NCBI GenBank assembly: GCA_964601015.1
Contig: CAZRLY010000001.1
Location: 1-62,809 of the forward strand
Length of the DNA stretch: 62,809 bases
Reading direction: 5' to 3'
Source: an uncultured bacterium
GTDB taxonomy: Bacteria; Poribacteria; WGA-4E; DTYX01; CAZRLY01
Shown here: piece by piece, positions 1-62,809 of the stretch
Layout of the letters: every line of letters starts with the position of its first letter
How positions within the stretch are numbered: the first letter of the stretch is position 1
Notes under the pieces: model-generated
The model's database searches: none
What the model was told of the DNA's origin: nothing
What the model saw: only the letters and a program-made list of their open reading frames with translations
Translations under genes and position numbers: made by a program

Positions 1-64
1 ACGTTATCCGAACTCTTCAGTCAAAACTGTATCACTATTTTCTGGAAACAGCATAGCTGTAGAA

Positions 65-1672
65 TCAGCCAGCACAATCGAATAGAGATAATTGTTTACC
101 CACGGTGTTGGATAAGTCTGGCAAAATGTCCAAAATACTATCAGCCGGAGCGTTCGTCAGTTCCTTGGGTTCAATTTTGTGTAGCCCTCCTCCGTAGATT
201 CTGCCCTCGCCCATCAATATATCTGGTGAAATTTCATTTAGAGCGTACCAAACAGTTTTTAGTAGTTCTGGGTTGTCTTTGAGTTCTTTCGCCAACGCAT
301 GCTTTGGATACAACATCAAATATACGTTCGGCGCTGTAGCCTTAGAACGATTGAGGATAAAACGGAATGGTTTTCTATTCCCTTGTGTTTGGCGTCCCAT
401 GTAAGGACAAAGAAAAGGTGATGGCGGGCGATGTTCTTGAGAGTACCAGGGGGAGCGATGTCTGCACAAATAACGTTCGTTGATGCCTCCCTGTTCTCCA
501 ATCTGCAGGTATGCCCATAACGACGGATACCTTGCTCTTACGACATTTTCCGGCAAATCGCAGGCTAATAAAAAGAGTTGCGGATTCAAGATGGGATTTC
601 CGTTGTCGTCAGCCTCAATCTCATTTGCCGTCAAGTATCTGGGACTGGGCAGAATTGGCACTAAGAACTCACCGGGAAGTCTGTATGTTGATATTTGTTC
701 TGCTGTAAGAATAAAGAATTTGTTTGCTCCTGTGGCTATTCCACGTTTTATATTGAACAGAGCCGATAATTTGGCTTTTTGCCCAGCATCGGGGAACCCA
801 CTGGATGTTTTGGAAAATTTAGTCCATTTGACTTCTTGACGTAGTTCGTTTGTTGGTATTCGCTCAGATACCTCTGGCTTTGTCAGTGTGCCGCCGTAAC
901 TAAATTCAACCTGGTAGCCGACTGGCGGTTTTTCCTTTCTGAACCAAACCACAGCGGAAGATACAAGCGCGTCGGCAAATTGTACCTCGTCTGGATTGAA
1001 ACGATGAACGCGCAACAACGTGACATGCTCCAGCAAATACTGCTTAACCTGTTTGCCATAGTTCACATCCATGAACTCACCCGGAATCAACCAGCCTGCC
1101 AAACCGCCGCTTGCCATCCATTCGTGCGATGCTAAGAGAAAATAACAATACAGTCCAGACAAACCGTTCAGTTTTATGCCGATTACCCGCCTGGTGAGAC
1201 TTTGCAGCCTTGATTTCTCCTCAACGGACAGGTGATGGTGTCGGACATAAGGTGGGTTACAGATAAGCAAATTGGCTTTACTTTCGTCCGACGCTGGCGG
1301 CGTTGCTTTTGTAAAGTCCGTTATATTTAGCGTTAGTGGTGTATTAGCCCAGAGCTTTACTGTTCCTTTCCCATAGTGCGGGTCAATTTCATATCCCCGT
1401 GTTCTAGCGATTCGTGACGGAGGAAACACCCGCAACAGAGCAGAATAGAACGCGCCAGTGCCGAAGGCCGGGTCAAGAAAACGAATCTGCTGGGATGTAG
1501 GTAATAGCGTCTTAGCATATTCCAAAATATCCGTAGCTAATACAGTTGGCGTAGCAAACTGTCCAAGTTTGTTCCGCTCGGCTTGTGTTTTCAAAGAGTC
1601 CAGTTGATGTTGAACTTCCAGTCGCCGCCGCTCAATGATGTCAATTAAGTTATTTTCATTGATTATCGACAT
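65..1672 (-). CDS. Type II N6-adenine DNA methyltransferase (gamma-class, Eco57I/TaqI-like)
   Basis: 535-aa ORF. SAM motif I 'FLDPAFGTGAFY' lies upstream of catalytic motif IV 'CNPPYV'. The long C-terminal region is consistent with a target-recognition domain. A 3-nt gap separates it from the endonuclease-like gene. Confidence 0.85.
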   Translation of the reverse strand: MSIINENNLIDIIERRRLEVQHQLDSLKTQAERNKLGQFATPTVLATDILEYAKTLLPTSQQIRFLDPAFGTGAFYSALLRVFPPSRIARTRGYEIDPHYGKGTVKLWANTPLTLNITDFTKATPPASDESKANLLICNPPYVRHHHLSVEEKSRLQSLTRRVIGIKLNGLSGLYCYFLLASHEWMASGGLAGWLIPGEFMDVNYGKQVKQYLLEHVTLLRVHRFNPDEVQFADALVSSAVVWFRKEKPPVGYQVEFSYGGTLTKPEVSERIPTNELRQEVKWTKFSKTSSGFPDAGQKAKLSALFNIKRGIATGANKFFILTAEQISTYRLPGEFLVPILPSPRYLTANEIEADDNGNPILNPQLFLLACDLPENVVRARYPSLWAYLQIGEQGGINERYLCRHRSPWYSQEHRPPSPFLCPYMGRQTQGNRKPFRFILNRSKATAPNVYLMLYPKHALAKELKDNPELLKTVWYALNEISPDILMGEGRIYGGGLHKIEPKELTNAPADSILDILPDLSNTVGKQLSLFDCAG

Positions 1673-1675
1673 AAT

Positions 1676-2638
1676 CTACACTCCAAATTCTACTAAGTCT
1701 TCTATGCGGTGTTCCCATACCCAATCAATACCTTCGGTAGCCTCATAGCCTAAGTAGCCGCTGTCGAAGTAACCGCAAAGAAACAAAATAAATCGCACGT
1801 TATCACCGTAGGTGCTTCGCAACTGAGCGACTTTGGCCGCTTCTTCCTTCCGCCTTTTGTTGGTGTTGGTGAAATCGCCTGCCGACTTTGCCTCAATCAA
1901 TAATGGAAAGTCACCCGGCTTGGATTGAATGGGCATAACAACCACGTCAACCGGAATATTGACCAGTTTGACTCGTGCCCTTTGCTTCACAGGAACGTTG
2001 AGTCGGAATGCAAAGGCACCGGGTTCCAGTTCGTCGAATTTAACCCCACCACCTGCTTCGACGAAAACATAGCCTCGTTTTTTTAGCCACTTTCTGATGG
2101 ATGCAAGCTGTCTTTGCTCTTGGGCATTGCGAATAATCGGGTTTGCAATTGCACTGCACAATCGGTCAGCGACGATTGTTGCCGCACGGTGAACATCTTT
2201 CTGGTTTGGCTTCCTGTCAGTATCAAACCACGGGAATATATCCTCATCGACTAAACGCTTGATTATTTGACCAATTTTCTGAAGTTCATCATCAACCCTC
2301 GTCTTTTCCATCCGCGGTGGGATGCGCTGGTCAATTTCCATACTTTTGACAAGATTAGGGGATACGCCAGCTAACCCACCAAGACGTTCGCGGGCTATCG
2401 GTGGCGCTGTTGCCATGCGGAGTATAGGCAGCACAGATGGCTTTTGCTTTAGTACATCTGGTGCGATATTAGTCAGGTTATCTGTCCATTCTAAAGCGGA
2501 CATTACCTGTTTTGTTGTCCCAAGGCGAGTCTCACGATACGTTTTTGGTGCAAAGCGCATGAACCAATCGTTGTAAAAATCTACTGACTGAGCAATATCT
2601 GATTTCCACCGTTCTGGTTTGTTCGAGTTGACTGGCAT
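1676..2638 (-). CDS. Putative type II restriction endonuclease, PD-(D/E)xK-like (possibly XamI/SalI-like, unverified)
   Basis: Sits directly upstream of the methyltransferase on the same strand. The 'PVDVVVM...LLIEAKSAGD' segment fits a D...(E)xK nuclease core. Start trimmed to the ATG at 2638 (MPVNSNK), which avoids overlap with the HAD gene stop at 2640. Confidence 0.55.
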   Translation of the reverse strand: MPVNSNKPERWKSDIAQSVDFYNDWFMRFAPKTYRETRLGTTKQVMSALEWTDNLTNIAPDVLKQKPSVLPILRMATAPPIARERLGGLAGVSPNLVKSMEIDQRIPPRMEKTRVDDELQKIGQIIKRLVDEDIFPWFDTDRKPNQKDVHRAATIVADRLCSAIANPIIRNAQEQRQLASIRKWLKKRGYVFVEAGGGVKFDELEPGAFAFRLNVPVKQRARVKLVNIPVDVVVMPIQSKPGDFPLLIEAKSAGDFTNTNKRRKEEAAKVAQLRSTYGDNVRFILFLCGYFDSGYLGYEATEGIDWVWEHRIEDLVEFGV

Positions 2639-2639
2639 G

Positions 2640-3476
2640 TTATAATCCTTGCTCATTGAATAAATATTCAATCACTTTATCACTCTCACCAAAATCGGGT
2701 ATGATGATGTCAGCGCCAGCGTTAATGAGTCTTTGTCTTTTATCAGCGTTCATGTTGAATATGTTGTTTTCCACTGATGCGACGCCGAGTGCTATAGCTC
2801 CTACCGCTTTTGCGTTCTGGATTTCGACATATCCATCCCCTACGATGAGCAATTGGTCGCCGCCCAGATTAAAGTCGCTCAGGATGCCTTTTATCACCAT
2901 CTCCTTGGAAAACCTTTTGTATTCCTTGAGTGCGCCGAATATGCCGCCCTTGAGGTACGGGGTTATTCCCAAAATGTCGGCTTCGTGCTTGACAAATTCG
3001 ATATCAGTGCCGCTCGCCAAATACAACGTAACCCCCCTGTCACATAACTCCTTCAAAAACTCCAGAGAACCACGCAGTCGAAAATCTTTTGCTTCGAGTT
3101 CCCCGCTATCCAATTTTGCAATCCGCCCATTGACTATCGGCAGCAACCTGTCGTTATACATCTGCTTGTACGCAAGAGGTTCCAGTGGCTTTCCTCCACG
3201 TTGTTTAACCTGTTCGCTGAATTCTATCATCTGGTAGATGGTTTGCTTTCCCGTCAATCGGTCGACGTATTCCACGACTATCTCTTCAAGTTTTTCTTTG
3301 CTCTCGCCAGTTGGCGTCTCCATCAAGAGTTCCACCATCATCGGCACCATCACATTCTGCCATCCATCTCGAATTACAGAAATAGTCCCGTCAAAATCAA
3401 GTACAGCATGTTTAATGTCGCCTGCATGTACTTCGTTGATAATCTCTATTTTTGTCTCTTGTAAGTAGTAACTCAC
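2640..3476 (-). CDS. HAD-superfamily hydrolase/phosphatase
   Basis: Motif I 'VLDFDGTISV' (DxDGT) and C-terminal 'VGDGYVE' (motif IV-like). GTG start preceded by GGAGG. Confidence 0.75.
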   Translation of the reverse strand: MSYYLQETKIEIINEVHAGDIKHAVLDFDGTISVIRDGWQNVMVPMMVELLMETPTGESKEKLEEIVVEYVDRLTGKQTIYQMIEFSEQVKQRGGKPLEPLAYKQMYNDRLLPIVNGRIAKLDSGELEAKDFRLRGSLEFLKELCDRGVTLYLASGTDIEFVKHEADILGITPYLKGGIFGALKEYKRFSKEMVIKGILSDFNLGGDQLLIVGDGYVEIQNAKAVGAIALGVASVENNIFNMNADKRQRLINAGADIIIPDFGESDKVIEYLFNEQGL

Positions 3477-3534
3477 TAAATTGACCTCCTGAGAATTTTC
3501 GTGCTATTTTAACATAACCATTAATGCTTGTCAA

Positions 3535-3622
3535 GTCAGAAATTCCCCATTTGTAAGTCGCAAACTAAAACAGTTTGCGTTACAGCGCCGAACTACTTTA
3601 AATACTAACGTGGGGAATTTCT
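3535..3622. repeat. 88-nt inverted-repeat element in a divergent intergenic region
   Basis: AGAAATTCCCCA (3539-3550) is the reverse complement of TGGGGAATTTCT (3611-3622). An inner hairpin CGCAAACT-AAAAC-AGTTTGCG lies at 3559-3579. The 16-mer GTCAGAAATTCCCCAT recurs inverted at 41905-41920. Confidence 0.5.
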
Positions 3623-3633
3623 AAATTCGCCAC

Positions 3634-3663
3634 TTGTATTCTGGGCAGCCTTCGTGGTATAAT
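3634..3663 (+). promoter_or_regulatory. Candidate sigma70-type promoter for the IMPase-family gene
   Basis: TTGTAT (3634-3639), 18-nt spacer, perfect TATAAT (3658-3663), about 30 nt upstream of the ATG at 3694. Confidence 0.35.
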
Positions 3664-3693
3664 AATGTATCAATCTTAATGATGAGGATATCT

Positions 3694-4455
3694 ATGAAAC
3701 AACTATTGGACTTTGCAATCGCATCCGCTAAGAAGGCGGGTGATATTACGTTGGAATATTTTGGGCATCGCCCGAAAGTGGAATTGAAGGCTGACCAAAC
3801 GCCTGTGACGATAGCAGACAAAACTTGCGAAGAGAGTATCATCAACAACATACAAAAACACCATCCCGATGATGCCATTTTGGGTGAGGAGTCGGGCGAG
3901 ATTGCTGGTAAATCTGAATTCAAGTGGATAATTGACCCGATTGATGGTACGAAGAGTTTTATCCGCGGCATCCCAATGTATGCTACGCTCATCGGACTTG
4001 AAAAGGCTGGAGAATGTGTGTTGGGCGTGGTTTACGCGCCGGCGATGAATGAAGTGGTTTATGCGACAAAAGGCGGGGGATGTTTTGCCAATGGAGAGCG
4101 GATTTTTGTTTCAGAGGTTGACAAACTCAATGAGTCACTGATGTTGTACGGTGGTTTCAACATATTTGACAAGCGCGGCATGCTAAAATTATTTATGGAA
4201 TTGGCGCGTCAAACGCAGATACAAAGAGGGTACGCAGACTATTTCGGACATATCCTGCTTGCGAAAGGCTGTGCAGAACTGATGGTTGAACCGGAAATAG
4301 CTCCCTGGGACATAGCCGCCATCAAGGTAATCGTTGAGGAAGCGGGCGGCCTTCTTACCGATTTTGACGGAAATCCTACGATATATTCAGATACAGCCAT
4401 AGCGTCTAATGGCAGGATACACGATGAAGTGTTGGAAATCATAAGGGCTAAGTAA
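3694..4455 (+). CDS. Inositol monophosphatase family protein (IMPase/HisN-like)
   Basis: 'WIIDPIDGTKSF' and 'EESG' metal-binding motifs. Start trimmed to MKQLLDF, which has GAGGA upstream. Confidence 0.8.
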   Translation: MKQLLDFAIASAKKAGDITLEYFGHRPKVELKADQTPVTIADKTCEESIINNIQKHHPDDAILGEESGEIAGKSEFKWIIDPIDGTKSFIRGIPMYATLIGLEKAGECVLGVVYAPAMNEVVYATKGGGCFANGERIFVSEVDKLNESLMLYGGFNIFDKRGMLKLFMELARQTQIQRGYADYFGHILLAKGCAELMVEPEIAPWDIAAIKVIVEEAGGLLTDFDGNPTIYSDTAIASNGRIHDEVLEIIRAK

Positions 4456-4571
4456 TTTTCCCTAAGAGCGTGTGTCAGAGGACTTCTCACACAGCCTCGA
4501 AGTTTTATAAACTTTTGAAGTAACAAGTAATATGCGAACAAATTACTCTTTACTTATTATCTTTACTACTG

Positions 4572-6170
4572 ATGAATATGAAAATTTTAGTAGCTGATAA
4601 AATCTTAGATGAAGGCATTAGCATTCTGAAAAACGAACCTGGGATAGAAATTGACGTGAATACCAACTTGACAAAGGATGAACTCATACGAATTATTCCA
4701 GATTACGATGCTATTATTGTCAGAAGCAGAACGAAGGTTGACGAGCAATTAATCGAACAAGCAAAGCGATTAAAGCTCATTGGCAGGGCAGGAAGCGGGT
4801 TGGACAACGTGGATATTGATTGCGCCACAAGGAAGGGAATAGCTGTCATGAACGCTCCACTTGGCAACACGTTGGCTGTTGCGGAGTACACAATAGCTCT
4901 GTTGCTAAGTTTGTGTAGACATCTTCCGTTGGCGCATACCTCCCTGAAGAATTGCGAGTGGAATCGCGGCAGGTTTATGGGGATACAAATTCATGGTAAG
5001 ACGATAGGGATACTTGGATTCGGGCGGATAGGAAAAGAGGTAGCTACAAAATGCAAGGCCTTTGGGATGCAAGTGATAGCGTTTGACCCATTTATAAACA
5101 TGGAACAGGCGGAGAAATTAGGCGTGGAGTTGGTTGATTTTGACAGGTTGTTGGAGGAGTCCGATTTCATCAGCATCCACGCGCCTTTGACTGCCCAAAC
5201 AAGAAACCTTATCTCGTCAGAAGAGGTAAAAAAAATGAAGGACGGAGTGCGGATTATTAACTGCGCCAGAGGTGGGATATGTGACGAGGAGGTATTATAC
5301 GAAACGTTGATATCGGGCAAAATAGCAGGGGCGGCGATAGATGTTTTTGAGAAAGAACCACCCGTCGATAGCAAACTCCTGGAACTTGACAATGTTATAG
5401 TTACGCCACACATAGGCGCGCATACACAAGAAGCGCAAAAGGATGTGTCAGTGCAAATAGCCAAACAAGTAATTGACGCTTTGAAGGGCAGGGGCTTCGA
5501 TAACGTCGTCAATATCCCGATAATGGGGGAAGAATACAAAAACGCTAAATCCTTCCTTGAACTGGCAGAGAAAATAGGTGCGTTACATATTCAACTAACC
5601 GATGGCAGACTAAAAGAGGTATCTGTGGAATGTATGGGGGACGCCTCTGAACTGACAAAACCACTGGCGATTGCTGCTCTGAAAGGTATACTACAACCTG
5701 TATTGAACGAAACAGTCAATTACGTCAATGCCCTGTACATAGCGAATGAACGCGGCATCAGAGTCCTACAGAGCCAGAACGCTGACGCGAGAAACTATGC
5801 GAATCTGATTGAAGTTACGACGCGAACAGAGGAAGGTACAAAAGTAATAGCCGGAACTCTGTTCAACCATAACCACCTACGCATTGTGAAAATTGATGAC
5901 TTCCGCATAGATGCCAACCCTTCAGGCGTTTTGCTGATATTATCGAACATGGACATCCCCGGTGTGGTGGGGAAAATTGGGACATTACTGGGAAATAATA
6001 GTATCAACATCGCAGAATGGCGTCTTGGAAGGAAAGAAAAGGGAAACGAAGCTCTGTCTGTTATTAATCTTGACAGCAAGACACCGATGAACGTTATGAA
6101 AGAATTGAAATCGTTCAGGGAAGTAATAGATGTTAAACAGGTAATATTGCCTGCGAATTTTTGTCGTTAG
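4572..6170 (+). CDS. serA: D-3-phosphoglycerate dehydrogenase, long form with C-terminal ACT domain
   Basis: NAD-binding motif 'GILGFGRIGKEVA', catalytic 'CARG...D' and 'TPHIGA' motifs, and a ~530-aa length with a C-terminal regulatory region. Confidence 0.9.
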   Translation: MNMKILVADKILDEGISILKNEPGIEIDVNTNLTKDELIRIIPDYDAIIVRSRTKVDEQLIEQAKRLKLIGRAGSGLDNVDIDCATRKGIAVMNAPLGNTLAVAEYTIALLLSLCRHLPLAHTSLKNCEWNRGRFMGIQIHGKTIGILGFGRIGKEVATKCKAFGMQVIAFDPFINMEQAEKLGVELVDFDRLLEESDFISIHAPLTAQTRNLISSEEVKKMKDGVRIINCARGGICDEEVLYETLISGKIAGAAIDVFEKEPPVDSKLLELDNVIVTPHIGAHTQEAQKDVSVQIAKQVIDALKGRGFDNVVNIPIMGEEYKNAKSFLELAEKIGALHIQLTDGRLKEVSVECMGDASELTKPLAIAALKGILQPVLNETVNYVNALYIANERGIRVLQSQNADARNYANLIEVTTRTEEGTKVIAGTLFNHNHLRIVKIDDFRIDANPSGVLLILSNMDIPGVVGKIGTLLGNNSINIAEWRLGRKEKGNEALSVINLDSKTPMNVMKELKSFREVIDVKQVILPANFCR

Positions 6171-6340
6171 TGCATCCAAAATTGTGTTATGGAGGAAAAG
6201 TGAATAGTAGAGAGTAAAAAGTAAGCGACTATCCACTAAAGTTACTCTTTACTACCGGGCGTTAGTTGGGAATAAGCAAGTTTTAGAAATAATCTTACAC
6301 TTTTTATTCTTTTTGAGAACTTACTTAGCAGGAGTTAAAA

Positions 6341-7102
6341 TTGGCAAAAAAACGCAAAAAAGGGCAAAAGAGGAAAAACATCTATCAGAGACGTTTTGAC
6401 GACTCAGATTTAGCTTGGTTAGCAGGAAAATTTGAAGAAGACAAAAAGCTTAACCCGGATTTAACTATAGAAGAGTTTGCCATGCGCTATGGTATACAGG
6501 CAAAATTGATAAGCCGTTTCATTATCAAACCACACGGAGTAGGCAAGCATACCGTCAGCGTCTGGCATGGAACTACCGCAGACAGGGTAAAGGCAATCAT
6601 GGAAGAGGGGTTTAAAGGAAGCACACGAAAGAAGCTCTGGTTTACCATGAAACCCTTTGAGGCCAAATCTATCGCCAAGTGGAGAGCACTACAGCGCAAC
6701 GAGGAGCCGGCGGTACTCCGTTGCGAAATCAATTTAGCAAAATATTCGCAGTTTGATAGGCCGAAACCTAACCATTATGCCTTCAAACACTCCCATATCT
6801 CCAAAGAGGTTATCAGTAGTGTATCGGGGGTGAAGAGGGATAAGGTTAAACGCCCAAAGGAGAAAAAAAGCCAGCAAGAGATGGCAAATGTGATAATTAC
6901 AAAAGTATCAGGAAAATTGGGCGTTCTGTATTGGATTAATAGTTATCTGAAGTTGAAGGGTGAGGATGCTGTGAGCGAAGAACACCCCGCTGTTGAAGCT
7001 ATTCATAAGTGGGTGGAGACTCAATACGCGGAAGGTAGAGATGAACCGATTTTCGATGAGGAGATGTTGTTGCAGGTTATGAAACACCTTCCCTTGTCGT
7101 AG
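6341..7102 (+). CDS. Hypothetical protein with PARP/Tpt1-like (ADP-ribosyltransferase-fold) signature, copy 1
   Basis: TTG start after AGGAG. Lys-rich N-terminus MAKKRKKGQKRK. 'VSVWHGTTADRVKAIMEEGF' resembles the beta1-alpha1 NAD-binding start of PARPs (LWHGS...I...G) and Tpt1/KptA (YHGT...I...G), followed by 'LWFTMKPFEAKSIA'. Paralog at 25801-26460. Confidence 0.5.
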   Translation: MAKKRKKGQKRKNIYQRRFDDSDLAWLAGKFEEDKKLNPDLTIEEFAMRYGIQAKLISRFIIKPHGVGKHTVSVWHGTTADRVKAIMEEGFKGSTRKKLWFTMKPFEAKSIAKWRALQRNEEPAVLRCEINLAKYSQFDRPKPNHYAFKHSHISKEVISSVSGVKRDKVKRPKEKKSQQEMANVIITKVSGKLGVLYWINSYLKLKGEDAVSEEHPAVEAIHKWVETQYAEGRDEPIFDEEMLLQVMKHLPLS

Positions 7103-7158
7103 CGGCTGCTCTCTGTCCCAGCCTGTTGCCTAATTAACAATGAAAGGACCAAAAAAAT

Positions 7159-8148
7159 ATGAACGAAGGTATTGTAATCACGGCGCGCAAACCCACCTAC
7201 GATGTCAAATGCGGTGACAAGTTAGTTCGTTGCGTGTTGCGCCCTAAAATTAGGGAAGCAGATGAGAGATTACGAGCGGAAACGAAGGAAATGCGCTTGG
7301 CTGATTTAGTATCCGTCGGAGACAGGGTGGTTATCAACACACCTGATGGCATCGCGGGGCACATTGAGGAAATTTTACCACGAAAAAGTCAGTTCGGACG
7401 TACTCGCATTGGCAAACTTCCGCAGATAATAGCGGCTAATCTTGACGCACTCTTAATCATCTTCGCTACTAAAAATCCCCCGCTGAATTTGCGCATGTTG
7501 GACAGATTTTTGGTTACATCCGAAGCTGCCGGTATGGATTCTGTCATCTGCATCAACAAAATGGATTTGGCAAAACCGCAAAAGATAAAATCCCAGATGA
7601 ACGTCTATGAAGATTTTTACCCTGTTATCTATGCCAGCGCGGTGACAGGAGATGGAATTGATGAATTACGCGATGCTATGAAAGATAAAATCTCCGCAGT
7701 AGCGGGCCCGTCTGGCGCTGGCAAGTCCACCCTGTTAAACGCCGTTCAGCCGGGACTTAAACTTAAAATTGGCGATGTGAGCGAAAAAACTCAAAAGGGA
7801 AGACACACAACAACGGACGTGGAATTACTGTCGCTGGATTTTGGAGGATTCGTAGCGGATACGCCTGGTATCAGAGCATTAGGACTTTTTGAAATCCCGC
7901 TCGAATATCTGGACAGCTTTTTCCCTGAAATGCGCGAATACCTTGTCAAATGCAAATTCCCCAGTTGTTCGCATACACATGAACCCGATTGTTCAGTCAA
8001 AGAAGCTGTCGAAGCCGGTAAGATAAGCAAAAAACGCTATGACAGCTATCTGCGATTGTTGGGCGTCAAAGGGGGGCGATTTGAGCGAAGGACGAAAGGG
8101 CAAAAGCGTAAGACAAAAAGCGAAGAGCAAAAAGTTAAGGATTACTAA
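7159..8148 (+). CDS. rsgA: Ribosome small-subunit biogenesis GTPase RsgA/YjeQ
   Basis: Circularly permuted GTPase motifs NKMDL, GPSGAGKSTLLN and DTPG, plus the zinc knuckle 'CKFPSCSHTHEPDC'. Unusual Lys-rich C-terminal tail. Confidence 0.9.
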   Translation: MNEGIVITARKPTYDVKCGDKLVRCVLRPKIREADERLRAETKEMRLADLVSVGDRVVINTPDGIAGHIEEILPRKSQFGRTRIGKLPQIIAANLDALLIIFATKNPPLNLRMLDRFLVTSEAAGMDSVICINKMDLAKPQKIKSQMNVYEDFYPVIYASAVTGDGIDELRDAMKDKISAVAGPSGAGKSTLLNAVQPGLKLKIGDVSEKTQKGRHTTTDVELLSLDFGGFVADTPGIRALGLFEIPLEYLDSFFPEMREYLVKCKFPSCSHTHEPDCSVKEAVEAGKISKKRYDSYLRLLGVKGGRFERRTKGQKRKTKSEEQKVKDY

Positions 8149-8186
8149 AAGCTCTTTGCTCAAGAAATCAGGAGGAACACTACATC

Positions 8187-8948
8187 GTGCAAGAATATAA
8201 CGCACAACAAATCAAAGATTCATTGCTTAGAATTATCCAGAAAAATGAGCGCATGTTGGACAGATTTCAGGGCAGAATCATCCGGTCACAGTTTATAGAA
8301 CGCCCGAACCCTCGTTTAATCAGGACTGCGCAGGAGCATGTCCGATGGTATTCTGACCAGTTGTTAGTCCTCAGGGAAGAACTGCGCGATGTCGAAAGAA
8401 TGTTTGGAGGAACTGTTCAACTGCGCGAAGCGGAAGAAAGCGATATTCGCAAGATTTGGCAGTGGAGCAACAATATCGAAGTGCGAAAACTTTTACGCTG
8501 GCCGGCATATTCGCTACAAAAATGTACTGAGGATATCCATCGCTGGAAAGCCGATGAGGACTCATTTCCTTTTTCCATTGATAAACTCACTGGCGAACAT
8601 ATCGGTTTCTTAATTTTGAAGCGGCTTGGGCATCCGTGGGAAGAACGCACTGGGTGTTTGGATTTTATCATTATTGACAAGAATTATCGAGAATATGGCT
8701 ACGGAACCGAAGCAGTCAGAGCGGCTCTATCGTTCGCTTTTGATGAACTGGGCGTAAAGTTGCTTTATTTGTGGACGGCTGCGGATAATGGAGGTGCTAT
8801 CCGTTGTTTTGAAAAGTGCAGCTTTGAAGTTACCGATGTCGAAAACGACATAACCGCCGGCAATGGCGAGACTTATGATAAATACCAGATGACAGTGGAA
8901 AAAAACGAGCAGGTGGGTAAGGGAGCAGAGGAGCAGGGGAGCGGGTGA
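8187..8948 (+). CDS. GNAT-family N-acetyltransferase (RimJ/RimL-like) with ~85-aa N-terminal extension
   Basis: The GNAT core pattern 'FLILKRL...IIIDKNYREYGYGTEAVRAAL' contains the acetyl-CoA-binding-like Q/R-x-x-G-x-G/A segment. GTG start. The 3' end and stop lie inside an octamer-repeat tract. Confidence 0.7.
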   Translation: MQEYNAQQIKDSLLRIIQKNERMLDRFQGRIIRSQFIERPNPRLIRTAQEHVRWYSDQLLVLREELRDVERMFGGTVQLREAEESDIRKIWQWSNNIEVRKLLRWPAYSLQKCTEDIHRWKADEDSFPFSIDKLTGEHIGFLILKRLGHPWEERTGCLDFIIIDKNYREYGYGTEAVRAALSFAFDELGVKLLYLWTAADNGGAIRCFEKCSFEVTDVENDITAGNGETYDKYQMTVEKNEQVGKGAEEQGSG

Positions 8949-8965
8949 GCAGGTGGGCGGATGAG
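8907..8965. repeat. Octamer-type short tandem repeat tract (GGTGAGCR/GGAGCAGR family), copy 1
   Basis: GAGCAGGTGGG occurs twice (8907 and 8947), and GGAGCAGA/GGAGCAGG units lie between them. Related tracts are at 29789-29854 and 52802-52846. Confidence 0.7.
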
Positions 8966-8988
8966 AAAAAGCGAGGGGTAAATCTTAG

Positions 8989-11301
8989 ATGAACTATCAA
9001 GGTTTGGAACTTGACCAATTTCAAATAGAGGCGATTGATGCCATAAAGAGGGGGCAGACTGCGGTAGTTGCCGCGCCTACGGGTGCAGGGAAAACCGTCA
9101 TCGCTGAATATGCTATCGAAACTGCACTTTTAAACGACGAGAGGATAATCTACACCGCCCCCATAAAAGCGTTCAGTTGCCAGAAATTCAGGGATGTCTT
9201 CATAAAGTATTCAGATAAGGTAGGCATTATCACCGAGGATGTTTCAATTAACCCGCACGCCCCCGTCCTCATTATGACTACGGAAATATTCCGCAATACG
9301 ATATTCGATGCGCCTCAAACGTTGGTGGGTGTGCGATACGTCATCCTCGATGAGATGTACTTCATCAACAAAATTGGTGGCAAGACAGTCTGGGAGGAGA
9401 GCATCATCTTTGCCCCTGAACAGATTGAATTCCTCTGCTTGAGCACTACCGCGCCGAATTTGACACAATTTGCGATGTGGATAAGTTCGGTACGAAACAG
9501 GGATGTCAGGATAATCCACGAGGAAAAACGTCCTGTCCCTCTGGAGCTGAAGTTCTTCTCGGAAAAACTTGGCGTAACAACCCTTGATGAACTCCGCTCC
9601 GTTAAGCACCTCCCTCCTGGAGAACGCCACGAGCAAATCAGCGATGGTAAGAGGGACATCATCTCAACATTCTGTGACGAAGGGGGACTGCCGTGTTTGT
9701 ATTTCTCAATGAGCAGGAAGCGTTGTGAAGAACTCGCTTACGAGTACATGGAATTGGCTTCGCTTAAACCTGAGAAATACAAGCTGCTGTCAGAGGAAGA
9801 AGCAGAGAAGGCGGTTTCAATGTATGATGAGTTGTGCCTTGAACATGGACTTTCCGAAAGTAGGACGGTAGCGTTGATGCGCGAACTTATCGAAAAGGGA
9901 ATGGCATATCACCACTCCGGGCTTTTCCCTCAGGTAAAATTGGTCATTGAGAAACTCTTCGCGATGGGGTTCTTGAAGCTCATCTTTGCAACCGAGGGGT
10001 TCGCCGTGGGGATAAACGCGTACGCGCGAACCGTTGTGGTGGATGGACTTGAAAAGTTCGACGGCAACCGCAGGAGATACCTCAAAGCGCGGGAGTTCCA
10101 CCAGATGGACGGCAGGGCTGGAAGGCGAGGCTTAGATGAGAAGGGATGCGTATATGTGCGTGTAAATCCGTTTGAGGCTGAACTGCCGCTCGTCGAAAGG
10201 ACTACGATGGGCGAGGTTGAAAACATCGAAAGCCAACTCAACCTCTCCTATTCCGTCATCCTGAACTTATATGAGAGACACGGACGGAGGATATATTCCC
10301 TCCTCGAACGCAGCTTCAACAGGTATCAGATGATGGCACCGTTAAACGAGATAGAACAAAAACTCAGTTCTCTCGGACAAGTTGGTGAGATAAGTTGTCC
10401 TCACGGTAAGCCGGAGATTATAGAAGAATACCAAAAACTCACTGACATACTCACCAAGGAGAAGAACAACTTCAAGCGTGAAAGTAGGAGGGTAAGGCGG
10501 GAGTTCAAACGCGATAAATCCGCCCTGAACGCTGCCATTGCCAGATTGCAGGAAGTCCTTGCTGAATTCGAGCGCAGGAGAGCCGACATACCATGTCATG
10601 TTTGTGCTGAACGTGGCAAGTGCATAACACGGTTTCAGCAGGACGCTAAAATCAAGAAAACGTCGTCGCATCTCATTGAACAGAAGGAGAAGATGGACGG
10701 GGACATCCTTGGCGATGTGGCTCGAAAATTGACCTTCCTTGAAGGGCTCGGCTACATCAAAGGGGAAACAATAACCCCAAAGGGGCAGTTCGCCTCTCAC
10801 ATCTACGGACATGAACTTCAGACAACGGAGATTATCTGCAACGGGTATTTCGACATCTTGGATGAAATTGGGATAAATATAACCGCCGCCGCAATTGTCT
10901 TTCAAGCGCATCCTGATGCGTTCTACCAAGAACTTAGCAAGGAACAGCTTGATGTGAGTTTCGCCGAACTCAACGGGCTAATACAAAACCTTCGGCGGAG
11001 ACAGGTTGCCTTTGGTATAGACGAGCCGTTTAAGCTCCTTGATGCCAGCTTGAGTAACATAGTGAGCGTTTGGTGTAAAGGTTATGATGTCGATGAGTTG
11101 TCGAAATTCACCGATGCCGACGAAGGTGATATCGTCATGGGTTTGAGACAAACCATAAATCTCCTGCGTCAAATTGAGGATGCTGTTTGGGACGAATACC
11201 TCAAAGCGAAGGTGCTATCTGCTATCTCGTTGATGAAGGTGGATATTGTGGACGCTGAGAAAGCACTGAGAAGGGAGGTGGGCGATGGCAAGGAGGAATA
11301 G
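8989..11301 (+). CDS. Ski2/HelY-like superfamily 2 helicase with C-terminal DSHCT-like domain
   Basis: Motif I 'AAPTGAGKT', Ia 'TAPIKAFSCQKF', 'IMTTEIFRN', V 'ATEGFAVGINAYARTVV', VI 'HQMDGRAGRRG'. The C-terminus 'VWCKGYDVDELSKFTDADEGDIVMGLRQTINLLRQI' is DSHCT-like. Motif II reads DEMY rather than DExH, and motif III reads STT rather than SAT. Confidence 0.85.
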   Translation: MNYQGLELDQFQIEAIDAIKRGQTAVVAAPTGAGKTVIAEYAIETALLNDERIIYTAPIKAFSCQKFRDVFIKYSDKVGIITEDVSINPHAPVLIMTTEIFRNTIFDAPQTLVGVRYVILDEMYFINKIGGKTVWEESIIFAPEQIEFLCLSTTAPNLTQFAMWISSVRNRDVRIIHEEKRPVPLELKFFSEKLGVTTLDELRSVKHLPPGERHEQISDGKRDIISTFCDEGGLPCLYFSMSRKRCEELAYEYMELASLKPEKYKLLSEEEAEKAVSMYDELCLEHGLSESRTVALMRELIEKGMAYHHSGLFPQVKLVIEKLFAMGFLKLIFATEGFAVGINAYARTVVVDGLEKFDGNRRRYLKAREFHQMDGRAGRRGLDEKGCVYVRVNPFEAELPLVERTTMGEVENIESQLNLSYSVILNLYERHGRRIYSLLERSFNRYQMMAPLNEIEQKLSSLGQVGEISCPHGKPEIIEEYQKLTDILTKEKNNFKRESRRVRREFKRDKSALNAAIARLQEVLAEFERRRADIPCHVCAERGKCITRFQQDAKIKKTSSHLIEQKEKMDGDILGDVARKLTFLEGLGYIKGETITPKGQFASHIYGHELQTTEIICNGYFDILDEIGINITAAAIVFQAHPDAFYQELSKEQLDVSFAELNGLIQNLRRRQVAFGIDEPFKLLDASLSNIVSVWCKGYDVDELSKFTDADEGDIVMGLRQTINLLRQIEDAVWDEYLKAKVLSAISLMKVDIVDAEKALRREVGDGKEE

Positions 11302-12979
11302 AATAGGTAAGCACTGGCATAACAACGTAAGCGCGCATCTCACAGCAAGATACGATGTAGCGGTCAAACAGGGACAGGAGGCTGTCGAGGGGATGTCTGC
11401 CCGTCATTTTAGTAAGTTTTCCGAAATATATGGGTATTATTCCCGCCCTGAAATCCAGCAAGCCATTTTTGACTATGCTAAGGGACGTAAGATAACCGTC
11501 CTCAAACACTTCAGAGCGCTTTACAAATCCCTCGAAAAACCGGAGGATATTCTGTCTCTGGCAATCTATCACGCGATGTACAGCAAGTTATGGACTTCGT
11601 TTCATGGGATGGTATCCAGAACCTCTGAGGACAGGAAGGTATGTGATTTTGTGATAGAGGTGGATAACAAACGCAGTTGGAAACGATGTTTCGAGGCGAC
11701 AAGGCCTGTAATCGACATGCTCAACGATTTCAACGTATACTATTGTGTTAAGTTCAGCGGACACGCCAGCGCGCACGTTATTATTCCCGGCGAGGTATTC
11801 CCGGGCGATAGGATGAGCAGCGCAAAATACCGCTCACACCTTATGAACTTCGTAGGCAAACTCGTCAAAGGCGAAAAACTCGACCGGTCTTTTACTAATC
11901 CCTCCCATTTCCTCCGGCTTGCTTACTCGATTAACGAGAACACAGGGTTGGTGAGTATGCCCATATTCATGGAGGATTTTGACAATTTTTCATGGCGGGA
12001 CGCGAAGCCCGAAAACGTGGAAATACTGGAGGGATGGTGGAAATATGCCCCCACTGATGCTCAAGAACAGATGGCAAAACTCCTTGACTTCTTGACGAAG
12101 GAACGCTTTGCCATCGAAAAACAGGCAGCCTCGAAGCAGTTCCAAAAAGTTGACACATTTGAGGACGTGAAAGATAAACCTAAAGGGGGTGTGAGATTCG
12201 GACAACTTCTTCAGCCAACCGACAAACAACTTTACGAAGGGATGCTCAAAACTGCAAGGGAACACCTCAATTGGGTTGCATCAACGAAGGAGAATCCAAA
12301 TTTTAAAGCCGCTCTTGACGAGGTAAGATATCTCACTCAAAACGGGCTTGTGCTGAGTCTCTTCGAGATAAGCCAAAAACACAAATTTGACCTGAAAGAA
12401 CTCTGGAAGGCGTGGCGATGGGAACTGAAAAGTGACGACATCAGCTATTATTCTGACCAGTCGGTGCAAAAGGACATCTTTGAGGCGACACAAAAAAGAA
12501 ATGTGAAACTCGGCGAAGATGGCCCGGTCGTGAGAATCGAAAACCCGGAGGATGTGTTTCTACTCGCTGTTTTCATGAACATGCGTTTTGGCATAAATGA
12601 ACACCCATCATTTTACCGTTCCCTTGCGTGGGGCATACCGGGCAAACTGACTGAGGGATGTGACATCGCAATTCAAGCCGATGGCAAAGGCGACAGAGCA
12701 CGGGCGGCTGAAGCGATGCACGAAGCAGTCTCCGCTGTATCCGAGCTTGAGGTTGAAACGACGGTATTTGACGAGGGGATGAGCAGTTTCACCTGTGTCA
12801 TTCCACATCACGACAAAGAGGACAACCTCCTCAAGAGTGTCAAGAAACAGCTTAACATTCGCACGAAAACATCAGTAAAACTGCTTGATGAAACGAGTTA
12901 TATGCTTGCTCCCCGCTCGCTCAATTCATTTACGGGAAAACCGTGTATCCCAGTGTTGGTCAACAATCCTTCCTTATAG
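11285..12979 (+). CDS. PriS-like archaeo-eukaryotic primase (AEP) protein with second degenerate AEP-like domain
   Basis: Motif I 'CDFVIEVDNK', motif II 'VKFSGHASAHVIIP', motif III 'HFLRLAYSINENTGLVSMPI'. The C-terminal repeat carries 'CDIAIQADGK', 'VFDEGMSSFTCVIP' and 'YMLAPRSLNSFTGKPCIPV'. Overlaps the helicase stop by 17 nt. Confidence 0.6.
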   Translation: MARRNRIGKHWHNNVSAHLTARYDVAVKQGQEAVEGMSARHFSKFSEIYGYYSRPEIQQAIFDYAKGRKITVLKHFRALYKSLEKPEDILSLAIYHAMYSKLWTSFHGMVSRTSEDRKVCDFVIEVDNKRSWKRCFEATRPVIDMLNDFNVYYCVKFSGHASAHVIIPGEVFPGDRMSSAKYRSHLMNFVGKLVKGEKLDRSFTNPSHFLRLAYSINENTGLVSMPIFMEDFDNFSWRDAKPENVEILEGWWKYAPTDAQEQMAKLLDFLTKERFAIEKQAASKQFQKVDTFEDVKDKPKGGVRFGQLLQPTDKQLYEGMLKTAREHLNWVASTKENPNFKAALDEVRYLTQNGLVLSLFEISQKHKFDLKELWKAWRWELKSDDISYYSDQSVQKDIFEATQKRNVKLGEDGPVVRIENPEDVFLLAVFMNMRFGINEHPSFYRSLAWGIPGKLTEGCDIAIQADGKGDRARAAEAMHEAVSAVSELEVETTVFDEGMSSFTCVIPHHDKEDNLLKSVKKQLNIRTKTSVKLLDETSYMLAPRSLNSFTGKPCIPVLVNNPSL

Positions 12980-13023
12980 AGCGTCGCCTGGCGAGATAGA
13001 ACTACGCCGCTACGCTGCACATT

Positions 13024-13052
13024 GGCGGGGCAAGGCCCCGCCGCTACATTTT
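13024..13052. terminator. GC-rich hairpin between convergent genes (bidirectional terminator candidate)
   Basis: GGCGGGGC-AAG-GCCCCGCC (13024-13042), followed by a TTTT run at 13049-13052. Confidence 0.55.
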
Positions 13053-13074
13053 GGAGCCACTCAGGCGATTGCAC

Positions 13075-14538
13075 CTAAAATTCTGCATGAAACAGGTTCT
13101 TTTTGTGAACAATTTCCAATCCTCTTGGCGTATGCCAGAACAAGCGGATGGAAGCCTCGCCTGCCAATTCAAAATATTCTATCTTGATTGCGTGATAACC
13201 CTTCGTCAGGCGTATTGGTTTACTTCCCGAAATCATCGGTGAACCTTGTGCCGAATCTGAGATTATTTCCTTGTCATCAATAGAGAGTTTAACACCATCA
13301 TTGCTATATACATAGAAATTATAGTTGCCGCCCTTTTCTATTTTTATCAAACCGTTCCAGCGGACGGAGAAGTGGTCAGCAGGAACCCTGCGGTCAGGCG
13401 GCCCAAAGCCCCAGATGAAATTAATTCTGCTATCTACCCTTGCGAAGATTTTCTTGTCAAAATTTTGCCCGCGACAGTATGTTCCTATTAGCCCGGGTTT
13501 AAGTTGTTCTTTCCACCAGGATTGCCATTTATCCATAGCCTCTTTTCGTTCATTCTCGGTGGCATTTGGGCCAAATCCATGACGTTTCCCTGTTACCCTT
13601 TCCAATATATTAATTGCAAAACGTCGCATCTCGACATCCGGGTTTTCGAGTGTTTCCATTAACGCGCCTACAGCTTGAGCTTTAGCCAATGCATCCTGTG
13701 GATAGAAGGCATTGGACGCTATATCTTGTACCACAATATCTTCATCCTTAGAGGCTTTGTACAAACCGCGCATGTCGAGTTTGGCGGCGAATACTTCCGC
13801 CGCTTTCCTACGAACAGATACGTTACTGTTGTCAAGGGCTTTAAGCAATCCCGCAGAATGATTGAGATGCGCCAACTTTTCAACCGCAAAAACCCGTACG
13901 GCGGAATCGCTGTCATTTAGAGCGGGTAGCATCCTGTCAGGTTCCCTGCGTTCGGCGAATTTTGTTACAGCCATCTTGCGTACCTCTATGTCCTTATGTT
14001 GTAGGGCGGTTTCCAGAAATTGTGGGCTTTCAAATCTCAGCGCATATCTCAGCGTCTTTTGAAATTCCTCTGTAGTACCCTTGAATGTCCTGTGCATGTG
14101 TATCTCGATATGCGTATAGTTCCACCAAACGTTATTGATGTCCACTCCAGGAGGGAGGGGGCTTTTCATTTGAAACCATGTGCCGTCTACATGCCCCAGT
14201 GATTCAATTGAGCCAACCGCTCGGTAGAATACGATAATCGGCTCGTCAACTTTGAGATGCTTCATTAACATCTTCGGTGTGCTTCCATATCTCACCTGTC
14301 CTGCTGCAACGTTAATTTTAATAGTTTTAAGTCCGCTTTTGCCTTTGATATCCTCTTTTACTTCGACTGTAGCTCGTTGCCTCAACTTATCGGCTGTTTT
14401 CACTATACCAAAGACGATGTTTATGCTTTCATCTAACACTTCTTGCAGTTTATATTCTTGTTCAACGAAAGCCAGAGTCGTACTTGTAGAAAAACCTGCA
14501 AATAAAATCGTTAAGGTTAGTAAAAGTAGTCTTCTCAT
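13075..14538 (-). CDS. Secreted HEAT-repeat protein with C-terminal PA14 domain
   Basis: Signal peptide MRRLLLLTLTILFAGF. Central HEAT-like repeats. The C-terminus 'HFSVRWNGLIKIEKGGNYNFYVYSNDGVKLSIDD...IEYFELAGEASIRLFW' matches the PA14 pattern. Confidence 0.65.
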   Translation of the reverse strand: MRRLLLLTLTILFAGFSTSTTLAFVEQEYKLQEVLDESINIVFGIVKTADKLRQRATVEVKEDIKGKSGLKTIKINVAAGQVRYGSTPKMLMKHLKVDEPIIVFYRAVGSIESLGHVDGTWFQMKSPLPPGVDINNVWWNYTHIEIHMHRTFKGTTEEFQKTLRYALRFESPQFLETALQHKDIEVRKMAVTKFAERREPDRMLPALNDSDSAVRVFAVEKLAHLNHSAGLLKALDNSNVSVRRKAAEVFAAKLDMRGLYKASKDEDIVVQDIASNAFYPQDALAKAQAVGALMETLENPDVEMRRFAINILERVTGKRHGFGPNATENERKEAMDKWQSWWKEQLKPGLIGTYCRGQNFDKKIFARVDSRINFIWGFGPPDRRVPADHFSVRWNGLIKIEKGGNYNFYVYSNDGVKLSIDDKEIISDSAQGSPMISGSKPIRLTKGYHAIKIEYFELAGEASIRLFWHTPRGLEIVHKKNLFHAEF

Positions 14539-14625
14539 CTTAATTTCTCCTTATGAGTCTTGTGATTAACGTATTTGTGCACAGAAGTTCGTCGTGATAA
14601 ATACTACACGATAATGTGTGATGTG

Positions 14626-16338
14626 TCAAGGAGAAAAAATCTTTGCGCCAGTAGCTGTCTCCAAAAGGTGCGTTCCATCGGATAACGTACTGATACCTTG
14701 CAATGTAGGCGCGCCGCTGTTGACCTCGAATGCGGCGAAAAAACGCTGTGTAGTGCCTGTTGCGCGGAGGAATACAGCGCCCCGGTCATCTGGGCGGGGG
14801 TTGCCCGGCGTTCTACCCAGCGTCGCCTCCATGTTTTGGTCAGAAGCAACAACAAGGCGCAACCAGATTCGGTCAGTAACTCGCCAATCTACCGTTAAAA
14901 ATCCATCGGTATAGAGCATACTACGGTTTGTAAAGTGAGCGAAGGCGTTCTCTTCTGGAAGCGGCGGGAAATCAAGCGGGGCGATGTCGGAACTCACACG
15001 CGCGCTCATGCTGCCGTAGGCGTGGAAAATCCAACCATAGCGGTGGGCAATGTCAGATTCGCATCGGTCAAGAAGAACGAGATACGGCGGTTCAAAAAAG
15101 ACTTCCCTCGTCAGTCGTATACCCTCGTAAGCATCCTCCAGGCGGCCGAGCGCGTAGGCTGGCGTAGCGTCTGGTTGGAAATTCAGGTAAGCGATTTTTA
15201 CGGGTTTTTGGTCTTTCTCATCGACCAACAGTGTGTTGTGCGCTAAGGTACTGCGGTAGTATTTGTGAATTTCGCGTACTGCATAACCCGCCGTACCCGG
15301 GTCAATCGCAATGCACTCACCTCGCGCGGTCAGGCTGACATGGAGTTTATCAGGGTGGGAATGTCCTGCGCCGTGCGGTCCGGCTATAAACAACACCTGG
15401 TAATCCTCGCCGTTGTGTTGTTTAAAGTGGTAGAACATCGTGCCTTCAAACCAGAAGCCGTCTGGCTCACCGTTTTCGTCCTCGCGCAATCCGTTTTTGA
15501 GCAGTGCCGACAAACCCGCTTTTTCGTCGTCCAACGCCATCTCTATCCAATCTTCGCACCCGATGAGAGAACCTACCGTCGCCAGCGCTGCCGCCACATA
15601 ACAAGTCATATTGTGTGTGCCGGTCTTCTTGAAAAAGCGAAGTTGGTATGGTATGGCAGATTCAAAGATGCCTGAAATGATATTTGCGCGGTCAGATTCA
15701 GAATAAGCGTTGCTATTACGTGTAAGTCCAAAGCTGTTAGCCAACAACAACAGAATCTGCGCATCGTAAAGCGGCTGGAAATAGAGCGCTTCGGTGTTGT
15801 TGCCCTCGCGCAAATCATCACGTGCGAACATCTCCACAGCGGCGCGCATCCCATCAGCCACCCACGTTGCGTATTTTTCATCTCCCGTCAGTCCATACAA
15901 CACGCTAAGACTGCGCATCAGCCTGAACGTCCGCTCATGCGTAAGCAACGCCCATGCGCGACGTTGCGCCTCGCTACCGTGCCAGGAGCCATCCGAAGGG
16001 TCAAAATGTTTGTCGGGACTGTCGGGATTGTACAACAAGTGTTCCGCTGTGTTATGTGAGTAAAAATCGTGTCTCCATCCTATCCGTTGTTTCGGTTTTT
16101 GCGGTGGTTTGGAAAGAACTATTTCCGCCTCGGCTTTCATCTGCTCAACCGCTGTTTGAGCCCAATAAAACTGGTTGACCTTTTGCTTGATTTCAGGCAA
16201 ACGTTCGACACCAAAGAATAAAGTTGGCCAAACGTCCTCTATGACTAAACCAGCGTCGTGTGGCGAAAGCGTATAGGGCCACCCGAATGCCACAGGTTGA
16301 ACAAATTGTTTTGGAAACGTAGATGTGTGTTTGTCCAT
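14626..16338 (-). CDS. Heparinase II/III-like (alginate-lyase superfamily) polysaccharide lyase
   Basis: 'GHSHPDKLHVSL...IDPGTAGY...YYRSTLAHNTLLVD' is the characteristic heparinase II/III C-terminal signature. The N-terminal part is alpha/alpha-toroid-like. Confidence 0.75.
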   Translation of the reverse strand: MDKHTSTFPKQFVQPVAFGWPYTLSPHDAGLVIEDVWPTLFFGVERLPEIKQKVNQFYWAQTAVEQMKAEAEIVLSKPPQKPKQRIGWRHDFYSHNTAEHLLYNPDSPDKHFDPSDGSWHGSEAQRRAWALLTHERTFRLMRSLSVLYGLTGDEKYATWVADGMRAAVEMFARDDLREGNNTEALYFQPLYDAQILLLLANSFGLTRNSNAYSESDRANIISGIFESAIPYQLRFFKKTGTHNMTCYVAAALATVGSLIGCEDWIEMALDDEKAGLSALLKNGLREDENGEPDGFWFEGTMFYHFKQHNGEDYQVLFIAGPHGAGHSHPDKLHVSLTARGECIAIDPGTAGYAVREIHKYYRSTLAHNTLLVDEKDQKPVKIAYLNFQPDATPAYALGRLEDAYEGIRLTREVFFEPPYLVLLDRCESDIAHRYGWIFHAYGSMSARVSSDIAPLDFPPLPEENAFAHFTNRSMLYTDGFLTVDWRVTDRIWLRLVVASDQNMEATLGRTPGNPRPDDRGAVFLRATGTTQRFFAAFEVNSGAPTLQGISTLSDGTHLLETATGAKIFSP

Positions 16339-16432
16339 TGTTTTCTCCTTGATAAAAGAGCAAAATTGTTGTACACTATGAGCATTGACACCGATTCAAA
16401 AGTGGGTAAAGAATTACCTGAATAACAAGGAG

Positions 16433-16741
16433 ATGTCAATGCCAAGAGCAATTATCCAATCAGATGTCGATTCAATTTTGAAAGAGCGTGTTGACATTCT
16501 CAGTGTAGTTCGCGAAGAAGGCGAAGCGTTTCTTCGCTCCCTCGTTGAATATAGATTTCCTGAAGAAAAACAACTTCGCATGGATGAACTATTTTGTAAA
16601 GCAACAGAGGGCGAATTAACGCCAGAAGAAAGCGTCGAGCTTCACGAATTAGTTAGAGAATTTGAAGACGGCACCATCAGAAAGGCACAAGCAATGAAAG
16701 CTTTAGCTGCGATTTCCCAAGAAAATAAGGGGAAAACTTAG
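16433..16741 (+). CDS. Small helical protein, partner of HNH endonuclease (copy with truncated HNH)
   Basis: Paralog of 37366-37710 (compare 'YRFPEEKQLRMDEL...ELHELVREFEDGTIRKAQAM' with 'YRFPREKQERLDDL...ELAALVEEFDQKTLEKAQAM'). ATG preceded by AAGGAG. Confidence 0.55.
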   Translation: MSMPRAIIQSDVDSILKERVDILSVVREEGEAFLRSLVEYRFPEEKQLRMDELFCKATEGELTPEESVELHELVREFEDGTIRKAQAMKALAAISQENKGKT

Positions 16742-16746
16742 TTGCT

Positions 16747-16848
16747 ATGCGAAGACGAATCCCAAGCACCCTAAGACGACAAATTCACAAACAGGCACAA
16801 TTTTGCGGCGAATATTGCCATGCGTCAGGCATCAACTCTACGCGCTAA
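16747..16848 (+). pseudogene. 5' remnant of an HNH endonuclease gene
   Basis: Translates to MRRRIPSTLRRQIHKQAQFCGEYCHAS.... This matches the N-terminus of the intact HNH protein at 36932-37369 ('LRQRVMARADGICEYCGNQ'). Homology stops where the HEPN gene 3' end begins (about 16825). Confidence 0.55.
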
Positions 16849-17307
16849 TGTCCCGATGAATAGGATGAATTCTTGCAGTGAATTCATAAAGTCGGAGGAA
16901 ACAGCATCAAAATTTTGGACTAATTCTTTCAATCTTTTAGGGTGCAATTGAAATCCATAGATATTTCTAAAGACATGGCGAAATCGAAGATATTCGTCCA
17001 AATCCTGTTTCAGTTTTCCGCCAATTACTGTAGGGCGGATTCCCTCTAATTCAAGGTTCATATTTTCCAAAAGTTCTTTATGCCAGCTCTCTCCTTGAGG
17101 AAGCCCTCCATCGAATTCCTCTGCAATCCTGCGGAATATTTTCTCAATAGCTGTGTAGAAATCATGTAAAATGGAACCAAGAATTCTTGGGTGCGTTCCT
17201 TCAATTCCAACTTCATCCTTCTCTTGTCGGAGTGTCTCCAAATCCTCTATGTCCTTTTCTATGTTCGCCTTTAGACGAATGAATCGTTTCGCTTCCTTCG
17301 ACAGCAT
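16825..17307 (-). CDS. HEPN-domain protein (putative HepT-type toxin)
   Basis: 160-aa helical protein immediately downstream of a minimal nucleotidyltransferase. It carries a conserved-looking 'LRFRHVFRNIYG' segment, but I could not place a canonical Rx4-6H motif with certainty. Confidence 0.55.
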   Translation of the reverse strand: MLSKEAKRFIRLKANIEKDIEDLETLRQEKDEVGIEGTHPRILGSILHDFYTAIEKIFRRIAEEFDGGLPQGESWHKELLENMNLELEGIRPTVIGGKLKQDLDEYLRFRHVFRNIYGFQLHPKRLKELVQNFDAVSSDFMNSLQEFILFIGTLARRVDA

Positions 17308-17662
17308 AGAGCAACTCCCCCTCTACTAAGATACTTTCCTTGAATGGGTATTCTTCCAATGGCACAAGGTCAATTTCAAAACCATCACTTACTCCATAGG
17401 CTTTTGCCAGTGCTCTAAAGTAGAGATTTGGTAGCAAACCCTCTACGGCCAGGTCAATATCAGAATTTTCATGAAAAGTACCCTCTGTTAAGGAACCAAA
17501 AAGGTAAACCCGTTTAGCTCCAAATTCCTCACAAAGGAGTCTGGCGCACTCTTGAGCGCGTTTTTTAGCGACAATCGCTATACGTGTTTCTCTCTCTTTT
17601 CGCGCTTTAACTCTTGCGCGCCATGCCTCTATGTATGTTGTATACTTTTCGTCTTCTTCCAT
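17213..17662 (-). CDS. Minimal nucleotidyltransferase (MNT-type antitoxin)
   Basis: 'RVYLFGSLTEGTFHENSDIDLAVEG' is the GSx10-ish SDxDL NTase signature. The ORF reads 95 nt into the HEPN gene instead of stopping after '...GELLYA'. Confidence 0.8.
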   Translation of the reverse strand: MEEDEKYTTYIEAWRARVKARKERETRIAIVAKKRAQECARLLCEEFGAKRVYLFGSLTEGTFHENSDIDLAVEGLLPNLYFRALAKAYGVSDGFEIDLVPLEEYPFKESILVEGELLYAVEGSETIHSSKGEHRKGHRGFGDTPTREG

Positions 17663-17695
17663 TTTTCAGCACATAGAAACTCGGTTTCTACATCG

Positions 17696-18856
17696 CTACG
17701 ACATAACTGCTTCGTACATCGCCAGAATGTTTTCCAGCGGTACGTCGGGGTTAATCGTATTTGCCGTGAATATTACCAGCGACGCGTTGCCCTTGCAGAT
17801 GTCGATAGCATTTTTGACCTTTGAGAAAATTTCTTCGGCGGAACATACAGGCAGTTCTGTGGTGACAGCCAAGGGGCCGAATATCATTAACGGTTCGCCA
17901 TCGCGGGTGCGTCTTTGGACAATCTCCTCAAGCAACATCCCGCATTCGGGTTGAAAACCCTGAAACCCCTGAACGCCAACGTCAATGAGAAAGTCGAGCA
18001 TTGGCCGAACATCTCCGTCGCAATGCCAGACGGGACGGCAGCCTACCTCAAGGAGCGGCTCCAGTCCATATCGAAGCTGCGGTGCGTAGTGGCGTTCAAG
18101 GAAATCGGGGGAAATCATTGGACCGCGTTGTGTGCAGATGTCTTCGCCCAACAGAACCGCACGAGGGTATAACCCTTCCGATACGGCTTTGGCGACCAAC
18201 CTGGACTGGCATCTCCCCTGCGCGCCACCAACCTCCATGAGTTTACGCGCTCTGTCGGGATACAGCCCCACCACGTAAAAGAAATTTTCATAACCGTAAG
18301 AACCATACCAACTTACCCTTGCCCCTGCCCCCCATTGCGCAGGCATCCATACCATTTCGCCACAGCGCGCTTGTGTTTGTTTTAGCGATTGCCGAAAGTT
18401 TTCATAAGCAGCGTCAAAGTCAAACTGGGATTCGATGGTTTCGGGGGAGGGAAGTGCATCAATGCCTTCCAGTGCATCTTCAAGGGAAAGCCCCGGGGCA
18501 GCTTTGGCGTAGCTGTTGCTATCAACGCAACGAAAGTCGTCTCTGTTTCTGGGCACAAAGATGCTCACCAATCCGTCTGTACCCAATTTCTCATAAGCCG
18601 AAATCGACACTTCCGTCGGGTTAGACCAATACTCTTCGGCAGTAGCGCCAGTTATCGTCATGATGTGTTCTGGGCACGCAATCCAACCGCCAAGAATGGG
18701 CGTTTGGTCAGGCTCTTTCAACGCGAAAGCTGTCTCCAAACGCTCTCGCTTGGACATACTTTGATTTGTTTCGGAAACTTTAGATTTCATAAAAATTCGG
18801 CGATGGAAGTCGCCTATTCCTTTCTGAATTTTGTTATCAATTTCTCTGTCAATCAC
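17696..18856 (-). CDS. Uroporphyrinogen decarboxylase (URO-D)-family protein
   Basis: TIM-barrel URO-D-like pattern ('VWHCDGDVRPMLDFLIDVGVQGFQGFQPE'). Paralog-like gene at 57672-58814. Start uncertain; alternative ATGs at 18790 and 18757. Confidence 0.65.
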   Translation of the reverse strand: MIDREIDNKIQKGIGDFHRRIFMKSKVSETNQSMSKRERLETAFALKEPDQTPILGGWIACPEHIMTITGATAEEYWSNPTEVSISAYEKLGTDGLVSIFVPRNRDDFRCVDSNSYAKAAPGLSLEDALEGIDALPSPETIESQFDFDAAYENFRQSLKQTQARCGEMVWMPAQWGAGARVSWYGSYGYENFFYVVGLYPDRARKLMEVGGAQGRCQSRLVAKAVSEGLYPRAVLLGEDICTQRGPMISPDFLERHYAPQLRYGLEPLLEVGCRPVWHCDGDVRPMLDFLIDVGVQGFQGFQPECGMLLEEIVQRRTRDGEPLMIFGPLAVTTELPVCSAEEIFSKVKNAIDICKGNASLVIFTANTINPDVPLENILAMYEAVMS

Positions 18857-21314
18857 CGGTCAAATTCCAATCGTTATCGAAGAAACCAGCTTCAAGGACG
18901 CCCTCCATGCCCCTGGACAACGTTTCGAGTCCGAATACCACATAGTCAGGGCAGGAGACACCAGAGGTGAAGTACCGCGCTTGAAAATTCATGCGTGTGG
19001 CTTTAGGCGTAGTCATTCCGATGATGCCTATTGAGTTATCTTCTGTATCTGCGCGCGGGTAGATGAAGAAGACACCCAAATCGCCTTGATAAGTTCGAGT
19101 GCCTACCTTAACGTTGTCTCTATTCACCTGAATCGGACAGTTTTGCAAAAGTTTACCGAATGCAGAGTTAGTGTCTGCGTTGCCATAAAGGATGACGTTT
19201 CGGTTACCAAAATCGGTTGGCTCAAAGGATGAATCGGACACAATTTCGACATTACCGTTGCCGCGATACCACCACATCTGGGAATCATATCTCACTTTAG
19301 CGAGAAGAGCGGCATTCTCTTCTTCCGTACCGCTCGTCCCATAAACCCAAACCATCCGCTTATCGAAAGCTAACTTGAACAACCCGCCACGATGCGGGCC
19401 CTTTATCCAAGCAGAAGGCGGCGTAGCGATGTTCCAGTTACCATCTTCAGCGCGCGCAAGATAGATGAGCGACTCTTTAGACGTTGGCTCCAGGGTTGTC
19501 TCGCCAATTCGGATGGTGGCAATGCCGTTTGGCAACACATCACCCAATGCTAAACGGAGTGAGGCAACATTATCCGTTGAAATTGTTATTCCCCTCGCCC
19601 GCGGGTCAATTTTGGCATCAACAGAGCTAAGTCTTGACGGTTTAATCTGCGTTTGAATCGTGAGCCAAGCGCGCGAAGCTGAGATGGCAGGATTGGGCGT
19701 ACTGAATCGAATGTCCAACGGTTGCAGAGGATTCCGATGGCGTCGCAAGAACTCGAAAAGCGGCATCCAATCAACGCATGCTGAACCCCACCAATGTCCT
19801 GCGCCGGGTTGTTCGTGATATACAAAGTCTTTGTGGAACCCTTCGAGTTTGGCTACCATCTGGCGTGATTCTCTGACTGGCACGTTGTCATCCTTCTCCC
19901 CGTGAAGCACATAAATGGGTAAATTCGTGTAGTTGTCAATCAGGCTTGGAGTGTCGCTTTCCAATTGTGCTAACTCAAAGGGGGATTGGTGCGCCTCCGT
20001 TTCGTCCTCCTTTCGGCGGGAGCGGCTATACGAGAAAAAGGACGCCCAACCAGCCGATGGCGCAATAGCCGCAAATCGGTCAGGGTAGAGCGCGCCAAGA
20101 TACCAGACACCGTGTCCACCCATCGAATGCCCCGTCAAGTAAATTCGCGTCGGGTCAATTTTGTGATTGGCGGCAAACAGATCCAACGTTTCAAGCGTAT
20201 CCAGCCGCCCCCACTCCTGCCAGTCAAATCCATAAGGACGCCGGTTTGTCGGCGCGACCAAATACCCGTCACGCTTGGAAGAATAGGCCCCAATCTGCCC
20301 GGTGGCTTCTACAGCCGCCCCGTGCAACGTGAGATAGAGGGCGTATTCTTTCGTTGGTTCTAACTTCGTAGGCGGACGAACGGCATAATATTGTACGGAA
20401 CCGTCCACAGCGGAGAGTTTCGTCATTTTGTAGGCACTGCCCGATTTGCGCAGGGAAATGGAAACATCAACTGTATCGTAAGTTTGTTCGCCCGTAGGTG
20501 CAACCCTATGTGGTTGCCCTTTCAGGGTGATTGAGAGTTTGCATTTACCGTCCTGGATGTCATCCTCTTCAGGCTGGCGTATCTGTTTCAGAGGGAAAGC
20601 GGGCTTGGCTAAACCGTAGGGCAACACGGGGGCGACGAGCATTTGAACCCTCTCAAAGACTCCAGAAGGTGATGCCACCTCAAGCATCGCATTGGTGAGG
20701 GGTTTATCCGTGTGATTCAGAATCACCACCGCGCCGAAGGTATCAAGCAAAACCCCTTCGCGCATGTCTGGCAGGAGTGAATCACGCGGGCTAATAGAAC
20801 ATGAGCCATTAGCCAGGGTCAAATTCAATTTGAAGCCTCCGCGACGCACACGGACAAGGAGATGGTTTTCCCCTTGCTTCAACGGTATCGCCACCCTGAG
20901 ATAGCCCTTTGAGTAGTAGTCACCTACAAATCGTTCTCCATTGACAAATATAGAATGGAAGCCGTTGCCTTCCAAAAGGACAGTCTGCTGCTTATCCACT
21001 TCGTAAACGCTGTAAGCCCAACCATTCCTGAGTAATTGATGTCGCACGGCACCACTCTCATCGGCGGTAACCTCTTCCGCCCATTCAGGCACAAAATTTG
21101 GATTGTCTACGAGTTTTTCCAGAACGGAATCTGCCGCGAATAGTATCCTACCTCTTCTGCCTTCATGACGAGCGACAGTCCATGTAACCGGGTATTTGGT
21201 ATGCTCTTGCATATTTGAAAAACCAACCTTTCCAATAACAAATATCAGGGCACTGTAAGTCAATAGATGAAGTAGTGCCATTAACTTGAGTGAAGTTTTC
21301 CGGTGTAATATCAT
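18849..21314 (-). CDS. Large secreted or membrane-anchored alpha/beta hydrolase (esterase/S9-peptidase-like)
   Basis: Nucleophile elbow 'GHSMGGHG'. N-terminal hydrophobic anchor. Start trimmed to MILHRKT, because the upstream 15 codons of the track ORF are translated hairpin repeat. Confidence 0.7.
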   Translation of the reverse strand: MILHRKTSLKLMALLHLLTYSALIFVIGKVGFSNMQEHTKYPVTWTVARHEGRRGRILFAADSVLEKLVDNPNFVPEWAEEVTADESGAVRHQLLRNGWAYSVYEVDKQQTVLLEGNGFHSIFVNGERFVGDYYSKGYLRVAIPLKQGENHLLVRVRRGGFKLNLTLANGSCSISPRDSLLPDMREGVLLDTFGAVVILNHTDKPLTNAMLEVASPSGVFERVQMLVAPVLPYGLAKPAFPLKQIRQPEEDDIQDGKCKLSITLKGQPHRVAPTGEQTYDTVDVSISLRKSGSAYKMTKLSAVDGSVQYYAVRPPTKLEPTKEYALYLTLHGAAVEATGQIGAYSSKRDGYLVAPTNRRPYGFDWQEWGRLDTLETLDLFAANHKIDPTRIYLTGHSMGGHGVWYLGALYPDRFAAIAPSAGWASFFSYSRSRRKEDETEAHQSPFELAQLESDTPSLIDNYTNLPIYVLHGEKDDNVPVRESRQMVAKLEGFHKDFVYHEQPGAGHWWGSACVDWMPLFEFLRRHRNPLQPLDIRFSTPNPAISASRAWLTIQTQIKPSRLSSVDAKIDPRARGITISTDNVASLRLALGDVLPNGIATIRIGETTLEPTSKESLIYLARAEDGNWNIATPPSAWIKGPHRGGLFKLAFDKRMVWVYGTSGTEEENAALLAKVRYDSQMWWYRGNGNVEIVSDSSFEPTDFGNRNVILYGNADTNSAFGKLLQNCPIQVNRDNVKVGTRTYQGDLGVFFIYPRADTEDNSIGIIGMTTPKATRMNFQARYFTSGVSCPDYVVFGLETLSRGMEGVLEAGFFDNDWNLTGD

Positions 21315-21339
21315 CTTAGCATTTCCTTTCCTTAGAATT

Positions 21340-21521
21340 GTTGGGTTGGTCAGAGACAAGGAAATTACCGTATCAAGTTTTTTCTGACCAACCCAACCTA
21401 CTGTTTTTCAGCGTCCTTTGTCTTCTCCAGTCGGGTTGGTCAGAGACAAGGGAATTACCATATCAAGTTTTTTCTGACCAACCCAACTGTTTTTCAACCA
21501 AGCGTCCTTTGTCTTCTCCAG
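21340..21521. repeat. Tandem duplication of a 91-nt unit, each unit containing a long hairpin
   Basis: Units 21340-21430 and 21431-21521 align end to end with a few substitutions and two small indels. Hairpin stems are GTTGGGTTGGTCAGA/TCTGACCAACCCAAC (21340-21354 / 21383-21397) and GGGTTGGTCAGA/TCTGACCAACCC (21433-21444 / 21473-21484), each with a 28-nt loop. Confidence 0.9.
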
Positions 21522-22868
21522 CCACTGAGTCAACTCATCAGCAAGTTGCTTGATAACGTCTGGATTTTCGTTAGCAACGTTCTGCATCTGATACTGGTCA
21601 ACTTGATTATCATGGAGGATGTACGTTTCCACCTTGCCCCTCTGCCGCTGGATGACGAAGGTATATCGGTGGGTACGCAAGCCGCGTTTACCTCCTTCCG
21701 GCCAATCGGGTGTCATGATGAAATACGGTGCTGAACTTGGCCTATGGATGTTCCCGCCGAGGATGGCACCCGAATAGTCGCTGCCTTCGACATCTTTCGG
21801 GATGTGAGCGTTCAGCCCCATAAGGCTCAACAAGCTGGGCATCACATCAGGCACACTCAACAGTAAATCATCCCATCGCGGCTTGAGTTTACCCGGCCAG
21901 CGGATGAGGAAGGGAATCAGCAAGGATTCGTCATACCACACGCCCTTGTGCATTAGCCCGTGGCTCCCCATCATTTCGCCGTGGTCAGCCGTGAATACCA
22001 CAATGGTGTCATCCTCAAGTCCCTCTTCCGTCAAGCTGTCGAGTATCCGCCCAAACTGTTCGTCAATGCCCGTGACAGCAGCGAAGTAATTCTTAACGTG
22101 TTGTCCTGCGGGCGCACCTTTTCCTTCTAAGCTAACATTTGGTCTATTTAGAAGTACCTCATTGGACTTACCGATGTATGCTTCAAGGTACTTGGCGGGA
22201 ACCTGCTGGAACGGCGTATGCGGTGGATTGAATGCGATAAAAAGGGAAAAGGGTTTGTCTGGGGCGCGGTGTTTTCCATCACGGTTGCGTATGTACTCAA
22301 CTGCAACATCCGTTTCGTGTTTTACTGACCAATCATTGACATCCGTTCGCTCATCAACCTTTGCCTTACCTTCCCAATAATGAGGTTGAAGGTGTTGGTC
22401 GCAACACCCATACGAATGCCAGAAATCAAAACCGTGGCGCCGCGGACCGGGAGGCGTATAGGCATCCCATGCCTTGCCATCGCCTCGTCTGCCTTCGGTA
22501 TACTCATAATCGGCTTCTGACGGTGGGTCAAGATGATATTTTCCGATGTAGCCCTGACTATATCCCACATCATGCAATACGTCCGAAAAACAGCGCTCTG
22601 ACTCTCTGAGGAATATACCATACTTGGCGGTATCGGAATTGCAGTTTGTGATAACTCCGTTTGAGGGGGGATATTTGCCAGTAAAGAGCATCGCCCGATA
22701 GGGACTGCACACAGGATAGTTGCTGACGGCGTGCGTGAAGACGATGCTCTCAGAGGCGAAGCGGTCGAGATGTGGGGTAACGACTGCGTCCTGATTGACA
22801 TATCCTATGGCCTGCTGGCGAAATTGGTCGGGAAATACGAACACAAGGTTCGGTCTTTTTGTCATCAT
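21408..22868 (-). CDS. Arylsulfatase-family sulfatase (formylglycine-dependent)
   Basis: The 'VCSPYRAMLFTGKY' CxPxR formylglycine motif, plus N-terminal 'LVFVFPDQ' and 'FTADHGEMMGSHG' metal-site motifs. No signal peptide is evident. The last ~32 codons are encoded by the tandem repeat. Confidence 0.9.
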   Translation of the reverse strand: MMTKRPNLVFVFPDQFRQQAIGYVNQDAVVTPHLDRFASESIVFTHAVSNYPVCSPYRAMLFTGKYPPSNGVITNCNSDTAKYGIFLRESERCFSDVLHDVGYSQGYIGKYHLDPPSEADYEYTEGRRGDGKAWDAYTPPGPRRHGFDFWHSYGCCDQHLQPHYWEGKAKVDERTDVNDWSVKHETDVAVEYIRNRDGKHRAPDKPFSLFIAFNPPHTPFQQVPAKYLEAYIGKSNEVLLNRPNVSLEGKGAPAGQHVKNYFAAVTGIDEQFGRILDSLTEEGLEDDTIVVFTADHGEMMGSHGLMHKGVWYDESLLIPFLIRWPGKLKPRWDDLLLSVPDVMPSLLSLMGLNAHIPKDVEGSDYSGAILGGNIHRPSSAPYFIMTPDWPEGGKRGLRTHRYTFVIQRQRGKVETYILHDNQVDQYQMQNVANENPDVIKQLADELTQWLEKTKDAWLKNSWVGQKKLDMVIPLSLTNPTGEDKGR

Positions 22869-23166
22869 TTGTTCCTCCTATGCCAAAACACCATTACTGT
22901 CAACTTAACGCTGGGTAGCATCAGCATCGCTTCGTGGAGTGCAACAATCAGCGAAGCGTATTGTTGCGCAATGGGCTTTGCAAAAATACACTTTGTTGAT
23001 TTTTGCAGTCCGGTACCCCTTAAGTTTACGGAGATGGCCAAAACACATACACCGAGTTCAAAAAGCGTTTAGAGGCGGGACGGAGAGCCGCCGCTACCCC
23101 GTCCGTCCATATGCCATCGAACCCTATTTTTACGACGTTACATGACATGACTTTTCACACAGCCTC

Positions 23167-24174
23167 TTAGCGTGTTCTTGTTTCAATAAATGCCTTGAGT
23201 ACATCAAGTTTGATTTTTTGCCCTTTTTGAGGGTAATCATAGGGGAATAACCACCATTCTTCAGTAAAGGAAGCGTTTTCACCCGGTTGAAGTGTCTCTA
23301 AGGGTCCGATTGGTTCCAATTCACACATCTTTTCTTTGAAATACCAAATTGAAATGGTGAGAGCCGCCATTTCGCCATAGATGCGTTTCGGATATACGGG
23401 GAACCTTTTCACAAAAAGCAGATCATCTCGCGTAATATACCCCAACCAGCCTGCATACGAATCAATGCCGAACTTAGGCTGTGGCGGCGTTCCTGATATT
23501 TCAAGAAAACCATCCCTTATTTTTATATTCGGATGGGCTTCAGGCCGATAGTTCATAACCGGTCCTGGGCCGTAGAGAATATATCCCAATGGGAAACGGC
23601 TTCCCTGAGTTAGCGGTACTAAACAGATGCCACCGCCTGTGGCAAAGGTGCGACTCCAATGGGAATACTGTTTTGTGGAACCGCTGATATTTTTGATAGT
23701 CTGTGTGCATTTTAGAAGTGACGATACTTTATCAAGTTTGAACTCACGAATGAGTTGGACACCAGTAATTTGGTCTTTAACACTGGTTAGACGTGCTGTG
23801 CGCGGTGCGATAATCTCGGCTGTCCACTTGCCAAGCCAGAGGTACGGACGACGAGGAATTATCTGCTCTGGGCCGATGTCAAAACGTCCTGCACAGGGGT
23901 CAATTTTCCTCTTCCCCGGTATATTAGTCCAGCCATCCTGCTTTGGGTCAATGTACAGTGCATTCTGCCCGTTCAGAGAGTACTCCAGCACTCTACCTCC
24001 GCAGTTTGGTTCCAGTATAACCTTGATGGTGTTATTAGAAAGTTGAACACAGTTGGAATACCCATGACTGCTTACCCAGGCGGTTCCCTCTGAAGTAGCT
24101 TGAGGGAAAGCCTGGATGCAGAGTAGCATAGTCAGTACGAAAATAATCAACTCGAAAGTGATGTTTCTTATCAT
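23167..24174 (-). CDS. Secreted hypothetical protein (mutarotase-like/DUF4380-like, tentative)
   Basis: Signal peptide MIRNITFELIIFVLTMLLCIQAF after a GGGAGGA RBS. 'ILEPNCGGRVLEYSLNGQNALY' resembles DUF4380-type proteins, from memory only. Confidence 0.4.
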   Translation of the reverse strand: MIRNITFELIIFVLTMLLCIQAFPQATSEGTAWVSSHGYSNCVQLSNNTIKVILEPNCGGRVLEYSLNGQNALYIDPKQDGWTNIPGKRKIDPCAGRFDIGPEQIIPRRPYLWLGKWTAEIIAPRTARLTSVKDQITGVQLIREFKLDKVSSLLKCTQTIKNISGSTKQYSHWSRTFATGGGICLVPLTQGSRFPLGYILYGPGPVMNYRPEAHPNIKIRDGFLEISGTPPQPKFGIDSYAGWLGYITRDDLLFVKRFPVYPKRIYGEMAALTISIWYFKEKMCELEPIGPLETLQPGENASFTEEWWLFPYDYPQKGQKIKLDVLKAFIETRTR

Positions 24175-24200
24175 TGTCTCATATCCTCCCTTTTCCCTAC

Positions 24201-24278
24201 TGGTGATTGGTGATTGGTAGAGTGGTGGGTGGTTGTGTTTGCGAAGTACCACTAACCACTAACCAGTTTACCAGTTAC
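24201..24278. repeat. Heptamer short tandem repeats (GGTGATT x2 ... CCACTAA x2, CCAGTT(T)A x2)
   Basis: Direct reading gives TGGTGATTGGTGATTGGTAGAGTGGTGGGTGG ... ACCACTAACCACTAACCAGTTTACCAGTTAC. The two halves are partly complementary. Confidence 0.7.
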
Positions 24279-24339
24279 GGTTTCAAGACAAACACACTGT
24301 TGTAAACCTTAACTTTAATAAGCAGTAGTCCTCAAACAC

Positions 24340-24398
24340 GCTCAATAGGGATTGGCAAATCCCGATTATTCCGTTGGATTTGCCAATCCAACGGGAGC
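24340..24398. repeat. Paired-hairpin (REP/BIME-like) element, copy 1
   Basis: GCTC..GGGATTGGCAAATCCC (24348-24363) .. CCGTTGGATTTGCCAATCCAACGG (24371-24394) GAGC. Confidence 0.75.
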
Positions 24399-24441
24399 AT
24401 TTGCGGAGTATTGATAATCAAAATTGCGTAGCATTGTTAAG

Positions 24442-24759
24442 TTATTCAGATTTCGATATCTTAATGGTGATGTCAGCCGGCAGTGCCAGTCCTGCTTCTA
24501 CTTCGACCGCTTTGAGAATCCCGACTGGAACAGGACAAGCAGGATGGAGGCAATACTTAGCTGCTAATTGCAACGTGAGGGGGCCTTCATCCCTAAATGT
24601 AATTTCTCTGAAGGGCACAACCTTGCGCAATTCTGCTGCCAGACGCTGGATTGACTCACATTCGCTTTCAATCGAAAGGGCACAATCAGAGCCATCCATA
24701 CGAACCTCTACATCGGTTGTGAAACCACATATTCCCGCAAATATCTTCGCCTTTGACAA
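24442..24759 (-). CDS. Small cysteine-rich conserved hypothetical protein
   Basis: 105 aa. TTG start 8 nt after AAGGAG. Cys residues in 'GICGFTT', 'SDCALSIESECES' and 'YCLHPACPVPVG'. No function assignable. Confidence 0.5.
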   Translation of the reverse strand: MSKAKIFAGICGFTTDVEVRMDGSDCALSIESECESIQRLAAELRKVVPFREITFRDEGPLTLQLAAKYCLHPACPVPVGILKAVEVEAGLALPADITIKISKSE

Positions 24760-24827
24760 TTTTTATCTCCTTGTCACTAATTCAGCATATCAACTTTTTG
24801 GTGTTCAAAATGATATTCTTTCTCAAC

Positions 24828-24855
24828 CAAATGTTAGCATACAAATGTTAGCATA
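24828..24855. promoter_or_regulatory. Perfect 14-nt tandem direct repeat upstream of the small Cys-rich gene
   Basis: CAAATGTTAGCATA occurs at 24828-24841 and again at 24842-24855, about 70-95 nt upstream of the minus-strand start at 24759. Confidence 0.3.
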
Positions 24856-24931
24856 TTTCATTGGCTGTGCCAACAAAAAAATCACGAATGAATGGATTTT
24901 TTACAGAGCGTAACATCTTTAGAGCCGGGCC

Positions 24932-25804
24932 TTAAGTTAGTGTGGGAGAATTTTTGAAAGTAGAACGATTAAGAAATCTTCCAAAGTTAATTGAGTGCTC
25001 TACAGCATCGGAGGGAATTTGCCACCAGTCGTCCCACACCAAAACCTCTTCGGGCATTGCCCACTGGGGATGGAAAAACTCATAGTCGTCTAAAGGAATG
25101 GGAAGGCTAACGAGCCCAGTATGCTCGTGCATAGAATACGGCAGGCGCAAAAAATGGTCAGGCAGCGTGAAAAAGGACATATCCAAACAGCGTGGTGATG
25201 GAAGTAGCCGGCGGACAAAGTCGAGTATTGAAGAGCGCAGGCGGTTGGCAAGCGTGGCGTCCGCCGGAAAAGCTTCCGCTGGAATAATCAAATGAGGGCT
25301 GGTATTGCCGCTGAATTTAACGAAAAACGTCACCTCAAACTCACGTAGCCGTCGAACAATCGGTAAGGCTGCTTCAAACGCCATCTGCCATGGATCCGAC
25401 TTAAAATCAATATCAAGCACGAAATCCTTGAGGATAGGTTGGGTGCCGTTGTATCGCGTGATGGTGCCGTGTAGAGCGGGCCAGAAGAGCGGCAGGTCAA
25501 CAGCAGCGAAAGCGAGCGGTAGGATGTCGTCGGGGGTTGTGGGGGCGGGCATAGCGCAACGAAAAGCCCGTTGCAAAGTCAACTTACGGGATTCTGCGAA
25601 TCGGTAAATCGCCTGTTGAACATCCGGGCAGGCATAATAATCGTAGAGCAGGTTGAACACGATTCGGTCTGCTGGCGGTAGCTTGTCTTGCAGGTAGAGT
25701 GTCAGTAGTCGCTCGCCCTCGCGCAACGCACGCACATAGCCGGCCTTCCCGCTCCACAATTTTGATTGATGTTTGCCCGGAGGCTTTCTTTTCTTTCGCT
25801 TCAT
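24932..25804 (-). CDS. PriS-like archaeo-eukaryotic primase (AEP) protein, short paralog
   Basis: Motif I 'DFVLDIDFK' (DxD), motif II 'VKFSGNTSPHLIIP', motif III 'HFLRLPYSMHEHTGLVSLPI'. Colinear with the N-domain of 11285-12979. Start at MKRKKRK, overlapping the upstream stop as ATGA. Confidence 0.6.
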   Translation of the reverse strand: MKRKKRKPPGKHQSKLWSGKAGYVRALREGERLLTLYLQDKLPPADRIVFNLLYDYYACPDVQQAIYRFAESRKLTLQRAFRCAMPAPTTPDDILPLAFAAVDLPLFWPALHGTITRYNGTQPILKDFVLDIDFKSDPWQMAFEAALPIVRRLREFEVTFFVKFSGNTSPHLIIPAEAFPADATLANRLRSSILDFVRRLLPSPRCLDMSFFTLPDHFLRLPYSMHEHTGLVSLPIPLDDYEFFHPQWAMPEEVLVWDDWWQIPSDAVEHSINFGRFLNRSTFKNSPTLT

Positions 25805-26460
25805 AACATCTCCTTCGCAAAGTCCCACTCATCCAACAGGGCATCAAGTTTGTCCTGCGATGGTGCGAAGAGGTCAGAAGTATGCGCGTATATTTGCCAG
25901 GTTTCAAGGGCGGGGTGTTTCGCGAAGGCCTTTGTTTCGGGCGGAATAAACACGCACTGCGTGAATACTTTGGGAAATGTTTTGAAAACCACATGCATCT
26001 GCTTCCGATGTTGAGCAGCAATGCATCTTTGAACGTACAATCGCTCTAACACGCAAGCAATCAGCGCAGGGAAATCAGATTCCTGACGTGCTCGTCCTTG
26101 TGCGCGTTCCAAGCAGACATACGGCTCAAACGATGTATATACGGGACATACAAATCCTCCTGCCAAAATTTGAACAGCCCTGGATAGTGTCGTACCATGC
26201 CACACACAAACATAGTTTTCTGGCGAGGAAAACAGAGAGTCAGCGGAAAACCAAATCCTAAGCAGCAACCCACGCGCACCGTAGTTTATGAGAAAGTCAA
26301 AAAAAGTTTGTTCAGGATGTTTCTGTGCCTCTCTCTTGTATTGGAGTAGCGCCCACGCTAAGTCGCTCTTCTCAAAGGTTGGAAAAATTATCGGCGTTTT
26401 CTCAATTGTCTTTGGTTGATGTTTTGATTTATTCTTCTTCTTGTGTTTCATATGTTGCAT
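25801..26460 (-). CDS. Hypothetical protein with PARP/Tpt1-like (ART-fold) signature, copy 2
   Basis: 'VCVWHGTTLSRAVQILAGGF' followed by 'PVYTSFEPYVCLERA'. Shares 'SDLAW' and a Lys-rich N-terminus (KHKKKNKSKHQPK) with 6341-7102. Start uncertain (ATG at 26460 or 26451, GTG at 26478). Confidence 0.5.
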   Translation of the reverse strand: MQHMKHKKKNKSKHQPKTIEKTPIIFPTFEKSDLAWALLQYKREAQKHPEQTFFDFLINYGARGLLLRIWFSADSLFSSPENYVCVWHGTTLSRAVQILAGGFVCPVYTSFEPYVCLERAQGRARQESDFPALIACVLERLYVQRCIAAQHRKQMHVVFKTFPKVFTQCVFIPPETKAFAKHPALETWQIYAHTSDLFAPSQDKLDALLDEWDFAKEML

Positions 26461-27176
26461 TAATTCAGGCGACCACACGGGGTTGCGTCTACAAAGTTAT
26501 ACACTATAAAACAATCAAAATGGTAAAAATAAAAGTATCCGCATCCTGTAGTGCGCACCGTTTCACTTTGGACGCCCCACACGGGCTTCAGCAATGTAAA
26601 CAACCTCTATAAAACACAGGATCGGATGCACTTTGACAGGGATGTTTCATTTTACCTTAAAATCACAGCGAAGATAACCTGACACTTCTCCCCACAGAGT
26701 CCACAAAGTTACATCTGACGCTTGTTTATCTATTTTTCCGAGAAGACCAGTAACGTCCGGTTAAAAAATTGCATCTGTCGTAAGTAATCAAGAAGAATGG
26801 AAAACGGAGTAGCAAGCTTTGGGAAAGGTACAAATTACGCAGGCTAATTCTATTAAATGATGAACTAAATGTTTGGTCAAAGTTACTTAGCTTGCGTCCT
26901 ATTGCTCCTAAAAAGCCTGCTAATCCATAGTGCAAAATCCTAACCGGACATCACTGGAGAAGACAGATGAATCGGTAAAGAGTGGCAATTTTTTTTCTTT
27001 ACTTTAACGTTTTAGTCAATTTAGTCAATTTTTAATTCAGCGGGGAAGAAACGGGGTGGCACCCAGAGAAGTTGCTTGCCCCGGTCCGAGGGCATACCTC
27101 CGAAACATTACTCAATTCTGACCGGGGAAGCCCATGTCAACTGGATTCGATGCTCTATTTTTTCCTTCGGTTTCTA

Positions 27177-28292
27177 TTATCCAAACAACGGTTCGCCGTC
27201 CGAAAGAAGCGACTGTGCAAATTCCTCGTTCAATTCCAATCCCAACCCTGGTGCGTCGGGGATGGTGATGTAACCATCTTGAATAAGCGGTTCATTGATG
27301 ATGACAAGTTTGTCCCAATTCGGGTCGCGCATTCTATGCCACTCCAGCACGAGGAAGTTGGGGATGCAGGCGCAAACGTGGCAGGAAGCGATAGTTCCCA
27401 ACGGACCGGATACATTGTGCGGTGCCATTGGAATGTAGTAAATTTCAGCCATGTTTGCTATCTTCCGAGATTCGGATAGCCCGCCGCACTTTGGAATGTC
27501 GGGCATGATGATGTCCACGGCTTGTTTTTCAATTAGGTCGCGGAATCCGTAGCGCAGGTAGAGGTTTTCTCCCACGCAGATTGGCGTGCGTGTGGACTGT
27601 TTGATTTGCAGTAGTGCGTCCACGTTCTCAGGCGGGACAGGTTCTTCCAGCCACATCAGATTGTACGGTTCCAGTGCGCAAGCGACTTTTATACCGCTGT
27701 GTGTATCATATCGCCCGTGCATGTCAATCGCCAGGTCAATTTTCGGGCCGATGGCTTCGCGGACAGCAGCTACTTTGTCCACCATGTTCTGAAGTTCGCC
27801 GGGCGTAATTGACCAGTTCCACCTGTCCAATTTATTCGCATCGCCAGCGTCGTCAATGTCGAACTTCAGCGCGTTGAACCCCTTTTCGACCACTTCCTTT
27901 GCCCTTTCAGCGTAAGATTCTGGCGTCCTACCTCCTCCGCTGTCGGCGTATACCCGAATCTTGTCCCTGAATTTTCCACCGAGCAACTGATAGACAGGCA
28001 CATTGAGTGCCTTTCCAGCCAAATCCCAGAGCGCGATTTCGATGCCGGTCAAGGCGGTTACAAAATTTCCCGCCATCGCACCATCAAAGATATACGAGCG
28101 TCGTGCCTGCTCAAACAAACAGTCTATGTCAAGGGGATTTTGACCGATGAAATGCCTCTTCACCGCACCGATAATATTTGCGCATCCTGCACCCCCATGA
28201 ACACTTTCACCTGTGCCAGTCAAACCTTCGTCCGTATAAACCCTGATGAAAAAACCACCAGCGCGTGACGTTTTTATGTCCGTAATTTTCAT
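27177..28292 (-). CDS. Enolase-superfamily enzyme (mandelate racemase/muconate lactonizing family, acid-sugar dehydratase-like)
   Basis: Typical N-terminal capping domain 'MKITDIKT...', and barrel metal ligands in 'DLAIDMHG', 'WLEEP' and 'VGENL'. Confidence 0.85.
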   Translation of the reverse strand: MKITDIKTSRAGGFFIRVYTDEGLTGTGESVHGGAGCANIIGAVKRHFIGQNPLDIDCLFEQARRSYIFDGAMAGNFVTALTGIEIALWDLAGKALNVPVYQLLGGKFRDKIRVYADSGGGRTPESYAERAKEVVEKGFNALKFDIDDAGDANKLDRWNWSITPGELQNMVDKVAAVREAIGPKIDLAIDMHGRYDTHSGIKVACALEPYNLMWLEEPVPPENVDALLQIKQSTRTPICVGENLYLRYGFRDLIEKQAVDIIMPDIPKCGGLSESRKIANMAEIYYIPMAPHNVSGPLGTIASCHVCACIPNFLVLEWHRMRDPNWDKLVIINEPLIQDGYITIPDAPGLGLELNEEFAQSLLSDGEPLFG

Positions 28293-28490
28293 ACATGACT
28301 CCTTTTTATCTACAAAAATGTTTTGATATACTGAGCGCGATTGGGTTTTGTGAATATAACAAGTAAAGAGTAAAACTGTTACTTTTTACTTGTTCAATGC
28401 AGATAATTTTTAGTATATCATCTGTGGCTGAAAATATCAATCCAATATTAGTGTGTTCAGGAATTCTCAGTTTAAGTTAAATGCGAATTA

Positions 28491-28537
28491 AAATTTTGGT
28501 TGACATAATGCAGAAAATATGATAAATTTTGGTTGAC
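28491..28537 (+). promoter_or_regulatory. Candidate promoter with a 14-nt direct repeat
   Basis: AAATTTTGGTTGAC at 28491-28504 and 28524-28537. TTGACA (28500-28505), 17-nt spacer, TAAATT (28523-28528). Reads toward the ADH gene. Confidence 0.35.
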
Positions 28538-28703
28538 GAAAGAATAAGCAGGAGGCGTTATTTTGACTTTGGTAGATTAAAAACAGAATTCAACTGTAGC
28601 TCAACTTTCGTTGTTGGCTGATAAATCGGAAGTGGGCGAAACAAATTCCTCCCCTCCTGATTTCTCCGAAATCGGAAGGGGTAAAGCGGCTATTCGCTCG
28701 GAA

Positions 28704-28764
28704 ACGAAAAATAGGAAAGAGGGGGTTTGGGGAAGAAAGGAAACCTTTCTCCCCCAAAATAGAG
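28704..28764 (+). promoter_or_regulatory. Structured 5' leader, copy 1 (purine arm-AAA-pyrimidine arm hairpin plus CCCCCAAAATAGAG before the ATG)
   Basis: GGGGAAGAAAGG (28729-28740) AAA CCTTTCTCCCC (28744-28754), then CAAAATAGAG-ATG. No Shine-Dalgarno is evident. Confidence 0.4.
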
Positions 28765-29775
28765 ATGAAAGGAGTTATCTTCACAGGTAATAAAGAATGT
28801 CGTATAAAAGAATTTCCTAACCCGGAACCGGGTGCTGGAGAGGTGCTGGTACGCATGAAGGCTACCGGCATTTGCGGGAGCGACTTGCATGTTTTGCGAG
28901 CCGCTAAAGGCGACAGCGACAGGATTCCCGGACATGAGCCCTCCGGCGTTATAGAGAAACTCGGCGAGGGCGTAGAAAACATCAAAGTCGGCAATAGGGT
29001 AAGCGTATACCACTATCTGGGATGCGGACATTGCAAATACTGTTCTTCGGGGATGCTGATGTGGTGCAGAAGGGCAAGAGGCTATGGTGGACCAATTGAC
29101 GGCTCGCATGCTGATTTTGTCATAGCGGATGAGCGAAACTGCGTCCCACTGCCCGACTCAGTCAGTTTCATCGACGGCGCTTTCATCGCTTGCGCAGGAG
29201 GCACAGCGTATTCTGCTATGAGCAAGTTGCAGGTTTCCAGCCATGATACAGTGGCGGTTTTTGGGCTTGGGCCGGTCGGTTTGAGCGGTGTCATTGTCGC
29301 CAAAGCAATGGGTGCCAAGGTGATTGGTGTGGACATTGTCGATGAACGAGTCCAGTTGGCGTTACAGGTTGGCGCGGATGCCGCCGTAAACGCCCAAGGG
29401 GAGAACCCCGTATCGGCTATCCGCAATTTCGCAGGCGGAGAGGGTGCCGATTTAGCATTTGAGGCGTCAGGAAGCGCAGAAGGACGCAGCAACATCGTCG
29501 CCTGCCTCAGACGGAGCGGCAAAGCTGTATTCTGCGGCGCTGGCAACAATGAAAAGGTTATCAACCCCGGAGACTTGATAGGAAAACAGTTGACCTTAAT
29601 GGGTTCTTTCGTCATTACTCTCGGCTTGGCATGGGATTTGGTAGATTTTACCGCACGCCACAAGTTGCCTTTTGAAAAAGCTGTGACACATAGATTCCCT
29701 ATCGACAAAGCCAACGACGCCTATAGATTGGCGGACGAAGGCAAAACGGGAAAGGTTGTGTTCGTTTGGGAGTAG
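28765..29775 (+). CDS. Zinc-dependent medium-chain alcohol/polyol dehydrogenase
   Basis: 'GICGSDLH', 'GHEPSGVIEKLGEGV', structural-zinc 'GCGHCKYCSSG', and Rossmann 'VFGLGPVGL'. Confidence 0.85.
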   Translation: MKGVIFTGNKECRIKEFPNPEPGAGEVLVRMKATGICGSDLHVLRAAKGDSDRIPGHEPSGVIEKLGEGVENIKVGNRVSVYHYLGCGHCKYCSSGMLMWCRRARGYGGPIDGSHADFVIADERNCVPLPDSVSFIDGAFIACAGGTAYSAMSKLQVSSHDTVAVFGLGPVGLSGVIVAKAMGAKVIGVDIVDERVQLALQVGADAAVNAQGENPVSAIRNFAGGEGADLAFEASGSAEGRSNIVACLRRSGKAVFCGAGNNEKVINPGDLIGKQLTLMGSFVITLGLAWDLVDFTARHKLPFEKAVTHRFPIDKANDAYRLADEGKTGKVVFVWE

Positions 29776-29788
29776 TGGAAAGTGAAGA

Positions 29789-29854
29789 GTGATATTAAAG
29801 CGGGTGAGTAGGTGGGCAGATGAGCAATGGAGCAAGTGAGCGGCCACTGAGCAG
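29789..29854. repeat. Octamer-type short tandem repeat tract, copy 2
   Basis: GTGATATTAAAGCGGGTGAGTAGGTGGGCAGATGAGC... is near-identical to 52802-52838 (GTGATTAAAGCAGGTGAGCAGGTGGGCAGGTGAGC). Confidence 0.75.
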
Positions 29855-29897
29855 TTTTGAGATGAACCGATCGGTTGGTTCATCGGCGAACCCTACG

Positions 29898-29973
29898 CAA
29901 AAAGAAAGGGGGGAAACCTGAGGAGAGGAGAAGGGCAAAGCCCTCTCCTTTGGCTTGTCCCCCCAAAATAGAA
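29898..29973 (+). promoter_or_regulatory. Structured 5' leader, copy 2
   Basis: GGGGGG (29908-29913) ... GGAGAAGGGC (29927-29936) AAA GCCCTCTCC (29940-29948) ... CCCCCC (29959-29964) AAAATAGAA-ATG. Shares 17 of 18 nt around the start codon with copy 1. Confidence 0.4.
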
Positions 29974-32900
29974 ATGAAAAACAACTTTTGCATTGAACAG
30001 GCGCGAAATGTAGATATTATATTGCTGATAATTTTATTCTCGTTAGCTTTCTGTTCAGTTGGAACGGCTGAAACGTATACTGAAGAGATAGAATTGCCCA
30101 TCGATTTTGATGATGTCTATAGCATGTCAATAGAAAATCAAAATGGCGACATAGAGGTTATCGCATGGGATAAATGGGAGATGTTTATAAAAGTTACCAA
30201 AAGGATAGATGCGCCTGAAGAGGAGGCAAAACTTTATGCGGAACAAATTGAAATTCAGCAATCTAAAGAGGAAGACCAAATAACGATAAAAACTAAGTTG
30301 CCTGACGTTCCTGTCGCAGTCAAGGTTGATTACCAACTTAGCGTATGTGCGGATGTCGCCCTTCGCATTCGGTTAGAACAGGGGAATGTCCTTGTGAAGG
30401 GGCTTAATGGCACAGTGGACATCGGTGTTGTAAACGGTGCTGTCGAGCTTTCCGAAGTCATTGGGAAATTTCAGGTGACAGTAGTAAGGGGTTCAATTAC
30501 AGGTAAGATTTTACTTGATGGAAAAAGCGAGTTTTCCCTGAACGATGGTGCGATAAACATTGATATTCTGGATACCCTGGATTTTCCATTTACCGCTGAA
30601 GCTACTAATATCACACTTCGCCTACCTCACGAATATTCAGCGTCTCTGGAAGCGCAGGCTGAAAATGGAATAGTAAAATGCGGGATACCGCTAACGTTGA
30701 CGAAACGGGAATCGGAATCGGTTCTGCGCGGACGGTTAAATGATGGTGGCGCTAAAATAAAATTGAAAGCGCTAAACGGAAATATTGATATTCAATCATT
30801 GTCAAAGTCAAGAAAATTGGACGAACCAACTGACATCTTTGCGCCCGAACCCGAGAAGATGCCGATTGAAAGCGCCGATGTCCCAAAAGCAGAGGTGACG
30901 CCCAAAATAGACGGCTCATTAAATGAGAGGGCGTGGAGAACGGCTGCTCGGTTGGAGGGGTTTTATGTGGCGGATGGTTCGGAGCCGGCTTACGAATTTA
31001 CAGAGGGCTATCTGCTCTGGGATGACGATAATTTTTACATCGGCGTCAAAGTCTGCGATTCGCAGATGTCCAAAATAAAAATCTCTCAGACAGCACACGA
31101 TAGCGCAATCTGGGAGGATGATGCGATAGAGGTACTGCTCAAGCCGGAACCGGATAACCCACGATACTATCACATCGCTGTCAATCCCATCGGAATAATT
31201 TTTGACCAGCGCGTATACGGCGAACACAAACCCGATTCCCTTGGTTCGGCTATACAGCGGATACGGCGCGGCAAGGTAAAAGTCTCCAGCATAACTGACC
31301 GAACTTGGAATTCTAACTGCCTCGCGCGGACTGATATAACTTCTGGATTTTGGACTGTTGAGATGGCAATCCCGTATACATCCATCGGAGTAGTCGCGCC
31401 ACAACCCGGTGACGAATGGCGTTTTAACCTACATCGCAAGGAACAAGCCCTTAAAGAGTATTCATACTGGTCAACTACCTACGCCCCCCAAGAACATGCC
31501 GCCTGGCCGCACTTTCCCGAACGTTTTGGAAAACTGCGTTTTGTTGAGTTCCCACAAGCGGAGGAAGCAACGACAAAACTCGCAAAAATTGAAATCAGCG
31601 GGAATAAATTTGTAACCGAGGAGGAGATTCGAGAGGCGATAGGTTACAAGGAGGGGGATGCGTTCAACGCTGCATCCATCCCTGAAACGCGCCGATGGCT
31701 CGAAGAATCCGGCTGGTTCAAATACGCCAACCTGACGCTGGAGTCTGACGACATTCTCATTATCAAAGTCCTTGAAGAACAATTGAAAGTTGTTAAATCG
31801 GTGGAAATCCAAGGCAGTTCGTTTTTCACTGACGAACAACTGATTGCTTATTTTAATTTGAAACCGGGCAGAGTCCTTCCTCATAACATCGTGACAAAAT
31901 GCAGTTTGATGGCTAAATTGTATCACAATAATAACTACCCGTTAGCTTCAGTCGATTATGAAATTGCCAATGGGAAACTCATCATAACAGTAGACGAGGG
32001 GCATTTGGATAAAATCAAGATAGTGGGAAACAAGCGAATTAAGCAAAGCGAAATTTTGGAATACCTTGAATTGTCCCCAGGTGATGTTTATAATAGTGAT
32101 AGTGGAGAAGAACACGTTGCTACTTTAGCGGCGAAGTTGAAGAGGAAAAACGTATTTAAGCGTATCAAAAACTGGAGTGTGAGCAACGAGGATGGAAAAA
32201 ACACACTCGTAATTGAAATAGAGGAACAACCGATTGTAAACCCTGTCCCACGTCCTTCCATCGGATTCAATCGAATACACGGATTAAAACTCGGAGGCGG
32301 CGTTGAATTGTCCACAGAATACGCGGACGGCGGGAGGCTCTATGGCGACATATCCTACGGTTTTTCCAGCAAAACCGCAAATTACCAGGTGGGCGCGGAG
32401 AAAAGATGGTTTGACAAACATCAATTTACCGTAGGCGCGGAAGCCCATAAACTTACCGATACAAATGACTTCGCTCTGCTCTCACCAGCAGAAGATTTTC
32501 TGACAAAGGTGTTCTTGGGGAGGGAGTTTAAAGATTATTTTCAGCGCAAGGGATACGAAAGCACTTTGAGCCAAAAGTTGACGCCATCAACCACTTTGAG
32601 CGTCTGTTATGCTGATGATAAATACAATAATCTTTTCAAGAATACCGATTGGAGTCTGTTTGATTACAGCACTTCCAAAAGAAGCAATCCACGGATTAAC
32701 CCAGGCAGAATACGAAGCATCAGCATAGCATACAAATTTGACAACCGTAATAAAAAAAGACATGCTGTTCGTCATCTCCGTCGCTACCCAGTTCCAAGCG
32801 GACAGACTACCTACGGTTGGCAGGGATATTTCTCGCTGGAATACGCGGGAAGGAAGATTGGCAGCGATTTTGATTTCACCCTGTGCCGATTTTCCATTAC

Positions 32901-33291
32901 CCGCTACAATCGGCTTTCCGGGAACCAGACTATTGATGTTCGCATTGCAGGGGGTTTCGCCGATTCATTCCTGCCCGCTCAACGTTTGTTTTACATAGGT
33001 GGTGTGGGAACATTGCGTGGATACGATTTTAAGGAATTCATGGGTGATAACATGCTCTTGCTCAACGCCGAATATCGGCTGAAACCAAAATATACACTAC
33101 CTTTGTACTTCGTTACCTTTTGCGATTGGGGGTATACCTGGGAACATGAAGGTAAAATTGACTTGGAAAGCTCTCATACTACCTTGGGCGTTGGCGTCCA
33201 ACTCGGTGACAATATCAGGATAGATTTGGCGCAACCGCTGGATAAAGGTAGGGCTGTCGCGCTTCTGTTGCGATTGGAGAGGATGTTTTGA
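29974..33291 (+). CDS. Omp85/BamA-family outer-membrane protein with N-terminal DUF4097-like and CBM9-like modules
   Basis: Signal/anchor 'IILLIILFSLAFCSVGTA'. Repetitive beta-strand region. 'IDGSLNERAWRTAARLEGFYV...WEDDAIEVLL...YYHIAVNP' is CBM9/DOMON-like. Three POTRA-like repeats. C-terminal barrel ending 'YIGGVGTLRGYDFKEFMGDNMLLLNAEYR...RLERMF'. Start trimmed to MKNNF. Confidence 0.75.
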   Translation: MKNNFCIEQARNVDIILLIILFSLAFCSVGTAETYTEEIELPIDFDDVYSMSIENQNGDIEVIAWDKWEMFIKVTKRIDAPEEEAKLYAEQIEIQQSKEEDQITIKTKLPDVPVAVKVDYQLSVCADVALRIRLEQGNVLVKGLNGTVDIGVVNGAVELSEVIGKFQVTVVRGSITGKILLDGKSEFSLNDGAINIDILDTLDFPFTAEATNITLRLPHEYSASLEAQAENGIVKCGIPLTLTKRESESVLRGRLNDGGAKIKLKALNGNIDIQSLSKSRKLDEPTDIFAPEPEKMPIESADVPKAEVTPKIDGSLNERAWRTAARLEGFYVADGSEPAYEFTEGYLLWDDDNFYIGVKVCDSQMSKIKISQTAHDSAIWEDDAIEVLLKPEPDNPRYYHIAVNPIGIIFDQRVYGEHKPDSLGSAIQRIRRGKVKVSSITDRTWNSNCLARTDITSGFWTVEMAIPYTSIGVVAPQPGDEWRFNLHRKEQALKEYSYWSTTYAPQEHAAWPHFPERFGKLRFVEFPQAEEATTKLAKIEISGNKFVTEEEIREAIGYKEGDAFNAASIPETRRWLEESGWFKYANLTLESDDILIIKVLEEQLKVVKSVEIQGSSFFTDEQLIAYFNLKPGRVLPHNIVTKCSLMAKLYHNNNYPLASVDYEIANGKLIITVDEGHLDKIKIVGNKRIKQSEILEYLELSPGDVYNSDSGEEHVATLAAKLKRKNVFKRIKNWSVSNEDGKNTLVIEIEEQPIVNPVPRPSIGFNRIHGLKLGGGVELSTEYADGGRLYGDISYGFSSKTANYQVGAEKRWFDKHQFTVGAEAHKLTDTNDFALLSPAEDFLTKVFLGREFKDYFQRKGYESTLSQKLTPSTTLSVCYADDKYNNLFKNTDWSLFDYSTSKRSNPRINPGRIRSISIAYKFDNRNKKRHAVRHLRRYPVPSGQTTYGWQGYFSLEYAGRKIGSDFDFTLCRFSITRYNRLSGNQTIDVRIAGGFADSFLPAQRLFYIGGVGTLRGYDFKEFMGDNMLLLNAEYRLKPKYTLPLYFVTFCDWGYTWEHEGKIDLESSHTTLGVGVQLGDNIRIDLAQPLDKGRAVALLLRLERMF

Positions 33292-33366
33292 TTGAAGATT
33301 GTCGATTGAGTTGATTTGGGATATTCCGCGTAATTCCGTTAATTCGCGGCTCCACAGAACACAACC

Positions 33367-34116
33367 ATGCAGACTAAATTTCATCGCAAAAGACAGACTT
33401 ACAGCATTTTCCAAAATAATTGTCCGCGTTGCGTACAGCATCGTTTCGTATTTAAATTAGCGGTGTGCTTGTGTCTAATGTTATCCGTTTGTACTTGCCC
33501 CATATTCTCTTCCATCGCATCGTTACCACCTATAACCGTAGTCCAAAATTACCTTTCCCAAGATGCGTTAGTCATGGGATTCTCCGTCAACGCGGATAAA
33601 ATATTTACCCAGAAAACTCTAAAAAACCTACATCGTGGTTTTACCATTCAGATACTTTACACGGTGGAACTATGGACGTCGCGGAGATTCTGGTTTGATA
33701 AACTCAACGCGCAAGAGGACATTATGTGTAAACTGAATTACGACATCTTGCAAGAACGTTATAAGTGTGTTATCGACAGGCGTGATAAAATTGAACCAAA
33801 GGTAAGCAACAAGCTCGAACGGGTTGCAGAATGGATTACGAATGTAGAGCCTTTAAAAATTCTGACCGGCGATAAATTCGATTTTAATGGGAAGTATTAT
33901 TATACGATAAAAGCTGACATTGCCACCTTGACAAGAGAGGATATTCGAGATTTGCGAAAATGGTTGGACGACTCCGATGATGAAGAAAGTAACGAATCAT
34001 CAATCTCCCGAGCAACCTTCAGGCTCATATCCACCTTCCTTTCGTCACGGTATCATCACAAATTTTCTTTGGAATCCGAAAAGTTTTGGCTAAGAGGGCT
34101 TGAAAAATATCCTTGA
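33367..34116 (+). CDS. Hypothetical exported protein (DUF4390-like, tentative)
   Basis: Hydrophobic N-terminus. 'ILYTVELWTSRRFWFDKLNAQ...KLNYDILQERYKC' resembles the DUF4390 pattern as I recall it. Start uncertain. Confidence 0.4.
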   Translation: MQTKFHRKRQTYSIFQNNCPRCVQHRFVFKLAVCLCLMLSVCTCPIFSSIASLPPITVVQNYLSQDALVMGFSVNADKIFTQKTLKNLHRGFTIQILYTVELWTSRRFWFDKLNAQEDIMCKLNYDILQERYKCVIDRRDKIEPKVSNKLERVAEWITNVEPLKILTGDKFDFNGKYYYTIKADIATLTREDIRDLRKWLDDSDDEESNESSISRATFRLISTFLSSRYHHKFSLESEKFWLRGLEKYP

Positions 34117-34179
34117 ACAACGGGAATACCCGTACTCAAAATAACCCAATTGATTTAAAAGAAATCTTTTCAATTTCCA

Positions 34180-34461
34180 TCAGAAATCTTCGGGCAAATT
34201 TTTATTGAGATACTGGTTTAACACAATATACATCAGGGTTAAACCATCTATCAACCCATCTTTTTTAGCGAGATAGTTATATCCATCCAGCATCAGTTTA
34301 GATATTTGCACGGAGATTATCACTTGTTCTTTCAATCGCTCATCAACCTCCGCATCAACGGTTTCAAGCGAATTGAGCCACGCCTCAAGTTCTTGCCGTC
34401 TTTTAAATTTTGGTAATTCAAAATCGTAATCGTCTTGTGGAATTTCAGCTTTTTTAGACAT
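34180..34461 (-). CDS. Small BrnA/CopG-like antitoxin-type protein (orphan, tentative)
   Basis: 'IPQDDYDFELPKFKRRQELEAWLNS' followed by an RHH-like C-terminal segment. No toxin partner is adjacent. Confidence 0.35.
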   Translation of the reverse strand: MSKKAEIPQDDYDFELPKFKRRQELEAWLNSLETVDAEVDERLKEQVIISVQISKLMLDGYNYLAKKDGLIDGLTLMYIVLNQYLNKNLPEDF

Positions 34462-34555
34462 TAATTTTGATTGACAACTTGATATTTCCTTTGCAAATCG
34501 GAACGCCGCCATCGGGTGGTTACCTGAAGGCGACGTTCCAAAAAACCAGTTACTA

Positions 34556-35515
34556 CTATAAGTCGACAGCCTTTCCTGTTCTGAAGGATGTGCTGGCTGC
34601 CATCATGATTTTGAAGGTTTCAAACGCGTCGGCGTAAGGAGAGAGTATCTTAGAGGAATCGCCTGTTTTCACAGCGTCGATGAATACTCTATCTCTATCG
34701 AATCCCTGTCCACCGAGAGATTCTTCCTCCCCCTTGCGGTTGACTTTGGAACCTCCTCCGACTTGCACAACTAATCCACGGCTGAATACTTCCAGATGGA
34801 CGCGTCCCCAGCCTTCCATTGCGCATGATGAGACGATATTGGCAGCAACGCCGTTTTTGAATTCGATATTCACCATGCTGATGTCATCAACATCGTAGTC
34901 GGGAATATCTGTCATGGTGCCGCTATTGGCGACGCCGTGTACTGTTTTGCCGTCGCTGCCGACCAAAAAACGACATAGGTCAAAAATGTGCGTGGTTTGT
35001 TCGACATGTTGTCCGCCTGATTCAGCGCGAACCCGCCACCAATGGACGCCGGGCATTCCACCCATCCAGTAACCCAGCGCGCCTAATACCTTTTCGTCTT
35101 TGAGAATCTCTTTGGCTTTTTGAGCATCGCCCCCGTAACGCCAATGATAGCCCACGCTGGTGATAACATCATCACTGCGCTGGACGTAGTCGTTTATGAT
35201 AATCCCCTGTTCAAGCCTTGCTGCAATAGGCTTCTCAATGAACATGTGAATGCCCATCTCACAAGCTATTCTTTCCTGTTCACCGTGGGCGAAGGGAGGG
35301 GTGCAGATGTAAACCGCATCAAGTTCTTCCTTGTCGAACATCACCCTAAAATCGGTATAGGGCGTGCCTCCGTATTCCTGCGTTCTACCTTCAGCCTTCC
35401 CCTCAACTATGTCGCACATGGCAACAAACTCAACATCTTCAAAATTCTTGACATTGTTCATGTGCGCACCGGCCATTCCGCCGGTGCCGATGAAACCGAG
35501 TCTTACTTTATCCAT
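34556..35515 (-). CDS. Gfo/Idh/MocA-family oxidoreductase
   Basis: N-terminal Rossmann 'RLGFIGTGGMAGAH' and 'EKP' motif 'FIEKPIA'. Confidence 0.85.
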   Translation of the reverse strand: MDKVRLGFIGTGGMAGAHMNNVKNFEDVEFVAMCDIVEGKAEGRTQEYGGTPYTDFRVMFDKEELDAVYICTPPFAHGEQERIACEMGIHMFIEKPIAARLEQGIIINDYVQRSDDVITSVGYHWRYGGDAQKAKEILKDEKVLGALGYWMGGMPGVHWWRVRAESGGQHVEQTTHIFDLCRFLVGSDGKTVHGVANSGTMTDIPDYDVDDISMVNIEFKNGVAANIVSSCAMEGWGRVHLEVFSRGLVVQVGGGSKVNRKGEEESLGGQGFDRDRVFIDAVKTGDSSKILSPYADAFETFKIMMAASTSFRTGKAVDL

Positions 35516-35665
35516 TTTTTCTCCTTTTATTGAAAGTGTTGAATTATTTCCGTTGGTTTAACGCCCCCTGAAGTTCTTATCGGTATGATACCATAAAATC
35601 AACCCCATTTCAAGGGGTGCGGAAAAATTCAGCGGTTTATAAACTCAAGTATCAGTGTTGGCTTT

Positions 35666-36886
35666 TCACTCCTCTACGATAATCTTTGCAAATCGGCGTC
35701 CCACATTCAGGATAGCGCCATTTTCTACTGGCACATCTATTGGCTCAGTGATTTTCTCATCGTCCAAAGTTACCCCGCCGCCTTCTACCAATCTTCTGGC
35801 TTCTCCGTTGGTTGTCGCAAATGAGACGTGCCTCAGCAGACGAACTATCCAGATTTTGTCGTCTTTAAACAGACTTTTCGGGACTGTTACATCTGGTATA
35901 TCTGAGGGGAGTTCTTTCTCTTTGAATACCCTGTTGAATTCGGCTTCTGCGGTTGTAGCGGCTTCGTTGCCGTGATAAATTGTAACGATTTTTCGGGCTA
36001 AACGCTGTTTGACATCCATTTTATGTGATGTCTTATCGGCAAGGGCTTTTTCTATTTCTTGAATTTCAGACATCGGTATGCTGGTAGCCAATTCAAAATA
36101 TTGAATCATCGGCTCGTCGGGGATGGACATCACCTTTCCATACATCTCATTGGGCGGCTCTGTTATCCCGATGTAGTTGCCGAGCGATTTACTCATCTTC
36201 TCTATGCCGTCTGTGCCGACCAAAAGGGGCATTGCGATAACGACTTGCGGTTCTTGTCCGTATTCACGTTGCAAATCGCGCCCCACCAGATTGTTAAAAA
36301 TCTGGTCAGTTCCACCCATCTCAATGTCGGATTCTATCGCCACCGAATCGTATCCTTGACAAAGTGGATACAAAATTTCGTGCATGTACAGCGGTTGATT
36401 TTCGTTTAGGCGGTTGGTGAAATCGTCGCGTTCTAAGACTCTGGCTACGGTATATTTTGAGGCAAGTTTGATGACATCGGCAAAGTTCATTTTGCCGAGC
36501 CAATCACTATTGTAGTGAATCTCAGTTTTACTTTCGTCAAGAATCAGGTAAAGCTGTTGAAGGTAGGTTTTCGCGTTTTCATCGACTTCCTCGCGGTTGA
36601 GCATGGGACGGGTTTTGGATTTCTCAGATGGGTCCCCTATCATCGCTGTAAAATCGCCAATTATCAAACAGACTTGATGTCCCACATCCTGAAATTCCCT
36701 TAGTTTACGCAAGACAACGGCAAACCCCAAATGGATGTCCGGCGAAGTGGGGTCAATTCCGAGTTTCACCCGCAACGGGCGTTCTTCTTTTTGTGATGTT
36801 TCCAATTTTTTAACCAGTTCGTCTTCTGGGATAATTGCCGCTGTACCACGCTTGATGATTACTAATTGTTCATCTACAGGTAACAT
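35666..36886 (-). CDS. tyrS: Tyrosyl-tRNA synthetase
   Basis: HIGH-type 'PDIHLGFAV', 'KMSKSLGN', and a C-terminal S4-like domain 'ARRLVEGGGVTLDDEKI'. Confidence 0.93.
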   Translation of the reverse strand: MLPVDEQLVIIKRGTAAIIPEDELVKKLETSQKEERPLRVKLGIDPTSPDIHLGFAVVLRKLREFQDVGHQVCLIIGDFTAMIGDPSEKSKTRPMLNREEVDENAKTYLQQLYLILDESKTEIHYNSDWLGKMNFADVIKLASKYTVARVLERDDFTNRLNENQPLYMHEILYPLCQGYDSVAIESDIEMGGTDQIFNNLVGRDLQREYGQEPQVVIAMPLLVGTDGIEKMSKSLGNYIGITEPPNEMYGKVMSIPDEPMIQYFELATSIPMSEIQEIEKALADKTSHKMDVKQRLARKIVTIYHGNEAATTAEAEFNRVFKEKELPSDIPDVTVPKSLFKDDKIWIVRLLRHVSFATTNGEARRLVEGGGVTLDDEKITEPIDVPVENGAILNVGRRFAKIIVEE

Positions 36887-36931
36887 AGCTAAATTTTCCT
36901 CCGATGGTAATGTTGATTATTTTAGTGAACA

Positions 36932-37369
36932 TTATTCAATAAATCGGACGGGCGGATGAAGTCCCAAGGTGCGCCAATAATGACGCTGATTTACTATTCG
37001 TTCTCGTTTCATCTGTAAAGCTTCTACTGTTGCCCTACCACACATTGTCCGTCCAATAATTCTGTTATAATCTTCGTTCCACTGGAAATGTCGTGTCCAA
37101 CGCTGACGACGCGGATGGAATAGTTCAACGCGCCGCCCCGTTTGCTGGTCAATTGCCCTCACCTGCATATATTTTGCCATATTGCAAGCAGGGCATGCAA
37201 GCGCCAGGTTGTCAAGAGTAGTCTTTCCGCCCAGTACTTGAGGGTATATGTGGTCAATCTGAAATGTCCCAATACCAAGTTCTTGTTGATTACCGCAATA
37301 TTCACAGATGCCATCCGCTCTCGCCATCACTCGCTGGCGTAGTTTATCAGAGACAGAATGTCGGGTCAT
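36932..37369 (-). CDS. HNH endonuclease
   Basis: 'CEYCGNQ...FQIDHIYPQVLGGKTTLDNLALACPACNMAKY' is a complete HNH/CxxC motif set. The start overlaps the upstream stop as ATGA. Confidence 0.85.
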   Translation of the reverse strand: MTRHSVSDKLRQRVMARADGICEYCGNQQELGIGTFQIDHIYPQVLGGKTTLDNLALACPACNMAKYMQVRAIDQQTGRRVELFHPRRQRWTRHFQWNEDYNRIIGRTMCGRATVEALQMKRERIVNQRHYWRTLGLHPPVRFIE

Positions 37370-37710
37370 TTTTCTTCCTCGCTGGCATATCGATACATCG
37401 CTTGAGCTTTTTCCAATGTTTTTTGGTCAAATTCTTCCACAAGCGCTGCAAGTTCGCTACGTTCTGCTTCGGTAATTGTGCCCGCGTTATTTTTATCAAT
37501 CAAATCGTCCAGGCGTTCCTGTTTCTCCCGTGGAAAGCGATATGCAATTGCTGAGTGCAAGTCCAACATTGTATCCAGTTCAGAAAGCCTTTTTAATCGC
37601 TTTGCTCGATACTCTGTTTCGAACTGCATCAGTTCGTTATCCGTCAACTGCTCTATTGCTTGAAGCAGTTGTTCCATAGTCAATTCTACTTCTAATTGTA
37701 TCGCTGGCAT
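37366..37710 (-). CDS. Small helical protein translationally coupled to the HNH endonuclease
   Basis: Paralog of 16433-16741. ATG after AGGAGG. ATGA overlap with the HNH gene. Confidence 0.55.
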   Translation of the reverse strand: MPAIQLEVELTMEQLLQAIEQLTDNELMQFETEYRAKRLKRLSELDTMLDLHSAIAYRFPREKQERLDDLIDKNNAGTITEAERSELAALVEEFDQKTLEKAQAMYRYASEEEK

Positions 37711-37786
37711 TATTTGCCTTCCTCCTTTCAAACTCAGGGTTTCTCGCTCTATAGGACAATGTTATATTCGCTCGCAACACAAGATT

Positions 37787-38530
37787 CTACAATTTCACCG
37801 TAAAATACCGCCACTTCGATTCTGAGCCGACTGTTATTCCATAACCGATGGCATCTACACGCCAACGATACCTCTTGCCATCTTCCAGTGGTTGGGTAGC
37901 TTCACTATCTTCGTCGTAGAAAGCCATGGGCTTTTCAAAGGGGAATCTTTCGTGACTTTTCCAAATCACTTGCCAAGGAGTTTTTTTATCCTCTGTATTT
38001 ACATATACATGTACAACATGAGACTGTGCATCGCTAACCACCAACCAAGTAAAAACAGGAGATAGTGTATTTATTACCGATTGGTTAGGCGGTTCTATTA
38101 AAGCAGGTTTCGGTAGCAACATATACGATGCTATTTCAGACATTCTGCTTTCATTACCATCCTCATCATAAGCGGTGACTCGATAATAATATCTGGTTCC
38201 TATGCGCACATCGTTATCCTCATAAAATACCTCCGCTTTTGACAAAGTCTCTATCAGTTTATACCCGCCGTCCGCTTTCGTACTGCGGTAAACTTTGTAT
38301 CCCACCAAATCTTCCTCCGTATTTGCATCCCATTCGATATAGATGCCATCTGTATCGGCTAAAGCATCCGCTCCCCATTCGTCGTCGGGGGTGTCCGGGT
38401 TATTGGTATGAATCTTAGGGATTGCGGGCGGACCGGTTTCCGGCTCTTCATCGGTGGTAGGTGTGTCTCCGCAGTTCCAAAAGGATAACGTTAATAATAA
38501 AAAAATCACAATGGAAATTGATGCCCTCAT
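37787..38530 (-). CDS. Secreted fibronectin type III-domain protein
   Basis: Signal peptide MRASISIVIFLLLTLSFWNC. 'YKVYRS...YYYRVTAYDEDGNES' is an FN3 signature. A second beta-sandwich follows. Confidence 0.6.
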   Translation of the reverse strand: MRASISIVIFLLLTLSFWNCGDTPTTDEEPETGPPAIPKIHTNNPDTPDDEWGADALADTDGIYIEWDANTEEDLVGYKVYRSTKADGGYKLIETLSKAEVFYEDNDVRIGTRYYYRVTAYDEDGNESRMSEIASYMLLPKPALIEPPNQSVINTLSPVFTWLVVSDAQSHVVHVYVNTEDKKTPWQVIWKSHERFPFEKPMAFYDEDSEATQPLEDGKRYRWRVDAIGYGITVGSESKWRYFTVKL

Positions 38531-38845
38531 TTTTAACTCCCTTCACAGGAATACCCTTCTAATGTTTGACTCTACAAATACGTCCACTGTCGGGGCAGCG
38601 CCTCGTGAAAAGCCGCTTTACCAAGAGCGTCGCTCCGAACCCACACTACGCTACGCATTTGCCCTGTGGCTGACATAGCTTATCTTCTCATCTTTCTCCA
38701 GTGCTCTTTCGCAATTCCTCACAAGTCTCTTCACTTCCAGCCGCATACCCTGGGGCGTCTCTGGCTTTTCCAGCACCTTTTGAAAAAGCAACAAGGCTTC
38801 CGCTTGCCGCCCTGCCATTCGGTAACACGATGCTGCGCTAACTAG

Positions 38846-38986
38846 TATCTGTTGATTTTCTAGTTAAATGGCATACCCACAACGCTCCCGTCGGATTGGC
38901 AAATCCGACGGACGCTGGCATGGATTTCGATTGGCGTCGTGGATTTGCCAATCCACGACGAGCAGGGACGACTTTTTCAACAGATA
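38846..38986. mobile_element. 141-bp MITE-like element with 10-bp terminal inverted repeats flanked by CTAG
   Basis: CTAG-TATCTGTTGA (38842-38855) ... TCAACAGATA-CTAG (38977-38990). The interior holds paired-hairpin copy 2 (38884-38963): CCGTCGGATTGGCAAATCCGACGG and CGTCGTGGATTTGCCAATCCACGACG. Confidence 0.6.
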
Positions 38987-39239
38987 CTAGGTAGTTTTCA
39001 AAGATAAAGTTTCGCTTTTTTTGGGGACGCAGAGAGCGCAAAGAGGCGAAGGACGCAAAGAAAAAAGGTGTCTCTTTCCCTCTGCGTCCAAAGGAGGCTA
39101 ATTATAAAGTCATTTCATAAAGTTTAATATTGAAAATTACCTAATGCCACCAAGCAGTTAAGAACATGTTCAATATCAAGATTCGGATGACACTGCTCAA
39201 TGTCCTCAATGTTGAATGTCAGAATCTTGTTATTTTTCT

Positions 39240-39713
39240 TCACACGGACGGTGCCTCCTCCATCTCAGCAATTCTCCTTATTCGTCTGACGTGTCTCTCC
39301 TCTTCTGTAAATTTTGTATTCAGCCATGTACGCACAATATCACGCGCTAATTCTGTCGCTGTGATTCTCGCGCCGAGCGTCAGTACGTTGGAATCGTTGT
39401 GTTCCCTTGCTATGTGTGCCATGTCAGTATTATAACAGGCGGTAGCGCGAATCTTTGGCACTTTGTTCGTTGCGATGGCAATTCCCATTCCCGTTCCGCA
39501 GATGGCGATTCCACAGCCGCACTTACCCTTTGATACTGCTCCTCCCACTAACTTTCCGTAAACCGGGTAATCACATGATTCCGGCGTATCTGTTCCAAAA
39601 TCTTGATATTCGTATCCCAACTCGGTAAGAAATTCCTTGATGTTTTTCTTCAATTCAAAACCTGCGTGGTCAGAACCAATTGCTATCTTCCTTGAATTTT
39701 GCTGCATTTTCAC
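39240..39713 (-). CDS. rpiB: Ribose-5-phosphate isomerase B (RpiB/LacAB family)
   Basis: 'IAIGSDHAGFELK', 'GIAICGTGMGIAIATNK' and 'ARITATELA' motifs. Confidence 0.9.
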   Translation of the reverse strand: MKMQQNSRKIAIGSDHAGFELKKNIKEFLTELGYEYQDFGTDTPESCDYPVYGKLVGGAVSKGKCGCGIAICGTGMGIAIATNKVPKIRATACYNTDMAHIAREHNDSNVLTLGARITATELARDIVRTWLNTKFTEEERHVRRIRRIAEMEEAPSV

Positions 39714-39945
39714 CGGGCCTCCTGATAATTTCTACAAGACAGTTTGCAAAAATACACACAAAGATTATAGAACGCGGATGACGCTGATTTGGCGGATGCT
39801 CGCGGAGCAGACGTGCTTAACCTTTCTGCTAAAATGAAACAAATCAGCGAAAATCAGCTTAATCCGCGCTATCCGCGTTCTATTCAAAAATACAAAGTTT
39901 ATCATTCAAAAATACCTAATCTTCAATCGTCAATATTCAATCCAA

Positions 39946-41646
39946 TCACCTGCGCATCATTTCATCCAGCATGCGTCTTGCCTCCCCGCTTTCCTCCGAT
40001 TCTGGATATTCCTCTACGATTTTTTGGAGGATGTGTTTTGCCGCCTCCGTTTTCTCTTTGGATGGTTTGAGGAGACACATAGCCTTTCTGAATTTTGCAT
40101 GTAGCGCTCTTGAACCTTCCGGGGCGATTTGCAGAATCTGCTCGATATACTCAATGGATTTCTCTGCTTCGCCCATTCTTTCGTAGCATCGACTCAAACC
40201 GTCAAGAGACTCCATCGCAAATATCAGGTCATTTTGCTCTTTCATCTTTTCGTACAAAACGATGGCACCTTCACAATCCTCCATCTCTTCAAGCATGTGG
40301 GCTAAATTGCGCGATATATCCATCTCCGTTATTTTGTCTGGTGCCTCTTTAATCGCGTCGCGCAGCAAATTGACCGCCAATTCAGGTTGCCCGAATTCAA
40401 TTAGTTGATGTGAAAAGCGCGTTGCCGCCCGAATTTTTACTCTTCGTATGGGCGATTCCTTCGCCAATTTTACTACAATTTCCAATGCTTCATCTTGCCG
40501 TCCCACTTCCATGAGCAGATTGATTGCCGACATCTGCGCTTCGGCAGCCTGTTGCGTATTCGGATATTTGCTCACAACTTCCCCGTAGACTTGTAAAGCC
40601 TCTTCAATTTGTCCGGCATGTTGATAAACTTTACCGATATCTCTGAGAGCCTCCAATGCTATTGGCGATACGATCTCACCGCTTGCTAACTTTCGTAACA
40701 TTGCAATAGCTTTCTCCGTTTCGCCTATACTTACATAGCTTTCCGCAGCCTTCCTGTAAGCCTCTACTGATTCATAATAGCCTTCGTATTTTGTACCCGC
40801 CATGTATGCTTCCGTTGCCGCCGCCGGGTCAATTTTCGACAGAATATCTCCCTTTCTCAACGCGGCATGAGCCGCTTCCCACGTATCAGGATACTTTGAT
40901 ATAACCTCATCACATAGCGCGACTGCTTTATCAAACATACCCTTCTGTTCATAACGTTCGAGCATCCTCTCTACTATTTCAAATGGCATGATATCTGTTC
41001 GGATGCGGGCATAATACTTGATGGCTGCTTCATCCTCCCCGCGTTTTGCGTAAATATCGCCAAGCCTTGCCAGCGTACGGAGAGTGCGTCTATGTAGCGG
41101 ATAATCTTTTTGCATCTTATCGGCAATCTCCGCAACTTCCTTCAACATTCCCCTCTTCGCATAGGTTTCTGCCATGATTGCCATAGCTTCCAACGCAAAC
41201 TCTTCACCAACATATTTCGGCGCAATTGCATCATACCACCTCTTAACCTCCTCCGTGTTGTTCTGCTCATGAGCAAATCGCATCATCTGCAACGATGCTT
41301 CAGCAGCTTCAGAAGGATTGCCGGCGTTTCTTAACATCTCCTGCAACATCTCATCTGCTTCCTCTTTTTTGCCCGTTTTTATGTAATAGTCAATTATCTT
41401 ATTCTGCGCCCATTTTGCCTCCCATGTCCACGGGAAATTTTCCACCATCTTCTGGCATTCCTTGACAGCTTCCTCCACCTTCCCTTCGTCGAAAAGTTTT
41501 TGTATCTCTTCAGGCGTGAGAGCTTGGTATATCTCCTCTTCGCCCTCCTCTATTTCCTCGGCTTCCTCCTGCGCCACAGCCTGCATAAACGCGGATGAAG
41601 CAATAAACACGGTTAAAACTAAGATTAACGCAAATTTAATACGCAT
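39946..41646 (-). CDS. Secreted tetratricopeptide-repeat protein
   Basis: Signal peptide MRIKFALILVLTVFIASSAFMQAVA after GGAGG. TPR-like A/Y/G periodicity throughout. Confidence 0.8.
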   Translation of the reverse strand: MRIKFALILVLTVFIASSAFMQAVAQEEAEEIEEGEEEIYQALTPEEIQKLFDEGKVEEAVKECQKMVENFPWTWEAKWAQNKIIDYYIKTGKKEEADEMLQEMLRNAGNPSEAAEASLQMMRFAHEQNNTEEVKRWYDAIAPKYVGEEFALEAMAIMAETYAKRGMLKEVAEIADKMQKDYPLHRRTLRTLARLGDIYAKRGEDEAAIKYYARIRTDIMPFEIVERMLERYEQKGMFDKAVALCDEVISKYPDTWEAAHAALRKGDILSKIDPAAATEAYMAGTKYEGYYESVEAYRKAAESYVSIGETEKAIAMLRKLASGEIVSPIALEALRDIGKVYQHAGQIEEALQVYGEVVSKYPNTQQAAEAQMSAINLLMEVGRQDEALEIVVKLAKESPIRRVKIRAATRFSHQLIEFGQPELAVNLLRDAIKEAPDKITEMDISRNLAHMLEEMEDCEGAIVLYEKMKEQNDLIFAMESLDGLSRCYERMGEAEKSIEYIEQILQIAPEGSRALHAKFRKAMCLLKPSKEKTEAAKHILQKIVEEYPESEESGEARRMLDEMMRR

Positions 41647-41888
41647 AATTTGTACCTCCAGTCTAAAATTTGATTTACCTTTTAATTTAGCATATTTTAT
41701 CAAGCGCGTCAAGCAAAATCCTAATGACACCTCCCTTCATGTGAAGAGATTTTTCGGTGTATCGCATATTTCAATTGACAAAAAGGTTACAACAATGAAA
41801 ACAAAAAGACAAATACTTTTTGACCCTTTGGGATTTTGTGGAGAAATGAATCTTGGAAACCAAGGTTTGAATCAATGAATTGTAAAAA

Positions 41889-41920
41889 GCACGAAAATTC
41901 TTTCATGGGGAATTTCTGAC
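41889..41920. repeat. Two sequence blocks shared with the 3493-3550 intergenic region
   Basis: GCACGAAAATTC (41889-41900) is the reverse complement of 3493-3504. ATGGGGAATTTCTGAC (41905-41920) is the reverse complement of 3535-3550. Confidence 0.5.
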
Positions 41921-42113
41921 TGTACTATCACATATTGTTTGAGAATCCTCTCGTAGTGGGACTCTAAGCTTTTGATACTTCATCATAATAGGTAACCGCG
42001 CGCGCGGGCTTGTTTGGAAGTATCGGTATTCTCCTCCCCGAATGGCCGCAGTAAAACAAAATTATCAAGCATTTAGTGATATGTACCCAGACAAATTTAT
42101 TTAATGGTACACT

Positions 42114-42173
42114 GCTCGACTTGGATTGCTAAATCCAAGTCTTTCCCGATGGATTTAGCAATCCATCGGGAGC
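42114..42173. repeat. Paired-hairpin (REP/BIME-like) element, copy 3 (loop variant)
   Basis: GCTC-GACTTGGATTGCTAAATCCAAGTC (42118-42141) ... CCCGATGGATTTAGCAATCCATCGGG (42145-42170)-AGC. Confidence 0.75.
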
Positions 42174-42375
42174 GGCGAATATGAAAATAATTATGTCCGA
42201 CTACTTAGTAGACGATTACAAAATGACCTCTAAAGCCCCATGTGGAGCAACTTGGTGCCGTGTTGTCTTAGTGCAAAAGCCGCCCACTACTGGGTTTGAG
42301 AGATCTTTCCCTCCAATGGAGAGAGAAAAAAGACTTCCTGGCAAGATAGAAGAGTGGACATTTTCGTGGAAAATT

Positions 42376-42421
42376 GGTATTCTCCTTTGTGTAAAACAAG
42401 ATTATATTTAAGGAGAATACC
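42376..42421 (+). promoter_or_regulatory. Hairpin sequestering the transposase Shine-Dalgarno
   Basis: GGTATTCTCCTT (42376-42387) is the perfect reverse complement of AAGGAGAATACC (42410-42421). The ATG is at 42423. Confidence 0.55.
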
Positions 42422-42422
42422 G

Positions 42423-43601
42423 ATGAACCATGAATATTCTACCCTTCCTTTTAGCTTTCGTCAAGTCTTTTCTGAAGTTTTATCCGAAGGCGAAGCACTT
42501 GGTCTTGAGAGTGATGTCTTGTTGGCTTTATTACTTCAACCTTTAGTCAGTGCTCATTTCAAGGATGCCGAAGAGAAAATCCATCATAGAATGGATCGGC
42601 TTCGCGCTGCTTGCCATAAGAATGCGACCAAGATTATGCGTCTGTTAATGAAACTCTCCTTGCTTCTATTGGTTGATTTCCTCCTTCGCTATCAAGAAGC
42701 CCAAACACCATCTCAAAAGACTCGTTCTCGTCTGGTTCTCTGTGGTGATGATTCTCTGTTAGTTCACGCCGAGGAGAGTAATCAAGTTGATGTGGTTAAT
42801 CTCTGGAGTACCTTGTATAAGACGTATCGCAAAGCTCATGACTTGGTTCTCCTCGGGGTTACCGTTGGTGCAAAACGGGGTTCTTTTTTCTTCCCCCTCT
42901 GGGTGGAACTATGGCATCAGCCTGGGATGCGAAATCAAACTCGTCCTCAACGGATGGCCGCTGCTCTTTACCGTTTGAAGGAAGCATTAGTTGATTATGG
43001 TCTTTCCCTTGAGGGTATCGATTTTGCTGCTGATAACGGTTATCTCTCACCTGTGGTTGCCAAAGCAGTCAAAGCGTGCAACTTGGTGATGACTACCAAG
43101 CTGAGAAGCAACCAAGAAGTAACCTTACTCTCTGGTGAGAAGATGAGCCTAACCCAAATCAGGGAGCAGATGAAAACTCAACCGATACGCCATGATCCAA
43201 GAGCCGGAAAACAAGCCTATTACTGGAGAACAGAGGCGATTCACCCATATCTGGGAGTGGGAACCCTGGTCATTCAGCGACGCAAATTGCGTAGCGGGGG
43301 ATTTCAATATCACTCTCACTTTAGCCAGCATAAGGATGCCAAAGCAATAACCGTGCTGCAGATTTCGGCGAGACGTTGGCCAGTGGAAGTTTTTTTCCGA
43401 GAATCAAAACAGCAATTCTCATTAGGGCATTTATCCTACCGCAAGTGGTCATCGCTACGGGGGCATGTCGCCATCAGGGGGTTGCTATATTTTATCTTTG
43501 CATTAGTTCGGCGAAAGCTAAAATGGAAAAGAAGCAAGAAAACAATCGGCGCTCTAAAGCGACGATTTAGAGAAGCATTTATGACCCTTTTTACCCCTTG
43601 A
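42423..43601 (+). CDS. IS4/IS701-like DDE transposase
   Basis: Candidate DDE residues in 'LVLCGDDSLLV', 'IDFAADNGYLS' and 'RRWPVEVFFRESKQQFSL' (the Y/R-x-x-R-x3-E-x6-K type signature of IS4-related transposases). Confidence 0.8.
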   Translation: MNHEYSTLPFSFRQVFSEVLSEGEALGLESDVLLALLLQPLVSAHFKDAEEKIHHRMDRLRAACHKNATKIMRLLMKLSLLLLVDFLLRYQEAQTPSQKTRSRLVLCGDDSLLVHAEESNQVDVVNLWSTLYKTYRKAHDLVLLGVTVGAKRGSFFFPLWVELWHQPGMRNQTRPQRMAAALYRLKEALVDYGLSLEGIDFAADNGYLSPVVAKAVKACNLVMTTKLRSNQEVTLLSGEKMSLTQIREQMKTQPIRHDPRAGKQAYYWRTEAIHPYLGVGTLVIQRRKLRSGGFQYHSHFSQHKDAKAITVLQISARRWPVEVFFRESKQQFSLGHLSYRKWSSLRGHVAIRGLLYFIFALVRRKLKWKRSKKTIGALKRRFREAFMTLFTP

Positions 43602-43749
43602 GAGTGTGAACATGACATACCCCCTGATGCAAAAAAGTGCATCACAAAAAACTTTGCTGGCTAAAAGAAAAATGAGGGGTGGCTTTCCTTCTTTTGACCA
43701 GCACTAACTAGTACACGTGCGCGCAAATTTTTGACCCATCTCTCGATTT

Positions 43750-43850
43750 AGGGGAGTAGGCGAGTAAAAGAGAGCATTGGAGCGTTGGAGCGTTGGAGCA
43801 AAAGAGAACATTGGAGCTTTTGCCCCATCTCCCCAATGCCCCAGCGCTCT
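43750..43850. repeat. Octamer short tandem repeats (RTTGGAGC) between convergent genes inside the element
   Basis: ATTGGAGC GTTGGAGC GTTGGAGC (43775-43798), then ATTGGAGC again at 43809-43816, followed by a C-rich partially complementary tract. Confidence 0.7.
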
Positions 43851-43884
43851 TTATCGTCCACATATCCACTCAAACAAAGGGAGG

Positions 43885-44784
43885 TTAAGAACTTACGCCC
43901 ACATGTACTAGAAACTCGTTGAAATCCTTATAGTCGGCGTACAGGTCGGACTTGTCCAGAAGGTCAACGCCTTGTAGCTCGTTCCTGAAATGCTCAGTTA
44001 GTTCTCTCCCGCTCTGGTCGCGGTCAAGGTATAGGTAAACCTTATTCACTCCCATTTCCTTGATAGCTTCTACTGTCCTGTCCTTCATCGCTACAGAGTT
44101 CATCACAATCACTGGTGTGGTGATGTCCTTGCCATAATGAGTGAGAGCCGATAGAAAGTCGATGAATCCTTCAAAGACCGTCACAGCGTCCACTTCCTCC
44201 CCTGCTTTTCTTTTAGCCAGCAATTCCTTTTTTCCAATAATTGTTATATTCTTCGTGCCGTGTACCCCTTTGAAATAGGGGTTTCTGAGTTCATGTCCTT
44301 CGCTTTCGTTCTTGAACGCAAGCGCAAAGTAATTCTTGCCCTTCCGTGTGTAGTAAATTTCCTTCACGTAAGGACGGGCGGTGTATTCGGATATGCCATG
44401 TCCTCTTAGATACTCGGTCAATGCTCTGTTTTGTAGCGATTGAATCTTTCGGACTTCTAGCGGATTACTGGTGATTTTGGTCGGGGTTATAGGTTTAACG
44501 GGTTCTATCCTCTGTTGCCCCATCAGATTTTCAAGCTGACGTAGTGCTTTGGAGATAGAGGCAAGGTTGTAATACTCCATAACGAAATCAAGGACATTTC
44601 CGCCTTTACCTTCTCCGAAGTCATGCCAGATGTTCCGCTCCACATTGACGCTAAATGATGGTTCGGTTTCCTTCCGCAAGGGACTGAAGTATAGAAGCTC
44701 GTCTCTGTGTTGATGATGCGGCTGATGTCCGAGCTGGTCAAGTATTTCACTCAGTGGTATCTGTTTCGCTTGCTTGCTGTTCAT
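43885..44784 (-). CDS. Toprim-domain primase-like protein of mobile-element type
   Basis: The N-terminus 'MNSKQAKQIPLSEILDQLGH...YFSPLRKETEPSFSVNVERNIWHDFGEGKGGNVLDFV' matches the degenerate CHC2-finger/Toprim proteins common on mobilisable transposons. The C-terminal 'VFEGFIDFLS...YLYLDRDQSG' is Toprim-like. Confidence 0.65.
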   Translation of the reverse strand: MNSKQAKQIPLSEILDQLGHQPHHQHRDELLYFSPLRKETEPSFSVNVERNIWHDFGEGKGGNVLDFVMEYYNLASISKALRQLENLMGQQRIEPVKPITPTKITSNPLEVRKIQSLQNRALTEYLRGHGISEYTARPYVKEIYYTRKGKNYFALAFKNESEGHELRNPYFKGVHGTKNITIIGKKELLAKRKAGEEVDAVTVFEGFIDFLSALTHYGKDITTPVIVMNSVAMKDRTVEAIKEMGVNKVYLYLDRDQSGRELTEHFRNELQGVDLLDKSDLYADYKDFNEFLVHVGVSS

Positions 44785-45076
44785 CTTCTGAACTTTCCAG
44801 TTGTTTCGGTTCTTCAAACATATCAATAGTCTTGTCATCACGTTCCTGTTTGCGCTTCTTGATGTAGGTTTTGGCAAACGTTACACGACTACCGTTAAAT
44901 ACTATCATTGGGTTGATGAAGTAGACATTGGAAAGTGTACTGCGAGCTAGAGAACCTTGTCTGATTAGTTCTCCAACCCCTTTGAATACACTATTTACCG
45001 ATTTATAGCCTGTCTGCTACATGCATTCTTTAGGGTCAAAGATTATCCTATCCTCATTCATTCTCAGGATTTTCAT
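44747..45076 (-). pseudogene. Winged-helix (RepL-like?) gene interrupted by an in-frame TAG
   Basis: ATG at 45076, and an in-frame TAG at 45017-45019 after 19 codons. The frame then continues for 89 codons ('...GELIRQGSLARSTLSNVYFINPMIVFNGSRVTFAKTYIKKRK...') to the TGA at 44747, overlapping the Toprim start. Confidence 0.35.
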
Positions 45077-45451
45077 TACTAAAAAAACAGCATTGAGTCG
45101 ACATTCTAAAGCAAAAGCGCTAAAGTGAAACTGAACTAAAATAGGCTTAAGATGCCCTACCAGTCTGCTTTTGCACCAAGGGGGGATGACTTATTACCCG
45201 ATGAATACTTATTCAGAGGTACATGGTGTAATCGTCTACTTAGTACATAAAGAACTCATATTTTACCTCCAAATCAATTGTCTTGTTTTTATACTGACCA
45301 ACAAAATATCCTGTGGAAAGGTACAGAAGGCTTAATTATAAGAGAAAAATATAATAATGTCAAGAGGATATTAGAGCAAATGCTTATTTTGTCTTGATAA
45401 ATAACGATAGAGATGTTATCATTTCACTAAATCCACTTTGAGGAGAAAGAT

Positions 45452-46510
45452 ATGAGAACAATCAAGTTAGGACTTATCGGTGCTGGTGGTATCTCGCAGG
45501 CTCATTGCCGGGCGATTGCTTCCATTGACGGCGCTGAGATTATTGCTGCGAGTGACTTAGTTCCAGCTCAACTGGATAGAGCAAGGGAACGCTGGGGCAT
45601 TGAAAAGACTTTTAGCGATTATAACGAGATGCTCAAGATGGACGAACTGGATGCGGTGCTTGTCTGTACGCCGACAGCAGTTCACGCTCCGCCAACAGTT
45701 GCAGCGCTCAGGGCAGGGAAACACGTGCTGTGTGAGAAGCCGATGGAAGCCACGCTTCCTGCCGCGACTGAGATGGTACGTGCTGCCCATGAAATGGATA
45801 AAATCCTGATGGTTGCGCTTAAACTGCGTTTCACCCCTCAAGTCATAAAAGCCAAGGAGGTAGTTGACGCAGGAACACTGGGTGATATTTACTATGCGGA
45901 GACAATTGCTGACCGACGCAGAGGTAATCCGGGAGGTAGCTTTATCCGCAAAGCAACTGCCGGCTTAGGCGCAGCCGCTGATATTGGTGTTTATGCGCTG
46001 GATACGGCGCTGTATTTGATGGGACATCCCAAACCTGTGGCGGTTTCTGGGATAACATCCAATTATCTCAGTCTGCATAACACATGGAACCCTGCTCTCA
46101 GAGAGACAGAGGTTGAGGATTTCGCTATTGGATGGGTACTCTTTGATAATGGCGCACGTATGGTTTTCAAAACCTGTTGGTGCATGAATATGGATTCGCT
46201 TGGGGGTACGATTTTCCTCGGCACAAAAGCTGGACTCCGCATTGGTGTCGGTGAAGTCCGCGGACCGCAAGGTGGGGTAACCGTTTATGGCGATGAAGAT
46301 GGTGAGATTAAGGATGAAACCTTCACGGATTTTGAATCGGTTGACGTGTTCCGCGCTGAAGACGCGGCGTTCGTAGATGCTGTGCGCGAAGGGAAGCCCT
46401 CACCGATTGACCCGGATGGCATATTGCTGACAAACGTAATCATTCAGGGCGTCATTGATTCATCGGAAGCCGGTGGCCGTGAGGTTGAAGTCACAGTGCC
46501 GACTTTTTAG
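45452..46510 (+). CDS. Gfo/Idh/MocA-family oxidoreductase
   Basis: 'KLGLIGAGGISQAH' Rossmann and 'CEKPMEA' motif. Confidence 0.85.
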   Translation: MRTIKLGLIGAGGISQAHCRAIASIDGAEIIAASDLVPAQLDRARERWGIEKTFSDYNEMLKMDELDAVLVCTPTAVHAPPTVAALRAGKHVLCEKPMEATLPAATEMVRAAHEMDKILMVALKLRFTPQVIKAKEVVDAGTLGDIYYAETIADRRRGNPGGSFIRKATAGLGAAADIGVYALDTALYLMGHPKPVAVSGITSNYLSLHNTWNPALRETEVEDFAIGWVLFDNGARMVFKTCWCMNMDSLGGTIFLGTKAGLRIGVGEVRGPQGGVTVYGDEDGEIKDETFTDFESVDVFRAEDAAFVDAVREGKPSPIDPDGILLTNVIIQGVIDSSEAGGREVEVTVPTF

Positions 46511-46596
46511 GTGATTTTTGTGCTTATAAACTATTTTTATAGGTGCGGAAATTAGAATTTACTTACGATAAGGGCAAAATAAAAGGCAGGAGAAAA

Positions 46597-47388
46597 ATGG
46601 CAAAAATAGGTGTAATTCACTATAATTTTCCAGGTTTTTTGTTTACTGACTTTCTGAAGTACGCCAGCGAGACAGGCTACGGCTATGTGGAACTTCAGAT
46701 TGGAGATGTTTGGGGAGAGAACTCTGAGAGCAAAGCTGAAGAGGTAAGAAAAGAAGTTGAGTCCTTAGGGCTTAAAGTTTCCGCTCTGGCGGCTGGCAAC
46801 GACTTTGTGCAGCTTGAGGAGGAGGCTATCAAGTTTCAGGTTGACCGTATGAAGCAAATTTGCGGTTTGGCGAAGATTCTCGGCACAAATGTTATTCGTA
46901 CAGAAGGCGGCGGACCGAAAGCCTCTGTACCAGAAGAGAGATGGGTAGAAGCTATGGCGGGATGTTTGACGCGCTGTTTGGACTTTACCGAAGAGATGGA
47001 CATCTACTTTGCCGTTGACAACCACGGAGTTGTTACCAATGACGGCGATTTGCAGGTGGAACTGTTTGAAACAGTAGGTTCAAAACACGTCGGCGCGAAT
47101 CTGGATACCATGAACTATCGTTGGTTTGGAAATGATTTGAAAGCGATAGATAGATTCTACGAAATCATCGCGCCGTATACTTTTCACAGCCACATGAAAG
47201 ATGGCACAGGTAGCCGGTCAAACTATCGCGGCGAAGCACTTGGCGAAGGCGAAATTAATTTGGCTTATGCCATCAGTTGCTTGAAAAAGGCAGGATACGA
47301 CGGAGTCTGGTGTTCCGAATATGAAGGACGAGAAGGCTCCGCTATCGGTTATCGGAAGTGTTATGAGTATCTCAAGGCGAATGTCTAA
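46597..47388 (+). CDS. Sugar phosphate isomerase/epimerase (xylose isomerase-like TIM barrel)
   Basis: Family-typical 'GYGYVELQ', 'NHG' and 'HMKD' segments. Start trimmed to MAKIGVI after AGGAG. Confidence 0.8.
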   Translation: MAKIGVIHYNFPGFLFTDFLKYASETGYGYVELQIGDVWGENSESKAEEVRKEVESLGLKVSALAAGNDFVQLEEEAIKFQVDRMKQICGLAKILGTNVIRTEGGGPKASVPEERWVEAMAGCLTRCLDFTEEMDIYFAVDNHGVVTNDGDLQVELFETVGSKHVGANLDTMNYRWFGNDLKAIDRFYEIIAPYTFHSHMKDGTGSRSNYRGEALGEGEINLAYAISCLKKAGYDGVWCSEYEGREGSAIGYRKCYEYLKANV

Positions 47389-47392
47389 GAGT

Positions 47393-47454
47393 GTGTGTGA
47401 AAAGTCCAAATTATAAATTAGCAAAAATATCTATAATTTGGACTTCTCACACAC
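47393..47454. terminator. Long hairpin after the TIM-barrel gene
   Basis: GTGTGTGAAAAGTCCAAATTATA (47393-47415) pairs with TATAATTTGGACTTCTCACACAC (47432-47454). 23 bp with one mismatch and a 16-nt loop. No clear U-run. Confidence 0.45.
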
Positions 47455-47590
47455 GTTCTCACACCTGAAATACCACTTATTCCATTCCTCCTTTTCCCCC
47501 CAAATGCAGACTGCATCTGGATTATAAAATAATATGTGATAATACATAAATATAACAGCAATTTTGCAAAACCCCAGGAGGTTTTTTCCA

Positions 47591-50500
47591 ATGAAACATC
47601 AAGGTTTAAGGTTCAAAAGGAATTTGGAATGGAGCAGACGTGAAATCCCGCTTCGCTCTTGCGGGCAAACAGATGGGGTTGCACCTATTATCCATATCAG
47701 CCTTGTTTGTCTTGTTACTCTTGCTATCATTTGCAGTACGGCGAATGCTGAAGGGTGGCGGACTTATCGACATGACAATGCCCGGAGCGGCGTTACAACT
47801 GAGAAGGTGGCTACTCCGCTCTCGTTGCACTGGACATTCAAACCGACTCACGCTCCAAAACCTGCCTGGCCGAAGCCAGCGGAAGAGTTGCCAAGGACGC
47901 ACTTCGACAGTGCTTATCACTTGACTGTGGCGAACGAAACGGTTTATTTCGGTTCCTCAGTGGATAACAAGGTTTACGCGCTTGGAGCGAAAAAAGGCAA
48001 AATACGCTGGACATTCTTCACGGAAGGGCCCATTCGATTTGCCCCAACACTCTGGAAGAAAAAGGTTTACGTCGGCTCAGATGACGGCTATGTATATTGT
48101 TTACAAGCTAAAGATGGCAAGTTAGTCTGGAAGTACAGAGCCGGGCCCAGCGATGAAAAGGTAATAGGAAATGGAAGGATGATATCCCTGTGGCCGGTCA
48201 GGACGAGCGTTTTAGTTGATGAGGGGGTTGTCTATTTCGGCGCGGGCGTTTTCCCTTACGAAGGCATTTACATCTGCGCACTCAACGCCGCCGACGGCTC
48301 AGTCGTATGGAAAAACGACACAATCGGTGACCGCGCACATGAACTGAGCTACTGCGGCATATCACCCCAAAGCTATTTAGTTGCTTCCGAAAACGTCCTC
48401 TATGTGCCTTCTGGTAGGGCTATGCCAGCAGCCTTTGACCGGAAAACAGGGCAATTCCTCTACTACTGTTCGGCTGGAAGTAAGGTAGGCGGGACATGGG
48501 CGTTGGTGGATAAGGACGAACTTATCGCAGGCGTGGATAAATCCGGCTCTCCCGTCAAAATAGCATACGAAGAGAAGACGGGGAAGAGAAAGGGCGATGT
48601 ATACGCGTGGTTCCCAGGACTTGATTTGGTCGTAACGCCTGGTGTTGCCTATGCTCTCACCGAAAATGGAATCCACGCTATAGCCCGAGCAGCATATCCG
48701 CACATCAGCGAAAAACTGAATGCCATAAGCGCGGATAAGCAGAAGCTAACAGGGATGCTGTCGGACTTGAGGAGGAAACTCGCTGAAGTTGATGAGAAAA
48801 TGCGCGAGGAGGTTAATAAACAGTTGAACGAAACGGCGCAGAGGATAAACGAACTGGCTGAAGAGGAGGAAGAAAGTTTAAAAGCCGCTACCTGTAAGTG
48901 GCAGTATCTCCAGGGAAACCTCTGCTCTTTAATCCTTGTAGGCGACATGGTGTTTGCTGGAGGGGAAAACACAGTCATAGCAGTGAATGCTCAGACGGGC
49001 AGGAATGTCTGGAGCAGTGAGGTAGATGGTAAAGCTTATGGACTTGCCGCCGCAAACGGAAGTTTATTTGTCAGCACGGATAAAGGTTACATCCACTGCT
49101 TCAAGAAGGGGGAAGTATCCGGACCAAAAGTGATTAGTCCTCATATTGACTATTCGCCATATCCGGAGGACAAACTAACACCCGTCTATGAATCTGCGGC
49201 GGAAACAATCGCAAAGGAAACGAAAATTACGAAGGGTTACTGTTTGGTGTTGGACTGCGGCGTTGGTCGACTTGCGTTTGAGCTTGCCAAATTGACCCAG
49301 TTGAAAATCGTCGGAATAGAGGAGGATGAGAAAAAGGTCAAGACGGCGAAGGAGAGGTTAGACGCGGCAGGATTATATGGTTCCAGAGTGGTGGTTGAGC
49401 AGTGGGGACTGTCGAGTCTCCCTGACTACTTCGCCAACCTCATCATGTCCAATGGGACGATGGTACCCCGTGATGCAAAGCTTTGGTCAGAAGAAATGTT
49501 CCGCCTTCTGCGTCCCTGCGGGGGCGTTGCTTACATTCCGTATACATCAAGCTGGATACCGACGCATGCCGAATACCGGACACAAGCATCAAGTATCAAA
49601 TACCTATCACTGGTCAAACGCGGAAAACTGGAGGGGGCGGGAAGTTGGACGCACCTCTACGCGAATCCCCAAAATACAGCGTGTTCCGATGACCGATTGG
49701 TCAAATACCCGCTTGGAGTTCTTTGGTTTGGAGAACCAGGCCCCGCGGGGATAGTCGAGCGACATGCAAGGATGCCCAGTTCGGTTTCAATTGACGGGCG
49801 TTTGTTCATCCCTGGAGAGGACGCTATCATGGCTTACGACGCTTATAACGGCACGTTCCTCTGGAAGAAGGAGATACCAGGCTCTGTGCGAGCGCGAGCG
49901 GATGTGGATGGGGGGAACATCGTAGCCACTGATGATGGACTTTACGTCGCTGCCAGAGACAAGTGCTACCGTTTGAATCCCGCTACCGGCGATACGGTGC
50001 GTATGTACGAGATGCCAGAAATGATTGTTGGGCGGGAAAGTCGGGTGTCGCCCTTTCACTTCGTGAAACCCCGACTTTCCCACCCACCGAGTGTAACGAG
50101 GAAAAGGGCGACAGCGGACGAGTACGCAGGTAGCTCACACCGCTGGGGGTATGTGGCTTGTGAGGGGCAAATCCTCTTCGGCTCAACGACAATGCCCTTG
50201 CTGATGGAATATGCTGATTCCTGGGAACTGCTCGTGGATAATGGGAGTTGGATAAATACAGATGATATTCCGCTCAAGTGGACTGTCTATGAGAAGTACA
50301 TAAAAAGCTATATGTCGAAATATCCGACGCCGGATGAGAATGCGAAGGCAGCTTTCCATAGAGGGGGATTGTTATGGGGAGCGATGACGGTTTTCCCATC
50401 GTGGGGAGGTGAGATAAGCCCAAAAGGTGCTTTGACCGATTTCATGATGGCAAGCGACTCGATGTTCGCAGTAGACACAGAGACGGGTGAGATGTTGTGG

Positions 50501-52834
50501 GTATATCCCGGAAATAGAATCGCCCATATAACAACCACCATCGGAGGCGGAAGAATATTCTTCGCCGAAAGCTCGGTTACAGAGGCGCAGAAGGAAAAGG
50601 CGTTCAAAGATAAGCAGGATTTAGTTGAGAGAGGAATATACGAGGTGAGCGATGAGGCAAGTTTGAAACCCGATGATGCTGACGTAAGGCTTGTCGTCGC
50701 TCTTGATGCAACTACAGGAAAGGTACTCTGGGAGAAACCCCTTGATTTGACAGGTTGCGGCGGTGATAAGATGGGAACAGCGTATCATGATGATGGCATC
50801 CTGCTGTTTTTCGGGCATTTCAGCAACCACGATAGAGGGGCGTTTGACAGCGGCTCTCTGAGGTGGCGACGTATCACGGCTCTATCCGCTCAAACCGGCG
50901 AAGTCCTTTGGTCGCGTCCTCTCAACTATCTCCGTCGCCCGTTAATCGTAGGCGACACCATCACCATAGAACCGCGTGCTTGTGGCGTTCGCACGGGCGA
51001 GATTAAAATGCGCTCCCATCCCATTACAGGCAAGCGAGTCCCGTGGGAGTTCCTGCGCCCGGGACATAGCTGTGGTGTTACTTCAGCAACGCCGTATACC
51101 CTATTCTATCGCTCACGCAGCATCGCAATTGTTGACCTTTTGGAGGACAGAGGATTGTCCATCTTCGGTGCCATCCGTCCGGGCTGCTGGCTTGAGCTAA
51201 TAGCGGCTAACGGACTGTTGCTCTTCCCAGAGGCAAGTTCCGGCTGTACGTGTTCGTTCCCGCTCAGGTGTTCGGTAGCCATGGCATACAAAAAAACGAG
51301 GGATACCAAAAGGTGGACGGCATTTATTACACACGGCGCTATGACTCCCGCTAAATCCCTTGCCATCAACCTCGGCGCTCCCGGCGACATGAAGGACGAC
51401 AGCGGAACGCTCTGGTTCGGCTATCCGCCTCCCAAAACCTCGTATGGTGTGAAGTTCACGCTCAACGAAAAAGTCATAGAGGGTATGGGGTATTTCTGCC
51501 GCGATTTCAGGGGTGAGAGTATTGAAGGGACGGACAAGCCGTGGCTCTTCACATCCGGGTATTTGGGGCTTCTACAATGCGAAGTGCCGTTGATAGATGA
51601 CGTTTGGGAGGAGGCTGGCGTCTACACCGTGCGCCTCGGTTTTGCCGCACCATCAGGCGACCAAATGGGGCAACGTGTCTTCAATGTCAAACTCCAGGGC
51701 GATGTCCTGCTGGAGGACTTCGACATCATCAAAGCGGCGGGTTCGCCGAACAAAGCCCTCATCAAAGAGTTCAACGGAATCAAGGTGGAAAATAACCTTG
51801 CGGTCAAACTCGTCCCGAATATAGCACATCCCACGGTTATACAGGCACCGATGCTCAACTTCATTGAAGTTGTCAGGGAGGATGTCGGAAAGATAACAAC
51901 TGTCAAACCGCTGAAGGAAAGCGAAGCGGATACACTGTCGCCCTTTTCCACCCTTAGATTGTTGAAGGAAGCGAAATCGGAACTCGACAAGCATAATCAA
52001 GAGAAGTCCCTGGAAACATACCACCGCATACTTGACGCCGCCCCCTCCGTTGAGTTCAAACTACAGGCGCTAAAAGGGATGGCTGACATCGGAAGTCTGA
52101 AATCTTTGAGCAGGATAAGAAGATACTACAAGGACGCCTCGCCCGTCCTCTGGAATTACAAAGTACCCTCCCCAGAGCTCAAAGACAGCGCCAGTAAGGT
52201 TTATGCCGCTATCGCCAACAACATGACGGAGGTAGATGAACAGAGGGCTATCAAGATGCTAAACCACGCTTTGGCGATGGTAAGTGGCCTGGATACCCAT
52301 CAGCAGTTGGTCGCCAGCCTCGAAAATCTAAGGGTTGAAGTCGGCGCTGACGCAACGAAGGCTGGTTTCATCACCCGCTGGCATCTCATCGGGCCGTTCC
52401 CCTGGGGTAGCAAGGAAAACACGCTGGACGAGGTATTCGTCAACGAGCCAAACGTGGACATACATCTGGTCAATGACGAGGCTCTGAAATGGTCAAAATA
52501 TGTGGGTGAGCAGGGAATGTGCAACCTTGGGAAACTCTTTGACCCAAATACTTATGTCTCGGTATACGCTTACGCCGAAGTCATTCTCCCTGAAGAAGGT
52601 GAGTTGTTGCTGAAAATCGGCAGCGATGACGGGTTCAAGTGTTGGTTCAACGGCGAGGAGGTAGGAAGGTTCGACGACAACAGAGTCTGGAAAGCCGATG
52701 AGGATATACTAAAGGTCAAAACGAAAAAAGGCACAAATACAATCCTGTTGAAAATCTCCCAAGCCGGCAACGAGTGGGCTTTCAGCGCAAAGCTGACGGA
52801 TGTGATTAAAGCAGGTGAGCAGGTGGGCAGGTGA
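47591..52834 (+). CDS. Giant exported multidomain protein: PQQ-like beta-propellers, embedded class I SAM-methyltransferase domain, malectin-like domain, helical repeats, C-terminal beta-sandwich
   Basis: Signal anchor 'IIHISLVCLVTLAIICSTANA'. Repeated 'VY.GS.DG.VYA' propeller blades. MTase motif I 'YCLVLDCGVGRLAFELA'. 'RVFNVKLQGDVLLEDFDIIKAAG' is malectin-like. 'IGSDDGFKCWFNGEEVG' is jelly-roll-like. ATG 9 nt after AGGAGG. Confidence 0.75.
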   Translation: MKHQGLRFKRNLEWSRREIPLRSCGQTDGVAPIIHISLVCLVTLAIICSTANAEGWRTYRHDNARSGVTTEKVATPLSLHWTFKPTHAPKPAWPKPAEELPRTHFDSAYHLTVANETVYFGSSVDNKVYALGAKKGKIRWTFFTEGPIRFAPTLWKKKVYVGSDDGYVYCLQAKDGKLVWKYRAGPSDEKVIGNGRMISLWPVRTSVLVDEGVVYFGAGVFPYEGIYICALNAADGSVVWKNDTIGDRAHELSYCGISPQSYLVASENVLYVPSGRAMPAAFDRKTGQFLYYCSAGSKVGGTWALVDKDELIAGVDKSGSPVKIAYEEKTGKRKGDVYAWFPGLDLVVTPGVAYALTENGIHAIARAAYPHISEKLNAISADKQKLTGMLSDLRRKLAEVDEKMREEVNKQLNETAQRINELAEEEEESLKAATCKWQYLQGNLCSLILVGDMVFAGGENTVIAVNAQTGRNVWSSEVDGKAYGLAAANGSLFVSTDKGYIHCFKKGEVSGPKVISPHIDYSPYPEDKLTPVYESAAETIAKETKITKGYCLVLDCGVGRLAFELAKLTQLKIVGIEEDEKKVKTAKERLDAAGLYGSRVVVEQWGLSSLPDYFANLIMSNGTMVPRDAKLWSEEMFRLLRPCGGVAYIPYTSSWIPTHAEYRTQASSIKYLSLVKRGKLEGAGSWTHLYANPQNTACSDDRLVKYPLGVLWFGEPGPAGIVERHARMPSSVSIDGRLFIPGEDAIMAYDAYNGTFLWKKEIPGSVRARADVDGGNIVATDDGLYVAARDKCYRLNPATGDTVRMYEMPEMIVGRESRVSPFHFVKPRLSHPPSVTRKRATADEYAGSSHRWGYVACEGQILFGSTTMPLLMEYADSWELLVDNGSWINTDDIPLKWTVYEKYIKSYMSKYPTPDENAKAAFHRGGLLWGAMTVFPSWGGEISPKGALTDFMMASDSMFAVDTETGEMLWVYPGNRIAHITTTIGGGRIFFAESSVTEAQKEKAFKDKQDLVERGIYEVSDEASLKPDDADVRLVVALDATTGKVLWEKPLDLTGCGGDKMGTAYHDDGILLFFGHFSNHDRGAFDSGSLRWRRITALSAQTGEVLWSRPLNYLRRPLIVGDTITIEPRACGVRTGEIKMRSHPITGKRVPWEFLRPGHSCGVTSATPYTLFYRSRSIAIVDLLEDRGLSIFGAIRPGCWLELIAANGLLLFPEASSGCTCSFPLRCSVAMAYKKTRDTKRWTAFITHGAMTPAKSLAINLGAPGDMKDDSGTLWFGYPPPKTSYGVKFTLNEKVIEGMGYFCRDFRGESIEGTDKPWLFTSGYLGLLQCEVPLIDDVWEEAGVYTVRLGFAAPSGDQMGQRVFNVKLQGDVLLEDFDIIKAAGSPNKALIKEFNGIKVENNLAVKLVPNIAHPTVIQAPMLNFIEVVREDVGKITTVKPLKESEADTLSPFSTLRLLKEAKSELDKHNQEKSLETYHRILDAAPSVEFKLQALKGMADIGSLKSLSRIRRYYKDASPVLWNYKVPSPELKDSASKVYAAIANNMTEVDEQRAIKMLNHALAMVSGLDTHQQLVASLENLRVEVGADATKAGFITRWHLIGPFPWGSKENTLDEVFVNEPNVDIHLVNDEALKWSKYVGEQGMCNLGKLFDPNTYVSVYAYAEVILPEEGELLLKIGSDDGFKCWFNGEEVGRFDDNRVWKADEDILKVKTKKGTNTILLKISQAGNEWAFSAKLTDVIKAGEQVGR

Positions 52835-52846
52835 GCGGGTGAGCGA
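52802..52846. repeat. Octamer-type short tandem repeat tract, copy 3 (GGTGAGCA GGTGGGCA GGTGAGCG GGTGAGCG)
   Basis: Read directly. It supplies the last codons (AGEQVGR) and the stop (52832-52834) of the giant ORF. Confidence 0.8.
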
Positions 52847-52896
52847 GAAAAACTTCGCTTCCCTGTCTTTTGTCAAACTTTTGAAAGGAACATCCC

Positions 52897-54069
52897 GTGG
52901 ATTCTTTTTATTACCTGAGAGAAATAGGCGATGTCTACATACCCGCTCTTTTTTTGAACGTAGCGGCAGATGGCATAACGCTGAAACTGTTCAAGCAGAG
53001 GGAACTGAATCAATTCAGCCGAATTTTTGAATGTATTCGTCGGGGGAATATTGCGGTTTTGTCGGGAGTGTGGGACGACATTCTAAAGTTGCACAACTAC
53101 ACAGAGAGAAAAAAGGAAGAATTGATTGAACCCCGTCGTCGGCGAGAAAAGCGGATTGACAGGGAAAAACGACAGCCTGCAAAAGATATTCAGCTTGGGT
53201 TGTCCAGATTGATGTGCATTGCTCACAACGATGGTTCTCTCGATGTTGAACCAAAGTCAGGGACTTCGGCTACCCCATTGGCGATACCGTATTTACTGGA
53301 ACTTGTCGGAGAGGTTGCGGGTGCAAACGAGGGGCTGCCATTTTTAGTTCCTGTAAAGACAATTCTGGCGTTGCAAGATACTTTGGAGCATCTTTACCCT
53401 GTTTCTGCGCTCTCCTATTCGTTAGTGGCTCCACCGAACGTTTTTCCGCCTAATTCTCAAGAAACAATTGAGCTTTTTCAAATTGGTCTGGAGTATGTCA
53501 AAACAAGATTGCCTGTGGAATTGGGTGTTCTGGATATGGGCTGTGGCTCTGGTTGTTTAGCTTTGTTAGCTTCGCAAGTGTTTGCGGATAAGCGTTTGAA
53601 ACTACTCGCGACCGATTATTTGCCGGAAGCGGTTGCGGCGACAAAAATAAATCTCCACCGGTGCGCTCAACAAGGGGGAGGAGTTCCTTGCGAACATACC
53701 ATTGATGTGACTGAAAGCGGCGACTTATTTGAGCCAATTGGTGACCAACGCTTCGATTTGATTATATTCAACGCTCCGTGGGTGGTATCGCCGGCAAGAA
53801 ACCGGGCAGAAATTGCATTCCACGATGAACGTCAACAAACCGTCAAAAGATTTCTTTTACAAACAGGAGAACATTTGAAAAATGCCGGATTCGTGTTGTT
53901 GGGGTATTCTAACAATTCAGGGGAAAAGGCGATTGAGAACTTAGAGCAGATTATCCGGGAGGCGAATCTGCAAATAGAAACTATTTTTAAAACGCGTATC
54001 CGCACGCGGCGAGCAAAACGCAAGTGGGAAACAATCTTCGTCTATGTGCTTATGTCCCCAGCCACCTAA
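52897..54069 (+). CDS. Class I SAM-dependent methyltransferase (HemK/MTS-like) with ~200-aa N-terminal extension
   Basis: Motif I 'VLDMGCGSGCLALLAS'. Motif IV-like 'IIFNAPWV' is an NPPY variant. GTG start. Confidence 0.65.
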   Translation: MDSFYYLREIGDVYIPALFLNVAADGITLKLFKQRELNQFSRIFECIRRGNIAVLSGVWDDILKLHNYTERKKEELIEPRRRREKRIDREKRQPAKDIQLGLSRLMCIAHNDGSLDVEPKSGTSATPLAIPYLLELVGEVAGANEGLPFLVPVKTILALQDTLEHLYPVSALSYSLVAPPNVFPPNSQETIELFQIGLEYVKTRLPVELGVLDMGCGSGCLALLASQVFADKRLKLLATDYLPEAVAATKINLHRCAQQGGGVPCEHTIDVTESGDLFEPIGDQRFDLIIFNAPWVVSPARNRAEIAFHDERQQTVKRFLLQTGEHLKNAGFVLLGYSNNSGEKAIENLEQIIREANLQIETIFKTRIRTRRAKRKWETIFVYVLMSPAT

Positions 54070-54151
54070 GGGAGAGGAAATCAAACCCAAAGGCTTTATC
54101 CGTGAATTATCAAACAATATGCGATAACACACTACGAAAACAGGTGATAAT

Positions 54152-55231
54152 ATGCTAAAAATAGGAATTGCAGGTTTGAGAAGAGGACAATCTTTGGCGA
54201 ACGTATTCATCAGCCGAGATGACTGCATCATCGTAGCTGTATGCGATATGAACGCTGAGAGGGCAAGGGCGTTTGGGCAGAATAACAACGCCGTTGTTTA
54301 CACAGATTATGATGTTTTTTGTCAGCATGAGATGGATGCTGTCGTTGTCGCCACCCCGCCACCTATTCATGCTGAATGTTCTATCAAAGCGATGAGAGCG
54401 GGAAAACACGTTTTGTGCGAAGTGCCTGCTGTTTGGACGCTCACTGAAGCGCAGGATGTCGCTCAAACTGTAGAACAAACGGGGATGAAATATATGTTCG
54501 CTGAAAATATGAACTATTTTCCAGTAGTTCGGGCAATGCACGAATTTGTCAAACAGGGCAAGTTGGGAAAGTTGATTTACGCTGAAGGCGAATACATTCA
54601 CGATTGTCGCGGGATAATGGTTCAGCGAGATGACGGCATAGGGGGCGGCGCAGGCGACATTCCAACCTGGCGTGCAAAGCTGCCGCCGATTCACTATTGT
54701 ACGCACGATTTGGGTCCAATTTTGATGATGATGGAAGACCGAATCGCCACCGCATCATGTCTCAGCACTGGAAGCAATATCGCACCGGAACTCGGCGTAA
54801 TCGACATACAGGTGGCTATCTTCAAGACAGCAAAGGGAGCGGTGGTGAAGATGTTATGCGGTTTCTCTGTTGAACGGCAACCAGCGTTTCATTTCATCTC
54901 ACTTTACGGGACATCCGGCTCAATCGAAACGGATAGATATAATGACATGAACAACATAAAGGCGTATTTCAAAACTGACCAGGATTTTAAGTTGCTTAAA
55001 AACATACCTGTTCAAGAAGCTCTGGACAAACTCCCCCCGGACGCTCGGTTAGGCGGGCATGGTGCCAGCGAATACTACATGATAGAAGATTTTGTCCGCA
55101 GTATACTTGACGACACTAAGCCTGCCATAGATGTTTATGATGGGTTGGATTATACGGTTCCTGGCATCTGCGCGCAGATGTCTGCTGAACGTTGTGGAGC
55201 GTTGGTCGAAGTGCCGAGTTTTCGCTCGTAG
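54152..55231 (+). CDS. Gfo/Idh/MocA-family oxidoreductase
   Basis: 'KIGIAGLRRGQS' Rossmann and 'CEVPAV' motif. Confidence 0.85.
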   Translation: MLKIGIAGLRRGQSLANVFISRDDCIIVAVCDMNAERARAFGQNNNAVVYTDYDVFCQHEMDAVVVATPPPIHAECSIKAMRAGKHVLCEVPAVWTLTEAQDVAQTVEQTGMKYMFAENMNYFPVVRAMHEFVKQGKLGKLIYAEGEYIHDCRGIMVQRDDGIGGGAGDIPTWRAKLPPIHYCTHDLGPILMMMEDRIATASCLSTGSNIAPELGVIDIQVAIFKTAKGAVVKMLCGFSVERQPAFHFISLYGTSGSIETDRYNDMNNIKAYFKTDQDFKLLKNIPVQEALDKLPPDARLGGHGASEYYMIEDFVRSILDDTKPAIDVYDGLDYTVPGICAQMSAERCGALVEVPSFRS

Positions 55232-55253
55232 TTTGATTTTAGAGGAAAGGAAG

Positions 55254-55838
55254 ATGATTTTCATTCTCAGCGCGCCTGTACACTCAGGCAAAACAACCTG
55301 GTTATCACAAGTTGTAACGGAGCTAAAAAAACACAACCGACTTTGCAAAGGCATACTGAGTTATGCTGTCTTTGACGATGACAAACGCATCGGTTATGAC
55401 ATCGAAAATATCGAAACAGGTAAAAGACAACCGTTCATTCGGCGGGTTGGATACGATGTCGGTTTTGACGATGTGGATGTTTATCTGGGGGAATATCATT
55501 TCCGTTCGGTTGTCATTGAAGAGGTTAATCGGATGCTCAAAGAAGCGGTGAATGCTGATGTAGTCATCATAGACGAAATTGGTCCACTGGAACTTCAAGG
55601 GAGGGGATTTTTTCCTGCCATCTCATTTTTCATGTCTCATCAGCCCTTGTGTTTGGTTATGGTGGTGCGGGATACCATCGTATCGGACGTAATTTCGCGG
55701 TTCGGAATTGATGAATACCAACTCGTCGCGCCTGGGCAAGAGGGTGTTTTGAAGCGGATATTTGGGGCAACGAGGGGATTGCAATACGATATTACAAAAG
55801 AGATAGCCTTTTTTCGCGAAACATTCGAGTGCCGTTAA
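55254..55838 (+). CDS. P-loop NTPase (THEP1/DUF2478-like)
   Basis: Walker A 'SAPVHSGKTT' and Walker B 'VVIIDEIGPLE'. Start trimmed to MIFILS. Confidence 0.6.
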   Translation: MIFILSAPVHSGKTTWLSQVVTELKKHNRLCKGILSYAVFDDDKRIGYDIENIETGKRQPFIRRVGYDVGFDDVDVYLGEYHFRSVVIEEVNRMLKEAVNADVVIIDEIGPLELQGRGFFPAISFFMSHQPLCLVMVVRDTIVSDVISRFGIDEYQLVAPGQEGVLKRIFGATRGLQYDITKEIAFFRETFECR

Positions 55839-55857
55839 GATTGTTAATTTGGCATGT

Positions 55858-56290
55858 TCACGTCCATGTCTCTACGTCTAACCCTTCAATCTGAATAAAG
55901 TGCCCGATATTTCCAGTAACAACTACCCCTCCGACAGCCAGGGCAATAGCCGCAATGCGCAAATCGTTGGTGCCAATGCGGCGATATGTTTTTCGCAATT
56001 CTTCAGTAGTCAGCGGCAGCTTCGTCGAATGGTAGTACCCATACAGTATGGAAAAAAGTCAAAGCTTCCTCTAACCGGGCATAGGCTTGTACAATAGCAT
56101 TTCGGCCCCCCTTTTGATTTGCCCTTGTAATTTGGGATAGTCGCCCGCGCATCTGTTCCTCTACAGTAACGACCGGGATAGCTCGCTGTTCAGGTGGAAG
56201 AGCGCGAAGGCGACTGCACCAGGGTTCCTGTCCACGCTGAATGTAGCTTACGGTGCTGGTATCTAAAATTCGCAATTTAGCGTCAGACAT
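55858..56290 (-). pseudogene. vapC: PIN-domain VapC toxin gene with a frameshift
   Basis: The N-terminal frame 'MSDAKLRILDTSTV...LPFDEAAADY' stops at 56003-56005. The C-terminal half 'TEELRKTYRRIGTNDLRIAAIALAVGGVVVTGNIGHFIQIEGLDVETWT' continues in another frame, down to the stop at 55858-55860. Confidence 0.65.
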
Positions 56291-56585
56291 CAGTCGTCTC
56301 CTCATCTACTTGCCGCCTGTAGGCTTCTATTTCCCCTTGGAACTCATCCCAAGTTGGGTCAATCGCCCACATGCCGATGAATGGCTCCCACGGGTCAAGA
56401 TTGGTTGGCGTTTTGATTTCTACAGTAGTAATTTCTATCCGCGCAAGTCGCTCCACGATGGTTCGCTGTACTTTGTTGAGCGTTTCTTCCCGTGTGCGTC
56501 CTTCGACCGCGCATTCCGGCAAGGCTGGCACGGATGCGCGATAACTACCTTTTCTACTTTCTAATAACACGGTGTATTGCATCAT
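56283..56585 (-). CDS. HicB/UPF0150-like antitoxin
   Basis: 'YTVLLESRKGSYRASVPALPECAVEGRTREETLNKVQ' is a HicB-type fold signature. The stop overlaps the vapC start (ATGTCTGA). Confidence 0.55.
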   Translation of the reverse strand: MMQYTVLLESRKGSYRASVPALPECAVEGRTREETLNKVQRTIVERLARIEITTVEIKTPTNLDPWEPFIGMWAIDPTWDEFQGEIEAYRRQVDEETTDV

Positions 56586-56629
56586 TTATTCCCTCCTCAG
56601 TATTGTAATTTGTTGCCGGAAGGGCTTAA

Positions 56630-57619
56630 TCAAAATTCCGACAGGCTTCTAAGTTTTGAAAACTCCATCATAGTACATAGCGCGTTGTTATCGGTTTCTA
56701 TTCCTGCTTCCTCTACGGCTGCTAATGGGTTTAGCCCTGCGAGAACAACCATCCCCACGCATCCTGCGCTGACTGGAATCTCAAGGAGCGGTTGACTGGG
56801 TTTTCCAATTGCGATAACTCCTTCCAACTTAATCTGCTTGAGCTTATCCACAACCTCCTCTACGATGTTCAAACATGCCGCTGGGAACTCGCGAAATCCT
56901 GCCAGAACTTTTCCAACCTCGCCTTTAGCGGCGCTGTAAACATCGGTCATTTTGCTTTTTATGAATATTTCCGCCGGGTCAAGTGATGTGCCATCGTAGT
57001 AAATTACTTCCGTGAATCGCAAGGGAGTTTCTGCGTTTTCTACCTGCACAATTCCGCCGAATTTAGAATACACTGGCACTCGATGACTGAGCAATATCCC
57101 GTTGATTGTTACGGCGCAAACTGTGCCCAGTGCAACCGTGTCCTCAGGAACAATACTGTTACCTATCTCCCCTCCTTCCTCAACGATAGCCACTAAATCT
57201 GTAACGGCAATCTTTGCTCTACATACCTCCTTCATTATTTCCAACGACTCAGGAAATTTATCCTTTGGAATGAAGGAAACATTCAGGATAATATCGCCTT
57301 TTTTGGTATCCAAATCGAAATTCGTTAGAGAGGATAATGTATCTACCCTGTGAATAACCATCCCAACTTTATCGGAAACCAGTGCGTCTTCCACTTCTTT
57401 CCTGCCTTTTTCAGTTATTATCCTTCCCTTCCTGTTGCTGATGATTTTAGTCAAGCCTCTTTCATCCATTATGCGAAGGTGATAGCGTACTGCCCGTTCT
57501 GTTAAATCAACTCCACGTTTTTTAAGCTCTCTGGAGATGATACGCGAACCTATCGGCTCTTTCTCGTCGTTCAAAATGCTTAAAATGGTAATGATTTTTC
57601 TTTCAATATCTTTTTCCAT
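56630..57619 (-). CDS. NrpR-like regulator (winged HTH plus one NrpR regulatory/DUF128-type domain)
   Basis: N-terminal wHTH 'ILSILNDEKEPIGSRIISRELKKRGVDLTERAVRYHLRIMDERGL'. The C-terminal 'VLAGLNPLAAVEEAGIE' resembles the conserved NrpR-domain segment as I recall it. Confidence 0.55.
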   Translation of the reverse strand: MEKDIERKIITILSILNDEKEPIGSRIISRELKKRGVDLTERAVRYHLRIMDERGLTKIISNRKGRIITEKGRKEVEDALVSDKVGMVIHRVDTLSSLTNFDLDTKKGDIILNVSFIPKDKFPESLEIMKEVCRAKIAVTDLVAIVEEGGEIGNSIVPEDTVALGTVCAVTINGILLSHRVPVYSKFGGIVQVENAETPLRFTEVIYYDGTSLDPAEIFIKSKMTDVYSAAKGEVGKVLAGFREFPAACLNIVEEVVDKLKQIKLEGVIAIGKPSQPLLEIPVSAGCVGMVVLAGLNPLAAVEEAGIETDNNALCTMMEFSKLRSLSEF

Positions 57620-57654
57620 AAGATTTTTTCCTCTAATAAGGTTTACGCAACGCC

Positions 57655-57670
57655 GGAAAGACTGTTTTCC
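57655..57670. promoter_or_regulatory. Palindrome GGAAA-N6-TTTCC upstream of the NrpR-like gene
   Basis: GGAAAGACTGTTTTCC lies 36 nt upstream of the ATG at 57619. Confidence 0.3.
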
Positions 57671-57671
57671 A

Positions 57672-58814
57672 TCAAATACTAATAGGGTATTGCCCGTACT
57701 TCATCCCTGCTTCAATAAGCCTCTCTGCATTAGCAAGCACATGCCCCAGGTTGCGTGCCGTCCATGTTCCAGCATCTCCACCGGTTGTCCGCAAGATGAA
57801 CCCTCCACCCGATGCGCCGTCGCGGATTGTCTGCTTAACGTATTCTTCCGTTTCATCAGGTGTCATAAAAGCAAACTGTGGCGAGGGGATGTTCCCACAG
57901 AGAAGCATCCTGTCGCCAACCCTGCGTTTGGCTTCCTTCAGAACGACGTCAGCTTGTGGAGGTGGCTCACAGGGTTCGATGGCGTCTATCCCGATTTCCA
58001 CAAATTTTCCCAGGTATTCCATAGCGTTTCCGTGACAGTGGATACGCGTTTTTCCTCCGTATTTGTGAATAGTTTGGTAGATTTTTGCATCGTAGGGGGC
58101 GATGTACTCATCAAACATGGCGTGGGACATCCAAGGCGTCAAAGCCATCTCCATACCACATTGGCTGAAATATTTTGCCTGCAATTTAGGCAGTAGGTAC
58201 TCAAGCTGATTCAAAACGCGATTGACCAGTACATTTAGCAAATCATGTATCAGCGTGCGTTCGAGTATGAGCCATGCGTAAAAATCCTGCCGCAGTGTTG
58301 ACCGAGTCAGTTGACCAAACGGATGCGGCACGCTCACCATGAGTATGCCATCGTCTCCCAATTGTTTGCGCGCTCTGTGAAACGCGCTGGTGTCGCTTTC
58401 CAACAACTTATACGGTGCGTTCATCAATCGGCGCAAATCATCCGGGGCGCTTAGATAGTGTTTCTCCCACGCGTAGTCTATAGTTGAAACCGGGTGTTTT
58501 GTGATGGCGTAAAAATCGCCTGCCGGCGTATGATAAGTACGTTGTATGCGCTTGTATTCGCCTGGCTTATTTTCTATTTCTTTGGTTTCATGCGTATAAG
58601 GCAGGCAGAAGAAACCCCAATCCGGTCCCCAACCGCGCAGTTTTGCGGCATGTTGAGCTATCAACTCTCGAAGTCGTCTACTACGCTGGTCGCGCGCCGC
58701 TTCTGCCACGATACTCATTTCGATAGGTACTCTATCCGGCTCCTGGCAGTTGAATACCCGTTCAAGCCTCTCTCGCGGTGTTAGACTGGGATATTTTACG
58801 GAAATGCTGGACAT
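57672..58814 (-). CDS. Uroporphyrinogen decarboxylase (URO-D)-family protein
   Basis: 'RIHCHGNAMEYLGKFVEIGIDAIEPCEP' and overall URO-D-like TIM-barrel layout. Similar architecture to 17696-18856. Confidence 0.65.
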   Translation of the reverse strand: MSSISVKYPSLTPRERLERVFNCQEPDRVPIEMSIVAEAARDQRSRRLRELIAQHAAKLRGWGPDWGFFCLPYTHETKEIENKPGEYKRIQRTYHTPAGDFYAITKHPVSTIDYAWEKHYLSAPDDLRRLMNAPYKLLESDTSAFHRARKQLGDDGILMVSVPHPFGQLTRSTLRQDFYAWLILERTLIHDLLNVLVNRVLNQLEYLLPKLQAKYFSQCGMEMALTPWMSHAMFDEYIAPYDAKIYQTIHKYGGKTRIHCHGNAMEYLGKFVEIGIDAIEPCEPPPQADVVLKEAKRRVGDRMLLCGNIPSPQFAFMTPDETEEYVKQTIRDGASGGGFILRTTGGDAGTWTARNLGHVLANAERLIEAGMKYGQYPISI

Positions 58815-58980
58815 TTTTTGATTACTCCTTTCATCAAAGTCACTATTGGGCGTTTATGTTATTATAACCGATTAAAACGATGCTGTCAAACATTTTTTTT
58901 TTGGATTTTTCCTCTGCGCGCTCTTCAAAGTCCATGATGAGTTGGGCAGAACGAAAGATGCCGACGCCATTAATTTCCAA

Positions 58981-59010
58981 TTGACAGATACCGCGTCCTT
59001 GATGTACAAT
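58981..59010 (+). promoter_or_regulatory. Candidate sigma70-type promoter
   Basis: TTGACA (58981-58986), 18-nt spacer, TACAAT (59005-59010), 21 nt upstream of the ATG at 59032. Confidence 0.4.
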
Positions 59011-59031
59011 AAAAAAAAGGGGAAGTCGCAG

Positions 59032-59571
59032 ATGAAAGTCAAAAAACTCATTAGTTTCATATTGGTTATTGTTTTTATGATGGTGTTTGGGTGTAGTAAC
59101 TTGCTTGCTGTTGAGGCTAAACCTCCCTTGAGTGAGATAAGAATTACAGGTGAAATTTTAGCTGGTGGAGTAGGAGGAATTCTTATTGGGGTTGGAGGAT
59201 GCCTCATAGGCGCTGAGTATGAGAAGTATAAGTATGGAGAGGGCGAATACAGAGGTCTGTGGAGTGCTTTGTTTGTTGCTCCTATAGGTTATACACTCGG
59301 TAATGCCATTGGTGTTTATTTAGTTGGAAACATAGGTGATGAAACAGGGTCGTTTTTAGCAACTTTGGGAGGTAGCATTTTAGGATTGGGAGTAGGGGTT
59401 GTTCTTGCTCTATCTGCTGATTCCTTCAATGAACGAGCAGCTTTTCCTACCTTTGTTGCTAGCTCATCTATCTGCGCTACTATTGGATTTAATCTGACTC
59501 GCAGGTATAACTCACCACCCGCCACTAGAACTGCTCCCATCCGTCTAGATTTGGTAAAGGTGAGGTTTTAA
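59032..59571 (+). CDS. Lipoprotein/membrane protein with glycine-zipper segments
   Basis: Lipobox-like 'MMVFGCS'. Gly-rich 'GGVGGILIGVGGCLIGA' and 'GGSILGLGVGVVLA' segments. Confidence 0.5.
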   Translation: MKVKKLISFILVIVFMMVFGCSNLLAVEAKPPLSEIRITGEILAGGVGGILIGVGGCLIGAEYEKYKYGEGEYRGLWSALFVAPIGYTLGNAIGVYLVGNIGDETGSFLATLGGSILGLGVGVVLALSADSFNERAAFPTFVASSSICATIGFNLTRRYNSPPATRTAPIRLDLVKVRF

Positions 59572-59975
59572 ATCTAGCAAACGAAACAGTGGTGTAGCAA
59601 GCTTTATGCCATATCGCGATAAGTCTCCAGTTTTACATGCTTCCATAATTGACCACGCACAATCTGACCCATTTGCTTCGTTCAGCAGGTTATGCGTTAA
59701 AGTTCCGCAGAAGTTGGCGGGATGTCCCGCAGATTCCTACCACAATAAAAATAGAAATGTGGCGTTGTGTGATTATTTAGCTCGATGTTTTCATCGGGAG
59801 ATTCTAAGGTTGGATAGCAAACGCGGTGGGACGGGCAAAAGCGGGCTGGACGTGCTGACACCGTATCCTGCGGGGGATTTGGCTTTACCGAGACAACACG
59901 AACTTGTTGCTGCTATTAACCGGTTGAGGACGCTGGAAATAGCGGATGTTTTCTGAGATGCCGCTTTCTTTTTTT

Positions 59976-60737
59976 TCACAATTCGTGCACACTCGTTGGT
60001 ATCCCGATTCTTTTTTCTCCCTCACGCAAACGCAGGGCGTAGGTATCAGCCTCTATCGCCTTTCGGGTTATTTCATACATATTCTTTGCCGAGATGCGCC
60101 TGACGATTGACTCTCCTATGACAATCTTCGTCTGCGCTCCCGCGCGGAAGAGGGGCGCGTCCATTCGGTTAAAATCGTAAGGAAGGGGCATGTTGTGTAC
60201 TTTGGCAGGCAGCGGGCGTTTTAGTCCATTTTCATCAATGATGGTGGCGTTTTTAGTCTCCCTGAAACGGACGTATTCGGGTGCTATCTTTTCCTCGATT
60301 GCTTCGAAGGTGGTGTTGGAATTGTGCGAGACTCCCAGAAGCAGGATTTGAGCATCCAGGTTTATGAATTTTTGAAAAGGACTTTCTGCCCCGCACGGGG
60401 TAAGAGAGTGAGTTGCTGTCAGTTCCTTTGCCAGTCCGCCTATGGCACAAACGGATTCGGTGAGATGATGGCTGCGATGGGTAGAACGCCTACGCAACGC
60501 TTCTGAAATAGCGCCCAGTTCTGAGGGTGAGTTGCGCATGTCGAAAACCCCGCCGTCTTTTTTCTGTGAGTATGTGCCAGCGGGCGCAGCCACGGTTCCT
60601 TCAGGTTCGACGGCTTCGAGGAGAGCGTCAATGACCGCGTCCGCGCCACCTTCGACATATCCGAATTTGCTGAGTGATGAGTGGCAATAGACGATGTCGC
60701 CGCTTTGAACACCAACACGCCGAAACCCTTCATACAA
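59976..60737 (-). CDS. AAC(3)-family aminoglycoside N3-acetyltransferase-like protein
   Basis: The N-terminus 'GDIVYCHSSLSKFGYVEGGADAVIDALLEAV..EGTV' and 'LLGVSHNSNTTFE' resemble AAC(3)/YokD-type enzymes. Confidence 0.7.
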   Translation of the reverse strand: MYEGFRRVGVQSGDIVYCHSSLSKFGYVEGGADAVIDALLEAVEPEGTVAAPAGTYSQKKDGGVFDMRNSPSELGAISEALRRRSTHRSHHLTESVCAIGGLAKELTATHSLTPCGAESPFQKFINLDAQILLLGVSHNSNTTFEAIEEKIAPEYVRFRETKNATIIDENGLKRPLPAKVHNMPLPYDFNRMDAPLFRAGAQTKIVIGESIVRRISAKNMYEITRKAIEADTYALRLREGEKRIGIPTSVHEL

Positions 60738-60913
60738 ATCTGCCTTTGTTACGTGAATGCAAGTTTTCTTTCTTGTTTCGATATCTATTTTAGCCAGGGA
60801 TAATTCCCCCTTTCAGAAGTTTGAGGTCAAGATTCGCATCTCGACAGTCGAGTTTGAAACTCTACCTACTTGGGCAACCACATCGGGTTGTACCTACGAG
60901 AGAGTTCGGAAAT

Positions 60914-60960
60914 TAAAAAAGCCACACGAAAGGGATTTAATCCTTTTTTCGGTGGCTTTT
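60914..60960 (-). terminator. Intrinsic terminator after the tRNA operon
   Basis: On the minus strand, the stem GCCACCGAAAAAAGGATT / AATCCCTTTCGTGTGGC is followed by TTTTTT. Confidence 0.65.
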
Positions 60961-60963
60961 GAA

Positions 60964-61036
60964 TGCCGGTGTGGGGAATCGAACCCCAGACAACACGGGT
61001 ATGAGCCGTGCGCTCTTGCCGCTGAGCTACACCGGC
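60964..61036 (-). tRNA. tRNA with CAU anticodon, elongator type (Met, or Ile2 if lysidine-modified)
   Basis: GCCGGTGTAGCTCAGCGGCAAGAGCGCACGGCTCATACCCGTGTTGTCTGGGGTTCGATTCCCCACACCGGCA folds as a cloverleaf with a 7-bp acceptor. It lacks the initiator GGG/CCC anticodon stem. CCA is not encoded. Confidence 0.85.
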
Positions 61037-61122
61037 TGAAAAACGGACATCTAAATCCGTTAATCTATGTGAGAAAAATTGGTTGCGGGGGTAGGATTCG
61101 AACCTACGACCTTTGGGTTATG

Positions 61123-61766
61123 CTTACCACTACAGCTTTCGCTGCCTGAACCATTTGTGGTCTGGACTTTCCCTTCACCCTCGGCTGAACCGTTAGGGTG
61201 CCTGCCGTCAAGTCTCTACACCTTCTCTGAAAATCAGACAACTTTCAGAGCTTGGCTCGGGATTACCACCGTCTGAGGTTTCCCCGAATTTGACAGGTAT
61301 CACACATGAGTTTCCCCATGTGCAGCCCATTGCAAGATTAATTTCCAAGCGTCACGGTATTTGGCGGAACGTGGTTTTCGCTGACGTTTATCAGCCTCAA
61401 CCATGTGAATTTCACTACCGTAACTGATGAACACATCTACGGGAAAAACATAGAACAAATCCAACTCTGGAATATAAACCAAAGCGAAATCAAAATCCGA
61501 TAGCTCATATACATCTCGAATCATTGAGCGGCGGTTTGTTTTTGTCCGACGATTGTCAACCACATAGTTTTGACGTGATTTGTCAAACCATGCACATTTG
61601 ACCTGGATTTTGACGAGTTTACCTCCTATATCGAATACCAAATCGTACGGCAATCGGTCTCCAACAGGGGTAAGAACTCCCCACCCGCGCTTTAATGCTT
61701 CAAGAAGAGCTACCTGTTCAGCAATGTCCCCCTTCAATTTTGTGTCCATATTAATCCTGCGAATTG
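61123..61766 (-). mobile_element. Group I intron (IC3-like) inserted between U33 and C34 of tRNA-fMet
   Basis: The 5' exon ends in U and the intron ends in G (..GTGGTAAG). The 3' 177 nt contain GTCAAATTCGGGGAAACC, CCGAGCCAAGC and GAAGGTGTAGAGACTTGACGGCA..CACCCTAA. These closely match the catalytic-core strings of the Azoarcus tRNA intron as I remember them. Confidence 0.8.
61300..61749 (-). CDS. Intron-encoded PD-(D/E)XK homing endonuclease (I-Ssp6803I-like)
   Basis: 149 aa, starting 17 nt into the intron. 'KGDIAEQVALLEALKRGWGVLTPVGDRLPYDLVFDIGGKLVKIQVKC' fits the small PD-(D/E)XK family that includes the cyanobacterial tRNA-fMet intron endonuclease. Confidence 0.7.
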   Translation of the reverse strand: MDTKLKGDIAEQVALLEALKRGWGVLTPVGDRLPYDLVFDIGGKLVKIQVKCAWFDKSRQNYVVDNRRTKTNRRSMIRDVYELSDFDFALVYIPELDLFYVFPVDVFISYGSEIHMVEADKRQRKPRSAKYRDAWKLILQWAAHGETHV

Positions 61767-61832
61767 AGCCCAACGAGCTTCCAAACTGCTCCACCCCGCG
61801 TCAATGAGAAACAAGAAAATTTAGCGGTGCAA

Positions 61833-61918
61833 TGGGCGAAGAGGGATTTGAACCCTCACGCTCTTATAAGGAGCGAGGGATTTTAAGTCCCTTGTGTCTA
61901 CCATTCCACCACTCGCCC
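61833..61918 (-). tRNA. tRNA-Leu(UAA), intronless
   Basis: GGGCGAGTGGTGGAATGGTAGACACAAGGGACTTAAAATCCCTCGCTCCTTATAAGAGCGTGAGGGTTCAAATCCCTCTTCGCCCA. Long variable arm. CCA is not encoded. Confidence 0.9.
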
Positions 61919-61943
61919 ATTTTCAAATCACTGTCCTTATATT

Positions 61944-62279
61944 CTAATATATAACTTTCGTTTTGTCAAGTTCTTTTTTCATTTTTTGGGGTAAATTTCT
62001 ATTTTTTATGGACGATACGAGCCGGTAAACTGTTTCCCCCTCTTTAATATACCCTTGTTCCCTGGCAACCATTTCTCTGGTTAATTCATCATTTTGCAAC
62101 CGCTCAACGTAATCAAGTCGTTCGTCCCGTTTGGCTTCAAGTTCTTTTATTGTAGCGATATAGCTTCGCCGTATCTTTTTACTCTGCCGCCAATATTTGA
62201 ATCCATCAACAAATCTGCATGAACTCAAAGCGAAAAGGGGTATAGCTAACAATAATAGTATAATTTGGACGATACGCAT
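61944..62279 (-). CDS. ftsB: Septum formation initiator (FtsB/DivIC-like)
   Basis: N-terminal TM helix, then a coiled coil and 'EMVAREQGYIKEGETVYRLV'. The position downstream of eno is a common synteny. Confidence 0.65.
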   Translation of the reverse strand: MRIVQIILLLLAIPLFALSSCRFVDGFKYWRQSKKIRRSYIATIKELEAKRDERLDYVERLQNDELTREMVAREQGYIKEGETVYRLVSSIKNRNLPQKMKKELDKTKVIY

Positions 62280-62393
62280 ATCGGATTAATTCAACCTCAC
62301 TTGATTTGGATAGTTGGGTAACTAAGAGTGTTTGCTTCGCACTCCAACGACTTTGTCTTATGGCGAAGCGACTTTCCATTGGAAATGTGCCAA

Positions 62394-62809
<416 letters not shown>

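Follow-up and report, generated by a model that had tools for sequence, protein, structure and literature searches.

A putative poribacterial gene module that pairs an ART-fold protein with a tandem archaeo-eukaryotic primase-polymerase

What could bring an ART-like protein, a ribosome-assembly GTPase, an acetyltransferase, an RNA-type helicase, and an archaeo-eukaryotic primase-polymerase (AEP) together in a single run of bacterial genes? The question is raised by positions 6341-12979 of the window (the whole 62,809-nt stretch of DNA analysed here), where recomputation of the ORFs reproduced the five plus-strand genes and the spacings of the original prediction, i.e., gaps of 56, 38, and 40 nt followed by an overlap of 17 nt. 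In order, these genes encode WHGT1 (6341-7102, 253 aa, with a TTG start and AGGAG 6 nt upstream), RsgA (7159-8148, 329 aa, a 30S ribosome-assembly GTPase), an X·GNAT fusion protein (8187-8948, 253 aa), a DSHCT-bearing SF2 RNA helicase of the Mtr4/Ski2/HelY type (8989-11301, 770 aa), and AEP1, a tandem AEP (11285-12979, 564 aa). The signature motifs quoted previously (SVWHGTTADRVKAIMEEGF, DFVIEVD, KFSGHASAHVIIP, and FLRLAYSINENTG) can all be read directly in the translations. A G+C-rich hairpin followed by a T-rich tail, which resembles a terminator by consensus match only, is located on the plus strand at 13023-13043, which is 44 nt past the AEP1 stop codon and between convergent genes; its 9-bp stem has 8 G-C pairs. 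By family search, the window contains two AEP genes, two ART genes, one RsgA, one X domain, and no more. It also carries restriction-modification (R-M) genes and a HepT/MNT pair.

WHGT1 consists of a K/R-rich N-terminal tail (MAKKRKKGQKRK) and three domains, namely a helix-turn-helix (HTH)-like domain that matches a homeodomain profile (6395-6520, residues ~19-60), a minimal ART core similar in fold and profile matches to the NAD lobe of Tpt1/PARP proteins (6548-6835, residues ~70-165), and a conserved helical C-terminal domain (6887-7090, residues ~183-250), for which we found no relative in Pfam or PDB and one weak phage match. When the AlphaFold2 model of WHGT1 (pLDDT 81) was compared with PDB structures using Foldseek, the best match was the NAD lobe of Tpt1/KptA (8tg3 and 1wfx; E 1e-4, rmsd 2.4-3.0 Å over ~93 residues, 22-24% identity), followed by PARP10/14/15 and DarT1, and profile searches returned Tpt1, exotoxin A, and PARP3/10. 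Predicted structure and profiles thus place WHGT1 in the ART superfamily, as had been proposed from its WHGT signature. H76, G77, T78, T79, I86, G90, F91, A112, C128, and F148 are invariant in the family. Neither WHGT1 nor its paralogue WHGT2 has a Pfam match; within the family and among its distant relatives, there are scores above or close to the thresholds of the Pfam models PARP, ART-PolyVal, and Tpt1, and the ART protein of locus L044 reaches 43.7 bits, above the gathering score of PARP (PF00644).

Tpt1/KptA is an RNA 2'-phosphotransferase that also ADP-ribosylates 5'-phosphate ends. Both it and WHGT1 have an N-terminal helical domain resembling nucleic-acid-binding domains followed by an ART lobe, and the HGT...R....I...G[FL] pattern of WHGT1 can be aligned with Tpt1. 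However, WHGT1 scores 16.3 bits against NF002013 (cut-off 231) and does not match PF01885 (cut-off 26 bits), has Trp/Phe in place of the second His, and bears an additional conserved C-terminal domain. The Tpt1 Arg-His-Arg-Arg tetrad is absent, as the N-terminal domain contains no conserved R-H or Arg and most homologues have Gly or a different residue where the fourth Arg would be (R95 in WHGT1); between residues 140 and 165 there is also no acidic residue invariant in the family that could represent the catalytic Glu on strand 5. Tpt1-like chemistry, which had been suggested for this protein, is therefore not established, and with both features missing the ART protein may bind NAD or ADP-ribose instead of transferring it. 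The H-Y-Phi PARPs (PARP10/14/15/16), which form the second tier of fold matches, lack the catalytic Glu as well, and distant ART relatives match PARP, ART-PolyVal, and exotoxin A. They differ from the ART family in that the latter has a minimal core of ~95 residues, Phe/Trp instead of Tyr as the aromatic residue at position 2, and a bacterial, chromosomal setting with an HTH and a C-terminal domain for which Pfam and PDB gave no relative.

The AlphaFold2 model of AEP1 (pLDDT 81.5) has its best PDB matches in Foldseek to Prim-PolC and the LigD polymerase domain (E 9e-7 to 1e-4), followed by CAPP and PriS; AEPs dominate the list with probability 1.00, and the viral structure library also returns mainly primases. 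On predicted fold and motifs, AEP1 belongs in the AEP superfamily, in agreement with the original prediction. It is a tandem duplication, whose N and C halves align with a probability of 99.9% (hhalign, E 4e-34). After a basic N-terminal tail, alignment and model identify an N-terminal AEP copy with all catalytic residues (11402-12100, residues ~40-272), a disordered linker (residues 273-307), and a C-terminal degenerate AEP-like copy that has lost the motif II His and the motif III Asp (12272-12976, residues ~330-564). The columns of the motif I acidic pair, the motif II His, and the motif III Asp are invariant or near-invariant in the family alignment, and D121, E/D125, D127, S158-G159-x4-H164, D200, H208, and R211 are identical in 29/29 Poribacteria-type sequences; judged by these residues, the N-terminal copy is predicted to be catalytically intact. 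A description of AEP1 as PriS-like is only partly appropriate: it has the primase-polymerase fold, and the family profile HFLRLAYSxNENTG aligns to the human PRIM1 motif NHLLKSPFSVHPKTG, but the model is structurally nearer to the NHEJ-type polymerase domain and Prim-PolC than to PriS. Scores against curated models are all under threshold, both for the LigD polymerase (PF21686, 17.7 bits for AEP1 and 25.7 for AEP2, threshold 27.4; TIGR02778, 15.3 and 23.2, threshold 214.7) and for PriS (PF01896, 13.7 bits for AEP2, threshold 26.8; TIGR00335, 14.2, threshold 143.5; no match for AEP1).

The three genes between them are more familiar. RsgA is of the canonical type (TIGR00157, 2e-69, 233.9 bits against a cut-off of 100; Pfam RsgA_GTPase, 7.6e-56) with a K/R-rich C-terminal tail, and cluster-linked orthologues score 239-251 bits with TIGR00157 versus 193 bits for the second RsgA of L037/L040. 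The helicase matches the Pfam domains DEAD (1.5e-16) and DSHCT (6.8e-23) and, in PDB, Mtr4/Dob1 (7e-91) and Ski2 (1e-88) much better than Hel308 (1e-34); it has >7700 homologue clusters at E <= 1e-50, and in relatives its adjacency to the AEP gene tolerates inserted R-M or regulator genes. The earlier identification of these two proteins is thus borne out, and both are ordinary, widespread housekeeping types, which are either co-regulated neighbors or a pointer to RNA or the 30S subunit. The third gene does contain the expected acetyltransferase domain (Acetyltransf_3, 6.7e-18; best PDB match spermidine N1-acetyltransferase, 5e-10), but as a whole it is a fusion of a helical X domain of ~75 aa (8187-8411, residues 1-75), which aligns with stand-alone ORFs, and a SpeG- or AAC(6')-like GNAT core defined by Pfam and PDB matches (8412-8945, residues 76-253). 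Alignment across loci reveals the X domain elsewhere as a separate small ORF directly upstream of AEP; X is a candidate accessory subunit of AEP.

The second ART-AEP pair noticed previously at 24932-26460 was also recovered, on the minus strand. According to public gene calls, it comprises WHGT2 (25801-26460, 219 aa, family HMM 1e-45), a shorter and divergent paralogue of WHGT1, and AEP2 (24932-25804, 290 aa), a single-domain paralogue of the N-terminal copy of AEP1, which overlap by 4 nt; the longest ORFs span 25801-26478 and 24932-25828, respectively. Identity is 28% over 112 aa between WHGT1 and WHGT2 (E 7e-13) and 40% over 235 aa between AEP1 and AEP2 (E 1e-56). WHGT2 keeps the basic tail, the HTH-like domain, and the ART core, with just a remnant of the C-terminal domain, and AEP2 has an intact catalytic signature (LigD_Prim-Pol, 1e-5). 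The genes that follow AEP2 encode DUF6951 and DUF4380 proteins.

Of 30 metagenome contigs selected with the ART protein as the only query, 11 had a gene of the AEP family, supporting conserved co-occurrence of the two families. Genes were arranged as X-AEP-RsgA-ART (L004, L050, L052, and L055), X-AEP-ART (L033, L060, L062, and L064), ART-RsgA-X·GNAT (L037-L040), or ART-AEP (the second pair of the window), and an AEP-HEAT gene adjoins ART in L045; co-occurring genes are separated by gaps of <=40 nt or overlap. Because both families are rare (64 AEP clusters among 5.8e9 proteins, and 663 ART representatives at E <= 1e-3 among 1.84e9), chance adjacency is negligible. The components also exchange domains: X is fused to GNAT at some loci and free beside AEP at others, one AEP homologue (P0023; hhalign 87%, E 4e-6) contains an inserted HTH module of the ART type, a MAKKRK-type basic tail begins members of both families, and HEAT repeat fusions occur in distant relatives of both. 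The claim that the pairing is not accidental therefore holds in that it is frequent and takes several gene orders, but it is not obligatory, since long AEPs occur without ART (L003, L029, and L032) and ART genes without AEP (L035-L040 and L066). No description of the AEP-ART association was found in the literature searched, consistent with the initial impression that the combination is not a described system.

It might be argued that these genes share no function and that we are looking at inherited synteny within one phylum together with read-through co-transcription with housekeeping genes. The well-resolved examples all come from Poribacteria or unassigned metagenome contigs, and as the clear examples are probably from one phylum, some of the synteny may be inherited and not selected; the separate occurrence of AEP and ART genes and the insertions between helicase and AEP point in the same direction. 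However, at least four different gene orders bring these rare families together, with protein identities of 28-45%, and in L045 the partner is an AEP of another architecture (AEP-HEAT). X·GNAT, the HTH module, and HEAT repeats are domains common to the components, and the same genome holds an independent second pair with a 4-nt overlap. We consider the absence of any shared function improbable.

An anti-phage or conflict system, with a DarT- or CmdT-like ART effector, a primase-polymerase, and a helicase, appears similarly improbable. Such a system would fit the tandem ART duplicates, which are common (2-3 copies in L042, L046, L047, L050, and L054), the variable domain fusions with HEAT and polyvalent-type relatives, the R-M genes and HepT/MNT pair of the same window, the AAA_15/21-DUF3696 ATPase that follows AEP in L032, and the generic HamB matches of the helicase in PADLOC. 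However, no PADLOC model matched ART, AEP, or GNAT, no relative of either family was found in viral contigs, and AEP relatives were absent from phages and plasmids and ART relatives from plasmids. Neither a macrodomain, the partner by which DarTG would be recognised, in any neighborhood examined nor a conserved ARH, NADAR antidote, or nuclease effector was detected. The genes are embedded in a housekeeping operon with a canonical rsgA, their neighbors are ordinary metabolic genes, and long and short AEP paralogues recur together in four MAGs, which fits vertical inheritance and not island-like mobility.

A somewhat more plausible alternative, although we still rate it as unlikely, is that the targets of ART, GNAT, and possibly AEP are RsgA, ribosomal proteins, or 16S rRNA at a late stage of 30S assembly or in quality control. 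The GTPase or an rRNA end, for instance, could be what ART ADP-ribosylates, and the Mtr4-like helicase and AEP could form an RNA unwinding and 3'-tailing pair, by analogy with the TRAMP complex. The canonical rsgA lies between AEP and ART in four loci, with overlaps or gaps of <=40 nt, and immediately 3' of ART in five further loci; the helicase, overlapping AEP1, is Mtr4/Ski2-like and not Hel308-like; and the closest match of the ART core is an RNA enzyme. Single loci add a second RsgA and a RIO1 kinase (L037), an ABC-F ATPase directly after ART (L064), and an RNase_T exonuclease between ART genes (L045). GTPases are classic ART substrates, and RsgA/CpgA of B. subtilis is co-operonic with a kinase that modifies it. 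However, the minimal recurrent units, X-AEP-ART and the ART2-AEP2 pair, do not include RsgA, R-M or regulator genes may separate helicase and AEP, and helicase and RsgA are housekeeping proteins of very many bacteria that have neither AEP nor ART. We also know of no characterised AEP in RNA metabolism. The E. coli rpsU-dnaG-rpoD operon, in which a primase gene beside a small-subunit ribosome-related gene is co-transcribed with no shared pathway, is a precedent for co-regulation alone, although its primase belongs to the DnaG-type TOPRIM superfamily, no ART is found there, and the AEP described here is a lineage-specific, additional primase-like gene. Doubtful as well is the proposal that AEP, together with the Tpt1-like ART, RsgA, and the Mtr4-like helicase, marks and extends or repairs the ends of rRNA or other RNAs in 30S assembly or surveillance; if true, this AEP would be, to our knowledge, the first whose role in the cell is directed at RNA or ribosomes, and the system would be a bacterial, AEP-based analogue of tailing-plus-helicase RNA quality control.

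The explanation that we consider most likely, with about even chances of being correct, is that these genes form a chromosomal module whose two enzymes, an ART directed at nucleic acids and an active primase-polymerase, share DNA or RNA ends as their substrate. Judged by sequence, its core would comprise an intact AEP, X in free or GNAT-fused form, and the HTH-ART-helical protein; it is chromosomal, vertically inherited, and essentially specific to Candidatus Poribacteria, lies inside the rsgA operon in many lineages, and in one clade is also next to the Mtr4/Ski2-like helicase. Starting from gene structure, folds, AEP catalytic residues, internal duplication, and reshuffled co-occurrence, all of which the analysis documents, we infer the enzymatic activity, substrate, and physical interaction of the AEP, ART, and X proteins as follows. 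ART and AEP, both lineage-specific, would share one nucleic-acid substrate. The HTH-like domain may guide ART to a nucleic-acid terminus or phosphate, which ART would use NAD+ to recognise or ADP-ribosylate, like Tpt1/KptA and some PARPs, and AEP may then prime or fill a short stretch at the site, like Prim-PolC or the LigD polymerase domain at 5'-phosphorylated gaps, with X as a possible accessory subunit and the dead C-terminal AEP copy as a possible scaffold. From what is known of AEP biochemistry, DNA is the likelier substrate, whereas the presence of RsgA and an RNA helicase is a hint of RNA. It counts against this shared-end module that RsgA and GNAT are hard to fit into a pathway acting on DNA ends. 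Nor is a ligase, Ku, nuclease, or enzyme that removes ADP-ribose conserved near the loci examined, although a pathway of repair or reversible marking would be expected to have one.

How does such a module compare with known systems? Prim-PolC and the LigD polymerase domain (PDB 6sa1, 5op0, 2fao, and 2r9l) are the best matches of AEP1 (TM 0.5 on the target), with a weak sequence match to 2fao (E 0.005); they share with it the acidic motif I, the SGxxxxH motif II, and the R..YS motif, as well as a chromosomal location outside mobile elements. AEP differs from them in scoring under the Pfam and NCBIfam thresholds, in the tandem of active and degenerate copies, in its conserved N-terminal helical module (YYSRxxIQQA...) and basic tail, and in its partners, which are ART, the X domain, and rsgA, with no Ku, ligase, or phosphoesterase in any neighborhood (neither Ku nor ligase is among the Pfam-annotated neighbors of any locus examined). 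With PriS it shares the alignment of HFLRLAYSxNENTGLVS with human PRIM1 NHLLKSPFSVHPKTGRIS, a motif III Asp 8-9 residues upstream of this motif as in PRIM1, and faint PF01896 matches in some homologues, but its fold matches to Prim-PolC and the LigD polymerase domain are stronger than those to PriS (E 3e-3 to 1e-2), and neither a PriL-like gene in the neighborhoods examined nor a zinc motif was seen. The bacterial AEPs known so far are mainly NHEJ/BER polymerases that have Ku or ligase partners, or else replicases of mobile elements. The family described here departs from them as a chromosomal, vertically inherited one with tandem active and degenerate copies, and in a partner set of a Tpt1/PARP-like ART, a small X subunit, GNAT, and rsgA; it also offers three uncharacterised domains with clear testable residues, namely the X domain, the ART C-terminal domain, and the AEP N-terminal module. 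If ART and AEP do share a substrate, the module would connect NAD+-dependent nucleic-acid modification in bacteria with synthesis that starts de novo or fills gaps, the same link between modification and synthesis that eukaryotic PARP-dependent repair makes with unrelated parts.

ORF translation identified five plus-strand genes at 6341-7102, 7159-8148, 8187-8948, 8989-11301, and 11285-12979, and the recomputed intergenic spacing was 56, 38, and 40 nt followed by a 17-nt overlap; the co-directional cluster described in the original prediction was thus reproduced in its coordinates and spacing, and all motifs quoted for its genes were found in the translations. The first gene, which encodes the ADP-ribosyltransferase (ART)-fold protein WHGT1, starts with TTG behind an AGGAG and is separated by a 170-nt spacer from serA, which lies upstream of the cluster together with an inositol-monophosphatase gene. 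A promoter scan was uninformative, as it returned 11 sites where 9.1 would be expected, and the strongest terminator-like hairpin of the region (13023-13043; 9 bp including 8 G-C pairs, with a T-rich tail) is located 44 nt past the stop codon of the fifth gene, which encodes the archaeo-eukaryotic primase (AEP) AEP1. The proposed recurrence of ART and AEP as a minimal pair at 24932-26460 was also observed: public gene calls place AEP2 (24932-25804) and WHGT2 (25801-26460) on the minus strand with a 4-nt overlap, and both proteins are paralogous to the cluster pair (WHGT1 and WHGT2, 28% identity, E 7e-13; AEP1 and AEP2, 40% identity, E 1e-56). The complete count for the window is two genes each for AEP and ART, one for RsgA, and one copy of a helical domain of ~75 aa, here called X.

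Several other features of the window were recorded. On the minus strand upstream of the cluster (65-2671), Pfam labels on the identical contig mark restriction-modification genes (Eco57I-like methylase/endonuclease and XamI-type endonuclease), and between the two ART-AEP loci (~16.8-17.7 kb, minus strand) such labels mark a HepT/MNT (nucleotidyltransferase) toxin-antitoxin pair. A group I intron (Rfam RF00028, 63 bits versus a gathering score of 50) is present at 61147-61344 (minus strand, flanks to ~61080), between tRNA-Met(cat) (60964-61036) and tRNA-Leu(taa) (61832-61919). Because sequence resembling a tRNA T-arm and acceptor end (GGTCGTAGGTTCGAATCCTACCCCCGCAACCA) lies directly 3' of it, this intron probably splits a tRNA gene that was not called by ARAGORN.

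WHGT1 had no above-threshold family match. Its AlphaFold2 model (24 homologues, pLDDT 81) resembled the NAD lobe of Tpt1/KptA in structure searches (E 1e-4, rmsd 2.4-3.0 Å, 22-24% identity), followed by PARP10/14/15/16, a pertussis-like toxin subunit, and DarT1. In the family profile, the HGTT...R...I...GF segment aligned to Tpt1, exotoxin A, and PARP3/10; one family member passed the Pfam PARP gathering score, and distant relatives matched PARP, ART-PolyVal, exotoxin A, and Tpt1. Taken together, the fold matches, profile alignments, and Pfam matches of relatives support the PARP/Tpt1-like NAD-binding signature predicted for gene 1 and indicate that WHGT1 is an ART-superfamily protein with three predicted domains, namely an HTH-like, a minimal ART, and a helical C-terminal domain. 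The N-terminal three-helix segment aligned weakly to homeodomains at the family-profile level. For the strongly conserved C-terminal domain, no relative emerged above noise when its profile was searched against PDB and 21 members were scanned against Pfam; its residues 182-246 (6884-7078) also occur stand-alone in many small proteins, the domain is additionally fused to unrelated HMGL-like/dCache and permease domains, and a 37%-identical match was found in the unannotated gut phage genome MT835478.1. WHGT1 was ruled out as a Tpt1 orthologue, since the Arg-His-Arg-Arg tetrad is absent and the catalytic-Glu position has no invariant acidic residue. Antibiotic modification by an Arr-like ART and an AAC-like GNAT was also dropped, because the fold matches did not include Arr and this reading leaves the AEP unexplained.

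The AEP1 model (pLDDT 81.5) best matched Prim-PolC and the LigD polymerase domain (E 9e-7 to 1e-4), with CAPP and PriS next. In the family profile, HFLRLAYSxNENTG aligned to NHLLKSPFSVHPKTG of PRIM1, the spacing to the motif III Asp being as expected, and D121, E/D125, D127, S158-G159, H164, D200, H208, and R211 were identical in all 29 collected Poribacteria-type AEP sequences. The description of gene 5 as an AEP with PriS-like motifs therefore holds for the fold and for the alignment to PRIM1, but the structure is nearer to Prim-PolC and the LigD polymerase domain than to PriS. Judging from profile-profile comparison of residues 40-272 with 330-564 (probability 99.9%, E 4e-34), AEP1 is an internal duplication (tandem AEP), and its second copy no longer has the His of motif II or the Asp of motif III; AEP2 is the single-domain form. 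Both the AEP and ART families have a basic, MAKKRK-type tail at the N-terminus, and the N-terminal region of one AEP homologue (P0023) includes an HTH module of the ART type (hhalign 87%, E 4e-6). HEAT fusions are known in distant relatives of both families; those of the AEP-HEAT kind belong to remoter AEP homologues from Anaerolineae, Chloroflexia, and Lentisphaerae. A HEAT-repeat and PA14 protein is also encoded convergently with AEP1 (13075-14538, minus strand).

Neighborhoods of short (single-domain) AEPs differ from those of long (tandem) ones. Downstream of AEP2 are minus-strand genes for DUF6951 (24442-24759) and DUF4380 (23167-24252) proteins, and in other genomes (L007-L014) the short AEP is followed by a shared family of ~300-610-aa proteins (with a DUF4097 domain in the 585-aa representative of L013) and, in several of them, preceded by an ECF sigma/anti-sigma pair. 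On a complete Poribacteria chromosome (OZ244587.1; L012, 9965-11129), the AEP homologue is broken into four consecutive ORF fragments, apparently reflecting a frameshifted pseudogene or sequencing errors.

Gene 2 encodes a canonical RsgA (TIGR00157, 234 bits versus a cut-off of 100), in agreement with its earlier assignment as a ribosome-assembly GTPase. Two related loci contain a second, less canonical RsgA ~1.5 kb downstream of an ART-RsgA-X·GNAT trio (L037, 13563-15704; L040, 4970-5890); in L037, a sigma70_r4 protein is encoded before this copy and a RIO1-type kinase after it, a kinase type not known to be common in bacteria. The cluster RsgA was also considered as a specialised paralogue, an idea that was rejected because RsgA proteins of ART-linked clusters score higher to TIGR00157 (239-251 bits) than this second copy (193 bits). 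With the more canonical RsgA in the cluster, the lineage-specific genes have joined a housekeeping operon rather than recruited a specialised GTPase. Gene 3 has the proposed GNAT core (nearest to spermidine and aminoglycoside acetyltransferases), but its first 75 residues are a domain of their own, X. Nine of the retrieved loci, on seven distinct contigs, encode X as an independent ORF of ~100 aa that either immediately precedes the AEP gene or overlaps it; we rejected the idea that these ORFs are GNAT fragments, as they match X and not the GNAT core. Gene 4 is, as predicted, a Mtr4/Ski2-type RNA helicase with DSHCT (best PDB match Mtr4, 7e-91, versus Hel308, 1e-34), and its family is very large: a threshold of E <= 1e-50 still leaves >7700 clusters.

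Both key families are rare: the AEP family comprises 64 clusters among 5.8e9 proteins, and the ART family 663 representatives (E <= 1e-3) among 1.84e9; their named homologues are from Candidatus Poribacteria, and the contigs of the window are from marine metagenomes of JGI and TARA samples. Neighborhood tabulation supported conserved co-occurrence, with the AEP family present in 11 of 30 metagenome loci retrieved by the ART protein alone, many of the rest being too short to judge. The full order ART-RsgA-X·GNAT-helicase-AEP was found in the window and, with one gene inserted, in a 74%-identical relative, while ART-RsgA-X·GNAT occurs with no AEP within 8-10 kb in L037-L040. Other loci have X-AEP-RsgA-ART(-ART) (L004, L050, L052, and L055) or X-AEP-short ART (L033, L060, L062, and L064), both with gaps of <=40 nt or gene overlaps, or a helicase followed by AEP, either immediately or after inserted genes (L002, L076, and L077). 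The short ART-AEP pair is that of the window (24932-26460), and AEP-HEAT with ART was found in L045 and L048; in L045 the AEP-HEAT gene adjoins ART genes, and ART-HEAT fusions exist too. An RNase_T/DEDDh exonuclease (182 aa, Orn/DnaQ-like) is encoded between the ART genes of L045 (3487-4032), and in L064 the gene immediately after X-AEP-ART (10511-12385) encodes an ABC-F type ATPase. The ART-AEP pairing is not obligatory: AEP is alone in L003, L029, and L032, and lenient family-HMM and WHGT2 searches upstream of seemingly solitary AEPs (L001, L003, L005, L007-L014, L029, and L032) detected a hidden ART gene in L011 only. Nevertheless, the same rare families occur in at least four gene orders at 28-45% identity, which argues for selection on the linkage, beyond inherited synteny alone. 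Genes may share an operon and no pathway, as do the primase gene and a ribosome-related gene in the E. coli rpsU-dnaG-rpoD operon; set beside these varied gene orders, AEP and ART being neighbors with no functional link seems very unlikely.

A conflict system was also considered. PADLOC gave no match for ART, AEP, or GNAT and otherwise only generic helicase and P-loop matches, so a defence system was rejected. A mobile-element origin was likewise rejected on the basis of searches in which pattern scans of viral contigs revealed no relative of either family, tblastn of AEP1 gave no match in phage or plasmid collections, and WHGT1 had no plasmid match and a single weak phage match limited to its C-terminal domain. 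Neighbors of the AEP/ART genes are ordinary metabolic genes, and no Ku, ligase, macrodomain, or nuclease gene is conserved near them in the examined loci. We regard a role in conflict as very unlikely.

The smallest combination that recurs consists of AEP and ART, usually joined by X. Known relatives of both proteins act at nucleic-acid termini. Prim-PolC and the LigD polymerase domain recognise gaps or ends that are 5'-phosphorylated, where they carry out fill-in synthesis with NTPs. For Tpt1/KptA enzymes, the acceptor of the transferred ADP-ribose is a 2'- or 5'-phosphate in RNA or DNA (PMC12678800, PMC10415124). The most economical model, to which we give an even chance, is that both enzymes would act on one shared DNA or RNA end or gap, the HTH-like domain directing ART to the substrate, and AEP being assisted by X as an accessory subunit and scaffolded by its own inactive second copy. 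As to the substrate of such a shared end, AEP precedent would favor DNA, whereas rsgA and a helicase of the Mtr4 type are hints of RNA. A module specifically directed at the 30S subunit would fit the presence of a ribosome-assembly GTPase in the cluster; it is considered unlikely, though less so than a conflict system.

The linkage is solid and unusual, but function is predicted only, and the organisms are uncultivated. The view that this combination is not a known system agrees with searches of the literature on AEPs, Tpt1/KptA, RNA repair, Poribacteria, and HelY/DSHCT, including an AEP-family survey (PMC5862659), in which we found no description of an ART-AEP-RsgA association. At the family level, the tandem AEP and the Tpt1/PARP-like ART are new variants within known superfamilies; their association with each other, X, and rsgA appears to be undescribed.

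Follow-up and report, generated by a model that had tools for sequence, protein, structure and literature searches.

The two adjoining genes at positions 24932–26460 of the Poribacteria DNA analysed here (a stretch of 62,809 nucleotides, hereafter the window) encode a divergent ADP-ribosyltransferase-like (ART-like) protein and an AEP primase-polymerase, members of two families that appear, from sequence comparison, to have been duplicated together and to co-evolve, and that in one relative seem to be fused in a single polypeptide. A functional link between the two families appears well supported, and their joint inheritance, duplication and one fusion suggest that the two proteins form an undescribed machine that acts on nucleic acid. 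Our leading but still tentative reading is that the pair forms an operon of two genes, chromosomal and inherited vertically, the host replicon being, to judge from relatives (P0039, L020–L023), probably a Poribacteria chromosome, and that its two products cooperate on nucleic acid by the mechanism proposed in the last section. We found no description of an ART-like plus AEP pair in the literature searched, nor of the two as obligate partners.

Gene organization and linkage of the two families

The ART-like gene (26460..25801, minus strand) reads 219 aa from the ATG at 26460, which gives the N-terminus MQHMKHKKK; the sequence MKHKKKNK quoted earlier begins at the ATG at 26451, the position at which the homologues start, and this is the probable true start, giving 216 aa. 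The AEP gene (25804..24932, minus strand) encodes 290 aa. Direct reading of the junction (...GCGAAGGAGATGTTATGAAGCGA...) shows that the ART-like stop and the AEP start have ATGA in common (25801-25804, minus strand), as the original prediction had it, and that a Shine–Dalgarno-like hexamer, AAGGAG (25810-25815, minus strand), lies within the ART-like gene 5 nt upstream of the AEP start. The two genes thus appear to be translationally coupled. With dN/dS values of 0.19–0.33 (ART-like) and 0.11–0.21 (AEP), both also appear to be under purifying selection. An exact copy of the ART-like protein is present in public data (P0001). An Rfam scan of positions 24000–27400 gave no matches at E ≤ 1, and a scan for promoters and terminators found no more sites than in shuffled sequence.

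An ART-like gene directly followed by an AEP gene was found in the window and in loci L002–L009, L089 and L031, with differing flanking genes; the ATGA overlap recurs in L002–L005, L089 and L031, and in L006–L009 a 160-nt spacer takes its place. The reverse order, AEP then ART-like, is seen in L050, L058 and L032. Homologues of the two genes thus adjoin each other on other contigs, in at least four arrangements and at 30–80% identity, the linked partners sharing 30–64% (AEP) and 28–52% (ART) identity. The original prediction named a lack of such adjacency as grounds for refutation, and that outcome did not occur. Of the 16 AEP loci whose flanking sequence was long enough to judge, only 7 have an ART-like neighbour. 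AEP genes are missing from the vicinity of some ART-like genes (L014, L010, L087/88), and in one population a natural Tn3 insertion separates the pair, which may therefore be dispensable.

In P0115, known from one representative sequence, the ART core is inserted inside an AEP; in addition, the long AEPs of L062 and L055 bear the ART N-module at their N-termini (E 7e-7 and 9e-4). The distance matrices of the two families are strongly correlated (r 0.96, Mantel p 1e-4), and both trees divide into the same two clades, to each of which the window contributes one member, although common vertical descent accounts for part of this congruence. The tree comparison, together with the adjacency and the fusion, agrees with the earlier proposal that the two families work together.

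The window's second member of each family lies at its first locus. The ART-like protein had been described as a paralogue of the product of 6341..7102 (plus strand; 253 aa), and the two do share 28% identity over 112 aa (E 4e-13), sequence match and tree placing the latter in the long-module clade. Likewise, the AEP shares 40% identity over 235 aa (E 7e-57) with the product of a paralogous long-form AEP gene at 11285..12979 (plus strand; 564 aa). The matching two-clade split of the trees fits the suggestion of an old duplication kept as a pair. As for the two loci being pairs, this is true of 24932–26460, where the genes overlap, but not in the same sense of 6341–12979, where an interval of 4.2 kb, occupied by rsgA, a GNAT gene and a Ski2-like helicase gene, separates them. 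The last two are present at this locus and in no other, which rules them out as conserved partners. The first, rsgA (7159..8148, plus strand; TIGR00157, 234 bits vs a cut-off of 100), encodes a housekeeping 30S-maturation GTPase and is a recurrent third neighbour of the long-form modules, occurring in the order AEP-RsgA-ART in L021, L033 and L045. A 1138-aa protein encoded at 29875–33291, considered as a third ART-like copy on account of its basic N-terminus and its length close to that of P0115, proved to be unrelated. Comparison of the C-terminal extension of the long AEPs with the ART N-module by hhalign gave E 0.027 and a probability of 2%.

The AEP and ART-like proteins

All the motifs on which the original prediction was based (SDLAW, VWHGTT, PVYTSFEPY, DID, KFSGNTSPHLIIP and FLRLPYSMHEHTGLVSLPI) are present in the two proteins. 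In the AEP, an alignment of 12 homologues showed that motif I, D131-I-D133 (25406..25414, minus strand), has an invariant D133 and either D or E at position 131. Motif II, KFSGNTSPHLIIP (25280..25318, minus strand), is of the sGxGxH type (KFSGNTSPH, with K163, S165, G166, S169 and H171 invariant) and aligns with SGGKGMH of the LigD polymerase domain (PolDom; KTSGGKGMHLLVP). Motif III runs from D208 to FLRLPYSMHEHTGLVSLPI (25097..25183, minus strand) and matches HLLKSPFSVHPKTGRISVPI of PriS; it comprises D208 followed by H217-F-L-R220-L-P-Y223-S-M-H-E227-H-T-G230-LVS, in which D208, H217, R220, Y223, E227 and G230–S233 are invariant. No cysteine is invariant in the alignment. The assignment to the AEPs is robust, with all three catalytic motifs intact, and the structural model (pLDDT 82.3, pTM 0.81) confirms the fold: all 40 of its Foldseek matches in the PDB at E ≤ 1e-3 are AEPs. 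These are headed by Prim-PolC (5op0, E 1e-6, TM 0.52), followed by LigD PolDom and then PriS, the entries next after 5op0 being 4mky, 2r9l and 2fao; the Foldseek probability is 1.0 and the TM about 0.5 for both Prim-PolC and PolDom. Profile matches in the PDB were to LigD PolDom (1e-4) and PriS (2e-4), and the protein missed the cut-offs of the curated families PF21686 (25.9 vs 27.4 bits) and PF01896 (13.8 vs 26.8 bits).

Prim-PolC and the LigD polymerase domain are the AEPs of bacterial NHEJ and gap filling. The AEP of the pair resembles them in fold, in motif II and in being a single domain of about 290 aa without a Zn knuckle; unlike them, it stays under the Pfam/NCBIfam cut-offs (the 25.9 bits given above, and 23.3 vs 214.7 bits), has a PriS-like N-terminal helix region ('YDYY..DVQQAIY') along with its PriS-like motif III, and is partnered by an ART-like protein; no Ku or ATP-dependent ligase gene lies in the flanks of L001–L007 or L089. 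With archaeal and eukaryotic PriS it has motif III in common (LRLPYSxNExTGLVSLPI vs LLKSPFSVHPKTGRISVPI), and its next-nearest sequence relatives in genomes are the PriS proteins of Woesearchaeota and Nanoarchaeota (24–30% identity). It differs from PriS in scoring 14 bits on TIGR00335 (cut-off 143.5), in having no PriL-like neighbour at the loci inspected, in lacking conserved Zn-binding cysteines and in belonging to a bacterium, which presumably already uses DnaG. The earlier label 'PriS-like' is therefore apt for the sequence but not for the structure, which is nearest to Prim-PolC and LigD PolDom.

The ART-like protein consists of a basic tail, a helical N-domain, a predicted ART-fold core and a short C-terminal helical module (AlphaFold model, pLDDT 79.5, pTM 0.73). 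Its Lys-rich tail, MKHKKKNKSKHQPK (26410..26451, minus strand), is conserved as MK[HSR]KKKNKSK or MAKKRKK across both ART-like subfamilies, and the AEP starts with a basic tail of its own, MKRKKRKPPGKHQ (25766-25804, minus strand, within the 290-aa ORF). Just 5 of the 44 large ORFs of the window have a net charge of at least +7 over their first 14 residues, three of which are ART1, ART2 and AEP1; the claim that all four proteins of the two loci are strongly basic at the N-terminus thus fails for AEP2, with only +4. Basic tails are also kept in homologues on other contigs, and we infer that they may bind nucleic acid. The N-domain (residues about 30–78, with SDLAW and P..TF.DF...YG; 26227..26373, minus strand) is modelled as four helices and has weak profile matches to homeodomains (E 0.07–0.3); it is probably HTH-like.

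The ART-fold core (residues 83–192; 25885..26214, minus strand) is supported by the alignment and by PDB profile, Foldseek and Pfam-linked profile matches. H88-G89-T90 (26191-26199, minus strand), on the NAD-contacting strand 1, is invariant in 37 sequences from both subfamilies, as are, in the alignment, I98, G102-F103 and F159, and strand 2 is aromatic in every aligned member (VYTS, IWFT, IYFA or IFFA). The third catalytic position of ARTs is E, D or Q in the H-Y-E and R-S-E clades and hydrophobic in the H-H-h clade. Here it falls in a strand [HYVIT]-[YVI]-[AV]-F (VVF in the ART-like protein) with no conserved acid, a sequence compatible with the H-H-h type only, and the family is an H-aromatic-hydrophobic variant without a conserved catalytic acid. 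As no catalytic Glu, Asp or Gln is conserved, activity is not assured and the domain could be inactive.

Direct matches of the ART-like protein are weak, yet each one is an ART. Exotoxin A is the best among the PDB profiles (E 0.013), which also include PARP3/10 and Tpt1; the top 19 Foldseek matches in the PDB are all ARTs (Tpt1/KptA, PARP10/1 and typhoid toxin; E 0.12–1.1, TM about 0.17–0.27), and so are the named matches among viral proteins. These statistics remain under all curated thresholds (Pfam PARP, 12 bits vs 26.7; best Foldseek E 0.12). A strong transitive link is provided by the family profile A1, which reaches P0114, P0131, P0132, P0139 and P0134 at 2e-25 to 1e-15, proteins that pass, on the same residues, either PF00644 (PARP; 1e-19 to 1e-36, best 4.7e-36) or PF01885 (PTS_2-RNA; 9e-13). 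The original ART-like call is thereby upheld, and membership in the ART superfamily seems to hold at the superfamily level only.

Within that superfamily, the protein resembles Tpt1/KptA in its predicted two-lobed layout (a helical domain for nucleic-acid binding at the N-terminus and an ART lobe at the C-terminus), in the pattern [WY]HGT..x..I...G[FL], aromatic strand, helix and 'PV[VI]h', in lacking a catalytic Glu, and in its top Foldseek matches, the window paralogue having an NCBIfam match to the same group. It departs from Tpt1/KptA in that the R-H-R-R tetrad is not conserved (R94 is the sole nearly invariant Arg), Tyr, Trp or Phe occupies the position of the second His, the helical module that forms the N-domain is a different one and has no conserved R-H dipeptide, and scores are far under the cut-offs (16 vs 231 bits). 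The HG[TS] strand, the aromatic second strand, the PARP-passing proteins found by profile A1 and the exotoxin A match are shared with the H-Y-[EDQ] clade of PARP, exotoxin A and polyvalent-protein ARTs, from which the ART-like protein differs by its non-acidic third position, its shorter domain and a gene context that is neither toxin-delivery nor polyvalent. DarT-DarG is a toxin–antitoxin pair that ADP-ribosylates ssDNA. The operon studied here likewise consists of two genes, one of them for a small bacterial ART with nucleic acid as a possible target, but the partner is an AEP rather than a macrodomain antitoxin, PADLOC gives no match and there is no sign of mobility.

Genomic context and rival explanations

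Nothing was found that connects the pair with a phage, a plasmid or a known defence system; the G+C content of the two-gene region is about 0.47, within a window range of 0.43–0.52. The lack of a conserved Glu/Asp/Gln and of the Tpt1 Arg/His tetrad would suit an ART-like protein that serves the AEP as an accessory or regulatory subunit without catalysing anything itself, either a pseudo-ART binding NAD+, ADP-ribose or a nucleotide, or a mere tether acting through its tail and HTH-like domain, as PriL/PriX do for PriS. The compact, diverged core with its low Foldseek TM, the ART core within the AEP of P0115 and the swapping of the N-module between partners (L062, L055) point the same way. We nevertheless consider this unlikely: the H-G-T and the aromatic strands are invariant across a divergence that spans more than 700 relatives, beyond the needs of a scaffold, and Tpt1-type chemistry works without a catalytic acid, Tpt1/KptA having no need of a Glu because the phosphate is itself the nucleophile. 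It is generally known, and indicated in PMC11724360, that many bacterial AEPs serve mobile elements as replicases, and the pair might be a replication-initiation module of an integrated element, or might be adjacent by chance. Both ideas are very remote, since neither an integrase nor a helicase nor repeat boundaries flank the pair in the window or at the other loci inspected, no relatives of the pair were found in viral contigs, a phage collection or a plasmid collection, and the several arrangements and the fusion speak against chance.

Defence systems repeatedly contain ARTs, and likewise PrimPols. A conflict system, whether anti-phage defence or a toxin-type module, in which the ART would modify nucleic acid or protein of the invader or host and the AEP would detect the invader's DNA or make a signal or decoy, would also accommodate the polyvalent-protein ART relatives, the HNH gene or restriction-modification pair in some flanks, the lineage-specific flanking genes, and the AAA ATPase and PIN-like gene downstream of the long AEP in L035 and L037. 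It is rather improbable given that no PADLOC family matches either protein, that phages, plasmids and viral contigs lack relatives, that no gene for an eraser or antitoxin of the macrodomain, ARH or NADAR type adjoins the pair at the loci inspected, that the trees fit vertical descent in essentially one phylum, that a housekeeping gene, rsgA, is the recurrent neighbour, and that one genome retains two divergent copies. That same rsgA linkage suggests RNA or ribosome maintenance, with a Tpt1-like enzyme removing or capping RNA phosphates, the AEP serving as an RNA-templated or terminal polymerase and RsgA coordinating with 30S maturation: rsgA lies between or beside both genes at the window's first locus, L021, L033 and L045, even though the AEPs of these loci share just 33–63% identity and gene order varies. 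Tpt1/KptA is the nearest ART among the named matches, a beta-CASP/RNase J-like gene lies immediately upstream in L010, and the H-H-h ART clade is chiefly tied to RNA repair (PMC9503650). However, rsgA does not adjoin the minimal pair in any of the lineages examined, the nearest AEP structures are DNA repair polymerases, RNA ligase, RtcB and kinase-phosphatase genes are absent nearby, and the rsgA linkage could be synteny inherited in one clade, which makes this explanation improbable.

Proposed mechanism and significance

In the cooperative operon that we tentatively favour, the tails and the N-domain would anchor the two proteins to their substrate, DNA or RNA, and the ART-like subunit would bind NAD+. 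In the fashion of Tpt1/KptA, this subunit would then put ADP-ribose on a terminal or internal phosphate, or sense such an end, and the AEP would next prime or extend there, so that a gap is filled or an end lengthened. In the long-form relatives, the frequent presence of rsgA alongside suggests that substrate or timing may have to do with RNA or the 30S subunit and not with chromosome breaks. A bolder version is NAD+-coupled nucleic-acid synthesis, in which a Tpt1-like ART would act, by ADP-ribosylation or capping, on a phosphate of the AEP's own primer, template or product, with the long forms wired to 30S biogenesis via RsgA; we regard this as quite improbable. If true, it would be a bacterial counterpart of PARP-to-repair-polymerase logic, or a new RNA/rRNA maintenance pathway, limited to Poribacteria and their relatives.

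The ART and AEP superfamilies are both of wide interest, the former for nucleic-acid ADP-ribosylation and the latter as primase-polymerases. The pair offers a concrete two-protein target for asking whether a Glu-less ART can modify the phosphate ends of bacterial nucleic acids, bears on the role of orphan bacterial AEPs outside NHEJ and mobile elements, and raises the question of why the gene for a 30S-maturation GTPase travels along. Two protein families that lack annotation, from an uncultured phylum associated with sponges, would gain a function as well.

Organization of the gene pair and its relatives

On the minus strand, an upstream ORF (26460..25801) encodes a 219-aa ADP-ribosyltransferase (ART)-like protein, ART1, and a downstream ORF (25804..24932) encodes AEP1, a 290-aa archaeo-eukaryotic primase-type primase-polymerase (AEP). 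Direct reading of the junction (GCGAAGGAGATGTTATGAAGCGA) bears out the predicted translational coupling: the TGA stop of the ART-like gene and the ATG start of the AEP gene share the ATGA at 25801-25804, and AAGGAG lies five bases ahead of the AEP start. Every motif quoted in the original prediction is found in the two ORFs, and the proposed paralogy of ART1 with the 6341-7102 protein (ART2) holds at 28% identity (E 4e-13); AEP1 is a significant paralogue of the 11285-12979 protein (AEP2; 40% identity, E 7e-57). This second locus does carry both families, but not as an adjacent pair, as three genes intervene: rsgA (7159-8148), a GNAT gene (8187-8948) and a Ski2-like DEAD/DSHCT helicase gene (8989-11301).

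The Lys-rich tail of ART1 is present but its start is shifted: the ATG at 26460 encodes MQHMKHKKK, whereas homologues begin at MK[HSR]KKK, corresponding to the ATG at 26451. A net charge of +7 over the 14 N-terminal residues is reached by only five of the 44 large ORFs in the window. ART1, ART2 and AEP1 are three of the five but AEP2, also expected to have a strongly basic tail, is not among them. Alignments show that the tails are kept in homologues of both proteins, and they are a genuine, uncommon feature. A 1138-aa protein (29875-33291) likewise opens with a strongly basic tail (MVHRRTLRKKKGGKP); it was rejected as a family member, being unrelated to both. Purifying selection acts on both genes of the pair, with dN/dS at 0.19-0.33 (ART-like) and 0.11-0.21 (AEP). 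The ∼700 nt upstream of the operon (26461-27176) lack any Rfam match, and their ORFs are short (43-69 aa), none reaching 70 aa; in the metagenomic loci L002 and L006, the matching spacer is shorter, about 150-240 nt. Around the pair, neither Rfam RNAs nor informative promoter or terminator signals turned up.

Both families are rare, with 13 matches each for the short forms, ART1 and AEP1, among 5.8 billion proteins (35 for ART2). As anticipated, homologues are adjacent in other contigs: the order ART-AEP recurs with an ATGA overlap in L002-5, L089 and L031 and with a 160-nt spacer in L006-9, and the flanking genes differ among the window, the L002/L006/L089 group and L031. The AEP profile picked up 57 loci in metagenomes, and an HMM scan of all loci revealed a long AEP followed by RsgA and one or two ART-like genes in L021, L033 and L045, and a long AEP followed by an ART-like gene in L050, L058 and L032. 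In L021, RsgA was confirmed and the ART-like protein matches PARP at 9e-4. Linked partners are deeply diverged, sharing 30-64% (AEPs), 28-52% (ART-like proteins) and 42-73% (RsgAs) identity.

The gene rsgA encodes a 30S-maturation GTPase, and the copy in the window qualifies as a bona fide equivalog, scoring 234 bits where the cut-off is 100. In the window, L021 (6318-7388), L033 (3573-4691), L045 (2692-3840) and L053 (11871-12962), rsgA sits next to long-form AEP and ART-like genes or between them; these loci are deeply diverged, and the order in the window (ART-RsgA-GNAT-helicase-AEP) is unlike that of the others.

Superfamily assignment of the two proteins

Among 12 AEP homologues, motif I has an invariant D133 with D or E at 131, motif II has invariant K163, S165, G166, S169 and H171, and motif III has invariant D208, H217, R220, Y223, E227 and G230-S233. 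Curated models are narrowly missed (LigD_Prim-Pol, 25.9 bits against a cut-off of 27.4), and the family profile finds the LigD polymerase domain (PolDom; 1e-4) and PriS (2e-4) in PDB. Structure matches of the AlphaFold model (pLDDT 82.3, pTM 0.81) are led by Prim-PolC (5op0, E 1e-6, TM 0.52) and LigD PolDom, followed by eukaryotic and archaeal PriS and CRISPR-associated Prim-Pol. In species-representative genomes, the family is found in Candidatus Poribacteria MAGs, one further MAG and one MAG labelled Hadarchaeota, and its nearest outside relatives are Woesearchaeota/Nanoarchaeota PriS genes (24-30% identity). Thus, the protein predicted to be PriS-like is an intact AEP of the 'AEP proper' type, but it falls between PriS and PolDom and belongs to neither curated family.

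Direct support for the ART assignment is weak, with low scores that point in one consistent direction. ART1 matches Pfam PARP at E 0.15, ART2 matches the NCBIfam RNA 2'-phosphotransferase at E 0.005, and the family profile finds exotoxin A in PDB (0.013), then PARP3, PARP10 and Tpt1. The top 19 Foldseek hits of the model (pLDDT 79.5, pTM 0.73) are all ARTs, Tpt1/KptA first, but at E ≥ 0.12 and TM 0.17-0.27; the named viral matches are ARTs too. The transitive profile route is decisive: with a 37-sequence profile, 1.84 billion representatives yield 703 proteins at E ≤ 1e-3, among them several that clear Pfam PARP (up to 4.7e-36) or Tpt1 PTS_2-RNA (9e-13) over the same residues.

In the 37-sequence alignment, H88-G89-T90, I98, G102-F103, A120 and F159 are invariant, the second strand is aromatic in every sequence, and there is no conserved acid in the third strand. 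Within the published scheme of three ART clades, H-H-h, H-Y-[EDQ] and R-S-E (PMC9503650), this family is an H-aromatic-hydrophobic form. It is closest to the Tpt1 type in logic, although the R-H-R-R tetrad of Tpt1 is missing. A four-helix domain with weak homeodomain-like matches precedes the ART core, so that the overall layout, too, resembles that of Tpt1, where the ART lobe comes after a nucleic-acid-binding one.

Many proteins (P0138, P0146, P0151, P0144) start with a 65-aa 'WHGT..GF..WFT' half of the ART core followed by HEAT repeats, one of which (1543 aa) also has ECF sigma-factor regions and carboxypeptidase-regulatory repeats. P0114, P0132, P0131 and P0139 contain two to four tandem partial PARP-like domains, each at Pfam PARP positions about 45-132. 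A C-terminal 'HPAVE...W...GR..PISDEEML' module (columns about 560-660 of the family profile) is duplicated in some members and stands alone in proteins of 70-190 aa (P0109, P0118, P0128 and others).

Joint descent, fusion and exceptions to the linkage

The distance matrices of linked AEP and ART-like proteins are strongly correlated (r 0.96, Mantel p 1e-4), and both neighbour-joining trees show the same split into short and long modules with one window member in each clade. The two genes were therefore duplicated, or acquired, as a unit, which agrees with the predicted old duplication kept as a pair while leaving acquisition as the alternative; the congruence partly reflects common descent. 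In one representative protein, P0115 (1141 aa), an ART core (residues 98-192, 44% identical to ART2, E 2e-21) sits as an insertion that separates the N-terminal region of the AEP from its catalytic core (E 2e-15), whose motifs read EAD, KYSGVRSLHLMIP and LRLAYMLNEDNGLVNLPI; the rest of the protein comprises HEAT repeats, then an FGE-sulfatase domain. Long AEPs of L062 (1330-3366) and L055 (384-2492), which have no ART-like neighbour, bear at their N-termini the ART N-terminal module, i.e. the basic tail and 'P.lSL.e.A.rhGV' helices (E 7e-7 and 9e-4).

Linkage is not universal. When AEP loci are restricted to those with flanks of at least 1.5 kb upstream and 2.5 kb downstream, 16 non-redundant ones are left, and seven of these have an ART-like gene. 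In one complete 5-Mb genome there is no AEP within 10 kb of the ART-like gene, and none is seen in the short flanks of a ∼54%-identical ART subgroup (L010, L087/88). The L010 member (3486-5655), which shares 54% identity with the query, is preceded at a distance of 77 nt by a gene for a beta-CASP/RNase J-like metallo-beta-lactamase, and the 440 nt on its other side contain no AEP. In one population (five contigs, several samples), the 3' end of the ART-like gene has been the target of a Tn3-family transposase gene (DUF4158 + DDE_Tnp_Tn3; L011 7345-8337, L012 5298-6290, L013 296-2459), an insertion that yields a 330-aa fusion ORF (P0009) and cuts the ART-like gene off from any AEP.

The AEPs of a short subfamily (262-274 aa, no basic tail) directly precede or overlap a 605-618-aa protein with a DUF4097 'toastrack' domain (L023 5448-8053, L066 4232-6912, L067 9971-12612), apparently another kind of AEP partnership. 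In L035 (5000-6927) and L037 (11769-13687), a long-form AEP is followed by 464-466-aa and 172-177-aa proteins, by their N-terminal sequences a putative AAA-type ATPase and a putative PIN-like protein, respectively; these two may be a neighbouring toxin or defence pair.

Proposed role of the pair

The function given here to the pair is a proposal. In our best reading, we infer a chromosomal two-subunit machine that acts on nucleic acid, to which both proteins would be tethered through the tails and the HTH-like domain. The ART-like subunit would be the one that binds NAD+. Because it has no catalytic acid, it may rely on Tpt1-type chemistry, in which the substrate phosphate is the nucleophile, and remove a 2'-phosphate or cap a terminal phosphate with ADP-ribose; alternatively, it may do no more than sense such ends. 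Priming or extension by the AEP would follow at the same site, much as PolDom and Prim-PolC act at phosphorylated gaps.

One rival reading makes the ART-like protein a non-catalytic accessory subunit. Another, an RNA- or ribosome-directed role, is suggested by rsgA. The pair might also be a conflict system; neither protein matches any PADLOC family, and the flanks of the window pair and related loci contain no macrodomain/ARH eraser genes. Ku and ligase genes are likewise absent from these flanks. A mobile-element replicase is disfavoured: the flanks have no integrase gene, no relatives of the pair were found in viral contigs, phage records or plasmids, and the G+C content of the two-gene region (about 0.47) is inside the window range (0.43-0.52).

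The pair has a narrow taxonomic range, and its two proteins are divergent representatives of known superfamilies. We found no description in the literature of the obligate-looking pairing, the co-duplication, the fusion or the rsgA link.

Follow-up and report, generated by a model that had tools for sequence, protein, structure and literature searches.

A new IS4/IS701-related insertion sequence of Poribacteria with plasmid debris between its ends

The element at 42209–45238 of the window, the whole 62,809-nucleotide stretch of DNA that was analysed, is a new insertion sequence (IS) of an IS4/IS701-related group that contains plasmid debris; it is thereby explained, and its novelty is low. Taken as a whole, the locus is probably a ~1.5-kb DDE IS copy from a small clade that holds a truncated repL–primase scrap of a plasmid and a 205-bp MITE acquired later. 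The cargo between the IS ends is debris, not a working payload, and the replicon that hosts the IS is probably a Poribacteria chromosome. The locus is chiefly of use for annotation. It establishes the ends, canonical size and CTWAG target of a Poribacteria IS clade that had not been described, and it shows that neither a functional primase/regulator pair nor a replicative element should be annotated in the 'cargo' of this copy.

The IS and its landing site comprise the following features.
42080–42207, no strand: 127-bp MITE with two GGATT-N4-AATCC hairpins; the IS target consists of its terminal CTTA and the G that follows
42204–42208, no strand: left copy of the target duplication, CTTAG (5 bp); with IS tips of the form G...C it would be TTA
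42209–42282, plus strand: left IS end, with tip TAGACGATTACAAAATG and subterminal motif AGTGCAAAAGCCG at 42270–42282
42376–42421, plus strand: hairpin GGTATTCTCCTT / AAGGAGAATACC, burying the ribosome-binding site of the transposase gene
42423–43601, plus strand: DDE transposase gene, 392 aa, matching Pfam DDE_Tnp_1 (PF01609) at 3.8e-10
45129–45238, minus strand: right IS end, with a remnant of the last ~7 transposase codons, motif GGTGCAAAAGCAG at 45165–45177 and tip at 45222–45238
45239–45243, no strand: right CTTAG target duplication, matching the left copy

A repeat search returned inverted arms of 24 nt, 88% complementary, at 42202–42225 and 45222–45245, and the 12-nt tip TAGACGATTACA occurs in the 62.8-kb window only at 42209 (plus strand) and 45238 (minus strand), chance predicting 0.23 occurrences even when one mismatch is allowed. 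At the same distance from each tip, 58–71 nt, there is a second matching block, TGCAAAAGC. Six or seven relatives from other metagenomes and Poribacteria MAGs have in common the tip, the subterminal GGTGCAAAAGCAG ~60 nt inside it and flanks of CTAAG or CTTAG (CTWAG); the same bipartite end is found in L021–L025, L034 and L053, and the right end aligns gaplessly to the 3′ ends of L052, L053 and L023. Because the relatives share tip, subterminal motif and flanks, the repeats at 42209 and 45238 are, on these comparative grounds, the true IS termini, as the initial annotation had proposed when it described a perfect 12-nt match with similarity over ~25 nt at both ends and CTTAG directly outside them. 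This anatomy suggests that the transposase would recognise bipartite ends, each consisting of a 12–17-nt tip and GGTGCAAAAGCAG ~60 nt inside.

The IS landed between a TPR gene and an oxidoreductase gene, where CTTAG straddles the end of the 127-bp MITE. About 12 full-length copies of this MITE, at ~98% identity, are present in the genome together with longer variants and fragments (blastn, own genome), and all copies end in ...GACTACTTA followed by unrelated sequence. These ~12 paralogous copies served as empty-site proxies for the target duplication: CTTAG stands on both sides of the IS here, versus a single CTTA at the end of the other copies. Matching CTWAG was likewise seen on both sides of L021, L023 and L025; the flanks of L034 and L024 do not match as direct repeats, so that the length of the duplication is supported by four cases out of six. 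A cut symmetric about the W gives a duplication of 5 or 3 bp, not 4, and the IS would accordingly be expected to target CTWAG and to duplicate 5 bp of it, or 3 bp if its tips are G...C. When an empty site was sought in 40 related genomes with joined flanks, only the oxidoreductase gene was conserved (70–75%); the genome is the sole one of its family, which left no synteny to use. Exact-pattern searches of metagenome contigs, from which records of the same genome were possibly left out, matched neither the empty-site junction nor the junction between the insert and the right IS end.

The transposases of the relatives are 58–72% identical in protein to that of the window, and the nearest IS relatives are ~70% identical. 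Their canonical length is 1495–1508 bp (1508 bp in L023, 1495 bp in L024 and L025), in agreement with the initial remark that the present element is twice the normal size for its kind; without its insert, the window IS measures ~1.49–1.52 kb. Closer ends in other copies, for example near 43700, had been named as what would speak against the proposed termini. The right tip of the relatives does lie only about 90 nt (87–95 nt) after the transposase stop, but its sequence is the same as that of the 45238 end, and near 43700 the window was found to have no internal right IS end, whether up to four mismatches to the tip or up to two to the subterminal motif were allowed.

The transposase had been called IS4/IS701-like, a placement upheld by the DDE_Tnp_1 match and by weak matches to NCBIfam models, all below cut-off: 38.5, 40.0 and 27.4 bits for the IS701 models NF033540, NF049999 and NF049921 (cut-offs 150, 170 and 250) and 42.5 bits for the IS4 model NF049925 (cut-off 250). 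The only named match among 72,556 plasmid records was an 'IS701 family transposase' at 28% identity. The candidate catalytic residues D109, D204 and E322 are present; in a 29-sequence alignment every member has D109 and E322 and at least 90% have D204, and the window protein keeps every invariant residue. A C-terminal alignment shows that it lacks the last ~10 residues of its relatives. The motif R318-(3)-E322-(6)-K329 carries Ser315 at the Tyr position of YREK. Upstream, the anatomy suggests that the start codon is held in a hairpin that would hide the ribosome-binding site; the hairpin is kept in 6 of 7 relatives, and L024 has a two-sided compensatory change (GATATTCTCC / GGAGAATATC).

The IS701 family, like ISH3 and IS1634, is one of the 'emerging families' split from IS4 (De Palmenaer et al. 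2008, PMC2266710); it is characterized by a YREK-region motif without Tyr, a 4-bp duplication, a length of 1400–1550 bp and ends of the form ---YACT-Y--YR, a consensus that by the paper's own account does not represent the whole family (PMC2266710). The present IS resembles this family in its DDE_Tnp_1-type transposase with a catalytic triad and an R-(3)-E-(6)-K motif lacking the Tyr of YREK, in a core of ~1.5 kb that falls inside the 1400–1550-bp range and in a short target duplication of about half a helical turn. It differs in duplicating CTWAG (5 bp or 3, versus exactly 4 bp), in a tip, TAGACGATTACA, that falls outside the end consensus, in bipartite ends of up to ~80 nt and in scoring far under the NCBIfam IS701 cut-offs. 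From the IS4 family proper it is set apart by the Ser that replaces the Tyr of Y-(2)-R-(3)-E-(6)-K and by 5-bp flanks, versus a duplication of ~8–13 bp. The clade appears to be small, uncharacterised and IS4/IS701-related, and unlike the IS701 family it is known so far only from Poribacteria MAGs and metagenome contigs.

The additional DNA lies at the transposase stop and comprises the following features.
43612–45128, no strand: insert of ~1.5 kb at the transposase stop, boundaries within ~20 nt, from alignment with the 3′ ends of L023, L025, L052 and L053
43661–43711, minus strand: displaced primase end, the last 16 codons and native stop, severed by the MITE; blastn homology to L026/L027 that stops at 43907 resumes from 43711 to 43653
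43708–43911, no strand: 205-bp MITE, core 43712–43907, with inverted ends TACACGTGCGCG / TACATGTGGGCG and duplicated CTAG, holding the octamer tract at 43778–43800
43885–44784, minus strand: Toprim primase gene, current frame, 299 aa, with a CHC2-like domain, a Toprim domain and a MITE-supplied tail, VHVGVSS*
44747–45097, minus strand: 3′ half of repL, homolog residues ~92/102–207, amber codon at 45017–45019; tblastn reaches 45097

IS homology stops somewhere in 43593–43620 and picks up again in 45124–45133, breakpoints that are good to ~20 nt only, because the nearest IS relatives are ~70% identical. Within the insert, 45066→43907 and 43711→43653 show 78–81% DNA identity (blastn) to the repL–primase pair of the plasmid contigs L026, L027 and L028. 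This homology breaks sharply at 45066 in all three, though the plasmids stay alike upstream of the break. The junction fillers, ~30 nt (43612–43641) and ~62 nt (45067–45128), match nothing in the own genome or in L021–L028. The insert has no inverted ends, and as a possible target duplication its two sides share only the 5-nt TGAAC (43607–43611 and 45132–45136), which is not beyond chance; on both counts we rejected it as a mobile element in its own right. No RNA family was detected in 41500–45600 at E ≤ 0.1. Homology shows that the IS received a single ~1.3-kb insertion at or within ~20 nt of the transposase stop, and that the inserted DNA is a scrap of a small mobilisable plasmid's replication module, namely the 3′ half of repL with a translationally coupled primase gene. 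It may have entered by illegitimate capture (end-joining or microhomology), since both junctions carry short unassignable stretches and no element ends. The initial annotation had offered, as an alternative to a cargo-carrying IS, an IS nested in a replicative element; the nesting proves to be the reverse, with the plasmid fragment inside the IS, and removal of ~43612–45128 leaves a colinear ~1.5-kb IS.

The amber-interrupted winged-helix gene noted earlier is of RepL type, and the in-frame TAG is present at 45017–45019. The gene is cut at about codon 100, with the first ~100 codons missing; its overlap with the start of the primase gene, 38 nt, is the one that the plasmids also have. The fragment covers profile positions 71–142 of 164 of Pfam RepL (PF05732) at E = 0.021 and 14.8 bits, below the cut-off of 20.3, which the L027 homolog exceeds with 30.1 bits; full-length homologs have 207–210 aa. 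The TAG recurs in four other assemblies (five in all). Read-through or recoding of this codon was considered and rejected: the frame is also 5′-truncated within the RepL domain, and the residue at this codon in homologs is Ser, Leu or Glu.

The Toprim primase-like gene of the initial annotation was likewise recovered, with Pfam matches to Toprim_2 (1.9e-13) and to the CHC2-like Zn_ribbon_DnaG (2.9e-9) and a PHROGs assignment as DNA primase; it is 75–83% identical to plasmid-borne homologs. Its Toprim domain is intact, the conserved Glu and DxD being readable in VFEGFID and LDRDQSG. The protein has no cysteine, as is also true of the L027 homolog, and the L026 homolog has a single Cys outside the finger region. 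It is a zinc-less, DnaG-type Toprim primase whose Zn_ribbon_DnaG match is to the fold only. When the MITE was removed in silico, a primase ORF of 307 aa was restored, versus 308–309 aa in the plasmids. The 18-nt plasmid motif TTGCTGGCTAAAAGAAAA lies at 43654–43671, and two copies of this plasmid repeat are kept in the insert.

The 205-bp element has terminal inverted repeats, a target duplication, near-identical copies and no ORF, all hallmarks of a MITE. Its insertion point is a CTAG located 16 codons short of the primase stop. The genome holds seven copies at 99.5–100% identity (the other six on C27, C231, C197, C24, C141 and C46) and one at 77%, and CTAG flanks both sides of every copy; the empty site is preserved in plasmids L026 and L027 as a single CTAG (...GAGTTT-CTAG-TTAA...). 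The octamer-repeat tract described earlier is real, at 43778–43800, but is not a separate feature, being the interior of this multicopy MITE. A 4-bp target duplication of CTAG or YTAR is typical of the IS5 family, and the element resembles MITEs of IS5-type target preference in having terminal inverted repeats, no coding capacity and a duplicated CTAG; the duplication may alternatively be the TA within CTAG. No parent autonomous IS was identified in the 73%-complete genome. The order of events would be that the MITE jumped into the CTAG near the primase stop after the scrap had been captured, and repL now carries an amber codon.

A 100%-identical, 205-bp repeat could also have misled the assembly, joining two loci through the MITE or producing a strain-chimeric contig. 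The MITE is longer than typical short reads, it has six other near-identical copies, and independent metagenome contigs break inside it: the JGI contig L033 equals window 41963–43824 at 100%, and the JGI contigs L029–L032 correspond to 43796–51879/52881 with the same TAG. However, these contigs together reproduce both halves of the element and overlap by 29 nt inside the MITE, and the last 16 codons of the primase lie on the transposase side while the remainder lies opposite, although the two are contiguous in the plasmid homologs. Moreover, there is no separate right IS end on the transposase side, and on the primase side both a left end and a transposase are missing. An artefact is thus extremely improbable; because the pieces of the primase lie on either side of the MITE, we take the join through it to be genuine.

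IS-mediated plasmid integration is common, and the locus could in that way be the relic of recombination or cointegrate formation between plasmid-borne and chromosomal IS copies (IS–plasmid–IS), followed by two deletions, in which the first IS lost its right end, the plasmid was mostly removed, and the second IS lost its left end and transposase. The two ends of the window copy resemble each other only in the tip and subterminal motif, as the ends of two different copies might, and the related plasmid contig L026 carries another DDE transposase. Yet L025, a plain 1495-bp IS, also has ends alike only at tip and motif, the matching CTTAG flanks fit one insertion event, and no plasmid relative was found carrying this IS. 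Such a history would in addition need two independent deletions ending within ~20 nt of the same IS coordinate, with parts that sum to exactly one IS, and we regard it as quite improbable; capture of a plasmid scrap by a single IS is preferred.

In ISfinder usage, an IS with passenger genes is a 'transporter IS'. The repL fragment and primase do lie inside a single IS with its own transposase, within 42209–45238 and with no internal IS end, but the passengers are not intact and only the one location was found. The element shares with transporter IS and with the IS231 group of the IS4 family, whose members span 1450–5400 bp and carry passenger genes (PMC2266710), an arrangement in which one transposase gene and one terminal-repeat pair enclose genes unrelated to transposition. 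It differs from the IS231 group in that the extra DNA lies at the transposase stop, not between the left end and the transposase gene, and in that truncated or interrupted genes are present here in a single copy, whereas IS231 passengers are intact and occur in several copies.

Could the cargo nevertheless be functional, in an active 3-kb transposon kept for a useful primase and perhaps a shortened RepL? The primase might serve to replicate an excised circular form, or incoming plasmids of the same family might meet an incompatibility-type block from the Rep fragment and 18-nt repeats. Passengers are known from IS231-group elements (PMC2266710), and here both IS ends, a near-full transposase, the Toprim domain and two copies of the 18-nt repeat are intact, with the primase start still coupled to the upstream frame. 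However, repL lacks half of the RepL domain and its amber is fixed in five assemblies, the tail of the primase has been swapped for MITE sequence, and the plasmid promoter region and upstream repeats are lost. Nor does any other family member among the relatives examined carry repL or primase genes. We consider functional cargo unlikely. The cargo-carrying IS with passenger genes of the initial annotation does not survive in that form: with repL short of its first ~100 codons and bearing an amber, and the primase interrupted by a MITE 16 codons before its stop, the cargo is therefore read as decaying debris. Of the two genes, only repL is shown to be dead; the primase keeps an intact Toprim domain and has lost only its tail.

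The initial annotation had looked to further copies. In the own genome (5.55 Mb, 73% complete) no second copy was found of the IS, of its ends or of the passenger genes, and the two MITE families alone are repeated there; in protein and contig collections, the composite was found only at the present locus. Across four metagenome contigs the element shows no difference in 1,448 bp, versus 11–35 differing sites in the adjoining 6.6–7.6 kb (1.4–5.3 per kb), a point in favour of functional cargo. This uniformity also counts against the preferred reading: it is better explained if the finished composite arrived recently than if it decayed slowly where it stands, which would mean that the composite did move as a unit. 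Because both ends and a near-full transposase with candidate catalytic residues are kept, it could in principle still do so, as far as its sequence tells. A live hybrid, newly arrived here as it now stands and carrying the primase and the plasmid's repeat sites about as real cargo, is nonetheless highly improbable. If it existed, the primase, or the Rep fragment with the repeats, would support replication of the excised element or block same-family plasmids from the chromosome. The locus offers natural before/after comparisons for one IS and for two families of MITE, which are useful for cataloguing the very repeat-rich mobilome of these sponge-associated bacteria.

One plasmid of the kind from which the scrap came is L027, a circular metagenome contig of 5196 bp whose two ends overlap by 115 nt; it carries MobA_MobL, RHH, RepL and Toprim genes, and its repL–primase module is ~81% identical in DNA to that of the insert. 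The insert shares with such small RepL–primase–MobA/MobL plasmids the repL–primase pair with its 38-nt overlap and two 18-nt repeats, and differs in that only 1.3 kb is present, without relaxase, RHH, upstream repeats or the first ~100 repL codons; the plasmid promoter region is gone as well. With these parts missing, the insert therefore cannot replicate or be mobilised alone. To our knowledge, no plasmid of this uncultured Poribacteria-like group is assignable by binning, and the chromosomal scar ties these plasmids, otherwise orphan metagenome circles, to a Poribacteria-like host. A phage origin of the primase was rejected, the plasmid context being much closer: unannotated gut contigs reach at most 36% identity, and primases of Listeria and Sporosarcina phages 23–26%. 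Distant relatives of the primase are encoded on Bacteroidota plasmids, at 33–40% identity.

The element at 42209-45238 is a single-copy insertion sequence (IS) in which a plasmid fragment and a miniature inverted-repeat element (MITE) are nested, a structure that is real and explained. It is ordinary mobile-element wreckage, and its value is modest, lying in annotation and in connecting a family of small plasmids with its host.

Features of the element and its left flank
42080-42207: 127-bp MITE
42209-45238: IS
42423-43601: DDE_Tnp_1 transposase gene (Pfam, 3.8e-10)
43708-43911: 205-bp MITE
43885-44784, minus strand: Toprim_2 + CHC2-like primase gene (Pfam; PHROGs 'DNA primase')
45017-45019: in-frame TAG of a repL-like frame (weak RepL match), upstream of the primase gene with a 38-nt overlap

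The inverted repeats were located with a repeat finder, which returned arms at 42202-42225 and 45222-45245 (24 nt, 88%). In the window, 42209(+) and 45238(-) are the only two sites of the 12-nt tip TAGACGATTACA; with one mismatch permitted, 0.23 matches are expected. A second block, TGCAAAAGC, lies 58-71 nt from either tip, at an equal offset at both ends, and CTTAG stands immediately outside each tip. The transposase has ~40 homologs in a large protein collection, and the full-length ones, of 395-419 aa, show 58-72% identity. Almost all are on contigs of 1.45-1.9 kb, the usual assembly outcome for a repeated IS. For comparison we used seven such short-contig loci and two from Poribacteria MAGs. 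All fetched relatives share the tip TAGACGATT[A/G]C..., an GGTGCAAAAGCAG motif ~60 nt inward and CTAAG/CTTAG outside. Because relatives share the tip sequence and the window holds no other such end, the initial annotation was right to take the repeats at 42209 and 45238 as the termini. It had also named closer ends in other copies as the observation that would overturn this assignment. Closer ends do exist (in all plain copies, 87-95 nt separate the transposase stop from the right tip), but their sequence is that found at 45238, and a search of the window revealed no other right end of this type inside its copy.

Relatives of the IS
L023: 1508 bp, complete IS copy
L024, L025: 1495 bp, complete IS copies
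L021: 1869 bp, nested ~220-bp repeat 3' of the transposase gene
L034: 1884 bp, related repeat 5' of the transposase gene
L035: 944 bp, deletion derivative of the IS

Sequence comparison shows the window copy to be a 1.5-kb IS to which a further 1.5 kb has been added. The IS copies at L021:2319-4187 and L034:3416-5299 are 92% identical, and their ~220-bp repeats (ends CATGTGAAAAG...) are 87% identical; as the repeat sits 3' of the transposase gene in one copy and 5' in the other, nesting of small repeats in non-coding DNA is a recurrent feature of this IS family.

Homology to IS DNA fades on the left between 43593 and 43620 and starts again on the right at 45124-45133. There a remnant of the final seven transposase codons, which in the frame of the related locus L052 reads (T)ELK*A* versus NQLKAA*, is followed by the normal spacer and right end. 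The window transposase can be aligned with its relatives to ...RRFREAFMTLF, and their final ~10 residues are missing. The left part (~1385-1412 bp) and the right part (~106-115 bp) sum to 1.49-1.52 kb, the canonical length, which indicates one ~1.5-kb insertion at the transposase stop. An origin from two IS copies plus two deletions is improbable, as both deletions would have to end at one and the same position of the IS to within ~20 nt. A chance flanking of foreign DNA by two IS pieces was ruled out by the same sum of lengths. The plasmid scrap probably entered through illegitimate joining, since both junctions have short unassignable stretches (~30 and ~62 nt) and the insert is without ends of its own. 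The unassigned left-junction sequence contains a perfect hairpin with a 7-bp stem, TGATGCA-aaaaag-TGCATCA, at 43622-43641.

The gene content claimed between the tips (a DDE transposase, a Toprim gene and an amber-interrupted frame) was confirmed by matches to Pfam, NCBIfam and PHROGs. Homologs of the primase, 75-83% identical, are found on 4-12 kb metagenome contigs, and in three of the three plasmid contigs fetched (L026-L028) the primase is preceded, with a 38-nt overlap, by a 207-210-aa Pfam RepL gene (30.1 bits versus a cut-off of 20.3 in L027). The identical 115-nt ends of L027 indicate a 5196-bp circle, whose other genes include those for a MobA/MobL relaxase and an RHH protein; it is therefore a small mobilisable plasmid. 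By blastn, the window from 45066 to 43907 and from 43711 to 43653 is 78-81% identical to these plasmids, a span running from repL codon ~102 to just beyond the primase stop. Homology breaks off sharply at 45066, at the same position against all three plasmids, which stay alike upstream; in the window, repL is thus reduced to its 3' half, with the cut inside the RepL domain. Judged from these alignments, the insert is plasmid-derived and truncated. At the repL amber codon homologs have Ser, Leu or Glu, and the same TAG is present in four other assemblies of the locus. The window primase contains no cysteine, nor does the L027 homolog, and the L026 homolog has one, outside the finger; the 'CHC2' domain of the window primase is thus a zinc-less version.

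An 18-nt motif, TTGCT(A/G)GCTAAAAGAAAA, occurs in 3-5 copies per RepL-primase plasmid (L026, L027, L028), one within the primase CDS, one inverted at the primase stop and further copies upstream of repL, including one inverted pair. These repeats look like iterons or an origin, and two copies survive in the window (43654-43671 and 44206-44223). Elsewhere in the window, 14 kb from the plasmid scrap, a 209-aa ORF (58942-59571, +) is 42% identical (E = 1e-15) to a 162-aa hypothetical protein of L027; it has no Pfam match, and its neighbours are an ABC_N/MRB1590_C fragment and a gene resembling aminoglycoside N-acetyltransferases (59979-60737).

Six further loci in the same genome match the stretch 43707-43911, which includes the 'octamer tract', at 99.5-100% identity. 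This 205-bp MITE has inverted ends TACACGTGCGCG / TACATGTGGGCG, and CTAG flanks every copy on both sides. The plasmids carry the uninterrupted site, ...GAGTTT-CTAG-TTAA..., and in silico removal of the MITE with one CTAG gives a 307-aa primase, compared with 308-309 aa in the plasmids. The MITE is therefore a secondary insertion; it swapped the last 16 residues of the primase for seven of its own and left the Toprim motifs unaffected. Besides 43708-43911, copies are located on contigs C27, C231, C197, C24, C141, C46 and C17. Seven copies at 99.5-100% identity, the window's included, suggest a recent burst. The base before the left CTAG is a conserved A, and the internal tandem octamer reads CATTGGAG CGTTGGAG CGTTGGAG. 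Shorter relatives (for example, C4:44551-44676) share the ends only, and no parent IS was found for this MITE.

On its left side the IS is flanked by the end of a 127-bp MITE (42080-42207), which is present in ~12 copies at ~98% identity in the same genome (C205, C141, C56, C212, C255, C249, C143, C219 and C103). The other copies all end ...GACTACTTA, beyond which sequences diverge, and in the window the IS is bordered by CTTA+G on the left and by a second CTTAG on the right, which unique sequence follows. The paralogous MITE copies act as empty sites, so the target duplication is real. With C-TWA-G as the target and tips that can be read as G...C, duplications of 5 bp and 3 bp are indistinguishable. 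Flanking direct repeats match in the window, L021, L023 and L025, and do not in L034 and L024. The IS duplication takes in the end of the MITE; hence, the 127-bp MITE came first and the IS second. The anatomy of the IS, its target and its canonical size are established. The 127-bp MITE has imperfect ends, TA[T/A]GTA..GACA..TTATTT, and two hairpins, GACTTGGATT-gcta-AATCCAAGTC and TCCCGATGGATT-tagc-AATCCATCGGGA, which form its core at 42114-42173; longer variants (148-151 bp) that have a third hairpin occur on C22, C3 and C17. The intergenic remainder to its left (41884-42081) is a mosaic of additional short repeats shared with C340, C117, C6, C163, C2 and C305 (74-96% identity).

The best NCBIfam matches of the transposase are the IS4_4 and IS701 models, at 38-42 bits versus cut-offs of 150-250. 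IS701 is defined by a length of ~1.4-1.55 kb, loss of the YREK Tyr and an exact 4-bp duplication (PMC2266710; De Palmenaer et al. 2008). The present IS resembles it in size and in the state of the YREK motif (Ser315, R318, E322, K329), but differs in the 4-bp duplication and the end consensus and falls below the curated HMM cut-offs. The most fitting name for it is a new, Poribacteria-associated IS of the IS4/IS701-related group. Its transposase would bind the bipartite ends and cut CTWAG with a stagger. A hairpin at the start codon, kept in relatives with one compensatory change (L024), may restrict translation from outside transcripts.

No second copy of the transposase, ends, repL, primase or relaxase was found in the window's own genome (5.55 Mb, 73% complete). 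The transposase is present in 3 of the 176 genomes of the phylum, that genome included, and its named carriers are 'Candidatus Poribacteria bacterium' MAGs. When metagenome contigs were scanned for exact patterns, neither the insert/IS junction nor the empty site, ...GACTACTTAG joined to TACATAAAG, gave a match; related genomes are too distant to reveal such a site. Extra DNA with passenger genes is described for IS231-group elements only, where it separates the left end from the transposase gene (PMC2266710). The present element has the formal anatomy of a cargo-bearing IS, but its passengers are not intact and it lacks multiple copies.

The assembly was compared with metagenome contigs of the same locus. 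A JGI contig from five samples (L033) equals window 41963-43824 exactly, and four others (L029-L032) correspond to 43796-51879/52881. Both sets break in the middle of the 205-bp MITE; the join through it is genuine, because the primase pieces that flank it are contiguous in the plasmids. Across the four contigs, the element shows 0 differences in 1,448 bp, whereas the next 6.6-7.6 kb differ from the window at 11-35 sites. This invariance beside a variable flank speaks for an active cargo IS, a reading that we nevertheless consider improbable. Unless chance or consensus assembly accounts for the zero difference, the composite in its completed form postdates the strain variation around it and may have arrived by transposition as a unit. 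The flank differences are partly clustered, at 48208-48873 and 51519-51707, which suggests recombination tracts among strains.
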